Shown here piece after piece: positions 1 to 43,375 of a DNA stretch of 43,375 bases. The position numbers were made by a program, and so were the translations under genes. The stretch lies in NCBI GenBank assembly GCA_045601625.1, contig JAZSAA010000200.1, forward strand, positions 1 through 43,375, given 5' to 3'. Each line of letters starts with the position of its first letter. Position 1 is the first letter of the stretch. This stretch comes from Clostridia bacterium (lineage in GTDB: Bacteria > Bacillota > Clostridia > Christensenellales > Aristaeellaceae). The notes beneath the pieces were generated by a model. That model did not search any database. It saw only the letters and a list, made by a program, of their open reading frames with translations, and was not told where the DNA came from.

Positions 1-73
1 CTTCGGCGGGCTCCGCATCGGCGCCCCTACACGATTGTATGCCCTTTGATGCGCCGTCATTATTGAACTTTGT

Positions 74-1015
74 CTATTCCTCCAGCGCCGCCTCGGTCAT
101 CGTCAGCGTTCCCGCTTCGGCGTCCAGGCTGCAGCGCACGCCCAGGGGCACGGTGATCTTGCTCGGCGTGTGACCGATAGACAGGTTCGCCAGTACCGGC
201 TTTCCGGCGGGCACGATGATGTCCCGTATGACGTCCTCCAGGCGCAGGGCGTAGCGTTCGTACTCCTCGGTGCAGTTGGTGAAGCCGCCCAGCACCACGC
301 CGGCGCACTTATCAAACATGCCCGCCAGGCGCAGCTGGGTCAGCATGGAATCCAGCCGATAGATGTATTCCCCCACGTCCTCCAGCAGCAGCACCTTGCC
401 TTCGGGGTTCAGCTGGTAGGGCGTGCCACAGGTGGCGGCGATCAGCGACAGGTTGCCGCCCACCAGCAGGCCCTCGCAGCGGCCCGGAACGACGCACCGG
501 GGCGTCATGCCCTCGGGGTTTTCAAGCACGCCCAGCGGCTCGGTGCTGGTCAATGCCCGCAGCATGCTCTCCCGGGAGAAATCGTCGAACTCCATCCATG
601 CCCGGTCGGGCATCGGCCCGTGAAGGGTCACAAGCCCTGCCTTTTCATGGATGGCCGTGTGCAGGGCGGTGATGTCCGAATAGCCCAGCAGGATCTTCGG
701 GTTTGCGCGGATGGCGTCGAAGTCCACCTGGTCCAGTATCCTCGCCACGCCGTAGCCCCCGCGCATGCAGACCACCGCGTCCACCCGGTCGTCCCTGAAC
801 ATCCGGTTCAGGCCCCTGGCCCGGGCGGCGTCGGTGCCGGACAGGTAGCCGTATTCCTCCCGGCAGCTGTCCGCCACGATGACCCTGTAGCCCAGGGCGT
901 CAATAACCCCCAGCATCTTCTCAAAGCGGGTCTCCGCCTCGTGCATCGCGCCGGAGATGCCCACCAGCCCGATGGTATCGCCCTTGCGAAGGGGCCTGGG
1001 TTTCAGAAGGTTCAT
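74..1015 (-). CDS. ldcA: LD-carboxypeptidase (peptidase S66, muramoyltetrapeptide carboxypeptidase)
   Basis: 313-aa ORF. It has an N-terminal KGDTIGLVxxSG, a nucleophile region LLGYSDITALH and a C-terminal SIGHTP motif, all typical of the S66 LdcA/MccF family. No signal peptide. Confidence 0.88.
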   Translation of the reverse strand: MNLLKPRPLRKGDTIGLVGISGAMHEAETRFEKMLGVIDALGYRVIVADSCREEYGYLSGTDAARARGLNRMFRDDRVDAVVCMRGGYGVARILDQVDFDAIRANPKILLGYSDITALHTAIHEKAGLVTLHGPMPDRAWMEFDDFSRESMLRALTSTEPLGVLENPEGMTPRCVVPGRCEGLLVGGNLSLIAATCGTPYQLNPEGKVLLLEDVGEYIYRLDSMLTQLRLAGMFDKCAGVVLGGFTNCTEEYERYALRLEDVIRDIIVPAGKPVLANLSIGHTPSKITVPLGVRCSLDAEAGTLTMTEAALEE

Positions 1016-1054
1016 GGTTCATTCTTCTTTCATATATGTTTGCAGGGCATAATC

Positions 1055-1213
1055 CTGATTTGTCGCGGGGTCGACAAATCAGAATATGAGAGTTGAGAGT
1101 ACAGAGTTAAGAGTTCAGATAAGGTCGAATCCTGACGGATTTCCATTATTCCAGCGGACATTTGCCTTCCGCTGACTATCTCTAAACTCTTCACTCTAAA
1201 CTCTATTCTGATT
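1055..1213. repeat. Composite palindromic element between the alr stop and the ldcA start: an 11-bp perfect hairpin plus a ~45-bp-arm imperfect inverted repeat built from (G)AGAGTT-like units
   Basis: CTGATTTGTCG (1055-1065) pairs with CGACAAATCAG (1072-1082). The left arm 1076-1122 (AAATCAGAATATGAGAGTTGAGAGTACAGAGTTAAGAGTTCAGAT) is an imperfect reverse complement of 1176-1213 (CTATCTCTAAACTCTTCACTCTAAACTCTATTCTGATTT). AAATCAG (1076-1082) is shared by both structures. Confidence 0.7.
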
Positions 1214-1216
1214 TAT

Positions 1217-2341
1217 CTATCCAACCTCCACAACCTCGCCGCTCCGGGTATACACCCTCGGTACGCGGCGGCCGATGCGGGTCAGCGCTTCGTTGCGGTG
1301 GGCGCCGGTCCAGGCGGAATACTGTTCCAGCGATATGCCGTCGCCCATCAGCGTCGCGGCGTCGCCGGGGCGCACCTCCGGGATGTCGGTCACGTCCGCC
1401 ATCATCTGGTCCATGCACAGCAGTCCCGCCACGGGCGCGCGCCTGCCGTGGATCTCCACCGCGCCCACGCTGTTCACCCGGGGATAGCCGTCGGCGTAGC
1501 CGGCGGACAGCGTGGCGATGACCCGGTCGCGCTCGAGGGGATGGCTCTCATCGTAGCCCAGGTATTCCCCCTTCGCCACCCGACGCACCTGCGCCACCCG
1601 GGTCATGAACCGCACGGGCAGGCGACACTCGCCATTGGCGTTGGGATAGCGGCTGGGCACCACGCCGTAGAGCCAGGCCCCGATGCGCACCGCATCGAAA
1701 TGCCACCGGGGATGGCGCACCATGCCGATGCTGTCGCAGGCATGAAGCAGGCCAAAGTCCATGCCTGCGCCCTTCAGCGCGCCCACCGCGCGCAACAGCC
1801 TGTCGATCTGCGCGGCGTCGGCGTCCACGTCCCGCAGCGCCAGATGGGTAAACAGGCCCTCCACCCGTAGGTGGGGCAGCCCGAACACCGACGCGATTTC
1901 ATCCATGCGCTCCGGATCGAAGCCCAGGCGGTGCAGGCCGGTGTCCAGCTTGACGTGCGTCCGCGCGTGCAGGCCCGTTCGGGCCGCGGCGGCGTCCAGC
2001 AGGCGCGCCTGGTCGATATCGTAGACGGTGGCGATCAGGCCCTCCCGGACGGCCGTCTCCATCTGCGCCGGGGCGATCATGCCCAGCACAAGTACGTCGC
2101 CGCCGCAGGCTTTCTTCACCTCAACGGCCTCGTTCAACTCCGCCACGGCGAACAGCGACGCGCCGAGGCCGGCCAGCTCCCGGGACAGTGCCGCCGCACC
2201 GAGACCGTAGGCGTTCGCCTTCAGCACCGGGATGATCCGGACCCCGTCGCCGCAGATGGCCTCTGCGGAGCGATAGTTCCCGGCCACGACGTCCAGGTCG
2301 ATCTCGACCCAGCAGCGGGCCCTTGCCAATGCCGCGTTCAC
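1217..2341 (-). CDS. alr: Alanine racemase
   Basis: 374 aa. N-terminal WVEIDLDVVAGNY and the PLP-lysine motif PVLKANAYGLG are present, and the length is typical for the family. The GTG start overlaps the upstream stop (GTGA). Confidence 0.93.
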   Translation of the reverse strand: MNAALARARCWVEIDLDVVAGNYRSAEAICGDGVRIIPVLKANAYGLGAAALSRELAGLGASLFAVAELNEAVEVKKACGGDVLVLGMIAPAQMETAVREGLIATVYDIDQARLLDAAAARTGLHARTHVKLDTGLHRLGFDPERMDEIASVFGLPHLRVEGLFTHLALRDVDADAAQIDRLLRAVGALKGAGMDFGLLHACDSIGMVRHPRWHFDAVRIGAWLYGVVPSRYPNANGECRLPVRFMTRVAQVRRVAKGEYLGYDESHPLERDRVIATLSAGYADGYPRVNSVGAVEIHGRRAPVAGLLCMDQMMADVTDIPEVRPGDAATLMGDGISLEQYSAWTGAHRNEALTRIGRRVPRVYTRSGEVVEVG

Positions 2342-3129
2342 AGCCCACCCTCCCCAAGGGCGAGGGCCTTCGCCGTATCCTGTATCAGCCGTTCAAAGGC
2401 GGGCACGTTTACGCGGTTGGACAGCATGCAGACGACGAAGGGCTTTTCGGCATAGATGATCCCGGCGTCGTGGGTGATGTCATCGTCCTCGCCGGTCTTG
2501 TGGGCACAGCGGATGCCCCGGCTGTGCAGGTAGAAGGGCAGCTTGCCGTTCAGCCGCTGGTTCAGCAGTATATCGACCATCCGCCCGTCGGGTCCTTCGC
2601 CCAGCAGCGTCCCGGCCGCCATGCGCTCCAGCAGCGTGCCGACGCCCCTTGCGGTGACGGTGTTCTGTATGCCCCGGGCCGACAGCTCCGGCTCGAACAG
2701 CCTGCGGCGCAGGGCGATGCCGGGAATATCCAGTTCGGTCATGGTCCGGTTGACGTGCTCCGGGGTCAACCGGTCGATCAGCATATTGGTGGCGGTGTTG
2801 TCGCTGAGTATGATCATCAGCGTGATCAGGTCCATCAGCGTCACCTCGAGGCCGTCGTGCATGTAGCTCAGCGCGCCGCAAGAGGGCATCTTGTCCTCCG
2901 GCTTCACGGCGACGGTCTCATCGGGGTCCAGCCTCCCCGCGGCGATGTCCCGGAACGCCGTCACCATGATGGGGATCTTGATGACGCTGGCGGCAATCAG
3001 GGGGAGGTCCGGGTTGTGGGTGACAACCCGATCCTCCCCCAGGACGCGATAATAGAAGCCCACGTTGCCGGGAAAGGCCCGTATGGCGTCAAAGCAGTTC
3101 ATCTCTCGCTTCACTTCGCTTTCCATCAT
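2338..3129 (-). CDS. Class A beta-lactamase-fold serine hydrolase, no signal peptide (predicted cytoplasmic)
   Basis: All four class-A motifs are present in order: S-x-x-K (ASVIK), SDN (LSDNTATN), omega-loop FEPELS (EPELN-like) and KTG (HKTGED). The start was taken at MMESEV, where ATGATG overlaps the stop of the upstream gene; the ORF-track start at 3231 would overlap that gene by about 100 nt. Confidence 0.85.
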   Translation of the reverse strand: MMESEVKREMNCFDAIRAFPGNVGFYYRVLGEDRVVTHNPDLPLIAASVIKIPIMVTAFRDIAAGRLDPDETVAVKPEDKMPSCGALSYMHDGLEVTLMDLITLMIILSDNTATNMLIDRLTPEHVNRTMTELDIPGIALRRRLFEPELSARGIQNTVTARGVGTLLERMAAGTLLGEGPDGRMVDILLNQRLNGKLPFYLHSRGIRCAHKTGEDDDITHDAGIIYAEKPFVVCMLSNRVNVPAFERLIQDTAKALALGEGGL

Positions 3130-3731
3130 CCGTTGCTGGACGAGCTGGAGGAGGAGAACGACGCCGTGTTCTCGCGGTCCTTCATCATGTGGATCAGCGT
3201 GACCAGTATCGCCACCACGATCTGCTCGCACTCCGGCCGGTAGATGTCGATGCAGAACTTGTCGTGAAGGGAGATCGCCTTCTGGCCGATCACCGCGATG
3301 ATGCTCTCGTCCCGGTCGTACAGCTCGAAGTTCAGCCCGACGATGTTGCCCCGGAGCTGCCAGCCCAGGCCCTCGATGTTGGTGATGTCCTTCACCAGGT
3401 GGAACAGCTCGTTGGACATTTCGAACTTCTCGCCGCTGGCCATGGTGATGAAGTGGCGCTCGTGGAGCGAGAAGATCTTGCTCTCGATGTGGGCCACCTG
3501 GCTGCCGTGGGCATCCGTGATGTCCGTCTTGTCCTTGATGGAGATGGCCTTGCTGTTCGCCTCGTACACCACCCGCTCCTGGTCGTCAGTGATGTCGATA
3601 TGATGATGCAGCGAAAAGACCTTTGAAGAGGTATAGAGGGAGTGATGCGGCTCGCCAAAGCGCTCCACATTGTTGACGTTGGCGGCCTCTCCCGCCTCAT
3701 GGAACCGATGGAACTTGGAAAAAACGCCCAT
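3126..3731 (-). CDS. LURP-one-related (LOR) / DUF567 tubby-C-like family protein with a poly-Ser C-terminal tail
   Basis: 201 aa starting at MGVFSKF, preceded by AGGAGGT 7 nt upstream. Recurring KIFSLHERHxI / KAISLHDKFxI strand motifs and the length fit the LOR/DUF567 family. The tail is SFSSSSSSSNG. Confidence 0.72.
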   Translation of the reverse strand: MGVFSKFHRFHEAGEAANVNNVERFGEPHHSLYTSSKVFSLHHHIDITDDQERVVYEANSKAISIKDKTDITDAHGSQVAHIESKIFSLHERHFITMASGEKFEMSNELFHLVKDITNIEGLGWQLRGNIVGLNFELYDRDESIIAVIGQKAISLHDKFCIDIYRPECEQIVVAILVTLIHMMKDRENTASFSSSSSSSNG

Positions 3732-3832
3732 TATGATACCTCCTGAGATGTCGGTCGTCTGTGTGACGGCGCAGGCGCCGCCGCAACATTCGGCTTGGTC
3801 AAGCGCGCCGCCGCGACCATTCATCACGGGCA

Positions 3833-3868
3833 GGCGCGCGCCGCTTTGATCTTTGGCGGGCGCGCGCC
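3833..3868 (-). terminator. GC-rich hairpin between the 748-aa secreted-protein gene and the LOR operon
   Basis: GGCGCGCGCCGC (3833-3844) pairs with GCGGGCGCGCGCC (3856-3868); the loop is TTTGATCTTTG. No clear U-tract follows on the minus strand, so terminator function is uncertain. Confidence 0.35.
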
Positions 3869-3880
3869 GCCGCCATGATC

Positions 3881-6127
3881 TTACGGCGTATAGAGGTGGC
3901 TCATGGCCGCCAGCCTGCCGTTTTCGATGGTCACGCGGGTGTTGTACTGGTCAAAGGAAGCGTCCTCCCCCGCCTTGGCGATGGCGTCCACGATTTCCGC
4001 GCCCCGGGCCATCACCGGGTTCTGGGTGGGATCGGACACGTCGGTGTAGCTGGTATCGTCGTCGATCATCAGCGTGGTCACGCCGTGGTCGGTGTAGGTC
4101 GCCAGGTCGGTGTAACCCGATACATAGTAGAAGCCGGTCTCCGCGTCCAGGCGCAGCTCCACGCCGTTTTCCCCGTCCAGGCCGCCGTTGACCGCCACGT
4201 CGCCTCCGAAGTCCACGGACTTGACCTCGATGGTCTCGCCCTCCACGACGATGCTGTCCCCCGCCGCCAGCGCTTCGATGTCCTCGGCGGCGTAGCGGTC
4301 CTCGGTAAAGACGTGCACGCTGTTCATGTAGATGCCGGACGCGCCACTGAAGATGTCGCCCCTGTTGAAAGCCACCGGCCACGTGCCGTCCGGCAGATGG
4401 GTCACGTCCACGTCCACAGTCATCGGCGCGACCGTCCTGGCCGGGGCCTCGATCTCGTTTGCGTAGGTCACGACGTTGCTCAGCCACTTCTCGCCGGTCT
4501 TGTCGTCGATGGCCAGTGCCGCGAAGTTCAGGCTGCCCTCGCCCCACTCCATATCCGCGGTAAAGCTGCCGGAGGCGTCGTTGGCCGCGTTGCCCTTCAG
4601 CTCCACGCCGTCCAGCGCCATGACCAGGTCCTCCGACCGGAAGTCGGGCGTCTCCCCGAAGGTCAGCAGCAGCGCCGTATAGGTGCAGCGCCCGTCGCCC
4701 AGGTTCGTCAGCGACCATCTGTAGGTGACCATGCCGCTTTCGTCGGCCGCATCGGCCGGGGTGACGGTCAGGGCCAGGTTCACGGCGTCGTCCTGGCCCT
4801 CGCCCTTCCATTCCCCGTCGGGCAGGGCATCCAGCCAGGCGTTCACCGCCGCGTCGATGTCCGCGGGACGGATGACGCCTTCCTGGGCTACCAGGCCGCG
4901 ATCCTCCGCGAAGGCGGCGTAGGCCGCGTCCAGCTTCCTGCCGTAGATGCCGTCGAAGCCGCCGGCGTCGTAGCCCACTTGCTTCATGATCTGCTGCAGG
5001 GCGCGGACGTCCTCGCCACGGCGGCCACGCTCGAACCAGGGCTGGGGCTCCACGGCCTCGTGCTGTTCATAGCCGCAGTCCCGGCAGGTGCGCACGCGCT
5101 CGCCGGCCTCGGTGCGGGTCATCTCCTTCACGGTCTGCCAGGGGCCGAAGTCGTGGCGCAGGCGCTTGAGCGTCTGGGGCCAGGCCACGCCGTCTGGCTC
5201 AAGGTCCTGGTCCTTCTGGAACTGCTTGACCGCCTTTTCGCAGCCGCCGCCGAAGATGCCGTCCGCGCCGCCGGCGTTCAGGTAGCCCTGGTCCACCAGC
5301 AGTTGTTGCAGCGCGCGCACATCGTCGCCCCTGTCGCCGCGGCGCAGGGTGCCGTCGGGGTCGAAGCTCTCCTCGCCGCCGTTGTGGCCGCAGACCCTGC
5401 ATATCTTCGCCCGGGTGCCGGAGGAGTGGTCGGTGGCCTCGACAGTCACCTGCCACTCGTAGTCGTGGGGCAGCTTTTCCAGGGTCTCAGTCTCCACATA
5501 GCCGCAGACCTTGCACTTGCGCTCCCGTTCGCCGGTCTCGGTGCAGGTGGGCTCCTCGGTCACCTTCCACTTGCCGAAGGTGTGATCGGCCAGGTAGGTC
5601 TCCCGCTGCTCATAGCCGCAGCGCTTGCAGGTGCGCTCCCGCTCGCCCTCCTTGACGCAGGTGGCCTCCTTGATGACCTTCCACTTGCCGAACTCATGCT
5701 CCAGCCGGTCCAGCTTCTCGGTCTTGGTGGTTCCGCAGATCTTGCAGGTGCGCTCCCGTTCGCCGGAGTGGGTGCAGGTGGGCTCGTCGGTCACGTGCCA
5801 CTTCCCCCACTGGTGCTTGCAGTACTTCGGGGGCATCTCGTCCGCCAGGTATTTGGTCAGCACCCAGGCCTCCATCTGCCCGCCGTGCTTGGTGTCCTCC
5901 AGCAATATGGATGTGTACTTGCTGCCAAACATAACGTCGCCGCTGAGCATGACCGGGGTGCCGCCCTTCAGCTTCTTGACGACCTTGGAATCCGAGTCCG
6001 GTTCCTCGTGCGCCTCCAGCTTGTCCTTGTTGACATACTTCGTGTACTCGTCGGCGCTCGCGGGAATCGCAAGCAGCAGCGTCATGGCCAGCGCCACGAC
6101 GGCCAGCCACGCGATCAGCTTTCTCAT
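3881..6127 (-). CDS. Secreted multidomain cell-wall-binding protein: signal peptide, SH3b-like domain, 5 Cys/His repeats, 2 PG_binding_1 domains, beta-rich middle region, uncharacterised C-terminal domain
   Basis: Start at MRKLIAWLAVVALAMTLLLAIPASA, with GGGAGG 7 nt upstream. Two GxxGxDVRALQQxLxxxGY...DGIFG/DGIYG peptidoglycan-binding repeats are present. Tandem HxFGKWxVxxEPTCxxxGERERxCxxCG units are also present. Confidence 0.85.
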   Translation of the reverse strand: MRKLIAWLAVVALAMTLLLAIPASADEYTKYVNKDKLEAHEEPDSDSKVVKKLKGGTPVMLSGDVMFGSKYTSILLEDTKHGGQMEAWVLTKYLADEMPPKYCKHQWGKWHVTDEPTCTHSGERERTCKICGTTKTEKLDRLEHEFGKWKVIKEATCVKEGERERTCKRCGYEQRETYLADHTFGKWKVTEEPTCTETGERERKCKVCGYVETETLEKLPHDYEWQVTVEATDHSSGTRAKICRVCGHNGGEESFDPDGTLRRGDRGDDVRALQQLLVDQGYLNAGGADGIFGGGCEKAVKQFQKDQDLEPDGVAWPQTLKRLRHDFGPWQTVKEMTRTEAGERVRTCRDCGYEQHEAVEPQPWFERGRRGEDVRALQQIMKQVGYDAGGFDGIYGRKLDAAYAAFAEDRGLVAQEGVIRPADIDAAVNAWLDALPDGEWKGEGQDDAVNLALTVTPADAADESGMVTYRWSLTNLGDGRCTYTALLLTFGETPDFRSEDLVMALDGVELKGNAANDASGSFTADMEWGEGSLNFAALAIDDKTGEKWLSNVVTYANEIEAPARTVAPMTVDVDVTHLPDGTWPVAFNRGDIFSGASGIYMNSVHVFTEDRYAAEDIEALAAGDSIVVEGETIEVKSVDFGGDVAVNGGLDGENGVELRLDAETGFYYVSGYTDLATYTDHGVTTLMIDDDTSYTDVSDPTQNPVMARGAEIVDAIAKAGEDASFDQYNTRVTIENGRLAAMSHLYTP
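5384..5821 (-). repeat. Intragenic tandem repeat: four consecutive ~37-39-aa Cys/His modules, with a fifth isolated copy at 5063-5155
   Basis: Four modules were read from the translation: CKHQWGKWHVTDEPTCTHSGERERTCKICG; HEFGKWKVIKEATCVKEGERERTCKRCG; HTFGKWKVTEEPTCTETGERERKCKVCG; HDYEWQVTVEATDHSSGTRAKICRVCG. Confidence 0.85.
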
Positions 6128-6179
6128 GGATATACCTCCCTTTTGCGTTGATCGATGAATGGATTTTTCAGCCCGAGTA

Positions 6180-6210
6180 TTGACTTGGGGCATACTTCCA
6201 TGTATATAAT
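6180..6210 (+). promoter_or_regulatory. Candidate sigma-70 promoter for the alcohol dehydrogenase gene
   Basis: TTGACT (6180-6185), a 17-nt spacer, then TATATA/TATAAT (6203-6210). An AAAGGAGG RBS follows before the ATG at 6270. Confidence 0.45.
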
Positions 6211-6269
6211 AGTATAAACTGTGAACTGGCGATTGTCAACGGACCGTTTCAAAAAAGGAGGATATCGAC

Positions 6270-7448
6270 ATGTTCCCATTCAACTACTACACCCCCACCA
6301 GAGTGATCTTCGGCAGGGACGCCGAGCTGAGGGTCGGCGAGATGATCAAGCTGTTCGGCGGCACGAAAGTGCTGATCCACTACGGCGGTGGCAGCGTGAT
6401 CCGCTCCGGCCTGATGCAGCGGGTCACCGACACCCTCGACGCCGCCGGGATCGCGTATATCATGCTGGGCGGCGCGGTGCCCAACCCCCGGCTGAGTCTG
6501 GTCTACAAGGGCATCGAGCTGTGCAAAAAAGAGGGTGTGGACTTCCTGCTGGCCGTGGGCGGGGGCAGCGCCATCGACAGCGCCAAGGCCATCGGCTATG
6601 GCGTGTACAACGGCGGCGACGTGTGGGATTTCTACGACCGCAAGCGCAAGGCTGAGGGCTGCCTGCCCCTGGGCGTGATCCTGACCCTGTCCGCCACCGG
6701 CAGCGAGATGAGCGACTCCTCGGTCATCACGAAGGAGGAGGGCCTGATCAAGCGGGGCTACAGCAGCGACTACGGCCGGGCGAAGTTCGCCCTTCTGAAT
6801 CCGGAGCTGACCATGACCCTGCCCGACTACCAGACCGCCTGCGGCTGCGCCGACATCATGATGCACACGATGGAGCGCTACTTCTCCGGCGGCGGCACCA
6901 TGCAGCTGACCGACGCCCTCGCCGAGGGCCTGCTGCGCACGGTGATGGCGAATGCCGAGATTCTGGTGAAGGACCCGAAGAACTACGACGCCCGGGCCGA
7001 GGTGATGTGGGCCGGCAGCCTGTCCCACAACGGCCTGACCGGCTGCGGCAGCGACGGTGGCGACTGGATGACCCACAAGCTGGAGCACGAGCTGGGCGGC
7101 CTGTACGACGTGGCCCACGGCGCGGGACTCACCGCCATCTGGGGCAGCTGGGCGCGCTACGTCTACCGGGATTGCCTGCCCCGCTTCCGTCGGTTCGCGG
7201 TGAACGTGATGGGCGTGGCGCCCGTCGGCACGGACGAGGAAATCGCACTGAAGGGCATCGAGGCCACGGAGGCGTTTTACCGCCGCATTCACATGCCCAC
7301 CAACCTGCGGGAGCTTGGCGTGAACCCCACCGAGGACGAGCTTCGCACGATGGCTCACAAGTGCGCCGAGGGCGTCGGCGGCGCGAAGGGCTCGGCAAAG
7401 CTCCTGCACGAGGCGGATATGCTGGCGATCTACCGGGCGAGCCTGTGA
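6270..7448 (+). CDS. Iron-containing (group III) alcohol dehydrogenase, butanol dehydrogenase/YqhD-like
   Basis: 392 aa. N-terminal FxYxxPTRVIFG, a GGGSVIDSAKAIG-type motif (GGGSAIDSAKAIGYG) and a C-terminal metal-binding His cluster (HxLEHELGGLYDVAHGAGL). Confidence 0.92.
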   Translation: MFPFNYYTPTRVIFGRDAELRVGEMIKLFGGTKVLIHYGGGSVIRSGLMQRVTDTLDAAGIAYIMLGGAVPNPRLSLVYKGIELCKKEGVDFLLAVGGGSAIDSAKAIGYGVYNGGDVWDFYDRKRKAEGCLPLGVILTLSATGSEMSDSSVITKEEGLIKRGYSSDYGRAKFALLNPELTMTLPDYQTACGCADIMMHTMERYFSGGGTMQLTDALAEGLLRTVMANAEILVKDPKNYDARAEVMWAGSLSHNGLTGCGSDGGDWMTHKLEHELGGLYDVAHGAGLTAIWGSWARYVYRDCLPRFRRFAVNVMGVAPVGTDEEIALKGIEATEAFYRRIHMPTNLRELGVNPTEDELRTMAHKCAEGVGGAKGSAKLLHEADMLAIYRASL

Positions 7449-7462
7449 CGCCAAAACAGAAA

Positions 7463-7531
7463 AGATCCTTCGCTTTGCCCAGGATGACAGGGAAATGTTC
7501 CGATGTCATCCCGGGGCGAAGCGGAGGATCT
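7463..7531. repeat. REP-like palindromic intergenic element, copy 1
   Basis: AGATCCTTCGCTTTGCCCAGGATGACA - 14-nt loop - TGTCATCCCGGGGCGAAGCGGAGGATCT. It lies between the convergent adh and yajC genes. The flanking ACAGAAA/TTTCTGT extends the pairing. Confidence 0.9.
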
Positions 7532-7550
7532 ATTTCTGTATGGCCGTCGA

Positions 7551-7982
7551 TCAGATCTGGGGCTCGGCGTCGTTCTCCAGGGCCACGTTCTCCACAGAGC
7601 GGATGGCCCAGCGGGCGATAACGATGGTGTTCTGCAGGGAGCCCATGGTCAGGGTGACGGAGTCGTCCTTCAGGGCGGCGATGGTGCCGTACAGGCCGCC
7701 GATGGTGCAGATGCGGTCGCCCACCTTCAGGGCCGACAGCATGTCCTTCACCTGCTTGTCCTTCTTGCGCTGGGGACGGATCAGCAGGAAATAGAATATG
7801 GCGATCATCCCCACCATCATCACGACGGTGCTGACCAGGCTGCCCGTCCCGGCAGCTGCGGCCGCCGCCTGGTCAGCGGTGCCGGCGGCAGCGGTGGTCG
7901 TGGTCGCGGCAGCGGCTTCACCGGTGGCGACGGAAACAGACTGATTGGCCTCGGCCAACAGGTTTACGAGATTCATGAACAT
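7551..7982 (-). CDS. yajC: Preprotein translocase subunit YajC, with an Ala/Thr-rich N-terminal extension
   Basis: Core IFYFLLIRPQRKKDKQVKDMLSALKVGDRICTIGGLYGTI is a canonical YajC signature. The start was chosen at MFMNL, with AAGGAG 8 nt upstream. Confidence 0.88.
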   Translation of the reverse strand: MFMNLVNLLAEANQSVSVATGEAAAATTTTAAAGTADQAAAAAAGTGSLVSTVVMMVGMIAIFYFLLIRPQRKKDKQVKDMLSALKVGDRICTIGGLYGTIAALKDDSVTLTMGSLQNTIVIARWAIRSVENVALENDAEPQI

Positions 7983-8105
7983 ATCGACTATCTCCTTTGC
8001 GTGCTTGTGAAACAATACAATTATAACCGAGTTTGGAAGGAATTACAACTTTTTGAGGGATAAATATGGGCGTGGGGATGTAAAATTTCGGTAACTGTCA
8101 GAGGG

Positions 8106-8135
8106 TAAACTCTGATTTGTGGCCTACGCGACCAA

Positions 8136-8138
<3 letters not shown>
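8106..8138. repeat. Short partial relative of the 1055-1213 element, overlapping the tgt stop codon
   Basis: TAAACTCTGATTTGTGGCCTACGCGACCAATCA combines the TAAACTCT..CTGATTT and CTGATTTGTsG..CGACmAATCA words seen at 1196-1213 and 1055-1082. The hairpin is weaker (8 of 11 positions pair). Confidence 0.45.
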
Positions 8139-9281
<1,143 letters not shown>

Positions 9282-9286
9282 TCAAT

Positions 9287-9311
9287 CAGGGGCGTCGCTC
9301 GGACGCCCCTG
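9287..9311. terminator. Short GC hairpin between the Ig-like gene stop and the tgt start
   Basis: CAGGGGCGTC-gctcg-GACGCCCCTG. The U-tract context is poor on both strands, so it may only be an mRNA-stability or processing hairpin. Confidence 0.3.
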
Positions 9312-9340
9312 TCGATATCATTTTTATGGATGAACGATTT

Positions 9341-9811
9341 TCACGCCCTGGCGCGGCGGCGAAGCAGTATCGCCAGCAGGCCCCCGCAGAGGGCGATGGC
9401 CGCGAAGGCGATGCCCACCGGCATCGAACTGTCGCCGGCCTGGGGAACGGTATCCTCCAGCACGCGGGCGGCGATGTCCATGCTCACCAGCATCTTCCCG
9501 TTGGCGTCGAAAGCATCCATGCGGTAGACGCCGGTGTCCTCGGGCTTGGCGTTGACGATGTTGTAGACCTTCTGGTCCGCGCCGTCGATGGGAACGTCGT
9601 TGAAGTACCACTGGTATTGCGCGGGCTCGACGCCGTCAATGCCGACTTCAATGGTAAGATCCTCCCCGGCCTTGACCACGGCGTTCTGCGTCATCCTGGA
9701 GACGCGCATCACCACCGTCGTGGAGATCGACCCTTCGCTCCAGGCGCAAACAGAGGCCAACAGCATGATGGCAATCAATAGCGCAGCCAACCTGCCCAAT
9801 ACTCTGTTCAT
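9341..9811 (-). CDS. Small surface protein: signal peptide, one Ig-like (I-set-like) domain, C-terminal hydrophobic anchor with a basic tail
   Basis: Start at MNRVLGRLAALLIAIMLLASVCA, with GGAGGGG upstream. The Ig-like signature is YQWYFNDVPIDGADQKVYNIVNAKPEDTGVYRMDA. The tail is VPQAGDSSMPVGIAFAAIALCGGLLAILLRRRARA. Confidence 0.75.
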   Translation of the reverse strand: MNRVLGRLAALLIAIMLLASVCAWSEGSISTTVVMRVSRMTQNAVVKAGEDLTIEVGIDGVEPAQYQWYFNDVPIDGADQKVYNIVNAKPEDTGVYRMDAFDANGKMLVSMDIAARVLEDTVPQAGDSSMPVGIAFAAIALCGGLLAILLRRRARA

Positions 9812-10107
9812 GCTGAACCCCTCCAGTGCTTCCGGTGCATTTGTAGTTATGGTAATTTTACTGCACAGGTGCCCGAATTTCAATAGATATCCGCATATAT
9901 GCACAGTTTTATCTAATTTCAGTCACAGATATTCACGCACGTTGCACAATATGTAATATATGTGTAATATTCTATAATATATCAGTAATAGTTTTCAAAA
10001 CATTCTGAAATAAATAAACTTACCCTGCCTTGTGTGGAACACTGCGTTGGTTTGCGGCTTCCGGCGTCAGCCCTTCGCCGGCTCCGCCATGTTTTCCGCC
10101 TGCGGTA

Positions 10108-10136
10108 TTGCATTTCCCCGGGCGATTCGGTATAAT
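10108..10136 (+). promoter_or_regulatory. Candidate sigma-70 promoter for the SDR gene
   Basis: TTGCAT (10108-10113), a 17-nt spacer, TATAAT (10131-10136), about 90 nt upstream of the ATG at 10225. Confidence 0.55.
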
Positions 10137-10224
10137 TGATGGCAGGAACGATGGGCGCATCGGGCTGCATCCGGCGCGCCGTCGCGTAAGCAAACAAAAC
10201 AGGGATATGAAAGGGTGACTGAAA

Positions 10225-11100
10225 ATGGTGGACATGAGCAAATGGATTGCCATCGCAAAGGAGAACATCGGCAAGCGCCCGGCGACCCAGGGACGCCTGG
10301 CGGGCAAGATCGCCATCGTGACCGGCGCGGCCCAGGGCTTCGGCAAGGGCATTGCCGAGGAAATGCACCGCGAGGGCGCGACCGTGGTGATCGCGGACAT
10401 GAACCTGCCCGGGGCCCAGGCCGTGGCCGAGGAGCTGGGCACGCACGCCGCCGCCGTCGAGGTGAACGTGACCGACGAGGAAAGCGTCGCCGCCATGGTG
10501 CAGAAGACCGTGGAGCTGTTCGGCGGGCTGGACATACTGGTCAGCAACGCGGGCGTGGCCAAGGCCGGCAACCTGCTGGAGCTGGAAAAGAATTCCTTTG
10601 ATTTCGCCACCAACATCAACTACACCGGCTACTTCCTTTGCGCCAAGTATGCCGCCGCCATCATGGAGGCCCAACACGAGGCGGACCCAGCGTGGTTCGG
10701 CGACATCATCACCATCAACTCCAAGTCCGGCCTGGAGGGCAGCAAGAACAACTACGCCTATGCCGGCTCCAAGTTCGGCGGCATCGGCCTGACCCAGAGC
10801 TTCGCGCTGGAGCTCTGCCCCTACAACATCAAGGTCAACGCCATATGCCCCGGCAACTACCTGGACGGCCCGCTGTGGTCCGACCCCGAGCGCGGCCTGT
10901 TCGTGCAGTACCTGAACGCCGGCAAGGTGCCCGGCGCGAAGACCGTGGAGGACGTGCGCAAATACTACATGGCCAAGGTGCCCATGAACCGGGGCTGCTT
11001 CCCGGCTGACGTGGCCAAGGCCATATTCTACTGCGTCGAGCAGAAGTACGAGACCGGCCAGGCCATCCCCGTCACCGGCGGCCAGGTGATGCTGAAGTAA
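10225..11100 (+). CDS. Short-chain dehydrogenase/reductase, sorbitol-6-phosphate 2-dehydrogenase (SrlD/GutD)-like
   Basis: 291 aa. Rossmann motif IVTGAAQGFG, catalytic NSKSG...YAGSKFGGIGLTQS, and a C-terminal YYxxKVPxxRGC...TGGQVM block that resembles SrlD. Confidence 0.85.
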   Translation: MVDMSKWIAIAKENIGKRPATQGRLAGKIAIVTGAAQGFGKGIAEEMHREGATVVIADMNLPGAQAVAEELGTHAAAVEVNVTDEESVAAMVQKTVELFGGLDILVSNAGVAKAGNLLELEKNSFDFATNINYTGYFLCAKYAAAIMEAQHEADPAWFGDIITINSKSGLEGSKNNYAYAGSKFGGIGLTQSFALELCPYNIKVNAICPGNYLDGPLWSDPERGLFVQYLNAGKVPGAKTVEDVRKYYMAKVPMNRGCFPADVAKAIFYCVEQKYETGQAIPVTGGQVMLK

Positions 11101-11127
11101 GGTCTGTCGACAGTATCCCCTGTTTAT

Positions 11128-11193
11128 GATCCTTCGCTGCGCCCAGGATGACAACCCATCGCAAGCCTGTCATCCCGGTCGATGCGAAGGATC
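11128..11193. repeat. REP-like palindromic intergenic element, copy 2
   Basis: GATCCTTCGCTGCGCCCAGGATGACA - loop - TGTCATCCCGGTCGATGCGAAGGATC, followed by TATTTTG. It lies immediately 3' of the SDR gene. Confidence 0.9.
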
Positions 11194-11229
11194 TATTTTG
11201 ACCATTTGTGAAGTCAACATGAAAAGTCA

Positions 11230-11258
11230 TTGACAAATAATGAATAAAGTGTTACAAT
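11230..11258 (+). promoter_or_regulatory. Near-consensus sigma-70 promoter with an extended -10
   Basis: TTGACA (11230-11235), exactly 17 nt, then TGT-TACAAT (TACAAT at 11253-11258). The next start codon with an RBS is about 290 nt downstream, at 11546. Confidence 0.65.
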
Positions 11259-11545
11259 TAATCTGTAACAGGCACGATGAGCTCTCCGGGAATGTCAACC
11301 TGCTCAGTCGTGTCAGTTCGCGCTGGGGGGCCGCGCGAGCTGCGGATTAGGGCGTGTTTCAAATGCCTGAAGCGTATTGCGGTGTCAACGGCGCCGCGCC
11401 TCAGGCAAATCTTGCTCCAGGGCGAAAAAGATGCCCGCAGATGATTGCGATCTGGACCGAGTATTGGAAACACACCTTAGCGTGGAACCGTCCATGCGCG
11501 TGGGTTCAACCGTTCACAAGCATTTCTTTTTTAGGAGGGACAGCT

Positions 11546-12175
11546 ATGAAGAAACTCGTTTCCATGCTGCTGGTATTGTCCATGGTACTGACGCTGGCAG
11601 GCACCGCGTTCGCCCTGGAGAAGGACGATTATGTGGAATTCAAGTGCAATTCCGCCGCCTACACTGCCCCCAAGGCCAGCAAGAAGACCAGCAACGTCGT
11701 CATGAAGCACTCGATCGCCAGGGTTCGCTGCGTAAGCGGCAAGTATGTGAAGCTGCGCGTGAACGAAGACAGCAAGATCGACCGGTGGTTCAAATCCTGC
11801 GACGTGAAGGCTGTCGACAGCGACGTCACCTTCGTCGTATGGGCCAAGGGCGGCAAGGGCATGTCCTTCAAGGACGGCAAGATCCTGACCGACAAGGACA
11901 TCCTGAAGGGGAACATCAAGGTCACCGGCCACGCCAACCTGCGCAAGACGCCCAGCCTGCACAAGAAGAGCCAGGGCGTCGTCAACAAGGGCAAGTCCCT
12001 GAAGCTGACCGGCCGCTTCGCCGCCGACAACCGCAAGGTTATTTGGCTGGAAGTCTGCTATAAGGGCAAGAAGCTCTGGATCTCCCAGCCCTTCGTCGAC
12101 CTGAGCGAAGAAGAAATCATAGCGCTGTACGTCGAGCTGTTTGAAGAATACCTCGATGAGTATCTGGCGTTCTGA
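11546..12175 (+). CDS. Secreted Lys-rich protein with two SH3b-like modules and an acidic C-terminus
   Basis: Start at MKKLVSMLLVLSMVLTLAGTAFA, with AGGAGGG 7 nt upstream. The SH3_3-like segment is VTGHANLRKTPSLHKKSQGVVNKGKSLKLTGRF...WLEVCYKGKKLWISQPFV. Confidence 0.75.
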   Translation: MKKLVSMLLVLSMVLTLAGTAFALEKDDYVEFKCNSAAYTAPKASKKTSNVVMKHSIARVRCVSGKYVKLRVNEDSKIDRWFKSCDVKAVDSDVTFVVWAKGGKGMSFKDGKILTDKDILKGNIKVTGHANLRKTPSLHKKSQGVVNKGKSLKLTGRFAADNRKVIWLEVCYKGKKLWISQPFVDLSEEEIIALYVELFEEYLDEYLAF

Positions 12176-12264
12176 CCGACCGTTTCGCGTGCCGGAGCTG
12201 AATCCGCAAAGCTCCGATCCGCGGATGAACAACGCGGTTACAGACATTCACACTTAAGGCATCC

Positions 12265-12339
12265 AAAAGATCATTCGACTCCGCTCAGGATGACAGGCAA
12301 ATCGCTGTCATCCCGAGCGAAGCGAAGGATCTTCTTTTG
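12265..12339. repeat. REP-like palindromic intergenic element, copy 3
   Basis: AAAAGATCATTCGACTCCGCTCAGGATGACA - loop - TGTCATCCCGAGCGAAGCGAAGGATCTTCTTTTG. The A-tract and T-tract flanks give it the geometry of a bidirectional intrinsic terminator, and it sits between convergent genes. Confidence 0.9.
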
Positions 12340-12349
12340 CCTGAGCCCG

Positions 12350-12946
12350 TCAAATTCTCGATATCAGCCAGAACGCCACGCAGATGAGCGAGATACCGGC
12401 GAGCATGGCCACGCAGGAAACCGGCCACTTGCCCCCTTGGTTGAAGCCATAGAAGTCTTCCCAGCGCTGCTCTTCCGGGGCGAGCAGGACCTTGTAGACA
12501 TACACCGCCCCATAGAGCAGCATCGGCAGGGCTCCCGTCATCGCCGTCGGGAGGGTCATCCGCTGTCTCTCCAACAGGCAGAACGACAGGATCGCCAGCA
12601 ACGGCCCGATCAGGTGGACATAGAGGAAGTCGCCGCCGAGCCACTTCGCATAACCGCCCTGGGTCGGGCCCAGGAACAGCATCACTGTCAGGAACGTCAG
12701 CGTGACCGACACTGTGCCCATGTACTTCATCAGGAAAACGGGCCGGGGTACGGCGCCGTTGATCTGGCTCACCGCCATCATCAGCGCCGCAATGGCGCAA
12801 AAGGCGTTGGAGAGGACCGTAAAGTAGCGAAACTGCTTCAACCCTCTGCCGATCTGCCAGGCCCCGTCCTTTCGGAAATGGGAGAGTATGACGGTGAACG
12901 TGGTTACGAATATCACCGCGTTGATGATAATGGAAGCGGTTCTCAT
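12350..12946 (-). CDS. Integral membrane protein (about 6 TM), possibly Pr6Pr / FAR-17a-AIG1-like
   Basis: 198 aa from MRTASIIINAVIF, with GGGAGG upstream. It contains multiple hydrophobic helices. The FRYFTVLSN motif resembles the F-T-x-x-S-N signature of that family. The family call is tentative. Confidence 0.6.
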   Translation of the reverse strand: MRTASIIINAVIFVTTFTVILSHFRKDGAWQIGRGLKQFRYFTVLSNAFCAIAALMMAVSQINGAVPRPVFLMKYMGTVSVTLTFLTVMLFLGPTQGGYAKWLGGDFLYVHLIGPLLAILSFCLLERQRMTLPTAMTGALPMLLYGAVYVYKVLLAPEEQRWEDFYGFNQGGKWPVSCVAMLAGISLICVAFWLISRI

Positions 12947-13093
12947 ACGATCGCCTCCCCGGGGGCTCTGCCGGGCTTCCCGGCAGTCCTGTTCGCCAGT
13001 ACAGGCCTTGTCATGGTCGGTTCCGTCCTTTCCGTCTGTCGTTGCTGCTATATAGTAATAGAATAGCTTCTGTGCGCCGCAAGCCTGCGGCAC

Positions 13094-13159
13094 GGCTCCG
13101 CTTCGCTCCTTTCAGGATGACAAAGGTCCCGGTGTCATACTGAGCGAAGTGAAGGATCT
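13094..13159. repeat. REP-like palindromic intergenic element, copy 4 (left arm divergent)
   Basis: GGCTCCGCTTCGCTCCTTTCAGGATGACA - loop - TGTCATACTGAGCGAAGTGAAGGATCT. The right flank (ACATTTGAATGGAAAACCG) resembles the flank of copy 5. Confidence 0.8.
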
Positions 13160-13220
13160 ACCACATTTGAATGGAAAACCGTATTGCTGCTATTATAATG
13201 CAGAGGCAGGGATGATGGCA

Positions 13221-13262
13221 AGAGGCAGGCTGAACCCCAGCGGAGGGTTACAGCCTGCCTCT
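13221..13262 (-). terminator. 12-bp perfect hairpin just 3' of the ANL-fusion gene
   Basis: AGAGGCAGGCTG (13221-13232) pairs with CAGCCTGCCTCT (13251-13262), and the inner AACCCC/AGGGTT partially extends the stem. The U-tract is weak. Confidence 0.45.
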
Positions 13263-13288
13263 AAAAGACTTCAGCGCGCTGCTGACAA

Positions 13289-15964
13289 TTACTTCTTCTC
13301 AGCCGGGGCCTCGTCGGCTTCCGCCTTGGCGGGCGCTTCCTTCTCCTCCTTGACGTTGTCAATCGCCTTGTTCACGACGTCGCGGACCTTCTTCTGGCCC
13401 TTGCGGGAGAATTCCACCACGGAATCGGCCTGCTCCACGATATGGTTGTTCGCCATCTCCTGGAACTCCTTCATCTGCTTCATGAACTCCTTCGGGGAAA
13501 TGGCCGGCAGCTGCGGCAGTCCCGGCAGGGTCGGCACTTCGTCCGGCAGGCTCTCAGCGAAGGTATCCTGCATGTCCATCATGTACTCGAAGAACTTGTT
13601 CCACTGATCCTTGGCGTTGTCCATCGAGGTCTTCTGCATGTCCATGACCTGCTCGCAGAACTTATCCATGTTGGACTTGAAATCGTCGCAGGCTTCGTCG
13701 TTGCTGTTGTTGTTCTGCATGAACGGCATAGGGGGCATCATGGGCATCATGGGCAGCACAGGCAGCACGGGCATGCTGGGCATGGCGGGCATGTTCGGCA
13801 TCATGGGCATCATGCCCTGGAACATGGGCATAAAGCTCTTGGGGGCGTTCTTTTTCTTGGTGGTCTTGCTCATATTGAAAACTCCTTCCATTAATGGCTC
13901 CACATATCTGCGGTAGGCCAGGTTAAACATTGTCGGGGTCGACTTGTGCAGACTGACGGGGATATTCTTGATGTCGAACTTCGTCAGCTTCAGGACCAGC
14001 TCCCTGAGTCCCGGAATCTTGAACAGCTTGGAGAACTTGCCCTCGTTCAAATCCGGGATGCAGGCGAACACTTCGGAGAGGATGTTGTAGGGGTCGCCCT
14101 CCAGCTCCTCCGGAATGCCCGCGCCCATGCTCGAATCCTCGCCCACCGGCGCCGGGACAAGCAGTATGTCGATCACCTTGCCGTCGATCCTGACGGGCTT
14201 GACGGAATAGCGGTTTCCCGTCACGCTCCCCGAGGCCAGCTTCTTGCCGTCCACCTTTCCGCCGGTGTTCAGCGGCATGGTCTCAACGATCACGCACTGG
14301 CTGGGCAGGTTGGTGTCCGCCAGCTTGCCGTCCGTGATAAACGCCTGGATCAGCGCCTTGCGCAGCACAGTCAGGCTGCCCGCGCCCTTATCGCTCATCT
14401 CCACGTACAGCACGGGGACGTTGTCGTGCAGGATCTTGTGGAACTCCGGCGTAACTCCGCAGGCCACGATACCCGGCTGGGACGTGACCGCCGTCTCGAT
14501 GAGGCCAGCGTCGAACCGCACGCCCGCGTTGTTGACGAAGTACTGGTTGGAGCGGCCAATGCAGGTCAGGCTCCCGTCCTCGTTCACGCGCACCAGGTCG
14601 TGGGTGTTGAAGTATTCCTCGTCGTCGATCTTCTCCAGGGTGAAGAACACCTCGTCGCCCAGCTTGCCGGTGCTCATCGTCGGGGAGTTCAGCAGCAGCA
14701 CACCGGTGCGCGGGCCTTCGGAGAGATCGTAGTAGCGGTTCTCCTCTTCCACGAGGATCTTTGCCTTGAACCCCGGCAGCAGGAAGCCGATGGCGTCGTC
14801 CTTGCGGTCCGTGGGGCAGAGCAGGCACGCGCCGCCCATCTCAGACAGCCCGTAGCCGTTGATGACGCGGGCGGTGGAGCCGCAGGACCTCAGGTAATCG
14901 TTGAACTTCTGCTTGAATTCGGGGGACAGGTATGTGCCGCCCATGAACACGATCTTCAGCTTGGATAGATCGATGTCGGGCATGGTCTTGAGCCAGGAAT
15001 CCAGTATGGTCTTGCTGGTGAACAGCACGTTGATCCCGTAATGCTGGATCGCCTCCGAATAGCGCGGGTTGGTGGCGCCAAAGGGCAGGCTGACGATCTC
15101 CATGCCCAGGCCCAGCGGCGTATGCAGCATGTCCACCATCGCGTAGACCCAGGACATGTTCAGGGTCAGGTAGGTGATCATGTGCTTCGGGGCGTTCTTG
15201 AAATCCGGGTAGGTATCCTTGGCCTTCAGCGCACTCACCACGAAGGCGTTCATGGCCTTGTCGGTGAGGGGAACCGGCTTGTGCATGCCGCTGACGGTGC
15301 CGGTGGTGTGGAGGATGATGGGCGACTTGCCCTTGCCGTAGGTGACGGGGAACGCCTCGTACTTCTCCAGAAGGTCCTCCATCATCAGGCCGCCTTCCAT
15401 GTCGCGGAACAGATCCTTGTTCATGTTCCGGATCATCTCCAGCACGGGAACGCCGAACTCCCCTCCCATCGGGCTCTGGAGCAGTATGATGTTGCGCAGC
15501 CCCAGCATTTCCCTGTCGCGAAGCAGGCGCTTCATCAGCTCGGGGAAGGCGTAATACTCGGAAATCAGCAGGTCCGTGATCTTCTCGCGCTCGATCATGC
15601 TGTGGATCTGCTTCTCGTCGTACAGGTCGAAGGGATAGATGAGGGACACGGACGCGCCGGCCATGTTCAGGCCGTAGAACGCGAAAACCGTCTCGGTGAG
15701 GGGCGTGCCGATCAGCGCCACCCGCGAGCGGTTCTTGGCGGTGATGTTGATGCCGGAAAACGCTTCTGCATAGCGCTCCCAGTAGCGGAACATCTGGCGG
15801 TAGGTGTACTGCCGGTAGCCGTCCGTGATGGCCACGCTGTCCAGGCGCTCCGCGCTGTAGGAATTCAATTCCTTGATGAAAGACCAGCATGCCTGGTCGA
15901 TCAGTTCTCCGCTCTCAAGGCGCTGCATTGTCAAGGCAAGTTGTTCTTTTTCGCTCTTCTTCAT
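13289..15964 (-). CDS. Adenylate-forming (ANL superfamily, acyl-CoA synthetase-like) enzyme fused to a ~315-aa C-terminal extension with a Met/Pro-rich tract and a phasin-like charged helical tail
   Basis: ANL motifs occur in order: HTTGTVSGMHKP (variant A3), GYGLSE (A5), NTHDL (A7), GRSNQ (A8), PLNTGGKVDGKKL (A10 Lys). These are followed by FMPMFQGMMPMMPNMPAMPSMPVLPVLPMMPMMPPMPFM and then KEFMKQMKEFQEMANNHIVEQ...KEEKEAPAKAEADEAPAEKK. The start at MKKSEKE is provisional because the RBS spacing is about 15 nt. Confidence 0.8.
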   Translation of the reverse strand: MKKSEKEQLALTMQRLESGELIDQACWSFIKELNSYSAERLDSVAITDGYRQYTYRQMFRYWERYAEAFSGINITAKNRSRVALIGTPLTETVFAFYGLNMAGASVSLIYPFDLYDEKQIHSMIEREKITDLLISEYYAFPELMKRLLRDREMLGLRNIILLQSPMGGEFGVPVLEMIRNMNKDLFRDMEGGLMMEDLLEKYEAFPVTYGKGKSPIILHTTGTVSGMHKPVPLTDKAMNAFVVSALKAKDTYPDFKNAPKHMITYLTLNMSWVYAMVDMLHTPLGLGMEIVSLPFGATNPRYSEAIQHYGINVLFTSKTILDSWLKTMPDIDLSKLKIVFMGGTYLSPEFKQKFNDYLRSCGSTARVINGYGLSEMGGACLLCPTDRKDDAIGFLLPGFKAKILVEEENRYYDLSEGPRTGVLLLNSPTMSTGKLGDEVFFTLEKIDDEEYFNTHDLVRVNEDGSLTCIGRSNQYFVNNAGVRFDAGLIETAVTSQPGIVACGVTPEFHKILHDNVPVLYVEMSDKGAGSLTVLRKALIQAFITDGKLADTNLPSQCVIVETMPLNTGGKVDGKKLASGSVTGNRYSVKPVRIDGKVIDILLVPAPVGEDSSMGAGIPEELEGDPYNILSEVFACIPDLNEGKFSKLFKIPGLRELVLKLTKFDIKNIPVSLHKSTPTMFNLAYRRYVEPLMEGVFNMSKTTKKKNAPKSFMPMFQGMMPMMPNMPAMPSMPVLPVLPMMPMMPPMPFMQNNNSNDEACDDFKSNMDKFCEQVMDMQKTSMDNAKDQWNKFFEYMMDMQDTFAESLPDEVPTLPGLPQLPAISPKEFMKQMKEFQEMANNHIVEQADSVVEFSRKGQKKVRDVVNKAIDNVKEEKEAPAKAEADEAPAEKK

Positions 15965-16216
15965 AGGAAAACCCAAACGCCTCCTTTCTTTTGAAAAGCT
16001 GCCCTCTCGATCAGCGGCACACCTTCGCTCATCGGGCATACTTTTAACACCTGGTGGAATCCTTCGGTCTTCCACCCTGCGGGAAATCTAAATACACCTG
16101 TAATATCCTCAAATATATGTTATTACCAATTATATCCTACATTGCCACCAATGTCAACCAAGCATCAAAGTTAATTAAGTGTGTTCTGGCATGATTGGGG
16201 CCTGGCTGTTTTATTG

Positions 16217-16245
16217 TTGAACAAACATCACGAATGTGGTACAAT
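16217..16245 (+). promoter_or_regulatory. Candidate promoter whose predicted transcription start (TSS) coincides with the amidohydrolase ATG (leaderless mRNA)
   Basis: TTGAAC (16217-16222), a 17-nt spacer, then TGG-TACAAT (TACAAT at 16240-16245). The ATG at 16253 is 8 nt past the -10. No Shine-Dalgarno sequence precedes any in-frame start. Confidence 0.5.
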
Positions 16246-16252
16246 GATAGAC

Positions 16253-17386
16253 ATGAACGAGAAACAGCTTATCGAGGTGTTCCAGTGGCTGCACCGCCAT
16301 CCGGAGCTGGCCTTGGAGGAAACGGGGACAACGGAATATTTGAAAAATGCCCTCCTGGAGAAAGGGGTGCGGCTGCTGGACACCGGCCTTGAAACCGGCC
16401 TGATCGCCGTGATCGGAAGCGGTGAAGCCCCCGTAATCGCGCTGAGGGCCGATATGGACGCCCTGCCGATTCAGGAACAGACCTCCCTGCCCTACGCCTC
16501 CGGGACGCAGGGGGTCATGCACGCCTGCGGCCACGACTTCCACTCGGCCTGCATGCTGGGCGCCGCGCTGCTGCTGAAGGCGCGGGAAGGGGCGCTTTGC
16601 GGCACGGTGAAGGTCATCTTCCAGCCCGCCGAAGAGATCAACGCCGGCGCGGCGAAGATGATGGCCACCGGCCTGCTGGACGACGTGCGGCTGTTCCTCA
16701 CCGGGCACACCTATCCCTGGTACCCGGCGGGCACACTGGGCATTCGACCGGGGCCGGTCATGGCCTCCGCCGACCGCTTTTCCGTTACCGTCAGGGGCAG
16801 AGGCTGCCACGCCGCCCATCCGGAACTGGGCGTCGACCCGATCCCCGCGCTGGGCGCGATCATCTCCTCGGTCCAGACCATCGTCAGCCGACAGGTCAAC
16901 CCCTTCGACAGCGCGGTCGTATCCATCACCCGGGCGCAGGCGGGCACCACCTGGAACGTGACCCCTGAAACGGCGCTCATCGAGGGCACCGTGCGCGCCA
17001 TGACGGAAGCGGTGCGCGAGCGCATCCGCGAAAGTCTGGAGCGGCTGGTCGTAAACGCCGCGAAAACCCACGGCTGTGAAGCGGCGTTTGAATACGAACG
17101 CGGCCCCTCCCCGGTGATCAACGACGCCGGACTCTGTGACCGGGCCGCGGTCGCCGCAAGGGAAACGGGTTTGCGCGTCGAGGTCAATCCCCCGTCCATG
17201 ATCGCGGAGGATTTCAGCCGGTATCTGAAGCTCGCCCCCGGCGCGCTCTTCAGGATCGGCACCGGCGGCGGCTTCGACAACCATCACCCCGCCTTTACCG
17301 CCGATCCCACAGCGCTAATGCCCGCGGCACGCTTCTTCGCCACGCTGGCCGAGAGGGAGCTGTCGCGCCTGACGCAGGGAGTATGA
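16253..17386 (+). CDS. M20D-family amidohydrolase (N-acyl-L-amino acid amidohydrolase / hippurate hydrolase-like)
   Basis: The N-terminus MNEKQLIEVFQWLHRHPELALEE is typical of the family. The metal site MHACGHDFH is present and the length fits. Alternative in-frame starts at 16244 and 16181 lack an RBS and overlap the -10 box. Confidence 0.9.
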   Translation: MNEKQLIEVFQWLHRHPELALEETGTTEYLKNALLEKGVRLLDTGLETGLIAVIGSGEAPVIALRADMDALPIQEQTSLPYASGTQGVMHACGHDFHSACMLGAALLLKAREGALCGTVKVIFQPAEEINAGAAKMMATGLLDDVRLFLTGHTYPWYPAGTLGIRPGPVMASADRFSVTVRGRGCHAAHPELGVDPIPALGAIISSVQTIVSRQVNPFDSAVVSITRAQAGTTWNVTPETALIEGTVRAMTEAVRERIRESLERLVVNAAKTHGCEAAFEYERGPSPVINDAGLCDRAAVAARETGLRVEVNPPSMIAEDFSRYLKLAPGALFRIGTGGGFDNHHPAFTADPTALMPAARFFATLAERELSRLTQGV

Positions 17387-17432
17387 ATCAAATGGCCCAT
17401 ATAATATTGTTCTCAAATAAAAGCGAGACAAA

Positions 17433-17499
17433 AGATCCTTCGCTTCGCTCAGTGGGATGACACCGTGATGCTCGTCATCCTGAGCGAAGTGAAGGATCT
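17433..17499. repeat. REP-like palindromic intergenic element, copy 5
   Basis: AGATCCTTCGCTTCGCTCAGTGGGATGACA - loop - CGTCATCCTGAGCGAAGTGAAGGATCT, located 3' of the amidohydrolase gene. Confidence 0.9.
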
Positions 17500-17505
17500 T
17501 CTACA

Positions 17506-17675
17506 TTTAAGGAAATACCGCACAATGCTCGCGGCCCATTAGCGGGTGAATTTCAGCCGCTTGCGGACTGCAAAAATCTCGATTACCCGCCAGGTAACCT
17601 TCGATTTTTGCAGTCCGCAATCGACTAAAATTCCCTACGCTACTGAACCACTCGATTATGCGGCATTTCCTTAAA
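17506..17675. repeat. 170-bp long imperfect palindrome (MITE-like or structured RNA) directly abutting REP copy 5
   Basis: Terminal arms TTTAAGGAAATACCGCA (17506-17522) and TGCGGCATTTCCTTAAA (17659-17675) match at 16 of 17 positions. The inner arms TTGCGGACTGCAAAAATC (17561-17578) and GATTTTTGCAGTCCGCAA (17603-17620) form a perfect 18-bp pair. The intervening 38-nt segments are also partly complementary. Confidence 0.8.
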
Positions 17676-17737
17676 TTGAAAACAGTATCAGAACGTTGCA
17701 GAGGCTGTATCATAGCGAATACCACCGTACAAAACAA

Positions 17738-17817
17738 CTGCAGGGGCGCCGTTGCGGCACCCGCCCGGGAACAAACATGTCGTTGATCCCGGCGGGCGGC
17801 GCAACGCCGCCCCTGCA
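17738..17817 (-). terminator. Long GC-rich hairpin plus U-tract: intrinsic terminator of the DUF819 gene
   Basis: CTGCAGGGGCGCCGTTGCGGCACCCGCCCGGGA pairs with TCCCGGCGGGCGGCGCAACGCCGCCCCTGCA at about 28 of 33 positions. On the minus strand it is followed by GTTGTTTTGT. It lies about 70 nt after the stop at 17889. Confidence 0.6.
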
Positions 17818-17888
17818 ATTGCATTTCCTGCGTATGTTTATGCTTCTTGAGGCCGCCCCTGTACATTGCCGTCGCCCGGCTTCCTCCG

Positions 17889-19061
17889 TCAGGCCAGCAT
17901 CCGCATGATATTGGCGCACAGCGTGGCCAGCGGCGTACCGACCACATAGCCCATCAGCGCCATCAGGATGCCCACCGGCACCAGCGAGCCGGAGTAGGAG
18001 CCCGCCAGCACCGGCGCGGAGGCGGTTCCCCCGATGTTGGCCAGGGAGGCGACCCCCGCGGTGAACAGGTCGAGCTTCAGCAGCTTGCAGAACACCAGCA
18101 TCAGCAGCGCATGGACCGCCAGCACGATGAAACCGGTGAATATCCACGCCGGCGCGTCGCCCAGCTCCGCCAGGCTCGCCCGGGAGGCCAGCAGCCCGAT
18201 CACTGCGTAGAGCAGCAGGTTCGAGACCTCGCCCGAACTGGCAACCCTGCCCAGGGGCGTCACCGCGCAGATCAGCGACACGGCGGTCACAAACAGCACC
18301 GTCCAGGTGGCTTTATCGGAAAAGCCCGTCCAGCCATACAGCTTCGCTCCCACGTTCGTGGCGACGGCGCTGACCAGGAAGGCGCAGCCGATGAGCAGCA
18401 GCAGGCTCTGGAGCGTGGGCGGCTGGGTGTTCAGCTTCGCCACATCCGAGAGGCGCTGGGAGATCTCGTCCAGCCGGGTGGTGTCAGCATGGGTCCACCG
18501 GTTGAACCAGGGCGCCAGCTGGATGGCCCAGAGCAGGAACATCACCCACAGCGAATAGTCGATGGAGTCGATCACCAGCGCATAGCCCATGTCCGCCTCG
18601 GCGATGTTCAGCGCCGCCTGTACAGCCACCATGTTGCCGCTGCCGCCGATCCACGACCCGCACAGCGCGCCCAGGCCCTTCCAGGCGTCGCTGCCGATGA
18701 AGCGCTTCATGACCAGGAAGGCGACGATGAAGCCGAGCATGATGGTCAGCGTCGCGGAGAAGAAGCCCAGCAGCATCCTCGGCCCCAGGCGCAGCACCTT
18801 GCGGATGTCGCAGCGCAGCAGCATCGAAAAGACCATCGCGTAGGTCAGGTTGTTCTTCAGCGCGTCGTAGGCCGGCTTCGTCTGGCCCAGGTCCCAGGCC
18901 TTCACCGTACACAGCAGCATCGCGACCAGGTAGCACAACACGATGGAGGGCACGTATTTGAAGAACTTCTTCAGCGCGCCCCCCGCCTTCTTTTCCAGCG
19001 TCACCAGCACGCCTGCCATGAACAGCAGCGTGGCGACATAGGTAAACCCATTGGTGATCAT
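17889..19061 (-). CDS. DUF819 family polytopic membrane protein
   Basis: 390 aa from MITNGFTYVATLLF, with GAGGGGGG upstream. It has about 11-12 TM helices. The GSWIGGSGNMVA and ANIGGTASAPVLA motifs are characteristic of DUF819. Confidence 0.8.
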   Translation of the reverse strand: MITNGFTYVATLLFMAGVLVTLEKKAGGALKKFFKYVPSIVLCYLVAMLLCTVKAWDLGQTKPAYDALKNNLTYAMVFSMLLRCDIRKVLRLGPRMLLGFFSATLTIMLGFIVAFLVMKRFIGSDAWKGLGALCGSWIGGSGNMVAVQAALNIAEADMGYALVIDSIDYSLWVMFLLWAIQLAPWFNRWTHADTTRLDEISQRLSDVAKLNTQPPTLQSLLLLIGCAFLVSAVATNVGAKLYGWTGFSDKATWTVLFVTAVSLICAVTPLGRVASSGEVSNLLLYAVIGLLASRASLAELGDAPAWIFTGFIVLAVHALLMLVFCKLLKLDLFTAGVASLANIGGTASAPVLAGSYSGSLVPVGILMALMGYVVGTPLATLCANIMRMLA

Positions 19062-19138
19062 ACCACGTCCCCCCCTCCGTTCTCTGAACACTTCACCGTC
19101 CAGACCCAGTCCCGCCCCCTGACACGAGCGCGGCAGTC

Positions 19139-20014
19139 TTAGACCCGTTCCCCCAGATAGTCATGGACGGCTTCCACCAGCTCCGCGCTCCAGAAGCTCC
19201 CCTCGTGGGGCGCGTCCGGAACCCGGTACATCGTCGCGTCGTGCCCGCATTCCAGCAGCCTGCGATACAGCCGCTCGCTCTGGCGGTAGTTGACGACAGA
19301 ATCCCCCGTCCCGTGCAGCAGCAGGAACGGAGGCAGCGCCCTGCCCGGCGACACATGCCGCATGGGGCTGATCAGCCGCATCCGCTCCCGCGCCGCTTCG
19401 TTCAGCGGGAACCCGCACAGCTTCGCGAAGATGGTGTCCGGATCGTCCTGCATGCCGGCATAGTCCTCGTCCGCCATGGCTTCGAGGTCGGCGGGCCCAA
19501 AGCAATCCACCACGCATTTCACCGCGTCGGATTCCCCGGCGTATTCCTCCGTCTCAAAGCGCGGGTCGCCCGCGGTCAGGCCCACCAGCAGCGCCGTGTT
19601 TCCGCCGGAGCTGGTGCCCCATACGGCGACGCGCCCCGGATCGATGCCATAGTCCCCCGCGTGGGCGCGCAGGAAGCGGATCGCCGTCTTTACATCCACC
19701 AGGAAGGCCGGCGCCATAAACCCATCCAGACAGGAACGGTGCCCCACCGTCGCCACCACATAGCCCTTGCGCGACAGCTCGGAAAGCTGTGGGATCTCCG
19801 CACCCCGATCGGGCGTCGTCCAGGCGCTTCCTTGAACAAAGACGATCAGCGGATACTCGGCCTTTCCTAGCGTGTCCTGGTGCTGGTTCGCCCACGGGCG
19901 CAGCAGGTCCAGCGTGCAGCCGGGCCGGTCGGCATAGGGAATATTCATATCGATCCGGGAAAAGCCCTCCAGCGCAGGGTTCAGGGGAAGGGATCTGATT
20001 TCAGAACGGCTCAT
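19139..20014 (-). CDS. Alpha/beta hydrolase (esterase/lipase-like)
   Basis: 291 aa from MSRSEIRS, with AGGAGG upstream. The nucleophile elbow is GTSSGGN. A C-terminal LLLHGTGDSVV (Asp) and PDAPHEG (His) complete a Ser-Asp-His triad. Confidence 0.85.
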   Translation of the reverse strand: MSRSEIRSLPLNPALEGFSRIDMNIPYADRPGCTLDLLRPWANQHQDTLGKAEYPLIVFVQGSAWTTPDRGAEIPQLSELSRKGYVVATVGHRSCLDGFMAPAFLVDVKTAIRFLRAHAGDYGIDPGRVAVWGTSSGGNTALLVGLTAGDPRFETEEYAGESDAVKCVVDCFGPADLEAMADEDYAGMQDDPDTIFAKLCGFPLNEAARERMRLISPMRHVSPGRALPPFLLLHGTGDSVVNYRQSERLYRRLLECGHDATMYRVPDAPHEGSFWSAELVEAVHDYLGERV

Positions 20015-20326
20015 ATCTGCGTCGCCTCCTATCGGTTTCACCGGGCCTGACGGTATTGGATTGTCGCAGGTCTATTTTATCATATAACAGGCGCTTAATA
20101 ATCACAGGAGTGCTTTAATAATGTGTCAACTGCGTAATATCAGGCGCAACCACGCCGCGCGTCGCCCGCCTTCCCTCAGCCCGGGAGGGCTGTTGGAAAT
20201 TGACATGGTTTCAACCGCGGGGGTTGATTATACCTCCATTTTTCGGTATGCTATAAGGTGACGGAATCGAAATCACGCCACCGGCCTGACCCGATGGCGC
20301 TGAATAGCACAGACACGGAGGGACAA

Positions 20327-20923
20327 ATGATCAGGAATATCGTCTTTGACCTGGTGGGCGTCGTCATGCGCTTCGACACAGAGGGCTACTACCGGCTCCA
20401 CGACATCTCCTCCACGGATCAGGACATCCTCCAGCGCGAGGTGTTCCGGTCCCTGGAATGGGCGATGCAGGACCGGGGCACCATTTCGGAGGAGGACGCC
20501 ATAGCGGCCATCTGCCCCCGCGTGCCGGCGCGCCTGCACACGGCCGTGGGCGACTTCATCCGCCGGCAGAACCGCGACATCCTGCCGGTGCCGGGCATGG
20601 AAAAACTGCTGCGGGATTTGAAGGACGGCGGGCGCCGCCTGTTCCTGCTCTCCAACACCAGCAGGGCCTTTCACCGCTTTCGCGCCCGGGTGCCGGGAAC
20701 AGAGCTCTTTGAGGGCACGCTGATCAGCGCCGACGAGGGGCTGGTGAAGCCCGACCCGGCGATATTCCGGCTGGCGTGCAAGCGGTTTGGCATACTACCG
20801 TCCGAATCCGCCTTCATCGACGATACGCCGATCAACGCCGAGGCCGCCCTGTACATCGGCATGAAGGCCTTTGTCTTCAACGGGGATGTGGGGCTTCTCA
20901 GGGCGTGGCTGGAGGAGACCTAA
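20327..20923 (+). CDS. HAD-superfamily hydrolase (subfamily IA-like)
   Basis: Start at MIRNIVFDLVGVV (motif I), with GGAGGG upstream. LLSNTS (motif II) and a C-terminal FIDDTPINAEAA (motif IV) are present. Confidence 0.85.
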   Translation: MIRNIVFDLVGVVMRFDTEGYYRLHDISSTDQDILQREVFRSLEWAMQDRGTISEEDAIAAICPRVPARLHTAVGDFIRRQNRDILPVPGMEKLLRDLKDGGRRLFLLSNTSRAFHRFRARVPGTELFEGTLISADEGLVKPDPAIFRLACKRFGILPSESAFIDDTPINAEAALYIGMKAFVFNGDVGLLRAWLEET

Positions 20924-22659
20924 GCGATATCCCTCAGCACGAGGACCAGGTTGTTCAGGTTCATGGAATAGGTATAGCGCGCCTCGTCCGCCATGCGCAT
21001 GGCCAGGCGAATGCCCAGGCCCTCGCCGCCGCCGTGCTCGACGTGGGCGACGGGGTCGAAGGCCGTGCAATCGTCCCTGAAGCGCAGCGTCCAGCGCCCA
21101 TGCTTCACCTGCAGGCGGATAGAGAGCCGGTTTTTCCCGTCCGCTGCGAAGCCATGGCGGGCGATGTTGCCGCCCATCTCCTCCACGCACAGCGCCAGGT
21201 GGGCGGCGAGGCGCTCGCTGCCGCCGTGGGCGCGGCAGAAATCCGACGCTGACCGGGAGTAGGCCATCATCGCGTCCATGTCCCGCAGGATCGCTTCATA
21301 CCGATCCCGTTCGGGCACGCCGAAGTCGTCCCGGAGCAGCAGTATGTCCTCCGCCCGCCAGGTAATGCCGCCCTTTTTCAGCCACACGTAGCCCAGGATG
21401 CCCGCCAGCGAGATCGCCTCGCCCACGGCAAAGTAGAGCCATATCCCGTTCAGGCCCGTCAGCCTGCCCAGCGCGAAGGCCGCCAGCGTCGGCACCACCG
21501 CGTTCGCCATCACGGAAATCACTTCCATCAGTCGTACGCGCCCGGTGCCCTGGTAGCAGTTGCGCAGGCCGTTGCTCAGGCAGCAGGGGATCAGCCCCAG
21601 CGCGAACATCCGCAGGCCCGGTATCGCCAGGGCCTTGCTCTGCGCCGCGCCGGGAACGAACAGGTTCGCCAGCGGCTGGGCGAAGGCCATCAGCAGCGCC
21701 ATCGCCGCCACGCCCAGCACCACCGCCCAGCGCGCGATCAGCCGCAGCAGCTCCGAAAGCCCCCCGCGGTCCTCCTCGTTGTACAGCACGCCGGATAGGG
21801 TCAGTGCCACGCCGCCCATGCCCGTGCTGATGCAGTTTGCCGCGTTGGTGATGGAGGTGATCAGCGCGTAGGCCGCCACCGCCGCCTTGCCGCCCAGATC
21901 CATCAGCAGTCTGTTCACCGCGAACACCAGCGCCACCGTGGACGCCATGCCGAACACCGTGGGCAGGCCGCCGGCCGCCAGCTCCCGGATCTTGCGCCAC
22001 TGGATGCCCTTTACGCTGAACGTGAACACGCAGTTCTTCGACAGGAAATAGCTGCCCCCGATGATCATGGCCACATAGTAGCTCAGCGCCGAAGCCAGGC
22101 CCATGCCGAACATGCCCCCGTGGAACACGGCCACGTTCAGCCAGTCCAGGGCCACGTCCGCCACGGTCATGCCCAGCACGGCGGCGATCAGCAGGTTTCC
22201 CTGCCCCGCCATCTGCAAGAACGGCACCAGGACCAGCGCCCCCATCGATGCCGGCGCGCCGATGACGAAGCCCGCCATGTAGCTGCTGGTATCCGCAAGC
22301 AGCACGGGCTCCCTCGCGCCCAGCATCCGCGCCAGCGGCACCCGCAGGAGCGCCACCAGCAGCGTGAACACCAGCGAGAGCGCCGCCGCCAGGGCCACGG
22401 AGGAGGAATAGCCCACGTCCGTCTCCAGCCGGTCGCCCCGGCCCAGGGATTTGCCGCACGCCACCTGGGCCCCGGCGCACAGCATGCTGCCGATGGCCCC
22501 GATGATCAGCAGAACCGGGCCCGCGAGCCCGTAGGCCGACAGCGCGCCCTCGCCCAGGAAGCGCCCGATCATCAGGTTGTCGATGAGCAAACACAGCGAT
22601 ACCGTCAGCGCGGAGAGGATCTGCGCGGCCAGCATCTGTCCAACCAGCTTCTTTATCAT
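20920..22659 (-). CDS. MATE-family efflux transporter fused to a C-terminal SpoIIAB/RsbW-like HATPase_c domain
   Basis: The first ~445 aa contain 12 TM helices with a MATE-like N-terminus (LIDNLMIGRFLGEGALSAYGLAGPV). The last ~125 aa carry an N-box-like CVEEMGGNIARHG, a DDCTAFDP segment and a G-box GLGIRLA. Confidence 0.8.
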   Translation of the reverse strand: MIKKLVGQMLAAQILSALTVSLCLLIDNLMIGRFLGEGALSAYGLAGPVLLIIGAIGSMLCAGAQVACGKSLGRGDRLETDVGYSSSVALAAALSLVFTLLVALLRVPLARMLGAREPVLLADTSSYMAGFVIGAPASMGALVLVPFLQMAGQGNLLIAAVLGMTVADVALDWLNVAVFHGGMFGMGLASALSYYVAMIIGGSYFLSKNCVFTFSVKGIQWRKIRELAAGGLPTVFGMASTVALVFAVNRLLMDLGGKAAVAAYALITSITNAANCISTGMGGVALTLSGVLYNEEDRGGLSELLRLIARWAVVLGVAAMALLMAFAQPLANLFVPGAAQSKALAIPGLRMFALGLIPCCLSNGLRNCYQGTGRVRLMEVISVMANAVVPTLAAFALGRLTGLNGIWLYFAVGEAISLAGILGYVWLKKGGITWRAEDILLLRDDFGVPERDRYEAILRDMDAMMAYSRSASDFCRAHGGSERLAAHLALCVEEMGGNIARHGFAADGKNRLSIRLQVKHGRWTLRFRDDCTAFDPVAHVEHGGGEGLGIRLAMRMADEARYTYSMNLNNLVLVLRDIA

Positions 22660-22895
22660 GGCTTCATGATCTCCATCGTCTTTTTTCTGCGTTCGTGTTT
22701 ACAGGGGAATAAACATCATTCGCCTGTTCTTATTTCCTCCGGGTTGATTATAACGGCCTGCTCACGCATTTGTCAATCACGATTTGCGCGTCCGGGACGC
22801 GGCCGCATTCCGAGCGCCGTGTGACGGTTCTGTAACGCATGACGCGCTATACTGTTCCCCGTCAGGAACAAACGACAATCGAGGAGGCAACGAAT

Positions 22896-23525
22896 ATGAG
22901 GAAGACACTTTGCGCGCTGGTCGCGCTGGCGATCATGCTCTGCGGCTTTGCGATGGCCGAGGCCATCCACCCCATGGACAACGCGCCGGACCTGAACAAC
23001 GGCACCTACCCCGCCGCCTTCAAGCAGGATCAGCTGGCCGACGGAACCGTGAAGGAGATGCACAGCTACACCATCGACCGCTACGCAAAGGACGACATCG
23101 CCAACGTGGCCGTGGGCGACACGCTGTTCATCGAGGGCAAGGAAGTGGCGATCACCGCAGTGGAATGGCAGGACAAGGAGACCGTGCTCATCAACGGCGG
23201 CTACGACAACGGTGGCTACACCATCGAGTGGTACGACCCGGACCCCGATTTCGAGGAGCCCAACATCTTCAACGCCTGGATGAGCGTCGCGGACAACGAC
23301 TACCACACCTTCACCGAATACGGTGTGGGCGACTACGAGATGGACCCCGAGATCACCTTCGTGGACAGCTGGGACATCGACGCCAAGCCCGTCACCGTCA
23401 CCGGCGCGGAGGAAGTGGCGAAGGCCATCGCCGCGGCGGACGGCCCCTCCTTCTTCGAGTACAACACCGAGGTCACCCTGAAGGACGGCAGGATCGTCGA
23501 GATTCACCGCGACTTCATACCGTAA
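22896..23525 (+). CDS. Secreted protein of unknown function, paralogous to the C-terminal domain of the 748-aa protein at 3881-6127
   Basis: Start at MRKTLCALVALAIMLCGFAMAEA, with GAGGAGG upstream. Blocks shared with the larger protein: DRYAxxDIxxxAxGDxxxxEGxxxxxxxV, xxINGG, and GAExVxAIAxA...SFxxYNTxVTxxxGR...P-stop. Confidence 0.8.
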   Translation: MRKTLCALVALAIMLCGFAMAEAIHPMDNAPDLNNGTYPAAFKQDQLADGTVKEMHSYTIDRYAKDDIANVAVGDTLFIEGKEVAITAVEWQDKETVLINGGYDNGGYTIEWYDPDPDFEEPNIFNAWMSVADNDYHTFTEYGVGDYEMDPEITFVDSWDIDAKPVTVTGAEEVAKAIAAADGPSFFEYNTEVTLKDGRIVEIHRDFIP

Positions 23526-23563
23526 AGCCTGTATTTATACGATATTCAATCAAAGAATTGAGA

Positions 23564-23627
23564 AGATCCTTCGCTTCCCCCGGGATGACACCGTTCTGTC
23601 TGTCATCCCGGGCGGGGCGAAGGATCT
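23564..23627. repeat. REP-like palindromic intergenic element, copy 6
   Basis: AGATCCTTCGCTTCCCCCGGGATGACA - loop - TGTCATCCCGGGCGGGGCGAAGGATCT, located between convergent genes. Confidence 0.9.
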
Positions 23628-23693
23628 TACTGTTTGTTCGTTCGGTATTCAGCAATACAGTCCGGCGGCCTCGGCTGTTTTTTGAGGCGCGTC

Positions 23694-26183
23694 TTACTCC
23701 GCTTTATCCAGGGCCGAACAGCCGCGCCCATACAGGACCTGCGTGCCGTAGGTCCACTTTCCGTCCGGGCCCTGCGCCAGCGCGGGGATGTCGATGGGCA
23801 GCCTGCCGGGCATGTCCCCGTCCCCGAAGATCGCGCACAGCGCGGCGGGGACGTTGGCGTTGTACGCGCCCGCGTTCCCGGAGCCCTCGGCGCGGGCGGC
23901 GGGGTCCACGCCGAAGCCCGCCGACAGGTACGCGCACACGATGGCGTCCGCGTCCGCAAACCGCGCCGCGTCCACGGGCAGGTTGTCGCTGAGCAGCACG
24001 AACCTCGCGCCGCCCCCGTGGGCGTCCTCCAGCGCCCTGCGAACGCCCTGCACCTGCGGGTTGTCGTCCTGGAGCCTCTCCAGGCCCGCGCCGACATTGT
24101 CGAGGCACACCACGACGTCGGCGGCCCTGACGGCCCCGGCGAGTTCGTCGGTGTATGCCAGCTCCCCGCTGTCGTAATAGCGGTCGATCACGATGGCGGT
24201 GGAAGCGTCCCCGTCGCCCGAGGTCTCCCCGGTGATGCGGTTTTCAATCCGCGCATCAGGGTCGATGAAGCCGCCCTCCATAAGCCGCTCCAGCGCGTAG
24301 CAGATGGGCGTGTTGTCCGTATCCGTGCGGCCGAGGATTACGATTCTCCCGCCCCTGATCGGCAAAATCCCATCGTCCTTCAGCAGCGTGACCGCCTGCC
24401 GGGCGGTTTCTTCCTCCACCGCGTGATGGGCCTCGGAGCCGACGATCCTTTCGGCGGCCTCAAGGCGCTGTTCCGCCGGGGTCGCGTCCAATTCCAGGAG
24501 GCCGTGCCTTTCCTTCAGGGTGAGTATCCGGCGCAGGGAGGCGTCGATGCGATCTTCTTCGATCGCGCCGTCCTCGACCAGCGCGGCGATGCCTGCGATA
24601 TAATCGTCGTAGTACTGCGCAGCGTCCTCGCCGGTCAGGTCCGTGGGCAGCAGCAGTATGTCGCAGCCCGCGTCGATGGCTGCCCGGGCTACCTGCACGT
24701 CGTGCGCCACAGTGGCAAAGTCGCCGGTGAACAGCTGCGCGCCGGTGTCCGGCTCGGTGACGAACTGCTGCATCTCGAGGGCGTCCGTCATCACCACGCC
24801 GTCGAATCCCAATTCCTCGCGGAGCATCCCGATGATGATTTTCGGCGACAGCGTGGCGGGCAGGAAGCCCCTGGTGACGCCGTCCGCCATCAGCTGTTCG
24901 TCATCGATCAGCGGGAACGTGGTCGCCGAGGTCATCACCATCTCCGCGCCGTTTTCAATGGCCGCCCGGAAGGCGGACAGCCCGTTCTGCGCCAGCTGTT
25001 CCTCTGTCAGCCATATGGAGGTGGGATAGTCGCTGCCGTCACCCGCGCCGGGAAAGTGCTTGAAGCAGGTGATCACGTTGCTCTGGCCCACGCCTCCGGC
25101 GAAGGCCAGGCCGAGCCGGGCCACCGTCTGTATGTCGTCGGAGAACACGCGGGTGCTCATGCCCGGGTCCGCCAGGTCCGTGATGACGTCGATGCAGGGG
25201 CCCAGGTTCACGTTGATGCCCAGGGCCTCCAGCTCCTCCCCGAATACCTCGCCGATGGCCCGGGCGTTCTGCCCGGCGGCCTCGCCGGTGGCGCCGATGG
25301 CCATGCTGCCCGTGCCCCGGGTGCCCATGGTCAGCCGCGCCACGGAGCCGCCCTCCTGGTCCGCGGCCACCAGATACGGTATGGCCCGGTCCGCGCCCAG
25401 GGTGTTGTTGCGCTGCAGGTCGTCGATCAGCCGCAGGGTCTGCCCGGCGCTTTCGATGTTCGAGCCGAACAGGATCACGCCGCCATACGGATGTCGGCGC
25501 AGCGCCTCAGCCAGCGCCGGCTGGGCGGACAGGTCCGTCACCTTTTCGCCGTCCCAGGCGCGCAGTGCCGGCATGATCATCTGCGCGACCTTCTCATCGA
25601 GGCTCATGGAATCGATCAGCCCGTCCACAGGCGACCCGGCGTTCGCGGCGTTGCCCATGGCCAGCGTGTAATCCCGCAGGTTCTCCCAGGCCGGGCGGGT
25701 CAGCGGATCGCGCATGGCCGCGTCCATCCCGTCGGCCACGCCCGCGTCCTCAAACGCGCCGCGGTTGGCGTCGTAATCCTCCAGGCAGTCGTCCAGCAGG
25801 GCGCGCACGGCGTCGAAGTTTTCCCGGAACAGCGCCTGCCCGTCTCCGTCCATCGCCTCGAAGGCGGCCAGCATGTTGGCGCGCACAGGCGCAGCGTCCA
25901 GGGCGTCCAGCCGGTAGGCCCGGGCGAAGGCGCACACCTCGCTGGCCGCGATCGCCAGCTTGAGGGACGCGCCCGCCGTCCCCGTCTCCAGGCCCGCGAC
26001 CACCGAAAAATAGCCCTCCGCGAATTCTTCCGCCGTGGGCGCCTGCGCCGGATCAGACTGCGCCTCCCCGGGGGCCGGATCGACGGCGGGGCTGTTGACC
26101 TCTCCGCATGCCCCCGCCGTAATCACCAGCGCCAGCACCAGCACCAGGGCCAGCAGGACGATGCGCTTTGCAATACTCTTCAT
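23694..26183 (-). CDS. Exported glycoside hydrolase family 3 enzyme (beta-N-acetylhexosaminidase NagZ/YbbD-like) with an extra ~190-aa N-terminal region and a C-terminal GH3 domain
   Basis: Start at MKSIAKRIVLLALVLVLALVITAGAC (signal peptide, possible lipobox). GH3 motifs KHFPGAGDGS and GVVMTDALEM (Asp nucleophile) are present. Confidence 0.88.
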   Translation of the reverse strand: MKSIAKRIVLLALVLVLALVITAGACGEVNSPAVDPAPGEAQSDPAQAPTAEEFAEGYFSVVAGLETGTAGASLKLAIAASEVCAFARAYRLDALDAAPVRANMLAAFEAMDGDGQALFRENFDAVRALLDDCLEDYDANRGAFEDAGVADGMDAAMRDPLTRPAWENLRDYTLAMGNAANAGSPVDGLIDSMSLDEKVAQMIMPALRAWDGEKVTDLSAQPALAEALRRHPYGGVILFGSNIESAGQTLRLIDDLQRNNTLGADRAIPYLVAADQEGGSVARLTMGTRGTGSMAIGATGEAAGQNARAIGEVFGEELEALGINVNLGPCIDVITDLADPGMSTRVFSDDIQTVARLGLAFAGGVGQSNVITCFKHFPGAGDGSDYPTSIWLTEEQLAQNGLSAFRAAIENGAEMVMTSATTFPLIDDEQLMADGVTRGFLPATLSPKIIIGMLREELGFDGVVMTDALEMQQFVTEPDTGAQLFTGDFATVAHDVQVARAAIDAGCDILLLPTDLTGEDAAQYYDDYIAGIAALVEDGAIEEDRIDASLRRILTLKERHGLLELDATPAEQRLEAAERIVGSEAHHAVEEETARQAVTLLKDDGILPIRGGRIVILGRTDTDNTPICYALERLMEGGFIDPDARIENRITGETSGDGDASTAIVIDRYYDSGELAYTDELAGAVRAADVVVCLDNVGAGLERLQDDNPQVQGVRRALEDAHGGGARFVLLSDNLPVDAARFADADAIVCAYLSAGFGVDPAARAEGSGNAGAYNANVPAALCAIFGDGDMPGRLPIDIPALAQGPDGKWTYGTQVLYGRGCSALDKAE

Positions 26184-26341
26184 GGCGTGTTCCTCCCCGT
26201 TCATCATCATTTCATGCAAAATGCCTTACAGTGCTTTGTCCGTTCAGGGACCGACAAAGTTGCCTCCAAAATAAAAAATAACAATTCATACCCGTTCCGA
26301 TTCAGGATATGAACATTTGCGCATATATATAATTAGTATTC

Positions 26342-26707
26342 TCAGTCCCGGAGCGCCGACAGGAGCTTTTCCAGCATGCGCCCCGACGCTGCCAGCACCG
26401 ACTGTATGCCCGCCTTCGTCAGGCCCTCGTAGTGCATGCCGGCTTCCACCACGACGGGGGCGAATCCGCATTCGGACAGCGCCGCCGCCCAGGTTTCGCT
26501 GATCGCGGCGTCCCGGTGGCCGGGGAACTGGGTGGTCGCCGTTTCCACGCCGGGCATGGCGACGCTGACCGCGCCGATGTGCGGCCGGTCGCCGCCGTAA
26601 ACCGAAACGTGGACGCCCTCGGCGAACACCAGCGCCTCGGCGACGATCGCCTGTCCCAGGCAGTCCTCCGACAGGCGCATGCGTTTGATCTCATCAGCCA
26701 TGGCCAT
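26342..26707 (-). CDS. lpdD: LpdD-like small subunit (prenylated-flavin chaperone-type partner of UbiD/UbiX decarboxylases)
   Basis: About 121 aa. The start overlaps the ubiX stop by 14 nt; an alternative ATG at 26701 has better RBS spacing. The YGGDRPHIGAVSVA motif and the position after the C and B subunits match the LpdD/BsdD slot. The family call is from memory and was not searched. Confidence 0.6.
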   Translation of the reverse strand: MAMADEIKRMRLSEDCLGQAIVAEALVFAEGVHVSVYGGDRPHIGAVSVAMPGVETATTQFPGHRDAAISETWAAALSECGFAPVVVEAGMHYEGLTKAGIQSVLAASGRMLEKLLSALRD

Positions 26708-27272
26708 TCGTCCCCGGCCACTCATAGCCGTCGACCTCCAGTTCAAACTGGCCGAGTATGCGCCCGACGGTATGGGCGGTGCATTCCTCGACTGTCGAGG
26801 GCCTTCGGTAGTAGGCCGGCACGGGCGGCAGGATCACCGCGCCCAGCCGGCTGGCCTCGTACAGGTTGCGCAGGTGAACGGTGGACAGCGGCGTCTCCCG
26901 CGCCACCAATACCAGCTTCCTGCGCTCCTTCAGGCACACGTCCGCCGTGCGCAGCAGCAGGTTGTCGCTGTAGCCCGAGACGATGCCCGCCACGGTCTTC
27001 ATGCTGCACGGCACGACGATCATGCCCATGGTCCTGAACGAACCGCTGGCGATACACCCGCCGATGGCGTCGATGTCGTGCCACGCGGCGGCCATCGCCT
27101 TCAGCTGTTCGACGGTGGTGTCGCACTCCGCCTCCAGCGTCATCTCCGCGCCCTTCGTCATCACCAAATGCGTCTCCACCTCGGGATGGCGCCGGTTCAG
27201 CTGTCTCAGCAGTTCCACAGCCAGCGGCGCGCCGGACGCGCCGCTCATGCCCACGATCAAACGCTTAGCCAT
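26694..27272 (-). CDS. ubiX: Flavin prenyltransferase UbiX (LpdB/BsdB-type decarboxylase B subunit)
   Basis: 192 aa from MAKRLIVGMSGASGAPLAVELLRQL. Canonical UbiX/Pad1 motifs are present. The ATG overlaps the ubiD stop (ATGGCTAA, 8 nt). Confidence 0.93.
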   Translation of the reverse strand: MAKRLIVGMSGASGAPLAVELLRQLNRRHPEVETHLVMTKGAEMTLEAECDTTVEQLKAMAAAWHDIDAIGGCIASGSFRTMGMIVVPCSMKTVAGIVSGYSDNLLLRTADVCLKERRKLVLVARETPLSTVHLRNLYEASRLGAVILPPVPAYYRRPSTVEECTAHTVGRILGQFELEVDGYEWPGTNGHG

Positions 27273-28737
27273 GCAGCCACTCCTCCGGGTCGAGCGCCAT
27301 GAACGGCGCGCGAATGAATCGGTCCTTCTGGTCAAAGGGAACGGTGCAGTCGAATATGGTCTTGCAGGAGATGCCCACATCCCGTATGGACGGGCTGTAT
27401 TCCGGGCTGGAGCTGGGGTCCAGCGGATGGCAGCGCACGCCGGGAATCGTGATGATGTCCCGGTCCCCCTGGAAGCGGGTGTTCATGGCCCAGAGCACGT
27501 CGTCGGTGTCGAAGATGTCCACGTCCTCGTCCACCAGGATCACGTGCTTGAGCTCCGGGAACGCCGAAAACGCCAGCATGGCCGCCTGCCGCTGCTTGCC
27601 CTCGTCGGTGCGCACGGTCTTCCTGCACTGGAGGATGGCCATATACTTGCCACCGCCCGAGCGATGGGCGTACACATTGGTCACCTTGCCGGGCAGCGCG
27701 CGGTCGATCAGGCTGAATATGCTGGCCTCGGTGGGCAGGCCCGCCATGTTCACGTGCTCCTCGCTGGGGCCGATGCAGGTCTGCATGATGGGGTGTTCCC
27801 GATGGGTCACGGCCTTCACCTTCAGCAGCCAGCACTCGTGGCTGGCCCTGCCGTTGTAGCCGGGGAACTCCGGCATGGCGTAGCCGGTATGGGAATTCTG
27901 GTCCTCCACCACGTGGTTGCTGCCGGGCAGGATCTCGCCTTCGATCACGTACTCGGCGTTGGCGATGGCCTGCTCGTTCACCGTGAGGCACTTCACCATC
28001 TTCACCGGCTCGCCCCGCAGCGCCCCGGCGATGGACAGCTCGTTGAAGCCCAGCGGCGTGGTCGGCGGCTCGAAGCAGGAGCACACCGACACCGCGGGAT
28101 CGACGCCGATGGACACCGAAATGGGCAGGGGCGCGCCCAGCTCCGTCGCCCGCTCGGCCATCGCGCCGATGTGGCGGCTGCCCGGCTGGAGGAAGATGGA
28201 CAGCTCGTCCTTCGACTGGATGCACATTCGGTGGATGGTGACGTCGGAAAGGCCGGTGTCCGGATGGGTGGCGTAGCACATGCCCAGGGTGATGTAGGGC
28301 CCGGCGTCCAGCGGCGTGTTGGTCGGCGCGGGGATCAGCCGGTTCAGGTCGAAGCCCGCGTCCGTCGCCAGGTGCACCACCTGCTGGCACGGCGCGGGGC
28401 CCTCCGTCAGCTCGGGCATGACGGGATGCTCCGCGCAGCGGCGGATGACGTGGGCCAGCTCCTCCTTTTTGCAGCCGAACAGCCTCGCCACCCGCGCCCG
28501 GGAAGCCATCACGCCGATGGCCACGGAAGCCTCCGGGTGGCCCTTGACGTTGTGGAAGATCATCGCGGGGCCGTCCACGGTCGTCGGACGCCGCACGGTG
28601 CCGCCCGCGCCCACGTAGCGGTACACGCCCGAGAGCTGGGCGGAGGGGTCCACCTCCACGTGGGTCTCAATCAGCTGCCCCGGTATCCCCCTGAGCATGT
28701 CCAGCGCGTCGCGCAGGCTGGTGATCTTCCGGTCCAT
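27265..28737 (-). CDS. lpdC: UbiD-family non-oxidative hydroxyarylic acid decarboxylase, C subunit (gallate/protocatechuate decarboxylase LpdC/BsdC-like)
   Basis: 490 aa. VEVDPSAQLSGVYRYVGAGGTVRRPT, PAPTNTPLDAGPYITLG, IGPSEEHVNMAGLPTEASI and ILVDEDVDIFD blocks match this UbiD subgroup. Gallate as the substrate is inferred from the adjacent tannase. Confidence 0.85.
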   Translation of the reverse strand: MDRKITSLRDALDMLRGIPGQLIETHVEVDPSAQLSGVYRYVGAGGTVRRPTTVDGPAMIFHNVKGHPEASVAIGVMASRARVARLFGCKKEELAHVIRRCAEHPVMPELTEGPAPCQQVVHLATDAGFDLNRLIPAPTNTPLDAGPYITLGMCYATHPDTGLSDVTIHRMCIQSKDELSIFLQPGSRHIGAMAERATELGAPLPISVSIGVDPAVSVCSCFEPPTTPLGFNELSIAGALRGEPVKMVKCLTVNEQAIANAEYVIEGEILPGSNHVVEDQNSHTGYAMPEFPGYNGRASHECWLLKVKAVTHREHPIMQTCIGPSEEHVNMAGLPTEASIFSLIDRALPGKVTNVYAHRSGGGKYMAILQCRKTVRTDEGKQRQAAMLAFSAFPELKHVILVDEDVDIFDTDDVLWAMNTRFQGDRDIITIPGVRCHPLDPSSSPEYSPSIRDVGISCKTIFDCTVPFDQKDRFIRAPFMALDPEEWLHG

Positions 28738-28755
28738 ATTCCAACCTCCCGTTTT

Positions 28756-30420
28756 TCATTTGCAGATCGCGTCGATCCAGTCCAGCACCTCGCCGGGATA
28801 GTCCGCGTCGCAATGGGGCTGATCCCACACCAGGGCGTAGTCCACGGCATGACCGGCGTTTTGCAGCCGAAGGGCCAGCGTCATGGAGACGGTGAAGGCG
28901 GTGTCGGCGTCGGACGCGCCCACGCGGATGCGGAAGCGCCGCGCCTTCTTCCCCCGGCCATCGTCGATGTAGTTCATGGGATTGAACACCCGGATGCGTT
29001 CCAAGAGCTTATCGTCGCCCAGGATCTCGTCGTAGCCTGGCTTGTACAGCGCCGCCTCCTGGGGAAAGTCCGCCGCCAATGCGCCGATGGCCGCCCCGAT
29101 CTGCCCGTCAAAATGGCGGTTGGCATGGGTGCCATCGCCAAACACATCGTTCTCGCCGCTGTCACAGGTCAGCTTGTCGAAGGATGTGCATGGCTTCATG
29201 CGCCGGCGATGGTTCAGCACGTAGGTGTCCAGGTCGGCGATCGCCGCCCGGGAGCCGTCCCAGCTGAGCCACGCCCGCTTGTCCGTCCCCTGGCGGGTCT
29301 CCATGGGCAGCTTCATCTCGTTGAACGGCACGCCCCTCGGCGGGCGCAGCATCATCTCGCCCACGGTCAGGCGCTTCTGCGCGACGCCGCCGGCGTTCGG
29401 GCCCACGTGGTGCAGGTCGGGATTGTCGGGCTTTTCGGGCTTCGCGGGGGCCTGGAAGGTGTAGTTGCCGGCGATGTAGTCCGCCGCGCCGTCTCCCTTC
29501 TTCTTCAGAAACTTCGCCGCGGACGCGCCCAGCAGGGCCATCAGGTAATCGTAGAAGCCGCCGCTTCGACCGTCGGGGTTCAGCGTCAGCGCCGCGCCGG
29601 TGGCGGGATGGCGCAGGTTCAGCCCGTTCACGTAGTCGATATAACGGGCGGCCAGCGCCTTCGACAGCGCCGCCTTGAAGGGCGTCATGGTCTCAGCCAT
29701 GCCCGCCGGGGAATCCTCGCAGGTCGCGTCCGCGCCGAAGCACCACTCGTAGGCCAGGTCGGCGTGCTCCAGGTCGATGATCGGGCAGTAGATCTGTGAG
29801 GCGAACATGGCGTCGCTCTCGTCCATGAAGGCCCCGGCCTCCCGCAGGTAGTCCTCGTAGTCCGGGTGGTCGCCGGTCACGCCCAGTAGCGCGCTCATGG
29901 CCCCGCCGGCGCTGACGCCGCAGGAGATCATCCGGTCCCAGTCCCCCGGCAGCGCGCCGCGGTTGTGGCGCAGGAACCGCACGGCCATCTTGGTATCGAC
30001 CAGCGTGACGGGCGCCTTGCCCACCGGTTCCCCCGCCGCGTTGCGGGATTCCCGGCCCCGGCAGCCCGCGGTGACGTAGACCATGCCGCGCCCGATGTAC
30101 TTTTCCCCGTCGCAGCGCGGGCCGCCCAGCCACTTGTGTGGCATCTGCATGTAGCCCGCCGCGTTGGTCTCGAACAGCACCGGCGCTGTCCGGGCGGTAT
30201 AACCGCAGCATTCCCCCGCCGGGTTCACCGTGCCGTCGGCGTTCATATAGGCCTTCGGTGCGTAGACCGACAGCCGCTGGAAGGCGGGCGCATCCGCCCT
30301 GGGGCTGTAGAGCACGTCCTCCAGGCACCAGCAGCCGTACTTTTCATCGAAGAACCACCTGTCCCGGCAGTCGGCCAGCTCCATGGTATCGTTGACGATA
30401 TTGATTATAGCATTGTTCAT
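28756..30420 (-). CDS. tanB: Subtype B tannase (tannin acyl hydrolase), intracellular
   Basis: GKAPVTLVDTKMAVRFLRHNRGALPGDWDRMISCGVSAGG (GxSxG), YCPIIDLEHADLAYEW and the C-terminal RIRVGASDADT...WDQPHCDADYPGEVLDWIDAICK parallel Lactiplantibacillus plantarum TanB. No signal peptide. The start was taken at MNNAII (ATG 30420); the ORF-track GTG at 30432 has no RBS spacing. Confidence 0.88.
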   Translation of the reverse strand: MNNAIINIVNDTMELADCRDRWFFDEKYGCWCLEDVLYSPRADAPAFQRLSVYAPKAYMNADGTVNPAGECCGYTARTAPVLFETNAAGYMQMPHKWLGGPRCDGEKYIGRGMVYVTAGCRGRESRNAAGEPVGKAPVTLVDTKMAVRFLRHNRGALPGDWDRMISCGVSAGGAMSALLGVTGDHPDYEDYLREAGAFMDESDAMFASQIYCPIIDLEHADLAYEWCFGADATCEDSPAGMAETMTPFKAALSKALAARYIDYVNGLNLRHPATGAALTLNPDGRSGGFYDYLMALLGASAAKFLKKKGDGAADYIAGNYTFQAPAKPEKPDNPDLHHVGPNAGGVAQKRLTVGEMMLRPPRGVPFNEMKLPMETRQGTDKRAWLSWDGSRAAIADLDTYVLNHRRRMKPCTSFDKLTCDSGENDVFGDGTHANRHFDGQIGAAIGALAADFPQEAALYKPGYDEILGDDKLLERIRVFNPMNYIDDGRGKKARRFRIRVGASDADTAFTVSMTLALRLQNAGHAVDYALVWDQPHCDADYPGEVLDWIDAICK

Positions 30421-30658
30421 GGCATATGTCACCCCCTGAGCATATTATTTCAGAATCGCCCAAATGGCGAAATGACAGCCCGCTTTGACGCCGCGGAACC
30501 CCTCCGGCCCTGCTGCCGGCAGGCCCACCTCCCCTTTCAGGGGAGGCTCTGTCTATGCAGCTGCAACGGCAGCGCTTCTCCTGAGAGGAGAGGCGCCGGG
30601 CAAAGTGAGTCGAAGGGTTCCGGACAATCCGGCGCTCTGAGCAGTAACGGCGGTCTGT

Positions 30659-31642
30659 TTACGCCGCGGCCCTCTCCTCCTTGCGCCTGTTGGCGGCGAT
30701 GGCCCGGCGCTTGATCTGGAAGGCGTCGAACCACATCACCAGCAGCATGATCGCGCCCTTGGCGATGTACTGGTAGTAGGTGTTCAGGCCGGCCAGCTGC
30801 ATGCCGTTGGTAAGCAGGCCCATGATCAGCACGCCCGCGATGCAGTTGGCGATCTTGCCGTCGCCGCCGCGTACGGAGACGCCGCCCACCAGCACGCCGG
30901 TCAGCACGGTGATCTCGGTGCCGGCCGCGGTGGAGGCAGCCGCCGCGCCCACGCGGCTGGTGAGGATCAGCGCGCCCAGGCCGCAGAAGAAGCCCGCGAT
31001 GCAGCCGATGGCATACTTCATGCGCTTGACGTTGATGCCCGCCAGCCGCGCGGCGTTCTCATTGCCGCCCAGGGCGAACACATAGCGGCCGAAGTAGGTG
31101 CGGTCCATGACGATGCTCATCACGACGCCGAACACCACCATGATCAGCGTGGCGTAGGTCAGGGACGGGTGCAACACGGTGCCCTGGCCCAGCACCTTGA
31201 AGGACGCCGGCAGGCCGGAGATGGTCTTGGAGTTGGTGATGACGTAGGCCACGCCCTGGTACACGGTGCTCAGGCCGATGGACACGAAGATGCGGGGCAG
31301 CTGCAACAGCTGCTCCAGCAGCGTGCCCAGCGCGCCGAAGCAGACGGCTGCCAATATGGTAATGATGCAGGCGACGAACACCGGTACCCCGGCCAGGATC
31401 ATCATGGCCGCCATGACGCCGCAGATGGACATCATGTAGCCCACAGACATGTCCAGGCCGCCGGACATCATGATCAGCGCGATGCCGTAGGTGGCGATGA
31501 TGATGTAGGCGTTCTGATTGAGTATGTTCAGAAGGTTCGTCAGCGTCAGGAAGTTGTTGCTGGTAAAGGAGAAGATGATGCAGATGACCACCAGCAGCAC
31601 CCAGGCCAGGTTTTTCCGGCCGAAGTCAACGATCTTTTTCAT
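30659..31642 (-). CDS. ABC transporter permease, CUT2 (RbsC/AraH-like) family
   Basis: 327 aa with about 9-10 TM helices and typical ribose-type permease sequence (LNILNQNAYIIIATYGIALIMMSGGLDMSVG). Confidence 0.9.
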   Translation of the reverse strand: MKKIVDFGRKNLAWVLLVVICIIFSFTSNNFLTLTNLLNILNQNAYIIIATYGIALIMMSGGLDMSVGYMMSICGVMAAMMILAGVPVFVACIITILAAVCFGALGTLLEQLLQLPRIFVSIGLSTVYQGVAYVITNSKTISGLPASFKVLGQGTVLHPSLTYATLIMVVFGVVMSIVMDRTYFGRYVFALGGNENAARLAGINVKRMKYAIGCIAGFFCGLGALILTSRVGAAAASTAAGTEITVLTGVLVGGVSVRGGDGKIANCIAGVLIMGLLTNGMQLAGLNTYYQYIAKGAIMLLVMWFDAFQIKRRAIAANRRKEERAAA

Positions 31643-31660
31643 GTGTATATCCCCCTCTAT

Positions 31661-33145
31661 TCACATGCCAGAGGCCAGTTCGAGAACCCTGTCCTGGCTG
31701 AATTCGTCCTTTTGAAGCTCGCCCGCCACGACGCCCTCGTGGAGCACCACGATGCGGTCGGACATGCCCAGCAGCTCCTCCATCTCCGAGGAGATCATCA
31801 ATATGCTCTTGCCTTCCTCCACCAGCCGGTTCATCAGCAGGTAGATCTCCCGCTTCGCGCCGACGTCGATGCCACGGGTGGGCTCGTCGAAGATCAGCAC
31901 GTCGTTCTGGGCCGCCAGCACCTTGGCCACGACCACCTTCTGCTGGTTGCCGCCGGACAGGTTCTTCACCTGCTGCTTGACGGAGGGCGTCTTGACGTCC
32001 AGGGTCCTGACGTAGGTCCCGGTCAGCTCGTCGGCCTTTTTGAAGTCGATAAAGCCCATCCTGCTGATTTTCTTCATGCTCATGATGGGGATGTTCCACT
32101 CGATGGTGTATTCCAGGAACACGCCCTCGTTCTTGCGGTCCTCGGGCACCAGGCCGATGCCCGCCACCACGCCGTCGGCGGCGGAGGCGGCCTTCATGGG
32201 CCTGCCGTTGACGATGATCTGCCCCGAATCGGGCTTCACGTCGCCGCAGAGCATCTTGGCCAGCTCCGTCCTGCCCGCGCCCACCAGCCCGGCCAGGCCC
32301 AGGATCTCGCCCTTTTTCAGCTCCAGGTTGATGTGGAAGTCGCCGTTGCCGGTCAGGTCCTTCACCTGCAATACGGGCGCGCCCAGCTTCACGTTTCGCT
32401 CCGGGAACTTCTCGGTCAGCTCCCGGCCGATCATGTACTTGATCAGGTCCTGCTTGGTGATATCCGCCACGTTGCGGGTCACCACATACTGGCCGTCCCG
32501 GAATACCGTCACCCTGTCGCACAGCTCGAACAGCTCTTCCAGGCGGTGGCTGATGTAGATGATGGCCACGCCCTTTTCCTTCAGCCGCCGCACGATGCGA
32601 AACATGTTCTGCACCTCGGCCATGGGGATGGAGGCGCTGGGCTCGTCCATGATGAGCAGCTTGCAGTTCTTTACCACAGCCTTGGCGATCTCAACGATCT
32701 GCATCTGGGCGGTGGAGAGCATCTGCACCTGGGTGCTCACGTCGATCTTCACGCCCAGGTCGGCCATGACCTCCTCGGCCCGCCTGCGCATCTCCCTGAA
32801 ATCCGGCATGAACCGCCCGCCCAGCTTCTCGCCCAGGAAGATATTCTCCATGATGCTCAGCGAGGGCACGAGATTCAATTCCTGGTACACCACGCCCACG
32901 CCGGCGTCCCTGGCGATGGAGGGCGTCAGGCGCTCGTAGGGCTTGCCATCGATGACGATTGTGCCGCTGTCCGGGTTGATGGCCCCGGCGATGGTCTTGA
33001 TCACGGTGGACTTGCCCGCCCCGTTTTCGCCGATCAGCGCCAGGATCTCGCCGTACTCCACGTCGAAGGACACGTTGTCCAGCGCCACGACGCCCGGATA
33101 GGTCTTGGTCACGTTCTTTACCTCAAGAACCTTTGCCATATCCAT
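31661..33145 (-). CDS. ABC transporter ATP-binding protein, CUT2 family, duplicated ATPase (RbsA/MglA-like)
   Basis: 494 aa. Walker A motifs GENGAGKST and GLVGAGRTE, the CUT2-type LSxAQMQIVEIAKA, and the signature LSGGNQQKV are present. An alternative start at 33139 (MAKVLEV) has better RBS spacing. Confidence 0.93.
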   Translation of the reverse strand: MDMAKVLEVKNVTKTYPGVVALDNVSFDVEYGEILALIGENGAGKSTVIKTIAGAINPDSGTIVIDGKPYERLTPSIARDAGVGVVYQELNLVPSLSIMENIFLGEKLGGRFMPDFREMRRRAEEVMADLGVKIDVSTQVQMLSTAQMQIVEIAKAVVKNCKLLIMDEPSASIPMAEVQNMFRIVRRLKEKGVAIIYISHRLEELFELCDRVTVFRDGQYVVTRNVADITKQDLIKYMIGRELTEKFPERNVKLGAPVLQVKDLTGNGDFHINLELKKGEILGLAGLVGAGRTELAKMLCGDVKPDSGQIIVNGRPMKAASAADGVVAGIGLVPEDRKNEGVFLEYTIEWNIPIMSMKKISRMGFIDFKKADELTGTYVRTLDVKTPSVKQQVKNLSGGNQQKVVVAKVLAAQNDVLIFDEPTRGIDVGAKREIYLLMNRLVEEGKSILMISSEMEELLGMSDRIVVLHEGVVAGELQKDEFSQDRVLELASGM

Positions 33146-33220
33146 TTTCCTTTCGTCTGTCTTATGAAATGAGACTTTCCGGGAAAGCCTCGGAAAGTCT
33201 CGTCATTCCGCCGGTACGGA

Positions 33221-34210
33221 TCAGTTGGCCGGGAAGTAGTTGCCGATGGTCTCGGGGGTGATCTTGATGCACTCCTCGGAGTACACGGAATCCACCACGC
33301 GGTCCATCCAGGAGCCGTCCATCAGGTTGTAGCAGGTCATGGGGGTGCCCTCGCCCAGCATCACGGTGCCGCGCAGCACGGACTCGCCGGAGGCGGACTC
33401 GATGACCTTGTTGCGGATGAACTCGGCGGTATCGATGGTGAACACGGCGAACTCGTCCTTGTTGATGGCGCCGTTGATCATCGCGGCCTCGTTCGCGCCG
33501 GCGCCCTGGTCGGTGCCATAGGTCAGGATGGCCTTCAGGTTGGGATGGTTCATCAGCTCCATCTCGGCGTAGTTCTGGCCGGCCACGGAGCCGTCGGCCT
33601 GAGTAGTCTCATGCTCCTCGACGATGGTGACCTTCTTGTTGATGTCGGCGATGGTGCGCAGTCCGTCGCAGCGGGCCACGGCGTCCTCGTTCTCGGAATT
33701 GGTCAGCAGCGCGACCTCGATGGAGCCGTCCTCGGCGTCCGGGAAGGTGGCGTCGATCCACTCGGAGGCCAGCTCGGCCTCCACCGCGCCGGATTCGTAC
33801 TGGCTGATGGAGATGCACACGTCCGCGGCGTCCTTGTTGTCCAGCACCGTGCCGATGACGATGATGAACGCGCCGCTCTCGCGGGCCTTGATCAGGGTGT
33901 CGGTGATGGAGGAAGCGTCCACCACGAAGCAGATGATGTAGTCCATGCCCATGGAGACGAAGTTCTCGACGGTCTGGATCTGGGTCTGGGCGTTGCCGGC
34001 GGCGTCAGCGACGCTGTACTCCATGCCCCGCTCTGTGAAGTAGGCTTCCATCTGGTTGGACATGTCGGTAAAGAACTCGGAAGACATCATCAGGGCGGAA
34101 AAGCCCACCTTCTTGCCGGTCAAGTCAGCGCCGGAGGTCTCCGCCATCGCGGAAACAGACAGGGACAGCAGCATGGCAACCGCCAGCAGGATACCGAGGA
34201 TCTTCTTCAT
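33221..34210 (-). CDS. ABC transporter substrate-binding protein, periplasmic-binding-protein type I (RbsB-like)
   Basis: 329 aa from MKKILGILLAVAMLLSLSVSAMA, with GGAGGA upstream. The signal peptide has no lipobox Cys. The fold is LacI/RbsB-like (KVGFSALMMSSEFF..., IICFVVDASS, VIGTVLD). Confidence 0.88.
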   Translation of the reverse strand: MKKILGILLAVAMLLSLSVSAMAETSGADLTGKKVGFSALMMSSEFFTDMSNQMEAYFTERGMEYSVADAAGNAQTQIQTVENFVSMGMDYIICFVVDASSITDTLIKARESGAFIIVIGTVLDNKDAADVCISISQYESGAVEAELASEWIDATFPDAEDGSIEVALLTNSENEDAVARCDGLRTIADINKKVTIVEEHETTQADGSVAGQNYAEMELMNHPNLKAILTYGTDQGAGANEAAMINGAINKDEFAVFTIDTAEFIRNKVIESASGESVLRGTVMLGEGTPMTCYNLMDGSWMDRVVDSVYSEECIKITPETIGNYFPAN

Positions 34211-34307
34211 AAAACAATTCCTCCATTTCGCTATATTCTGCGGGTCGATCCGCAAAGGAAACCTTGTCGCAAAGTGACCGTCAACCGGTTCAACTTTGAT
34301 CGGCTTC

Positions 34308-34337
34308 ATTATAGCAAAATGGAGAAATCAGCTGCAA
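34308..34337 (-). promoter_or_regulatory. Candidate sigma-70 promoter of the ABC-tannase-decarboxylase block
   Basis: On the minus strand: TTGCAG (34337-34332), an 18-nt spacer, then TGC-TATAAT (TATAAT at 34313-34308). It lies about 95 nt upstream of the SBP ATG at 34210. Confidence 0.55.
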
Positions 34338-34357
34338 TTCTTTATTTTTCCGGGTAC

Positions 34358-34374
34358 GATTCCAGAATGGAATC
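34358..34374. promoter_or_regulatory. Perfect dyad GATTCCA-N3-TGGAATC containing a T-N11-A core: candidate LysR-type regulator recognition site
   Basis: GATTCCAGAATGGAATC is centred at 34366, about 65 nt upstream of the TSS predicted from the promoter at 34308-34337. It overlaps the lysR stop codon. Confidence 0.35.
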
Positions 34375-35293
34375 ATGTTGTCCCGTCCTCCGCCTCGAAC
34401 AGGCTGATGAAATACCGGGCGTATTCGGAAAGCGGCTCGTGCTTCAGGCAGGCGATGTACACCTCGGCGGTCACGGCGGGGCGGATGGGCACCACGGCGT
34501 ACTCGGTGCCGCTGCCCTGCCGGTTCTGCACGTGGGAGGAAAACATCAGCGCCGTGCGCCTGCCCTTGACCACCATGTCCAGCATGGCGTCGCGGTTGTG
34601 GCTGGTGAAGTCCACCCGGGGCACGAAGCCCGCCGTCTTGCAGGCCGACACGCAGAGATGGTAGGGCAGCGAGCCCTCCTTGATCAGCACGAAGGGGTCG
34701 TCGGAGAGCTGGCGCAGGTCCAGCTGCTTCTCCCCCGCAAGCGGATGGTCCAGCGGCAGCACGGCCACCAGCTCGTCCCGGCAGAAGGGGATTCGGCGCA
34801 GCATGTCCTCGCTGGCCGGGACCGACGAAGCGTCAAAGGCGTCCCGCGAGGTGCGCATGATCGCCAGGTCGCACCGGTGCTCCAGCAGCTCCTTTCGGAT
34901 GATGATGGAATCCGCCTCGCTGACGGCGATCTGCACTTCCGGGTATCGCCGCTGGAACTGGAGAAACTTCTCGGTGATGCTGTATTCCGGCAGGGCTGGA
35001 ATGGCGTTGATGCGCAGCACCTTCGCCTCGCTGTGAAGCATGCGGTAGGCCGCCTCCTCGTAGCTGCCCTTCACCCGCAGCAGGTCGTAGGCATAGGGCA
35101 GCAGCATCCGCCCGAAGGGCGTCAGCTCGAGCCGGTGGTAGCCCCGCTCAAACAGCGGCGAACCCAGCTCCTTCTCCATCGCCTTGATATGCTTCGACAG
35201 CGTGGATTGCGTCGTGTACAGCTTATCCGCCGCGTTTGAATAGTGCAGCGTCTCCGACAGCACGACAAATTCCAGAAACCAGTTCAGATCCAT
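34373..35293 (-). CDS. LysR-family transcriptional regulator
   Basis: 306 aa. The N-terminal wHTH is MDLNWFLEFVVLSETLHYSNAADKLYTTQSTLSKHIKAMEKELGSPLFER, followed by a typical LTTR effector domain. Confidence 0.93.
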   Translation of the reverse strand: MDLNWFLEFVVLSETLHYSNAADKLYTTQSTLSKHIKAMEKELGSPLFERGYHRLELTPFGRMLLPYAYDLLRVKGSYEEAAYRMLHSEAKVLRINAIPALPEYSITEKFLQFQRRYPEVQIAVSEADSIIIRKELLEHRCDLAIMRTSRDAFDASSVPASEDMLRRIPFCRDELVAVLPLDHPLAGEKQLDLRQLSDDPFVLIKEGSLPYHLCVSACKTAGFVPRVDFTSHNRDAMLDMVVKGRRTALMFSSHVQNRQGSGTEYAVVPIRPAVTAEVYIACLKHEPLSEYARYFISLFEAEDGTT

Positions 35294-35542
35294 GGCATCC
35301 TCCGGATTTGATTCTCACGCCCAAGGGCGTATTTCAAAAGCCCTGAACATGCAATTTCGGCGTCTTTTCCGCCAAAACTGCACTGTCTAATCTCAATCTA
35401 AATATGTACAAGCATGGGAGGGCATTTTTCGTCATACCAAGGCGAAGGCCCGCAGGCTTGCTGGCGGCAAGTCAAGGGGCTTCAACGCCGGTATGGCGAA
35501 AAAGGCACCGCAGGATTGTATAGGGTTAGGTTGAGATTAGTA

Positions 35543-36418
35543 TCAAACCTTGACTTGCCCGACCCCCTGAAGGAAGGCGCACTGTTCGTCGTTGCAGCGG
35601 CGTCCGGCTTCGGACCTCATGTCGCAGTGAAACACGTGTCCCAGCGCGTGGGCCGCGTCTCCGTAGAAGCGCATGATATGGGGTATCCGCTTCTGCCGCA
35701 GCGCGACCTGCATCGCGTCGGCCTGTTCCTGCAGGAAGTCTCCGGTACAGGTGAACAGGAAGGTCTCCGGGAACGACGGGGTGAGCCACCGCTTCACGTC
35801 CACCAACGCCAGGTTGCCGGGCGTCGGCCCGCCGGGCAGCAGGTCCTCCATCAGCTTCATGTGCTGATCGTCGCCGGGATCGATGGCGTATACGCCGCAG
35901 GCCAGCGATATCGCTTTCGGCACAGGGCCGAAGGCAAAGGGAAAGCGGCGGGCGTACTCTGAATTCGTGCAGGCAGCGCAATACAACCCAAGGAGATGGG
36001 CGCCCGCGCTGTCGCCGACGGCGAAGAGCCCGTTCCTGTCCATGCCGTACTCCCCGGCGTTGGCATTGACCCACGCAAACACCGCCGCGATGTCCTCCAG
36101 CTGGGCGGGGAAGCGATGCTCCGGCGCGAGGCGGTAGGAGAAGTTGACCACGGCAAAGCCCCGCCGGGCAAGGCTCATCGTGTAATACTGGTACAGCGCC
36201 TTGTCCCCGTAAACCCAGCCGCCGCCATGCACGCTGACGATGACGGGCAGGGGCCCCGTCGCGTTTACCGGCCGGTACACATCCAGCCTTTGCAGCGGAT
36301 GCGCGCCGTAGGCAATGTCGTCAAAGCGCCGGATATCGTCCGGCGTCGTAAGCCCCGCGTCGCGTATGGCGTCGCTCGCGGCAAATTCCCTTCGGATCCT
36401 GTCACTCGTAACGGACAT
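35543..36418 (-). CDS. Alpha/beta hydrolase fold-3 esterase (hormone-sensitive-lipase family)
   Basis: 291 aa from MSVTSDRIRR. The oxyanion-hole motif is VHGGGWVYGD and the nucleophile elbow is GDSAGAH. Downstream Asp and His are present. Confidence 0.88.
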   Translation of the reverse strand: MSVTSDRIRREFAASDAIRDAGLTTPDDIRRFDDIAYGAHPLQRLDVYRPVNATGPLPVIVSVHGGGWVYGDKALYQYYTMSLARRGFAVVNFSYRLAPEHRFPAQLEDIAAVFAWVNANAGEYGMDRNGLFAVGDSAGAHLLGLYCAACTNSEYARRFPFAFGPVPKAISLACGVYAIDPGDDQHMKLMEDLLPGGPTPGNLALVDVKRWLTPSFPETFLFTCTGDFLQEQADAMQVALRQKRIPHIMRFYGDAAHALGHVFHCDMRSEAGRRCNDEQCAFLQGVGQVKV

Positions 36419-36524
36419 CGTTTCAAAACCTCCTCCTGCTTCTGGCAGCATAACGGTATTATACCATGGCGGCATGTCGCTCGTCCATAAAAACAGCACT
36501 CATAAAATGACAAGGAAAAACCGG

Positions 36525-36553
36525 TTGTAAGCCCGGTCGATCCATGATAAAAT
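36525..36553 (+). promoter_or_regulatory. Candidate promoter for the EFR1-type ferredoxin gene
   Basis: TTGTAA (36525-36530), a 17-nt spacer, TAAAAT (36548-36553). It implies a ~135-nt leader. Confidence 0.35.
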
Positions 36554-36693
36554 GGAAGACAGGGTTACAATGGGCATGTGGATTCATTCCATGCGTCCCG
36601 CAATCCCTGATGCGACCACGCGCTTCTGCCGCCCTTGGGCACGACGCTGTCGGGGCCAAGCGGAAGCCATTCTCTGAAACGGGGGTATATCAT

Positions 36694-37473
36694 TTGATCC
36701 TTTATTTCAGCGCCACGGGCAACACGCGATACATCGCCCACCGGCTGGGCGCGCTCCTTGAGGACGAGACGCTCGACCTGCTCGACAGGATCAGGCGCGG
36801 CGACCACTCCCCCATACGTTCGGACAAGCCTTTCGTCATCTGCGCGCCGACCTATGTCTGTGAAATGCCCCGCTTCCTCTCCCAGTGCCTCCGCAAAACC
36901 CCGCTGGTCGGAAACAGGGACGCCTACTTCATCTTCACCAGCGGCGGCTACTCCGGTATAAGCGGCATGCTGGCGAGGAATATGATGCGCAAGAAAGGGC
37001 TTCGCTACATGGGCTGCGCGGATTTCACCATGCCCAGGAACTACATCGCCAACGACCATTATCCGGAACTGGACACGCCGGAGATCGAGCGAAGAATACG
37101 GACAGCGGCCGGGGATGTCGAGGCCGTGGCGGCAGCCATCGCCCGCGGGGAGCGCCTCAAATCGCGCCATGTATGGCTGTTTGAAGCGATCATCACCCTG
37201 CCCTTCAACCCGGTGTGGTGCCGCGTCCGGCAAGGCGTGGGCGACTTCCACGCGACCGACAGGTGCGTCGGGTGCGGCAAGTGCGCGCGCCTGTGCCCAC
37301 TGAATATGATTGAAATTATGGATGGCAGACCCGTCTGGCACGGGAAGAGCTGTGCGCACTGCATGTCCTGCATCCAGAATTGCCCGACGGAGGCCATCGA
37401 GTACGGGCAGATCACGCAGAAGAAAAAGCGATATCGATTCGACAAGTACCGGTATGCGTCCAAAATGGATTGA
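36694..37473 (+). CDS. EFR1-family flavodoxin-like / 2x[4Fe-4S] ferredoxin fusion protein
   Basis: A TTG start gives MILYFSATGNTRYIAHRL, a typical flavodoxin-like N-terminus, with GGGGGT 7 nt upstream. The C-terminus carries CVGCGKCARLCP and CAHCMSCIQNCP clusters. The ORF-track ATG at 36544 would add 50 non-conserved residues. Confidence 0.82.
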   Translation: MILYFSATGNTRYIAHRLGALLEDETLDLLDRIRRGDHSPIRSDKPFVICAPTYVCEMPRFLSQCLRKTPLVGNRDAYFIFTSGGYSGISGMLARNMMRKKGLRYMGCADFTMPRNYIANDHYPELDTPEIERRIRTAAGDVEAVAAAIARGERLKSRHVWLFEAIITLPFNPVWCRVRQGVGDFHATDRCVGCGKCARLCPLNMIEIMDGRPVWHGKSCAHCMSCIQNCPTEAIEYGQITQKKKRYRFDKYRYASKMD

Positions 37474-37532
37474 CAGCCGACGATTCGGCTGTCAATCCCA
37501 CTGTCACAGATGGGGCGCGCCAGTCCCCTGGC

Positions 37533-39488
37533 TCAATCGGAGGGCCGCTGGTATGTAACGCTGACGCCGTCCCATTCACAGTACAACGGATCGGTGTTGG
37601 CCTCATTGCCGAAAATATCCGTCACCACAAAGCGCACCGCATATTGTCCTGCCGGGAGCGCTTCTTTGGTTATTTGCATATCCGAAGCGTATACGAAGGG
37701 CTGTGCTGCCTTGAAATTCATGCGCGTATTGTCGCTCAGGTCCAACAGCGTGGCCAGCGGCTCGATACTGCTTCCGGTCTCCAGCGGTTGGACGTTCCTG
37801 TCCGGGAAGCCCGTGTGATCGTTATAAGGAGACGAGCCGATGAGCTGGTAACGGGGCGTCTCATCCTCTTCCGTATCCAGCCGGTACTGGATGCGAATGC
37901 TGTCAGGGGCGTCATCCACCCTCATCGGGGTCGTAAAGACGATATAGGCCTCCTGCTCATCCGACACTCTCATCGTCAGCGGAACGCCCCCCAACGAGGG
38001 CCACGTGCCGTCAAAGGTGCTCTTCCAGCGCAGGGTTTCATCGCCGTTCTCTTCCGTGAGGAAGGGATCGCGGCCATAGATACGCCAGAGGTCACTTTCC
38101 GGATCGTATTGCAGAAGCTCCCATGCCCCCTGTATGATGAAATTATCCGACGAACTCATCTCCAGGTAATACTCTCCCGTATCATCGCTGTAACCGACGT
38201 GCATGTTGATGGTATAGTCCTTGTTGCTGACGTCGGGCTTGCGCGCCACGGTTTCATAGACCCAGGCCGGCGCCTTCCATTTATAGCTGAGCCTGTCCAG
38301 GAAGGCGAGGTATACGGGATCGGCACAGACCCTGCTGTAATGGTCGAGCAGGAACTGGTCTTCATTGAGGGTATAGAACACGCTCATCCCGTGGGATCGG
38401 ACGTGGTTGTTTCCCTTGGCGCTGAACAATACCGCGTCTTCAACCGCGTTCTGCAGCCTCGCCGCCGTCTTCGCGGAAACCCCGTTGCCGGACGCGCGCT
38501 TGGCCAGGTCGTAGATGTCCACGCACTGCCTGTAGTAATAGCTCTCCCGGTTGCGCGTGGCATAGCTGTACCGGTAAAACTCAGCCGGGTCGTCCAACAG
38601 CCGGTCCAGCTCTGTGATGTAATCGTCAAAGGCCTCGCGGACCTTCGCCACCTCCGACAGGTCTATCAGCGACAACGTCAGGAATCCAAGGGTTCTCATG
38701 GAACCCAAATCTGAATACATCTCTTCGGTGGACGCGCAGATCCTTTTCCCCAGCGCAGCCCCGTCGCATTCCGGATCATCGTAGAGGAATTGAACGTAAG
38801 AGGCGTAGTTCATCCCGTGCCCGGGAAGGATCTCCTCGCAGCCGACAAAATAGTTCGCATAAGGGGCGATCGCTTCAGAGGTTTCCAGCATGGCCATCAG
38901 ACAGGTATCCGTCACGAAGCACTCCAGATGGATGCCGGAACTCTCCAGCGCCCCGGCGATGTCGAACAGCTGCAGGCTGTCCATGTTGTAGAGCTGGTCG
39001 AACACGACGCCGCCGATGCTCGCGCCGCCGTGGTCCCACAGGATCAGCTGGTACTTCCTGGCGGGGTAATTCTCCATCGTCCACGTCAGAAAGTCCTGGA
39101 GCGTGCTCTGCTCCCCCATCGAGGCCAGCTCCGCCTCGCCGACCTTCTGGAAGCCATCAGCCGTGTAGGACCACCGCTCCAGCTTCGACGGGTCCACGTC
39201 CATGCCGAGCTCCCCGACGTGCCATTCCTTTGTGCCGCCCGTCTCGATGACGAAGTTCACCTCCGGAACCGGATTGGTCCGGGCGATGGCCCGCAGATTC
39301 CCGGTTGCTATGGAACTGTCCGTCTCCAGGTCGGTTCCGCACAGGTACAGCATCACCGTCCATTCCGCGATATCCTCCGGCCCGTCCTCGGCAACCGCCG
39401 GGAACCGAGGCGTCACGACGCCGCAAAACACAAGCAACAGAACCAGGAGCACCGGCAAAATCCGGTTTGATCGACTGTTGTTCCGCAT
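37533..39488 (-). CDS. Secreted clostripain-related cysteine peptidase (family C11) with a ~300-aa C-terminal extension
   Basis: Start at MRNNSRSNRILPVLLVLLLVFCG, with AAGGAGGAG upstream. WTVMLYLCGTDLE, the catalytic His in LILWDHGGA and the catalytic Cys in FVTDTCLMA are present. Confidence 0.88.
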   Translation of the reverse strand: MRNNSRSNRILPVLLVLLLVFCGVVTPRFPAVAEDGPEDIAEWTVMLYLCGTDLETDSSIATGNLRAIARTNPVPEVNFVIETGGTKEWHVGELGMDVDPSKLERWSYTADGFQKVGEAELASMGEQSTLQDFLTWTMENYPARKYQLILWDHGGASIGGVVFDQLYNMDSLQLFDIAGALESSGIHLECFVTDTCLMAMLETSEAIAPYANYFVGCEEILPGHGMNYASYVQFLYDDPECDGAALGKRICASTEEMYSDLGSMRTLGFLTLSLIDLSEVAKVREAFDDYITELDRLLDDPAEFYRYSYATRNRESYYYRQCVDIYDLAKRASGNGVSAKTAARLQNAVEDAVLFSAKGNNHVRSHGMSVFYTLNEDQFLLDHYSRVCADPVYLAFLDRLSYKWKAPAWVYETVARKPDVSNKDYTINMHVGYSDDTGEYYLEMSSSDNFIIQGAWELLQYDPESDLWRIYGRDPFLTEENGDETLRWKSTFDGTWPSLGGVPLTMRVSDEQEAYIVFTTPMRVDDAPDSIRIQYRLDTEEDETPRYQLIGSSPYNDHTGFPDRNVQPLETGSSIEPLATLLDLSDNTRMNFKAAQPFVYASDMQITKEALPAGQYAVRFVVTDIFGNEANTDPLYCEWDGVSVTYQRPSD

Positions 39489-39877
39489 AGATATTTCTCC
39501 TCCTTCTGTACGCACCGGCATCCCGGTTTCACTACCGGGGTGTTCGACGCGGGCGGGGCAAAATCCTGCCTTGCAGCCAATGAAAAGCCGCACGACATGG
39601 CGGCAGACCGACGGGCGGCTTTCAGCCGTCCACAGCCTTCAAACCCTTGCTTCACCGCCGGTAACAATCATTGCCATCCCTGTTCGCGCCGGCACTGCCG
39701 ACATGGTGCCTGGGATAAGCCTGCGGTTTTTGCTGGTCGCGGCCGGCTGATATTCCCCTCGTCATTCGGCCGAACAATCATGCGTGAATTCCCATAAAAC
39801 GATCTTCGAATGCCTTTAGCAAGGTCTTATCGTCAAGCCAGTACAGGCAAAGCGAAGGATGCTTTTCGGCGTTCCGC

Positions 39878-39905
39878 TTGACAAGCTCTTATTATGTGCT
39901 ATAAT
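39878..39905 (+). promoter_or_regulatory. Near-consensus sigma-70 promoter for the abrB-like / glycosyltransferase operon
   Basis: TTGACA (39878-39883), a 16-nt spacer, then TGC-TATAAT (TATAAT at 39900-39905), about 45 nt upstream of the ATG at 39949. Confidence 0.6.
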
Positions 39906-39948
39906 TGTATGAAAAGTATGAATTGTATTCCGTTTGGAGGTGTTCACC

Positions 39949-40161
39949 ATGAAGGGACCGGATGGAAGGGCCGCCTGGACGGCCACCGTCGGCACCAAGG
40001 GGCAGATCGTCATTCCCCGGGAGGCGCGGGAGATGTTCGGCATACAGCCCGGGGACACGCTGATCCTGCTGGGCGACCCGGACCGGGGCATCGCCATTCC
40101 CCCGAAATCGGCGTTCCATCAGTGGTCCGAGGCCGTGTTCGGAAGGGAGGCGGAACCGTGA
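39949..40161 (+). CDS. AbrB/MazE/SpoVT-family (looped-hinge helix) DNA-binding protein
   Basis: 70 aa from MKGPDG, with GGAGGTG upstream. The SpoVT-AbrB signature is VGTKGQIVIPREAREMFGIQPGDTLILLGD. Confidence 0.82.
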   Translation: MKGPDGRAAWTATVGTKGQIVIPREAREMFGIQPGDTLILLGDPDRGIAIPPKSAFHQWSEAVFGREAEP

Positions 40162-41348
40162 GGATCATGGGGTTCTGCATACCGGCCTACGGGCACACCA
40201 ACCCCACCGTCGAATTTGTTCGGGAGCTGGTTCGCCGCGGGCATGAGATCCGCTACTATTCCTTCGAGGCCTTCCGATCGCGCATCGAGGCCGCCGGGGC
40301 GGCCTTCGTGCCCTGCGACCGCTTCCTGCCGCCGCTGACCGAGGCCGGCAGGCGGCGGCTGAAGAAGGTCTCCACCACCGAAATGTCGGTGCAGTCCTTC
40401 CGGACCACCACGAACATGGACGCCATGCTGGGCCGGGACATCGCGGCCTTCCGGCCCGACCTGGTCGTCTCGGACTCCGCCTGCTTCTGGGGCAAGCTGG
40501 CGGCGATGAAGCACCGCCTGCCGCTGGTGTGCTCCACCACCACCTTCGCCTTCAACCGCCATTCCGCCCAATACATGAAGCAGAGCCCCTCCGAGATTGC
40601 GGACCTGGTGCTGGGCCTTCCCCGGCTGAACCGGGAGGCGAAGAAGCTGGCGGCGCTGGGCTACCCCGTCAGGAGCGCGCTGGAGATCGTGCAGAACGAC
40701 AATGACACCGACACCGTCGTCTACACCTCTCCCCGGTTCCAGCCCCGCAGCGAGACCTTCAACCCGGAGCGCTACCGCTTCGTCGGGCCCTGCGTGCGGG
40801 ATATCTCGCCGAAGCCGAAGAACGGTCGGCCGCTGGTGTACATCTCACTGGGCACGGTGATCAACGACCGCCCGGATTTCTACAAGGCCTGCGTCGAGGC
40901 GCTGGGGGACGCGCCGGTGGAGGCGCTGATCGCCTGCGGCGGGGACTTCGACCCCGCGCGGCTCGGCCCGCTGCCGGGGAATATAGACGTCGAGCCGTCG
41001 GTGGACCAGATGGAGGTGCTGTCCCAGGCCAGTCTGTTCATCACCCACTGCGGCATGAACAGCGCCTCCGAGGGGCTGTACATGGGCGTGCCAGAGCTGC
41101 TGTACCCCCAGACCGGCGAACAGAGGGCGGTGGCCCGGCGGGTGCTGGAGATGGGCGCGGGCCGGACGCTGCCGGAAGCGGACGCCCACGACCCCCGCCG
41201 CCTGCGGGCCCTGGTCACGGACGCCCTCGGCGACGAAGCCCTGAAGCGGGCCGCTCTGGCCATGCGGAACGACCTGCGCGCCTGCGGCGGCGCGAGGGCC
41301 GCGGCGGATTTCGTGGAGAAAATCCCCCTTGTCAATTCTGGCGCTTAA
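40158..41348 (+). CDS. GT1 glycosyltransferase of the macrolide-glycosyltransferase (MGT; YjiC/YojK/OleD-like) family
   Basis: The GTG start overlaps the abrB-like stop (GTGA), with GGGAGG 7 nt upstream. The N-terminus is MRIMGFCIPAYGHTNPTVEFVRELVRRGHEI. The UDP-sugar motif FITHCGMNSASEGLYMGVPELLYPQTGEQRAVARRVLEMGAG is present. Confidence 0.88.
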   Translation: MRIMGFCIPAYGHTNPTVEFVRELVRRGHEIRYYSFEAFRSRIEAAGAAFVPCDRFLPPLTEAGRRRLKKVSTTEMSVQSFRTTTNMDAMLGRDIAAFRPDLVVSDSACFWGKLAAMKHRLPLVCSTTTFAFNRHSAQYMKQSPSEIADLVLGLPRLNREAKKLAALGYPVRSALEIVQNDNDTDTVVYTSPRFQPRSETFNPERYRFVGPCVRDISPKPKNGRPLVYISLGTVINDRPDFYKACVEALGDAPVEALIACGGDFDPARLGPLPGNIDVEPSVDQMEVLSQASLFITHCGMNSASEGLYMGVPELLYPQTGEQRAVARRVLEMGAGRTLPEADAHDPRRLRALVTDALGDEALKRAALAMRNDLRACGGARAAADFVEKIPLVNSGA

Positions 41349-41389
41349 TGTTATAATGCAGTTAAAACCAACTACAGGAGGCACGCTCT

Positions 41390-42880
41390 ATGCTGAAGGA
41401 ATTTGTGTCGGCCGCGCCGGAGGACAAGAAGGCGCTCAGTAAGCAGATCAAAGAGCTGCGGGAAAAGCTGCTGGGCCAGCAGCAGAAGCTCCGGGACGCG
41501 AAGCTGCCGGTGATCGTGCTGATCGAAGGCTGGGCCGCCGCGGGCAAGGGCAGCCTGATCAAGGAGCTCATCAGCGAGATCGACCCCCGCTTCTACAGCG
41601 TGGTTTCCCCGGCGATCATCCCCGAGATCCTGACCCGCTACCCCTTCCTCCACCCGTACATGGAGGCCATTCCCGAAAACGGGAAGATCACCTTCCTGGA
41701 TTCCGGTTGGATGGACTGCGCCGTGCAGAAGTACCTGCGCCACGAGATTACCAAGGCGGAGTACCGCCACCGCATCCGCCAGATCAACGATTTCGAGCGC
41801 CAGCTGCGGGACGGCGGCTACCTGGTGCTGAAGCTGTTCGTGCACATCGACAAGAAGGAGCAGTTCAAGCGCCTGAGAAACCTGAGCGAGGCGCCCGACA
41901 CCGAATGGCGGGTGACCGTCGACGACCTGTGGCAGCACCGGGAATACAGCCGCTTCCTGGAGGCCTATGACGGCTTCATGGAAAAGACCGGCGAAACCAT
42001 CCCCTGGCACATACTGGACGGCGATCACGGCAAGGTCGCCGTGCGGGACGCCCTGCAGCTGCTGACCGGGCGCATCGACCGGGGGCTCAGCGAGGGGCGC
42101 TATGTGGGCGAGCCCTTCGAGGCGGATTTCCCGCTGATCCCGATGCCTAAGCTGGCCGAGGTGGACCTCTCCCCCACCATCGACGACGTCGAATACAAAA
42201 AGCAGCTGAAAAAGCTGCAAAACCGGCTTAGCGAGCTGCACAACACGCTCTACCGCAAGAAGATCCCCGTGATCCTGTGCTACGAGGGCTGGGACGCCGC
42301 GGGCAAGGGCGGCAACATCCGCCGGGTGGCCTATCCGCTGGACCCCCGGGGCTTCGACGTGCACCCCATCGCCTCGCCGCTGCCCCACGAGCTGAACCGC
42401 CAGTACCTGTGGCGCTTCTGGACGCGGCTGCCCCGCACCGGCCACATCGCCATATTCGACCGCACCTGGTACGGCCGGGTGATGGTGGAGCGGCTGGAGG
42501 GCTTCTGCGCCGAGAAGGACTGGCAGCGGGCCTACAACGAGATCAACGAGTTCGAGCGCATGCTCACCGACTGGGGCGCGGTGGTGCTGAAGTTCTGGAT
42601 CCACATCGACCAGGACACCCAGCTGGCCCGCTTCACCGACCGCCAGAATACCCCCGAGAAGCAGTGGAAGATCACCGACGAGGACTGGCGCAACCGGGAT
42701 AAGTGGCCCCAGTACGAGATGGCCGTGGACGAGATGCTGCAAAAGACCAGCACCGAGAACGCCCCCTGGCACATCATCGAATCCAACGACAAGAAGTACG
42801 CCCGCATCCGCACCCTGAAGATCATCGTCAAGGCGCTGGAGGAGGCCTGCGCCAACAGCTTCGAGCGGATGATGGAGTGA
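41390..42880 (+). CDS. Two-domain polyphosphate kinase 2 family protein (polyphosphate:AMP/NMP phosphotransferase-like)
   Basis: 496 aa with two PPK2 modules. The P-loops are EGWAAAGKGS and EGWDAAGKGG. The second module has the full YLWRFWxxLPxxGxIAIFDRTWYGRV motif. Confidence 0.9.
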   Translation: MLKEFVSAAPEDKKALSKQIKELREKLLGQQQKLRDAKLPVIVLIEGWAAAGKGSLIKELISEIDPRFYSVVSPAIIPEILTRYPFLHPYMEAIPENGKITFLDSGWMDCAVQKYLRHEITKAEYRHRIRQINDFERQLRDGGYLVLKLFVHIDKKEQFKRLRNLSEAPDTEWRVTVDDLWQHREYSRFLEAYDGFMEKTGETIPWHILDGDHGKVAVRDALQLLTGRIDRGLSEGRYVGEPFEADFPLIPMPKLAEVDLSPTIDDVEYKKQLKKLQNRLSELHNTLYRKKIPVILCYEGWDAAGKGGNIRRVAYPLDPRGFDVHPIASPLPHELNRQYLWRFWTRLPRTGHIAIFDRTWYGRVMVERLEGFCAEKDWQRAYNEINEFERMLTDWGAVVLKFWIHIDQDTQLARFTDRQNTPEKQWKITDEDWRNRDKWPQYEMAVDEMLQKTSTENAPWHIIESNDKKYARIRTLKIIVKALEEACANSFERMME

Positions 42881-42986
42881 AACCGCTGCCTTTCAACACT
42901 CTAAACCTTGTCACATTTCATCTGATGAATAGACACAATGATGTGGTATACTACAGCCATCAATTGCCAAGGAGTATACCTGCGCC

Positions 42987-43375
42987 ATGAAGCCAAGGCG
43001 TCTGTCATTGTTCATCATCGCGTTGTCCCTCCTGCTCGGCGCGCTTTGCCCTCTGGGCGGCGCGCTGGGGGAGGAATCCCCATACCGGGTGGATGTGGAC
43101 ATCGTCAACCAGATCGTCACCGTCTATGAAAACAAGGACGGTGGCGCTATTGTCATGCAGGGGCTCTGCTCGTCCGGCGCGGACGACGCCACGCCCCTGG
43201 GCACCTTCACCATGCCCGAAAAGAAGCGGGAGGGCGAGCGCGAGGAGTGGTTCCACTTCCGGGCCTTCGGCGGCTATGCCCGCTACGCGACCCGCATTCA
43301 CTATGACGTGATGTTCCATTCGCTGCTGTACAACCGGCCCAACGAGAGCGCCATCAACCAGCAGTCCGTCCGGGA
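42987..43375 (+). CDS. Partial (5' end only): exported YkuD-type L,D-transpeptidase-like protein
   Basis: This open frame runs off the window and is not in the ORF track. It starts MKPRRLSLFIIALSLLLGALCPLG (signal peptide), continues VDIVNQIVTVYENKDGG...CSSGADDATPLGTF and then IHYDVMFHS, which is YkuD-like. AAGGAG lies 12 nt upstream. Confidence 0.6.
   Translation, partial: MKPRRLSLFIIALSLLLGALCPLGGALGEESPYRVDVDIVNQIVTVYENKDGGAIVMQGLCSSGADDATPLGTFTMPEKKREGEREEWFHFRAFGGYARYATRIHYDVMFHSLLYNRPNESAINQQSVR

Follow-up and report, generated by a model that had tools for sequence, protein, structure and literature searches.

A racemase and an S66 peptidase at the edge of a putative locus for import and breakdown of D-amino-acid peptides in a Clostridia bacterium

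[quoted passage not shown] Single genes of the locus resemble parts of other described systems. In racemases of the alanine-racemase fold, one residue has a large effect on serine selectivity: the Y354N substitution in BsAlr raises serine racemase activity 62-fold, and N696Y in VanTG lowers it 30-fold (PMC4542195). PBP-A of Thermosynechococcus elongatus (Tll2115; PDB 2J7V, 2J8Y, 2J9O) is characterized as a DD-carboxypeptidase/endopeptidase on muropeptides; it works on peptidoglycan outside the cytoplasm, as studied in the E. coli periplasm, and its family is described as restricted to cyanobacteria (PMC11189452). LRA-5, which lacks Glu166, is an example of a class-A-like protein without lactamase activity (PMC12777564), and B. 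subtilis yxjI is a member of the core sigma-W envelope-stress regulon (PMC3498285).

We analyzed a window of 43,375 nucleotides, contig JAZSAA010000200.1 of a Clostridia bacterium (Aristaeellaceae), for which the original prediction had proposed a translationally coupled trio of a LURP-one-related (LOR/DUF567) gene, a beta-lactamase-like (bla) hydrolase gene and an alanine racemase gene (alr), followed by an LD-carboxypeptidase gene. Open reading frames and Pfam profiles revealed that all four genes are real and lie on the minus strand (Table 1), and the sequence does contain both overlaps (ATGA at 3129-3126, GTGA at 2341-2338). The observation was partly confirmed and its interpretation partly supported; the VanT-type Asn of the racemase and a separate housekeeping alr elsewhere in the genome had been missed. 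We consider it probable, at roughly 60%, that the window start is the edge of a genus-rearranged locus importing and degrading D-amino-acid peptides, most likely peptidoglycan stem peptides, with the bla-fold hydrolase as a participant and LOR as a bystander.

Table 1. Features at the start of the window.
Position	Strand	Feature	Profile or remark
74..1015	-	S66 LD-carboxypeptidase-family protein, 313 aa, no signal peptide	PF02016 E 6e-40, PF17676 E 1.4e-36
1052..1213	.	Dispersed palindromic MITE/REP-like repeat, one copy	Fills racemase-S66 spacer 1016-1216
1217..2341	-	Accessory PLP racemase, alanine-racemase fold, 374 aa, GTG start	PF01168 + PF00842
1294-1292	-	Asn350 codon	BsAlr Tyr354 / VanTG Asn696 position
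2338..3129	-	Leaderless class-A beta-lactamase-fold / PBP-A-like serine hydrolase	PF13354 E 4e-59
2694-2692	-	Glu146 codon	EPELS motif of bla-like protein
2988-2986	-	Ser48 codon	Catalytic Ser of bla-like protein
3126..3731	-	LURP-one-related / YxjI-type protein, 201 aa, Ser-rich tail	PF04525

The conserved unit is the racemase together with S66, to which an M20D amidohydrolase and an Opp importer are linked. Of the 14 genus loci fetched, 13 have the S66 gene directly downstream of the racemase and one is cut by a contig end; in 12, the pair and M20D-OppFDCB converge. Beyond M20D-OppF/D lie OppC, OppB and a divergent gene for a family-5 binding protein (SBP5). The window's own genome carries OppD-OppF-M20D on contig C366, cut at the contig end and oriented to match the window; this broken end fits the window start, and we infer that the two join. 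Racemases with the same Ile-Pro-Arg-Asn signature (see below) were found outside the genus at 25 loci with an OppABCDF-racemase-M20D-M55 (D-aminopeptidase)-S66 arrangement, OppD/F being upstream in 14, SBP5 present in 11, M20D downstream in 17, M55 in 14 and S66 in 7. Near Tyr-type racemases, an M20 gene occurs at one of 36 loci, and the other partners (Opp, SBP5, M55, S66 and PF00144) at none.

Compared with the B. subtilis cluster, both systems combine a peptide ABC importer with cytoplasmic enzymes for D-residue stem peptides, and both contain an S66 LD-carboxypeptidase. An M55 DppA-type D-aminopeptidase occurs in the operons of relatives outside the genus, and a YkfB orthologue adjoins other clades of the bla family. 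The window locus differs by adding an Asn-type racemase, M20D and, within the genus, the leaderless class-A-fold serine hydrolase, and by dividing its genes into two convergent units. The search of the window locus found no YkfB, YkfC or M55, which argues against salvage; M55 was likewise not found in the window's own genome (66% complete) and turned up in just 3 of the 31 genus genomes.

The S66 gene is predicted to be co-transcribed with the racemase, as the core of the proposed locus. Its protein scored 161 bits with the NCBIfam LdcA equivalog, under the cut-off of 378, and its sequence matches in the PDB were MccF (128 bits in two stretches) and LdcA (6UUK with 112 and 5Z01 with 105 bits, one stretch each). 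It is therefore about equally similar to MccF and LdcA, a further point against salvage. The structured 200-bp spacer described between the two genes does exist, with 201 bp folding at -63 kcal/mol (z -4.9), but it is an inserted repeat. This repeat has 82 matches in the window's own genome, many of them at contig ends, and an alignment of the copies shows a conserved core and a terminal hairpin; its depth in the metagenomic DNA run X1 is 667 versus ~30, a ~20-fold excess, and it has no Rfam match. The racemase-S66 gap varies from ~20 to >300 bp in relatives and is only ~20-55 bp in some (such as L002, L007, L008 and L115-L117).

The gene named alr in the original prediction does encode an enzyme of the alanine-racemase fold (TIGR00492, 238 bits versus a cut-off of 168), but this is an accessory paralogue whose residue at the Tyr354 position is Asn; the housekeeping alr on contig C406 has Tyr. 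Alignments to 4ECL and 5YYC place this Asn in the Tyr/Asn696 column, and the four VanT-specific positions read Ile205-Pro229-Arg349-Asn350. A second racemase is present in 15 of the 31 genus genomes, and Asn is kept in all 15 accessory copies. With Asn where the alanine-selective Tyr would stand, this cytoplasmic accessory racemase probably accepts D-Ser in addition to D-Ala.

The bla-like protein has 254 aa when read from the conserved ATG 3102 and 263 aa from ATG 3129. In the five closest relatives, a 1-nt indel means that the ATG within the ATGA overlap is not in the reading frame of bla, and the sole usable conserved start corresponds to ATG 3102-3100 of the window, 23 nt past the LOR stop. 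Because of this, LOR-bla translational coupling through the overlap is doubtful, although the genes are still tightly spaced. As predicted, all class-A catalytic motifs are kept, namely SxxK (S48), SDN (109-111), EPELS (E146) and KTG (211-213), with the class-A spacing of 61/37/65 residues, and the absence of a hydrophobic N-terminus bears out the claim that the protein has no signal peptide. Start codons of 79 homologues lie mostly 38-45 residues ahead of the catalytic Ser, which leaves no room for a signal peptide in the family; all 81 family sequences are leaderless and have SxxK, SDN and KTG without exception. The Glu166 position holds Glu in only 16 of the 81, the others having D, Q, R or M; the window clade keeps Glu166 and may therefore have a genuine beta-lactam hydrolase activity, and Asn170 is replaced by Ser.

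The nearest solved relatives are 4EWF, PBP-A, 4HES and LRA-5, and an AF2 model (pLDDT 95.9) superposed on them with TM 0.85-0.90. PBP-A shares the class-A beta-lactamase-like fold (26-28% identity, TM ~0.86) and the conserved SxxK, SDN and KTG; in place of Glu166 it has Leu158 (PDB title of 2J9O), whereas the window protein keeps Glu there, is leaderless and belongs to a Clostridia-wide family. LRA-5, 4EWF and 4HES are class-A-like proteins of the same fold without lactamase function; 4EWF has Arg at the position aligned to Glu166, where the window protein has Glu.

Whether the hydrolase belongs to the locus was weighed against two other readings. That it is a true beta-lactamase, cytoplasmic or freed by lysis or a non-classical route, to which the neighbours are irrelevant, is quite improbable. 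Its fold is that of class A, and the window protein and its genus clade have Ser70, Lys73, Ser130, Asn132, Glu166 (in FEPELS) and Lys234-Thr-Gly at class-A spacing; however, the leaderless family contrasts with the 96.9% of 1369 characterized beta-lactamases that carry a leader (PMC11633517), the scarcity of Glu166 among relatives and the Asn170 replacement point the same way, the NCBIfam class A profile scored 84 bits under a cut-off of 200, and the four nearest solved relatives are non-lactamases (PMC12777564). The gene could instead be a passenger, mobile and often relocated, unrelated in function to racemase and S66 and placed as accidentally as LOR; it might then work, for example, in the glycosyltransferase/exporter setting seen around its sister clade. 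We regard this as rather unlikely, even though bla lies upstream of the racemase in just 8 of the 14 fetched genus loci and is missing from 6, genus paralogues adjoin an alpha-amylase, an Ldh_2 enzyme, a set with a MoxR-type ATPase and transglutaminase or a DDE transposase, the tree does not set racemase-linked copies apart from these paralogues, and a large sister group (36 of the 81 sequences) sits in GT2/GT1 glycosyltransferase and ABC exporter neighbourhoods with no peptide genes. Speaking for participation, bla, where present in the relatives checked, shares the strand of the racemase and is separated from the racemase start by -4 to +6 nt. In other clades a YkfB orthologue (1JPM, E 8e-116) lies 9-44 nt downstream of the hydrolase gene, with SBP5-OppBC after it, or the hydrolase gene sits 13 nt downstream of an orphan SBP5 that is itself behind an SLT gene. 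These YkfB/peptide-transporter or SBP5 adjacencies extend to at least three further families (Lachnospiraceae, Oscillospiraceae, Clostridiaceae); some members adjoin GH25 or M42 genes. Furthermore, a leaderless PF00144 (class-C-type) serine hydrolase, of the penicillin-recognising fold but another class, closes the ancestral-type operon in 2 of the 25 loci outside the genus (L137 and L147).

The two remaining alternatives concern the racemase and LOR. A Van-like wall-remodelling unit, in which the Asn-type racemase makes D-Ser while a bla-fold DD-carboxypeptidase and S66 trim D-Ala-D-Ala-ending precursors and lower glycopeptide binding, appears very improbable. The VanT-G catalytic domain is the top NCBIfam match of the racemase (285 bits, under its cut-off of 460) and its top solved-structure match (4ECL, 207 bits), the key Asn is present, and a cytoplasmic DD-carboxypeptidase would parallel VanXY/VanY. 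Nevertheless, neither a D-Ala:D-Ser ligase nor VanRS nor a membrane transport domain was found near the racemase, which lacks both a membrane domain and a van operon, the only clear ddl sits on another contig, the other three signature positions are Ile, Pro and Arg where VanT has Tyr, Ser and Thr, and the conserved partners (Opp, M20D, M55, S66) are catabolic; Asn-positive genes with the catalytic domain only and without van context are many, according to a preprint (10.64898/2026.10.22.760690). It is likewise highly implausible that the LOR protein is, as originally proposed, a functional partner of hydrolase and racemase, for instance a regulator or membrane tether. The LOR frame (3731-3126) is preceded by a GGAGG Shine-Dalgarno, matches PF04525 with 35.6 bits (cut-off 24.5) and has 3027 homologues, among whose names are YxjI and LOR/scramblase family. 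It lies ahead of bla on the same strand, an arrangement kept in the five closest relatives, and one RNA-library contig (2991-3324) weakly supports a transcript across the junction. The original prediction had made the trio depend on conserved synteny, and the LOR-bla-racemase order is not kept across relatives: apart from the window, just 5 of the 14 fetched accessory-racemase loci have LOR beside bla, the other 9 lack LOR, and at 12 orthologous genus loci (67-79% identity) it has neither bla nor racemase nearby and no common neighbour. Outside the genus, no LOR was found beside either gene. Although YxjI and the window LOR share a Pfam family, no link to peptide catabolism was found for either.

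The reading as cytoplasmic D-Ala/muropeptide salvage is thus supported, since the conserved racemase-S66 unit is linked to M20D and Opp and the bla family occurs beside YkfB and peptide transporters; it holds for racemase and S66, less firmly for the bla-fold enzyme, and not as a three-gene module. The sequences show the gene identities, folds, motifs, missing leaders and synteny patterns; all substrates and the order of steps we infer as follows. Opp would import stem peptides into the cell, where the leaderless hydrolase, modelled on its closest characterized relative PBP-A, would take off a C-terminal D-residue, turning pentapeptide into tetrapeptide or cutting a D-Ala-D-Xaa bond. S66 would take D-Ala off the tetrapeptide, M20D would cut the remaining peptide, and the racemase would convert the freed D-amino acids to usable L-forms. 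LOR is a chance neighbour and recent bystander, and the beta-lactamase-like gene is a later arrival at the racemase operon in part of the genus only; of the four genes, racemase and S66 alone belong to a widely conserved operon for the import and breakdown of D-amino-acid (cell-wall) peptides.

The gene order around the accessory racemase was compared across the 14 loci fetched for it within the window's genus. Judged by this synteny, the racemase and the S66 (LD-carboxypeptidase-family) gene are predicted to belong to a conserved module for the catabolism of D-residue-containing peptides. S66 follows the racemase in 13 of the 14 loci, the remaining one ending at a contig edge, and a convergent M20D gene (TIGR01891-type) together with OppF/OppD is found in 12, with OppC, OppB and a divergent SBP5 lying beyond OppF/OppD. 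The class-A beta-lactamase-fold hydrolase gene (bla) stands ahead of the racemase in eight loci and the LURP-one/DUF567 gene (LOR) is present in five; at these frequencies, the conserved, coupled LOR-bla-alr trio of the original prediction was not upheld. Upstream of the racemase, the bla-less loci carry mutually unrelated genes (DUF4236, sugar ABC ATPase, permeases, pectinesterase), and thus nothing substitutes for bla there. In the source genome, the 2.2-kb contig C366 carries OppD-OppF-M20D, is broken inside M20D and has an orientation that fits the start of the window, to which it is presumably joined.

The source MAG is 66% complete (551 contigs, 3.2 Mb, ~65% G+C; the window is contig C200), and the relatives of the window are rumen and gut Clostridia MAGs. 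ORFs were chosen by a codon-position-GC filter; with a greedy caller, antisense shadow ORFs were picked in this high-GC DNA. A consensus scan of positions 1-4000 for promoters and terminators returned sites no more common than in shuffled sequence, and an Rfam scan of positions 1-8000 at E<=1 gave just one chance miRNA match.

Features of the window discussed in the text
Feature	Position	Strand	Remark
PG_binding_1-domain protein, 770 aa	6193-3881	-	domain match
LOR/PF04525 protein	3731-3126	-	GGAGG Shine-Dalgarno
PF13354 class-A-fold protein	3129 or 3102 to 2338	-	
Racemase	2341-1217	-	374 aa
Dispersed palindromic element, ~165 bp	1052-1213		fills nearly the whole spacer; matches across the genome
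S66 peptidase	1015-74	-	201 bp beyond the racemase
Second M20D-type amidohydrolase	16268-17314	+	35% identity to the Opp-linked M20D

Among racemase loci of GTDB genomes, the 80 closest were surveyed for the signature Ile205-Pro229-Arg349-Asn350 (I-P-R-N) of the window racemase, which was found in eight loci of the genus and in 25 others at 38-55% identity. Outside the genus, and as minimum values because many loci end at contig edges, the 25 I-P-R-N loci have OppD/F upstream in 14, SBP5 in 11, M20D downstream in 17, an M55 DppA-type D-aminopeptidase in 14, S66 in seven and a leaderless PF00144 serine hydrolase at the operon end in two (L137 and L147). The corresponding count for 36 Tyr-type loci was 1/36 for M20D and 0/36 for each of the others. 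These neighbour counts therefore define an ancestral-type unit, OppABCDF-racemase-M20D-M55-S66, sometimes followed by PF00144, and the window's genus carries this unit rearranged into two convergent parts.

The two PF00144 proteins (L137:9252-10691, in a Faecalibacterium-labelled MAG, and L147:9093-10514, in an Aristaeellaceae MAG; ~475 aa) both end an Opp-racemase-M20D-M55-S66 operon. Their class-C-type beta-lactamase fold domain begins at residue 9-11, and they are therefore leaderless; with them, the same slot of the pathway is filled by another type of penicillin-recognising fold. The M55 gene of L137 (7335-8290) appears split into ORFs of 140 and 178 aa, by a frameshift or an assembly error. 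The racemase/S66 module is analogous to the dppA-dppBCDE-ykfABCD cluster of B. subtilis (PMC2954226), with which it shares the linkage of a peptide ABC importer to an LD-carboxypeptidase, both in the 12 genus loci and outside the genus. It differs in that M55 is rare in the window's genus (in only 3 of 31 genomes, and not found in the 66%-complete source genome) and YkfB was not seen at any racemase locus.

[quoted passage not shown] Nearly all genomes of the genus have an alr of ~300 bits, which lies on contig C406 in the source genome, and 15 of the 31 have a second copy (238-261 bits) such as that in the window. The gene initially called alr is thus rightly placed by family, but it is the accessory paralogue carrying Asn350 and not the housekeeping alr. 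In alignments to 4ECL and Tyr-type Alr, Asn350 occupies the column of BsAlr Tyr354 and VanTG Asn696, facing the Asn of the SITNELL stretch in 4ECL; this column is Asn in all 15 accessory copies and Tyr in the housekeeping paralogue of the source genome. Substitution Y354N in BsAlr raised serine racemisation 62-fold, and N696Y in VanTG lowered it 30-fold (PMC4542195). The window racemase therefore differs from alanine racemase at the very position where Tyr354 restricts the enzyme to alanine.

The best NCBIfam and PDB matches of the racemase are to the VanT-G catalytic domain (NCBIfam 285 bits, below the cut-off of 460), and the equivalent of Asn696 is shared with VanT. However, VanT has Tyr543, Ser567 and Thr695 where the window racemase has Ile205, Pro229 and Arg349, and it possesses an N-terminal membrane domain, whereas the 374 residues of the window protein comprise the catalytic domain only. 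A van-like reading was rejected, as no ligase (vanG-type neighbour) is encoded nearby. Many Asn-positive, catalytic-domain-only "vanT" genes without van context have been described (preprint 10.64898/2026.10.22.760690). Literature searches for a racemase linked to dppA/ldcA returned nothing relevant in the library consulted.

Both predicted stop/start overlaps are present in the window: GTGA at 2341-2338, joining hydrolase and racemase, was confirmed, and ATGA at 3129-3126 joins LOR and hydrolase. In the five closest relatives, however, a 1-nt indel throws the ATG of the latter out of frame, and a stop codon shuts the frame three codons before the sole usable start, which corresponds to the window ATG at 3102-3100, 23 nt past the LOR stop. 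The LOR-bla overlap coupling is therefore not conserved, with the start placed at 3102, although the two genes are still tightly packed in these relatives. The hydrolase has no hydrophobic N-terminus, its conserved start lies 38 residues ahead of the catalytic Ser, and neither a signal peptide nor a lipobox was found in it. In 79 homologues the start codon is mostly 38-45 residues before this Ser and many frames are shut just upstream. Based on these starts and closed frames, the whole bla-like family is leaderless, which agrees with the lack of a signal peptide first noted for the window protein. By comparison, 96.9% of 1369 characterised beta-lactamases have signal peptides (PMC11633517).

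All the class-A catalytic motifs reported at the outset (SxxK, SDN, EPEL, KTG) are kept, as S48VIK, S109DN, E146PELS and K211TG, at class-A spacing (61, 37 and 65 residues). SxxK was located by alignment of homologues; a regular expression mis-hits SEVK near the N-terminus. None of the 81 family members departs from SxxK, SDN and KTG. At the Glu166 column only 16 of them have Glu, essentially the clade of the window's genus, and the others Asp, Gln, Arg or Met; the window hydrolase has its equivalent, E146, and a Ser at the Asn170 position of class A. Two further stretches, numbered from M10, are invariant across the family: PSCG (P73-S-C-G76), close to where class A has residues 104-107, and two acidic residues, ED, directly behind KTG (H201-K-T-G-E-D206). 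These residues, outside the class-A motifs, may define substrate specificity.

The hydrolase scored 84.3 bits against the NCBIfam class A model NF033103, below its cut-off of 200. By sequence and predicted fold (AF2 model, pLDDT 95.9; TM-scores 0.85-0.90), its nearest solved relatives are 4EWF, cyanobacterial PBP-A, 4HES and LRA-5, each of them either a non-lactamase or an uncharacterised class-A-like protein. The inactivity of LRA-5 is due to its lack of Glu166 (PMC12777564). PBP-A, a DD-carboxypeptidase/endopeptidase whose substrates are muropeptides (PMC11189452), shares the class-A-like fold and is closest in sequence and structure (phmmer E 1.2e-23 to 2J9O; Foldseek TM 0.85-0.87). Nevertheless, PBP-A is extracytoplasmic and cyanobacterial, whereas the window hydrolase, found in Clostridia MAGs, lacks a leader. 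Homology and gene neighbourhood suggest a DD-carboxypeptidase/endopeptidase activity on muropeptides for the hydrolase. A characterised DD-peptidase of class-A type that works in the cytoplasm was looked for in the literature, and the library consulted had nothing relevant.

Racemase and S66 lie near bla in only the eight closest (at least 76% identity) of 80 bla loci. In Lachnospiraceae, Angelakisella, an Anaerofilum MAG and a Clostridium MAG, bla adjoins a downstream YkfB orthologue (1JPM, E 8e-116) across 9-44 nt (up to ~400 nt in Angelakisella), with SBP5-OppBC next and, in two cases, a GH25 muramidase or M42 aminopeptidase upstream. In another clade, bla lies 13 nt behind an orphan SBP5, itself after an SLT lytic transglycosylase gene. 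The family tree was a quick IQ-TREE reconstruction with SH-aLRT support, and the deep branching in its looser half is not reliable. In a sister group of 36 members, which the tree supports well, the neighbours are instead GT2/GT1 glycosyltransferase, ABC exporter and GNAT genes. The setting is quite different there: in loci L020-L048 of this group (e.g. L033, L037) bla lies between GT2, a glycosyltransferase of EryCIII/GT28-like type, paired ABC exporters and a double-GNAT protein. Paralogous bla genes of the window's genus adjoin an amylase, a MoxR set or a transposase. Two Lachnospiraceae genomes of unknown completeness, G047 and G048 (behind L069 and L064), carry bla-ykfB-SBP5-OppBC and have no S66 (PF02016) match anywhere; in them, the carboxypeptidase step might fall to the bla-fold enzyme.

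The S66 protein matches both PF02016 and PF17676 at full length. It reached 161 bits against the LdcA equivalog model NF008424 (cut-off 378), and its PDB matches to MccF and LdcA are similarly strong. The LOR protein matches PF04525 (35.6 bits; gathering threshold 24.5), as do its homologues, and its only match among solved structures, At5g01750, was non-significant. At 12 other LOR orthologue loci in the genus there is no bla or racemase nearby and no neighbour in common; the LOR protein is a bystander at the window locus. YxjI, a LOR-family member of B. subtilis, belongs to the core sigma-W regulon (PMC3498285). In two sheep-gut metatranscriptome runs, contigs cover LOR and its junction with bla, and no part of the racemase; such contigs show neither level, strand nor a single transcript and were given no weight as evidence.

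The "structured 200-bp spacer" between racemase and S66 does measure 201 bp and has a strong predicted fold, but it is almost entirely one copy of a dispersed repeat. Aligned copies share a common core GGTCGAAATCCTGACGGATTTCCATTATTCCAGCG and a terminal AATCAGAAT/ATTCTGATT hairpin, and the element is ~20-fold in excess by depth in a metagenome. Copies sit on contigs C533, C378, C383, C411, C14 and others of the source genome. Since the copies are dispersed and the racemase-S66 gap is only ~20-55 bp in several relatives, the spacer is an insertion into a tight junction rather than a dedicated regulatory structure. A known riboswitch or leader was ruled out, the spacer matching no Rfam family. 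With 82 matches in the 3.2-Mb, 66%-complete MAG, frequently at contig ends, the element probably contributes to the fragmentation of the assembly. LOR is separated from the PG-binding protein gene by 149 nt (3732-3880) that contain four GC-rich GCGGCGCGCG-type palindromic units; this gap may be the site of another inserted repeat, because it is just 28-68 nt in relatives.

The broad theme of the original prediction, a cytoplasmic D-Ala/muropeptide salvage, found support in the synteny that places racemase and S66 in a catabolic peptide module; for all enzymes of the locus, the substrates are those we infer. In this pathway the class-A-fold hydrolase could plausibly provide a D-stereospecific peptidase step, the leading guess being a DD-carboxypeptidase acting on pentapeptide or on D-Ala-D-Xaa bonds, and the Asn-type racemase would recycle the freed D-Ala, perhaps also D-Ser. 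We propose, with a probability of about 0.4, that the I-P-R-N racemases are an undescribed catabolic subfamily of relaxed or altered specificity (D-Ala and D-Ser, possibly another D-residue), fixed in a widespread Clostridial operon for the salvage of D-amino-acid peptides, where serine hydrolases of the penicillin-recognising fold (class-A-type here, class-C-type elsewhere) serve as cytoplasmic D-stereospecific peptidases for imported cell-wall peptides.

In resistome surveys of gut and rumen, genes of this kind are labelled "class A beta-lactamase" and "vanT". Here these labels most likely sit on cytoplasmic nutrient-salvage enzymes, and therefore would be misannotations. The locus also offers naturally occurring cytoplasmic proteins with the penicillin-recognising fold, in which the divergence of DD-peptidases and beta-lactamases can be studied. 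An operon type emerges from the analysis, made up of Opp, an Asn-type racemase, M20D, M55, S66 and, optionally, a serine hydrolase; it suggests how anaerobic gut Clostridia may exploit D-amino-acid peptides freed from the walls of other bacteria.

Follow-up and report, generated by a model that had tools for sequence, protein, structure and literature searches.

The window analysed here is a 43,375-nucleotide stretch of DNA from an uncultured gut Clostridia bacterium. Upon re-reading its open reading frames from the sequence, we found eight minus-strand genes exactly where an earlier note on this DNA had placed them, and the family that it proposed for each was borne out by HMM, PDB and residue-level checks. 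These genes code for a LysR-type transcriptional regulator (LTTR; 34373..35293; 306 aa; Pfam HTH_1 and LysR_substrate); the binding protein (SBP; 33221..34210; 329 aa; Peripla_BP_4), fused two-domain RbsA/AraG-like ATPase (31661..33145; two ABC_tran domains) and permease (30659..31642; BPD_transp_2) of a CUT2-type ABC importer; an intracellular, long-form subtype-B tannase (28756..30420; 554 aa; NF041556); an AroY/LpdC-type, prFMN-dependent UbiD family decarboxylase (27265..28737; 490 aa; UbiD_N/UbiD/UbiD_C); a UbiX flavin prenyltransferase equivalent to LpdB (26694..27272); and an LpdD-type prFMNH2 chaperone (26342..26725; 127 aa from ATG 26725). On the same strand lie a probable accessory gene for an intracellular HSL-family/BD-FAE carboxylesterase upstream (35543..36418; 291 aa; HGGG and GDSAG motifs) and, directly downstream of lpdD, a gene for a GH3 glycoside hydrolase with a lipoprotein-type signal peptide (23694..26183; 829 aa).

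The reported 18-nt gap between the tannase gene and ubiD was confirmed and contains a GGGAGG ribosome-binding site, as was the 8-nt overlap of ubiD and ubiX (ATGGCTAA). The 14-nt overlap claimed for ubiX and lpdD holds only with an lpdD start at 26707 (121 aa); judging by the sequence, ATG 26725 is more likely to be the start (GGAGG is located 9 nt upstream, and the same start is called on a near-identical contig), giving an overlap of 32 nt. We infer that genes of the locus are co-transcribed, with the LTTR probably on its own transcript. The 162-nt spacer between the LTTR and SBP genes holds a promoter-like site and a palindrome. A 238-nt spacer separates the permease and tannase genes and carries two GC-rich stem-loops lacking a U-tract (30528..30596, minus strand; z = -1.2, unexceptional). 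This spacer could be a boundary between two transcripts, and its stem-loops may serve as an attenuator or stabiliser. In the orthologous locus on metagenome contig L081, the corresponding spacer is 62 nt, with an 11-bp GC hairpin plus UUUAU and no room for a promoter.

The 554-aa protein matched the NCBIfam subtype B tannase model NF041556 at 341.6 bits (cut-off 300) and is ~41% identical to Lactiplantibacillus plantarum TanB; the latter has ~470 aa, whereas the protein here is a long form that scores just above the NCBIfam cut-off. Its GVSAGG motif, read earlier as the nucleophile site of a protein with a TanB-like Asp/His layout, aligned with GTSAGG of TanB and contains Ser163. Lys343, Glu357, Asp419, Asp421 and His451 were also conserved in the alignment, so that every catalytic and galloyl-binding residue is kept. 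An alternative GTG start is present at 30432. We found no signal peptide in the tannase sequence, indicating that its substrate must be imported. The UbiD protein aligned with Enterobacter cloacae AroY (PDB 5ny5) at 610 bits and 56% identity over 483 residues, with the catalytic E289 and K363 of AroY kept as E290 and K364; the VdcC model scored 450 bits, under its cut-off of 650. In published work (E. cloacae and Klebsiella pneumoniae; PDB 5ny5, 5o3n and 5o3m), AroY, from aerobic or facultative Proteobacteria, is studied on its own, with neither a tannase nor an LpdD partner. Since AroY decarboxylates both protocatechuate and gallate, the latter quantitatively, the sequence does not separate gallate from protocatechuate specificity of the UbiD protein. 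UbiX exceeded the cut-offs of PRK06029 (235.6 bits; cut-off 188) and TIGR00421 (204.8 bits; cut-off 108.9), and the LpdD protein matched PF21758, a family labelled 'LpdD_chaperone', at 79 bits (cut-off 27) and LpdD of PDB 8p4w at E = 6.6e-5, whose metal ligands His35, His61 and Asp63 are retained in the alignment. These matches and residues, from which the enzyme activities are predicted, support the pathway proposed earlier, in which galloyl-ester hydrolysis is followed by gallate decarboxylation by UbiD, UbiX and LpdD.

The eight-gene order recurred on L081 (40-93% protein identity) and, nearly identically, in loci L096 and L097, and we therefore conclude that the arrangement is not due to chance. 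Among the 30 tannase-seeded loci that span at least 20 kb, 24 have a UbiD gene close by, so that this is a modular type of locus, widespread in herbivore-gut Clostridia. In a commoner variant (L020-L077; Lachnospiraceae/Oscillospiraceae), an MFS_2 (glycoside-pentoside-hexuronide) symporter gene occupies the place equivalent to the ABC importer of the window and is followed by BD-FAE esterase and tannase genes, often with an intracellular GH3. These loci share with the window the LysR homologue and its DNA box, the long-form tannase, UbiD/UbiX/LpdD, the BD-FAE esterase and GH3, but their transporter is different, and their LTTR is transcribed divergently from a shared promoter region that contains the box. 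The pairing of symporter and esterase points to substrates that are glycosylated or esterified rather than free gallate. The window's esterase matched Pfam BD-FAE at 105 bits, and also Abhydrolase_3, and fell under the cut-off of the NCBIfam LipP1-type HSL model. In 24 of the 30 related loci that reach 20 kb, a BD-FAE esterase gene is close to that of the tannase, so the suggestion that this upstream gene is part of the system gains support. The esterase was found in L096 and L097, and the L081 flank (~0.8 kb upstream of its LTTR) gave no match; we consider it a probable member of the locus. Membership of the GH3 gene (Glyco_hydro_3, 205 bits), possibly coding for an extracellular accessory enzyme, is uncertain: its gap from lpdD is 122 nt with the ORF start at 26219 or ~158 nt with the preferred one (26183), the ~1.5 kb downstream of lpdD in L081 gave no GH3 match, and 19 of the 30 long related loci carry a GH3 gene, but of a different, intracellular subfamily.

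The LTTR had no equivalog-level NCBIfam match. Among 80 related loci, 34 have a homologue (33-49% identity) adjoining the tannase, and the protein is a candidate sensor of gallate or a gallate ester. Its counterpart in L. plantarum is TanR (lp_2942). The perfect palindrome upstream of the SBP gene (GATTCCA-N3-TGGAATC; 34358..34374, no strand assigned), a candidate LTTR recognition site, has an ATTCC-N5-GGAAT core, a box of the T-N11-A type, and its centre is ~53 nt upstream of the -10 element of the predicted SBP promoter (TTGCAG-18 nt-TATAAT with a TG extension; 34308..34337, minus strand). An automatic promoter scan missed this site, whose -35 element matches at just 3 of 6 positions. L081 keeps the box with identical spacing to TATAAT, and TTGC and GCTATAAT of the promoter-like site are aligned and conserved there. 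Exact copies of the box numbered 28 in 1.65 Mb of related loci, compared with 0-5 copies for 28 of 29 palindromes built from permuted half-sites; the outlier, half-site TTCCA, had 16 copies, which were inside coding sequence. When up to one mismatch was allowed, there were 120 sites, and 25 of them lay in the 150 nt preceding the start of an LTTR homologue; such intervals cover 0.67% of the sequence. More than 20 related loci have the box next to a LysR homologue. The window's locus has a single box, with none upstream of the tannase gene.

The SBP has an N-terminal signal peptide and a GGAGG ribosome-binding site ahead of ATG 34210. Only distant relatives were found in PDB (best E = 3.7e-9), and the best folds for its AF2 model (pLDDT 90.9) were ribose- and monosaccharide-binding proteins at 13-21% identity. 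The importer thus shares with RbsABC, XylFGH, AraFGH and YtfQRT the Peripla_BP_4 binding protein and its fold, the fused ATPase and the BPD_transp_2 permease, but its SBP is far from the solved members and the equivalog HMMs fall far below their cut-offs (AraG, RbsA and XylG models on the ATPase: 516-533 bits, each under cut-off); moreover, those systems are partnered by sugar kinases or isomerases, and the ABC genes of the window by aromatic-ester enzymes. The SBP family is small and tight (169 proteins at E <= 1e-10). A search seeded with the SBP retrieved nine loci with homologues at least 76% identical, and in all six with sufficient flank UbiD, UbiX and a tannase-like gene adjoin the ABC genes; these genes were absent from the loci in the same search whose SBP is 32-36% identical. 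Wherever the context is informative, the ABC orthogroup is beside tannase and UbiD, and this holds for different families, regulators and gene orders. In Lachnospiraceae-type contigs it adjoins UbiD-UbiX-LpdD-tannase under a histidine kinase/AraC regulator without the LTTR, and a canonical 465-aa TanB (646 bits) replaces the long form. Since the link is kept with another regulator and another TanB form, it is functional rather than mere block inheritance, and we propose that the orthogroup may import gallate esters.

The SBP could instead bind free gallate or a sugar released extracellularly, as no feature in its sequence points to an aromatic ligand and its fold is monosaccharide-binding. If the ABC system imported free gallate or protocatechuate made by extracellular tannases of the community, with esters reaching the intracellular tannase otherwise, it would mirror the L. 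plantarum transporter co-induced with lpdC, which is a gallate transporter, and the constant linkage of the ABC genes to UbiD as well as tannase would fit. We consider this unlikely, however, because the locus has no other transporter to feed a cytoplasmic tannase, neutral sugars and polyols are the known ligands of CUT2 binding proteins, ATP-driven uptake would forfeit the proton-motive gain of gallate/pyrogallol exchange, and in eight loci of the sister variant the glycoside symporter stays with the esterases where no UbiD is in range. An ordinary monosaccharide importer (e.g., for glucose released extracellularly from gallotannins), linked here via shared regulation or chance, seems very improbable to us. 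The fold and HMM matches are indeed to ribose, xylose, arabinose and galactofuranose systems, CUT2 systems abound in Clostridia, and the frequency of less similar CUT2 sets near tannases is about that of the background; against this, so small an orthogroup, diverged from all characterised sugar binders, is invariably beside tannase and UbiD where the context is informative. A weaker point comes from an alignment to E. coli ribose-binding protein, in which the sugar-contacting Asp89-Arg90 pair is seemingly replaced by an invariant Gly-Thr.

The identity to a protocatechuate decarboxylase, AroY, as the closest solved UbiD relative, and the ability of bacterial subtype-B tannases to hydrolyse protocatechuate esters too, would also suit a locus devoted mainly to esters of protocatechuate or another dihydroxybenzoate, yielding catechol rather than gallate and pyrogallol. 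We find this quite unlikely, as AroY decarboxylates gallate quantitatively, Lys343, Glu357 and Asp421, which hold the three galloyl hydroxyls in TanB, are all conserved, and descriptions of LpdD-type chaperones pair them with the gallate decarboxylase LpdC; the two readings are compatible with each other.

We therefore favor, as the likely reading, a LysR-controlled locus for the uptake and breakdown of small gallate (probably also protocatechuate) esters from hydrolysable tannins. The LysR regulator would bind the ATTCC-N5-GGAAT box ~65 nt upstream of the predicted SBP transcript start and, in the presence of gallate or a gallate ester, activate the SBP promoter. The secreted SBP would capture the substrate, most likely a galloyl-sugar or other neutral gallate ester, and pass it to the CUT2-type permease/ATPase for import at the expense of ATP. 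In the cytoplasm, the tannase would split the ester into gallate and an alcohol or sugar moiety, and the UbiD protein, using prFMN that UbiX synthesises and the LpdD chaperone delivers, would convert gallate to pyrogallol (or protocatechuate to catechol), the product then leaving the cell. The flanking BD-FAE/HSL esterase and GH3 probably broaden the range of plant phenolic conjugates.

L. plantarum WCFS1 (TanB, lp_2956; LpdC, lp_2945; LpdB/LpdD, lp_0271/0272; gallate transporter, lp_2943) has the same enzymatic steps, with an intracellular subtype-B tannase, UbiD-type decarboxylase, UbiX, LpdD chaperone and LysR-type regulator. The contrast drawn earlier holds: in that species the genes are dispersed (over 1 Mb lies between lpdC and lpdBD), and the transporter, proposed to generate proton-motive force by gallate/pyrogallol exchange, belongs to the ion-transporter superfamily, whereas here they are contiguous with an ATP-driven CUT2 ABC system. 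In Streptococcus gallolyticus UCN34, a member of the Bacilli rather than Clostridia, sgdCBD are clustered near tanB(Sg) and co-induced by methyl gallate; the gene order differs, and neither an ABC importer nor a LysR box is described for the tanB(Sg)-sgdCBD region in that paper. Clostridium butyricum CbTan1 is also near a gallate decarboxylase. Thus the view of the whole pathway as one unit stands in that the genes are clustered and travel together, but its novelty was overstated given S. gallolyticus, C. butyricum and how common the arrangement is in gut Clostridia; the pathway chemistry is known, and clustering of tanB with the decarboxylase is already published for S. gallolyticus. What appears to be new is the sugar-type ABC importer tied to tannin genes and the conserved putative regulator-binding box, and both are testable details of a system whose physiological benefit may be detoxification and use of the freed sugar.

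All eight minus-strand reading frames that the earlier note had placed in the locus were recovered at the same positions by an ORF check with Pfam and NCBIfam assignments: a LysR-type regulator (LTTR; 34373–35293; Pfam HTH_1 and LysR_substrate), a binding protein (33221–34210; Peripla_BP_4), a fused two-domain, RbsA/AraG-like ATPase (31661–33145), a permease (30659–31642; BPD_transp_2), a subtype-B tannase (28756–30420), a three-domain UbiD decarboxylase (27265–28737; Pfam UbiD N, core and C), a UbiX prenyltransferase (26694–27272) and an LpdD-type protein (26342–26707 as first drawn). The 18-nt gap between tanB and ubiD, which carries a GGGAGG ribosome-binding site, and the 8-nt overlap of ubiD and ubiX were likewise read from the sequence as described. 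For lpdD the gene stood but the start did not: instead of a 121-aa product overlapping ubiX by 14 nt, a 127-aa LpdD with a 32-nt ubiX overlap, begun at the ATG at 26725, is more likely, since a GGAGG stands 9 nt before this codon and the annotation of a near-identical contig places the start there too. Two longer spacers, which the note did not mention, separate the permease from the tannase gene (238 nt) and the LTTR from the binding-protein gene (162 nt). GC content is even over the whole locus, and a GH3 lipoprotein gene (23694–26183, minus strand) lies on the same strand just downstream of lpdD.

The tannase scored above the cut-off of the NCBIfam subtype-B equivalog NF041556 (341.6 bits; cut-off 300) and below that of the subtype-A model (262 bits; cut-off 550), in agreement with the class first given to this 554-aa protein. 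The small margin is due to an insertion of about 75 aa, which splits the NF041556 match in two stretches; other tannases of this long form and of equal length (TanB of Lactiplantibacillus plantarum has about 470 aa) likewise score just above the cut-off. Identity to L. plantarum TanB is about 41% over 406 aligned residues. In a phmmer alignment to 3wa6, Ser163, Asp419, His451, Lys343, Glu357 and Asp421 of TanB were identical at 6 of 6 positions, of which we take the first three to be catalytic and the last three to hold the galloyl hydroxyls; the nucleophile motif GVSAGG aligns with GTSAGG of TanB, which contains Ser163. On inspection, the first residues of the tannase, MNNAIINIVNDTMELADCRDRWFFDEKYG, lack a hydrophobic leader and hence a signal peptide. 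By these features the protein is an intracellular subtype-B tannase, predicted to hydrolyze gallate esters.

When placed against PDB and NCBIfam references, the UbiD matched the protocatechuate decarboxylase AroY with 610 bits and 56% identity, every other solved UbiD enzyme giving at most 215 bits, and it keeps the acid-base residues Glu289 and Lys363 of EcAroY as E290 and K364. These features mark it as a probable AroY/LpdC-type decarboxylase. Assignment as a 4-hydroxybenzoate/vanillate decarboxylase of the VdcC/BsdC type was rejected, given a score of 450 bits against NF041204 (cut-off 650) and an LpdD-type protein as partner; VdcD and BsdD are short proteins. UbiX lies above both curated cut-offs (PRK06029, 235.6 bits against 188; TIGR00421, 204.8 bits against 108.9). 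The LpdD-type protein matched Pfam PF21758 with 79.4 bits (gathering score 27), a family labelled 'LpdD_chaperone' in the precomputed annotation of the near-identical contig, and in the alignment to 8p4w it retains His35, His61 and Asp63, the metal ligands of LpdD, a structurally characterised prFMNH2 chaperone (PMC10865409). Since AroY decarboxylates protocatechuate and gallate alike, quantitatively, and E. coli cells producing L. plantarum LpdC converted gallate only (PMC10865409), the preferred substrate of the UbiD is not fixed by sequence alone; its tannase partner and the conserved galloyl pocket favor gallate. No genes for onward degradation of pyrogallol or phloroglucinol were found in the window, and pyrogallol is therefore taken as the end product.

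The window is a 43,375-bp contig of a metagenome-assembled Clostridia genome, and its remaining genes are housekeeping and miscellaneous. About 3.6 kb beyond the end of the GH3 gene at 23694 lies a second BD-FAE-family esterase gene (19139–20041, minus strand; 300 aa; 151 bits), adjoining a gene for a DUF819 membrane protein (17889–19091, minus strand), and the two might form a further phenolic-ester module or be unrelated to the locus. A single 579-aa reading frame (20920–22659, minus strand) joins a MatE efflux domain to a C-terminal HATPase_c_2 (anti-sigma-factor-like kinase) domain; it represents either an unusual fusion protein or a pair of genes merged into one ORF. At the contig end (74–3231, minus strand) a class-A beta-lactamase-family gene (2338–3231) stands with alanine racemase and LD-carboxypeptidase genes in a small cell-wall-related group.

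A tannase scan limited to one genome per species returned 80 loci. To judge by record names, most are metagenome-assembled genomes of gut origin (rumen, deer, goat and others). Among the tannases, the best matches were 65–67% identical and labelled Clostridiales, Aristaeellaceae or Ca. Ventricola. By tblastn with the proteins of the window, a UbiD gene fell inside the fetched flank in 44 of the 80. Neighbors were counted on the 30 loci for which 20 kb or more of sequence was available; there the tannase was accompanied by UbiD in 24, a BD-FAE esterase in 24, GH3 in 19, an LTTR homologue in 18, an MFS_2 transporter of the glycoside-pentoside-hexuronide type in 17, and an ortholog of the ABC system of the window in 3. 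By these counts the window represents the rarer, ABC variant of a modular 'tannase locus' widespread among gut Clostridia. Close relatives, again by record names, include loci from a woodrat cecum (L082, N._stephensi_708_cecum), roe deer (L010, L011 and L014) and sheep rumen (L007). Going by these names alone, an origin in the guts of browsing herbivores is consistent with tannin-rich diets.

The ABC system has the make-up of a CUT2 importer, with a Peripla_BP_4 binding protein, a fused double ATPase and a BPD_transp_2 permease. Against NCBIfam equivalog models of sugar systems of known substrate, all of its components stayed under the cut-off (e.g., YtfQ with the binding protein, 37 bits at a cut-off of 510; AraG with the ATPase, 533 bits at a cut-off of 689), and the binding protein is far from all solved structures (best E = 3.7e-9). 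The leader of the binding protein is of the signal-peptidase-I type (…SVSAMA/ETSG) and has no lipobox cysteine, an unusual arrangement for an ABC binding protein of a Gram-positive bacterium; that of the GH3 protein, by contrast, is of the lipoprotein type (…VITAGAC). The binding-protein family is small and tight, with 169 proteins at E ≤ 1e-10 in a library of 5.8 billion, and identity to the window protein is 55–99% among the 120 members listed. A metagenome scan seeded with the binding protein gave nine loci whose homologues share 76% identity or more with it, and in all six of those having enough flank the ABC genes adjoin UbiD, UbiX and a tannase-like gene; the closest ortholog (L081) repeats the full eight-gene order. 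Six loci whose binding proteins are merely 32–36% identical held no UbiD, UbiX or tannase-like gene. In contigs whose orthogroup members are more distant (57% and 84% identical), the ABC genes once more stand beside UbiD, UbiX, LpdD and tannase genes; here the LTTR is replaced by a histidine kinase and an AraC response regulator and, in one contig, the long-form tannase by a canonical 465-aa TanB (646 bits). An association of ABC and enzyme genes that persists although regulator, tannase subtype and gene order vary speaks for a functional link. CUT2 sets of lower identity near tannase genes (ATPase about 50% identical) were discounted, as their frequency is about that expected by chance from abundant paralogues. 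The ABC orthogroup of other lineages (L098, 5853–9883; L100, 6045–9878; also L005, L075 and L079) follows a response regulator of the AraC type, a His_kinase sensor and a protein of 442–448 aa, for which Pfam gave no match in L098 and a weak one to ABC_tran in L100; the set looks like a three-component sensing module replacing the LTTR.

What the importer carries was weighed between free gallate and a gallate ester. Structure gave no assignment and was abandoned for this purpose, as a confident AF2 model of the binding protein (pLDDT 90.9) yielded only generic ribose and monosaccharide binders in Foldseek, at 13–21% identity. In a weak, low-identity alignment to the E. coli ribose-binding protein, the sugar-contacting Asp-Arg pair falls on an invariant Gly-Thr, a hint, to which we give little weight, that the binding protein may lack the ribose-type pair. 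Three indirect arguments favor a galloyl-sugar or other neutral gallate ester over free gallate. A cytoplasmic tannase needs an imported ester, and the locus encodes no other transporter. The equivalent gene of the commoner variant codes for a glycoside symporter, with esterase and tannase genes tightly behind it and often an intracellular GH3, and this symporter keeps company with esterases even in eight loci with no UbiD in range. Finally, gallate/pyrogallol exchange has been proposed to give L. plantarum a proton-motive gain, which ATP-driven uptake would forfeit; such uptake would be sensible if the released sugar were the pay-off.

The LTTR has the features looked for in a TanR-like regulator of tannin genes, namely the HTH_1 and LysR_substrate domains, adjacency to its presumed target genes and a T-N11-A box near their promoter. 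The box is a perfect palindrome, GATTCCA-N3-TGGAATC, at 34358–34374, right behind the LTTR stop codon, and its T-N11-A core has the general architecture of LTTR recognition sites. A TATAAT with TG extension follows about 53 nt downstream of the box center, with TTGCAG 18 nt before it. In L081 the intergenic sequence has diverged, yet the box, TTGC and GCTATAAT keep the same spacing. The form ATTCC-N5-GGAAT occurs 28 times in the 1.65 Mb of all fetched loci, and palindromes of permuted half-sites 0–5 times, bar one coding-sequence outlier. If one mismatch is permitted there are 120 sites, and 25 of them lie within 150 nt before the start of an LTTR homologue, in windows that make up 0.67% of the sequence. 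Further copies stand upstream of UbiD (L049), upstream of tannase (L057) and, in L060 and L065, behind a more distantly related CUT2 permease gene and ahead of esterase/tannase genes; an extended consensus reads AATCAATTCC-N5-GGAATTGATT. On comparative grounds, the case for the box as a candidate operator of its cognate LTTR is good. The window holds one intergenic copy; the sole other exact ATTCC-N5-GGAAT, at 13411–13425 within the reading frame for a 928-aa AMP-binding enzyme (13289–16075), is probably a chance match. A second palindrome, TTCCA-N5-TGGAA (16 copies), was dropped as an operator and judged mostly conserved coding sequence, because most copies lie at a constant offset of 394 nt from BD-FAE matches or beside BD-FAE or tannase genes. 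The sequence TATTCCAG(C/T)GACTGGAATATG and an opposite-strand variant recur in loci L019–L070 (e.g., L054 at 9773, L062 at 9718), mostly 394 nt from BD-FAE matches; they share the half-sites of the box at a different spacing and were likewise judged conserved coding sequence.

The 238-nt permease–tannase spacer raises the alternative that the enzyme genes have a promoter of their own. It holds GC stem-loops lacking a U-tract, with an unexceptional folding z-score of −1.2. A search ahead of the tannase gene that tolerated as many as 2 mismatches found no second LTTR box, nor was a clear promoter seen there, as the single match of the scan falls inside the coding start, and a scan for canonical intrinsic terminators between the genes of the locus was negative. 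Rfam and tRNA scans of the locus gave no match to a known RNA family. The corresponding spacer of L081 is 62 nt long, with an 11-bp hairpin followed by UUUAU, and is too short for a promoter. Given one box and no room for a promoter in L081, the simplest model is that the tannase-side genes would be transcribed by read-through from the binding-protein promoter, possibly with attenuation.

The gene arrangement is thus confirmed, and its interpretation is supported at the level of sequence analysis; the functional assignments are predictions from homology and gene context. The earlier note had also contrasted the locus with L. plantarum, and published descriptions bear this out: there the tannin genes are scattered and the gallate transporter belongs to the ion-transporter superfamily, whereas the locus described here is contiguous and has an ABC system. 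Its view that the whole pathway is packaged as one unit holds for the gene set and the predicted pathway, but not as a novelty, since sgdCBD of S. gallolyticus is clustered near tanB and co-induced with it by methyl gallate, and the CbTan1 gene of C. butyricum lies close to a gallate decarboxylase gene. The literature searched contained no report of a tannase-linked ABC importer or of a LysR box ATTCC-N5-GGAAT, and the real interest of the locus is this candidate importer together with the conserved operator. A 2022 structural study stated the passage of tannins or their fragments across the bacterial envelope to be unknown. We propose, tentatively and at slightly under an even chance, that in the CUT2 system a bacterial importer dedicated to galloyl esters, such small fragments of hydrolysable tannins as galloylglucose, can be identified for the first time, and that its LysR partner reads a conserved ATTCC-N5-GGAAT operator marking out a tannin regulon shared by Clostridia of herbivore guts.

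Among the anti-nutritional and antimicrobial compounds that herbivores and humans take in with their food, hydrolysable tannins are major ones; both gallate and pyrogallol have bioactivity, and the enzymes acting on tannins are known mainly from lactobacilli and S. gallolyticus. A modular tannase/decarboxylase locus is widespread in uncultured gut Clostridia of ruminants, deer and woodrats, as judged by record names. The candidate importer and box could be probed by simple binding assays, and may serve as metagenome markers of tannin-degrading capacity or as parts of a gallate-ester biosensor. The locus and its relatives offer candidates for two missing parts of tannin use, an importer (the ABC system or the glycoside symporter) and a regulatory switch (the LysR box), and, if the proposal is true, the entry of tannin fragments into bacterial cells would become directly testable.
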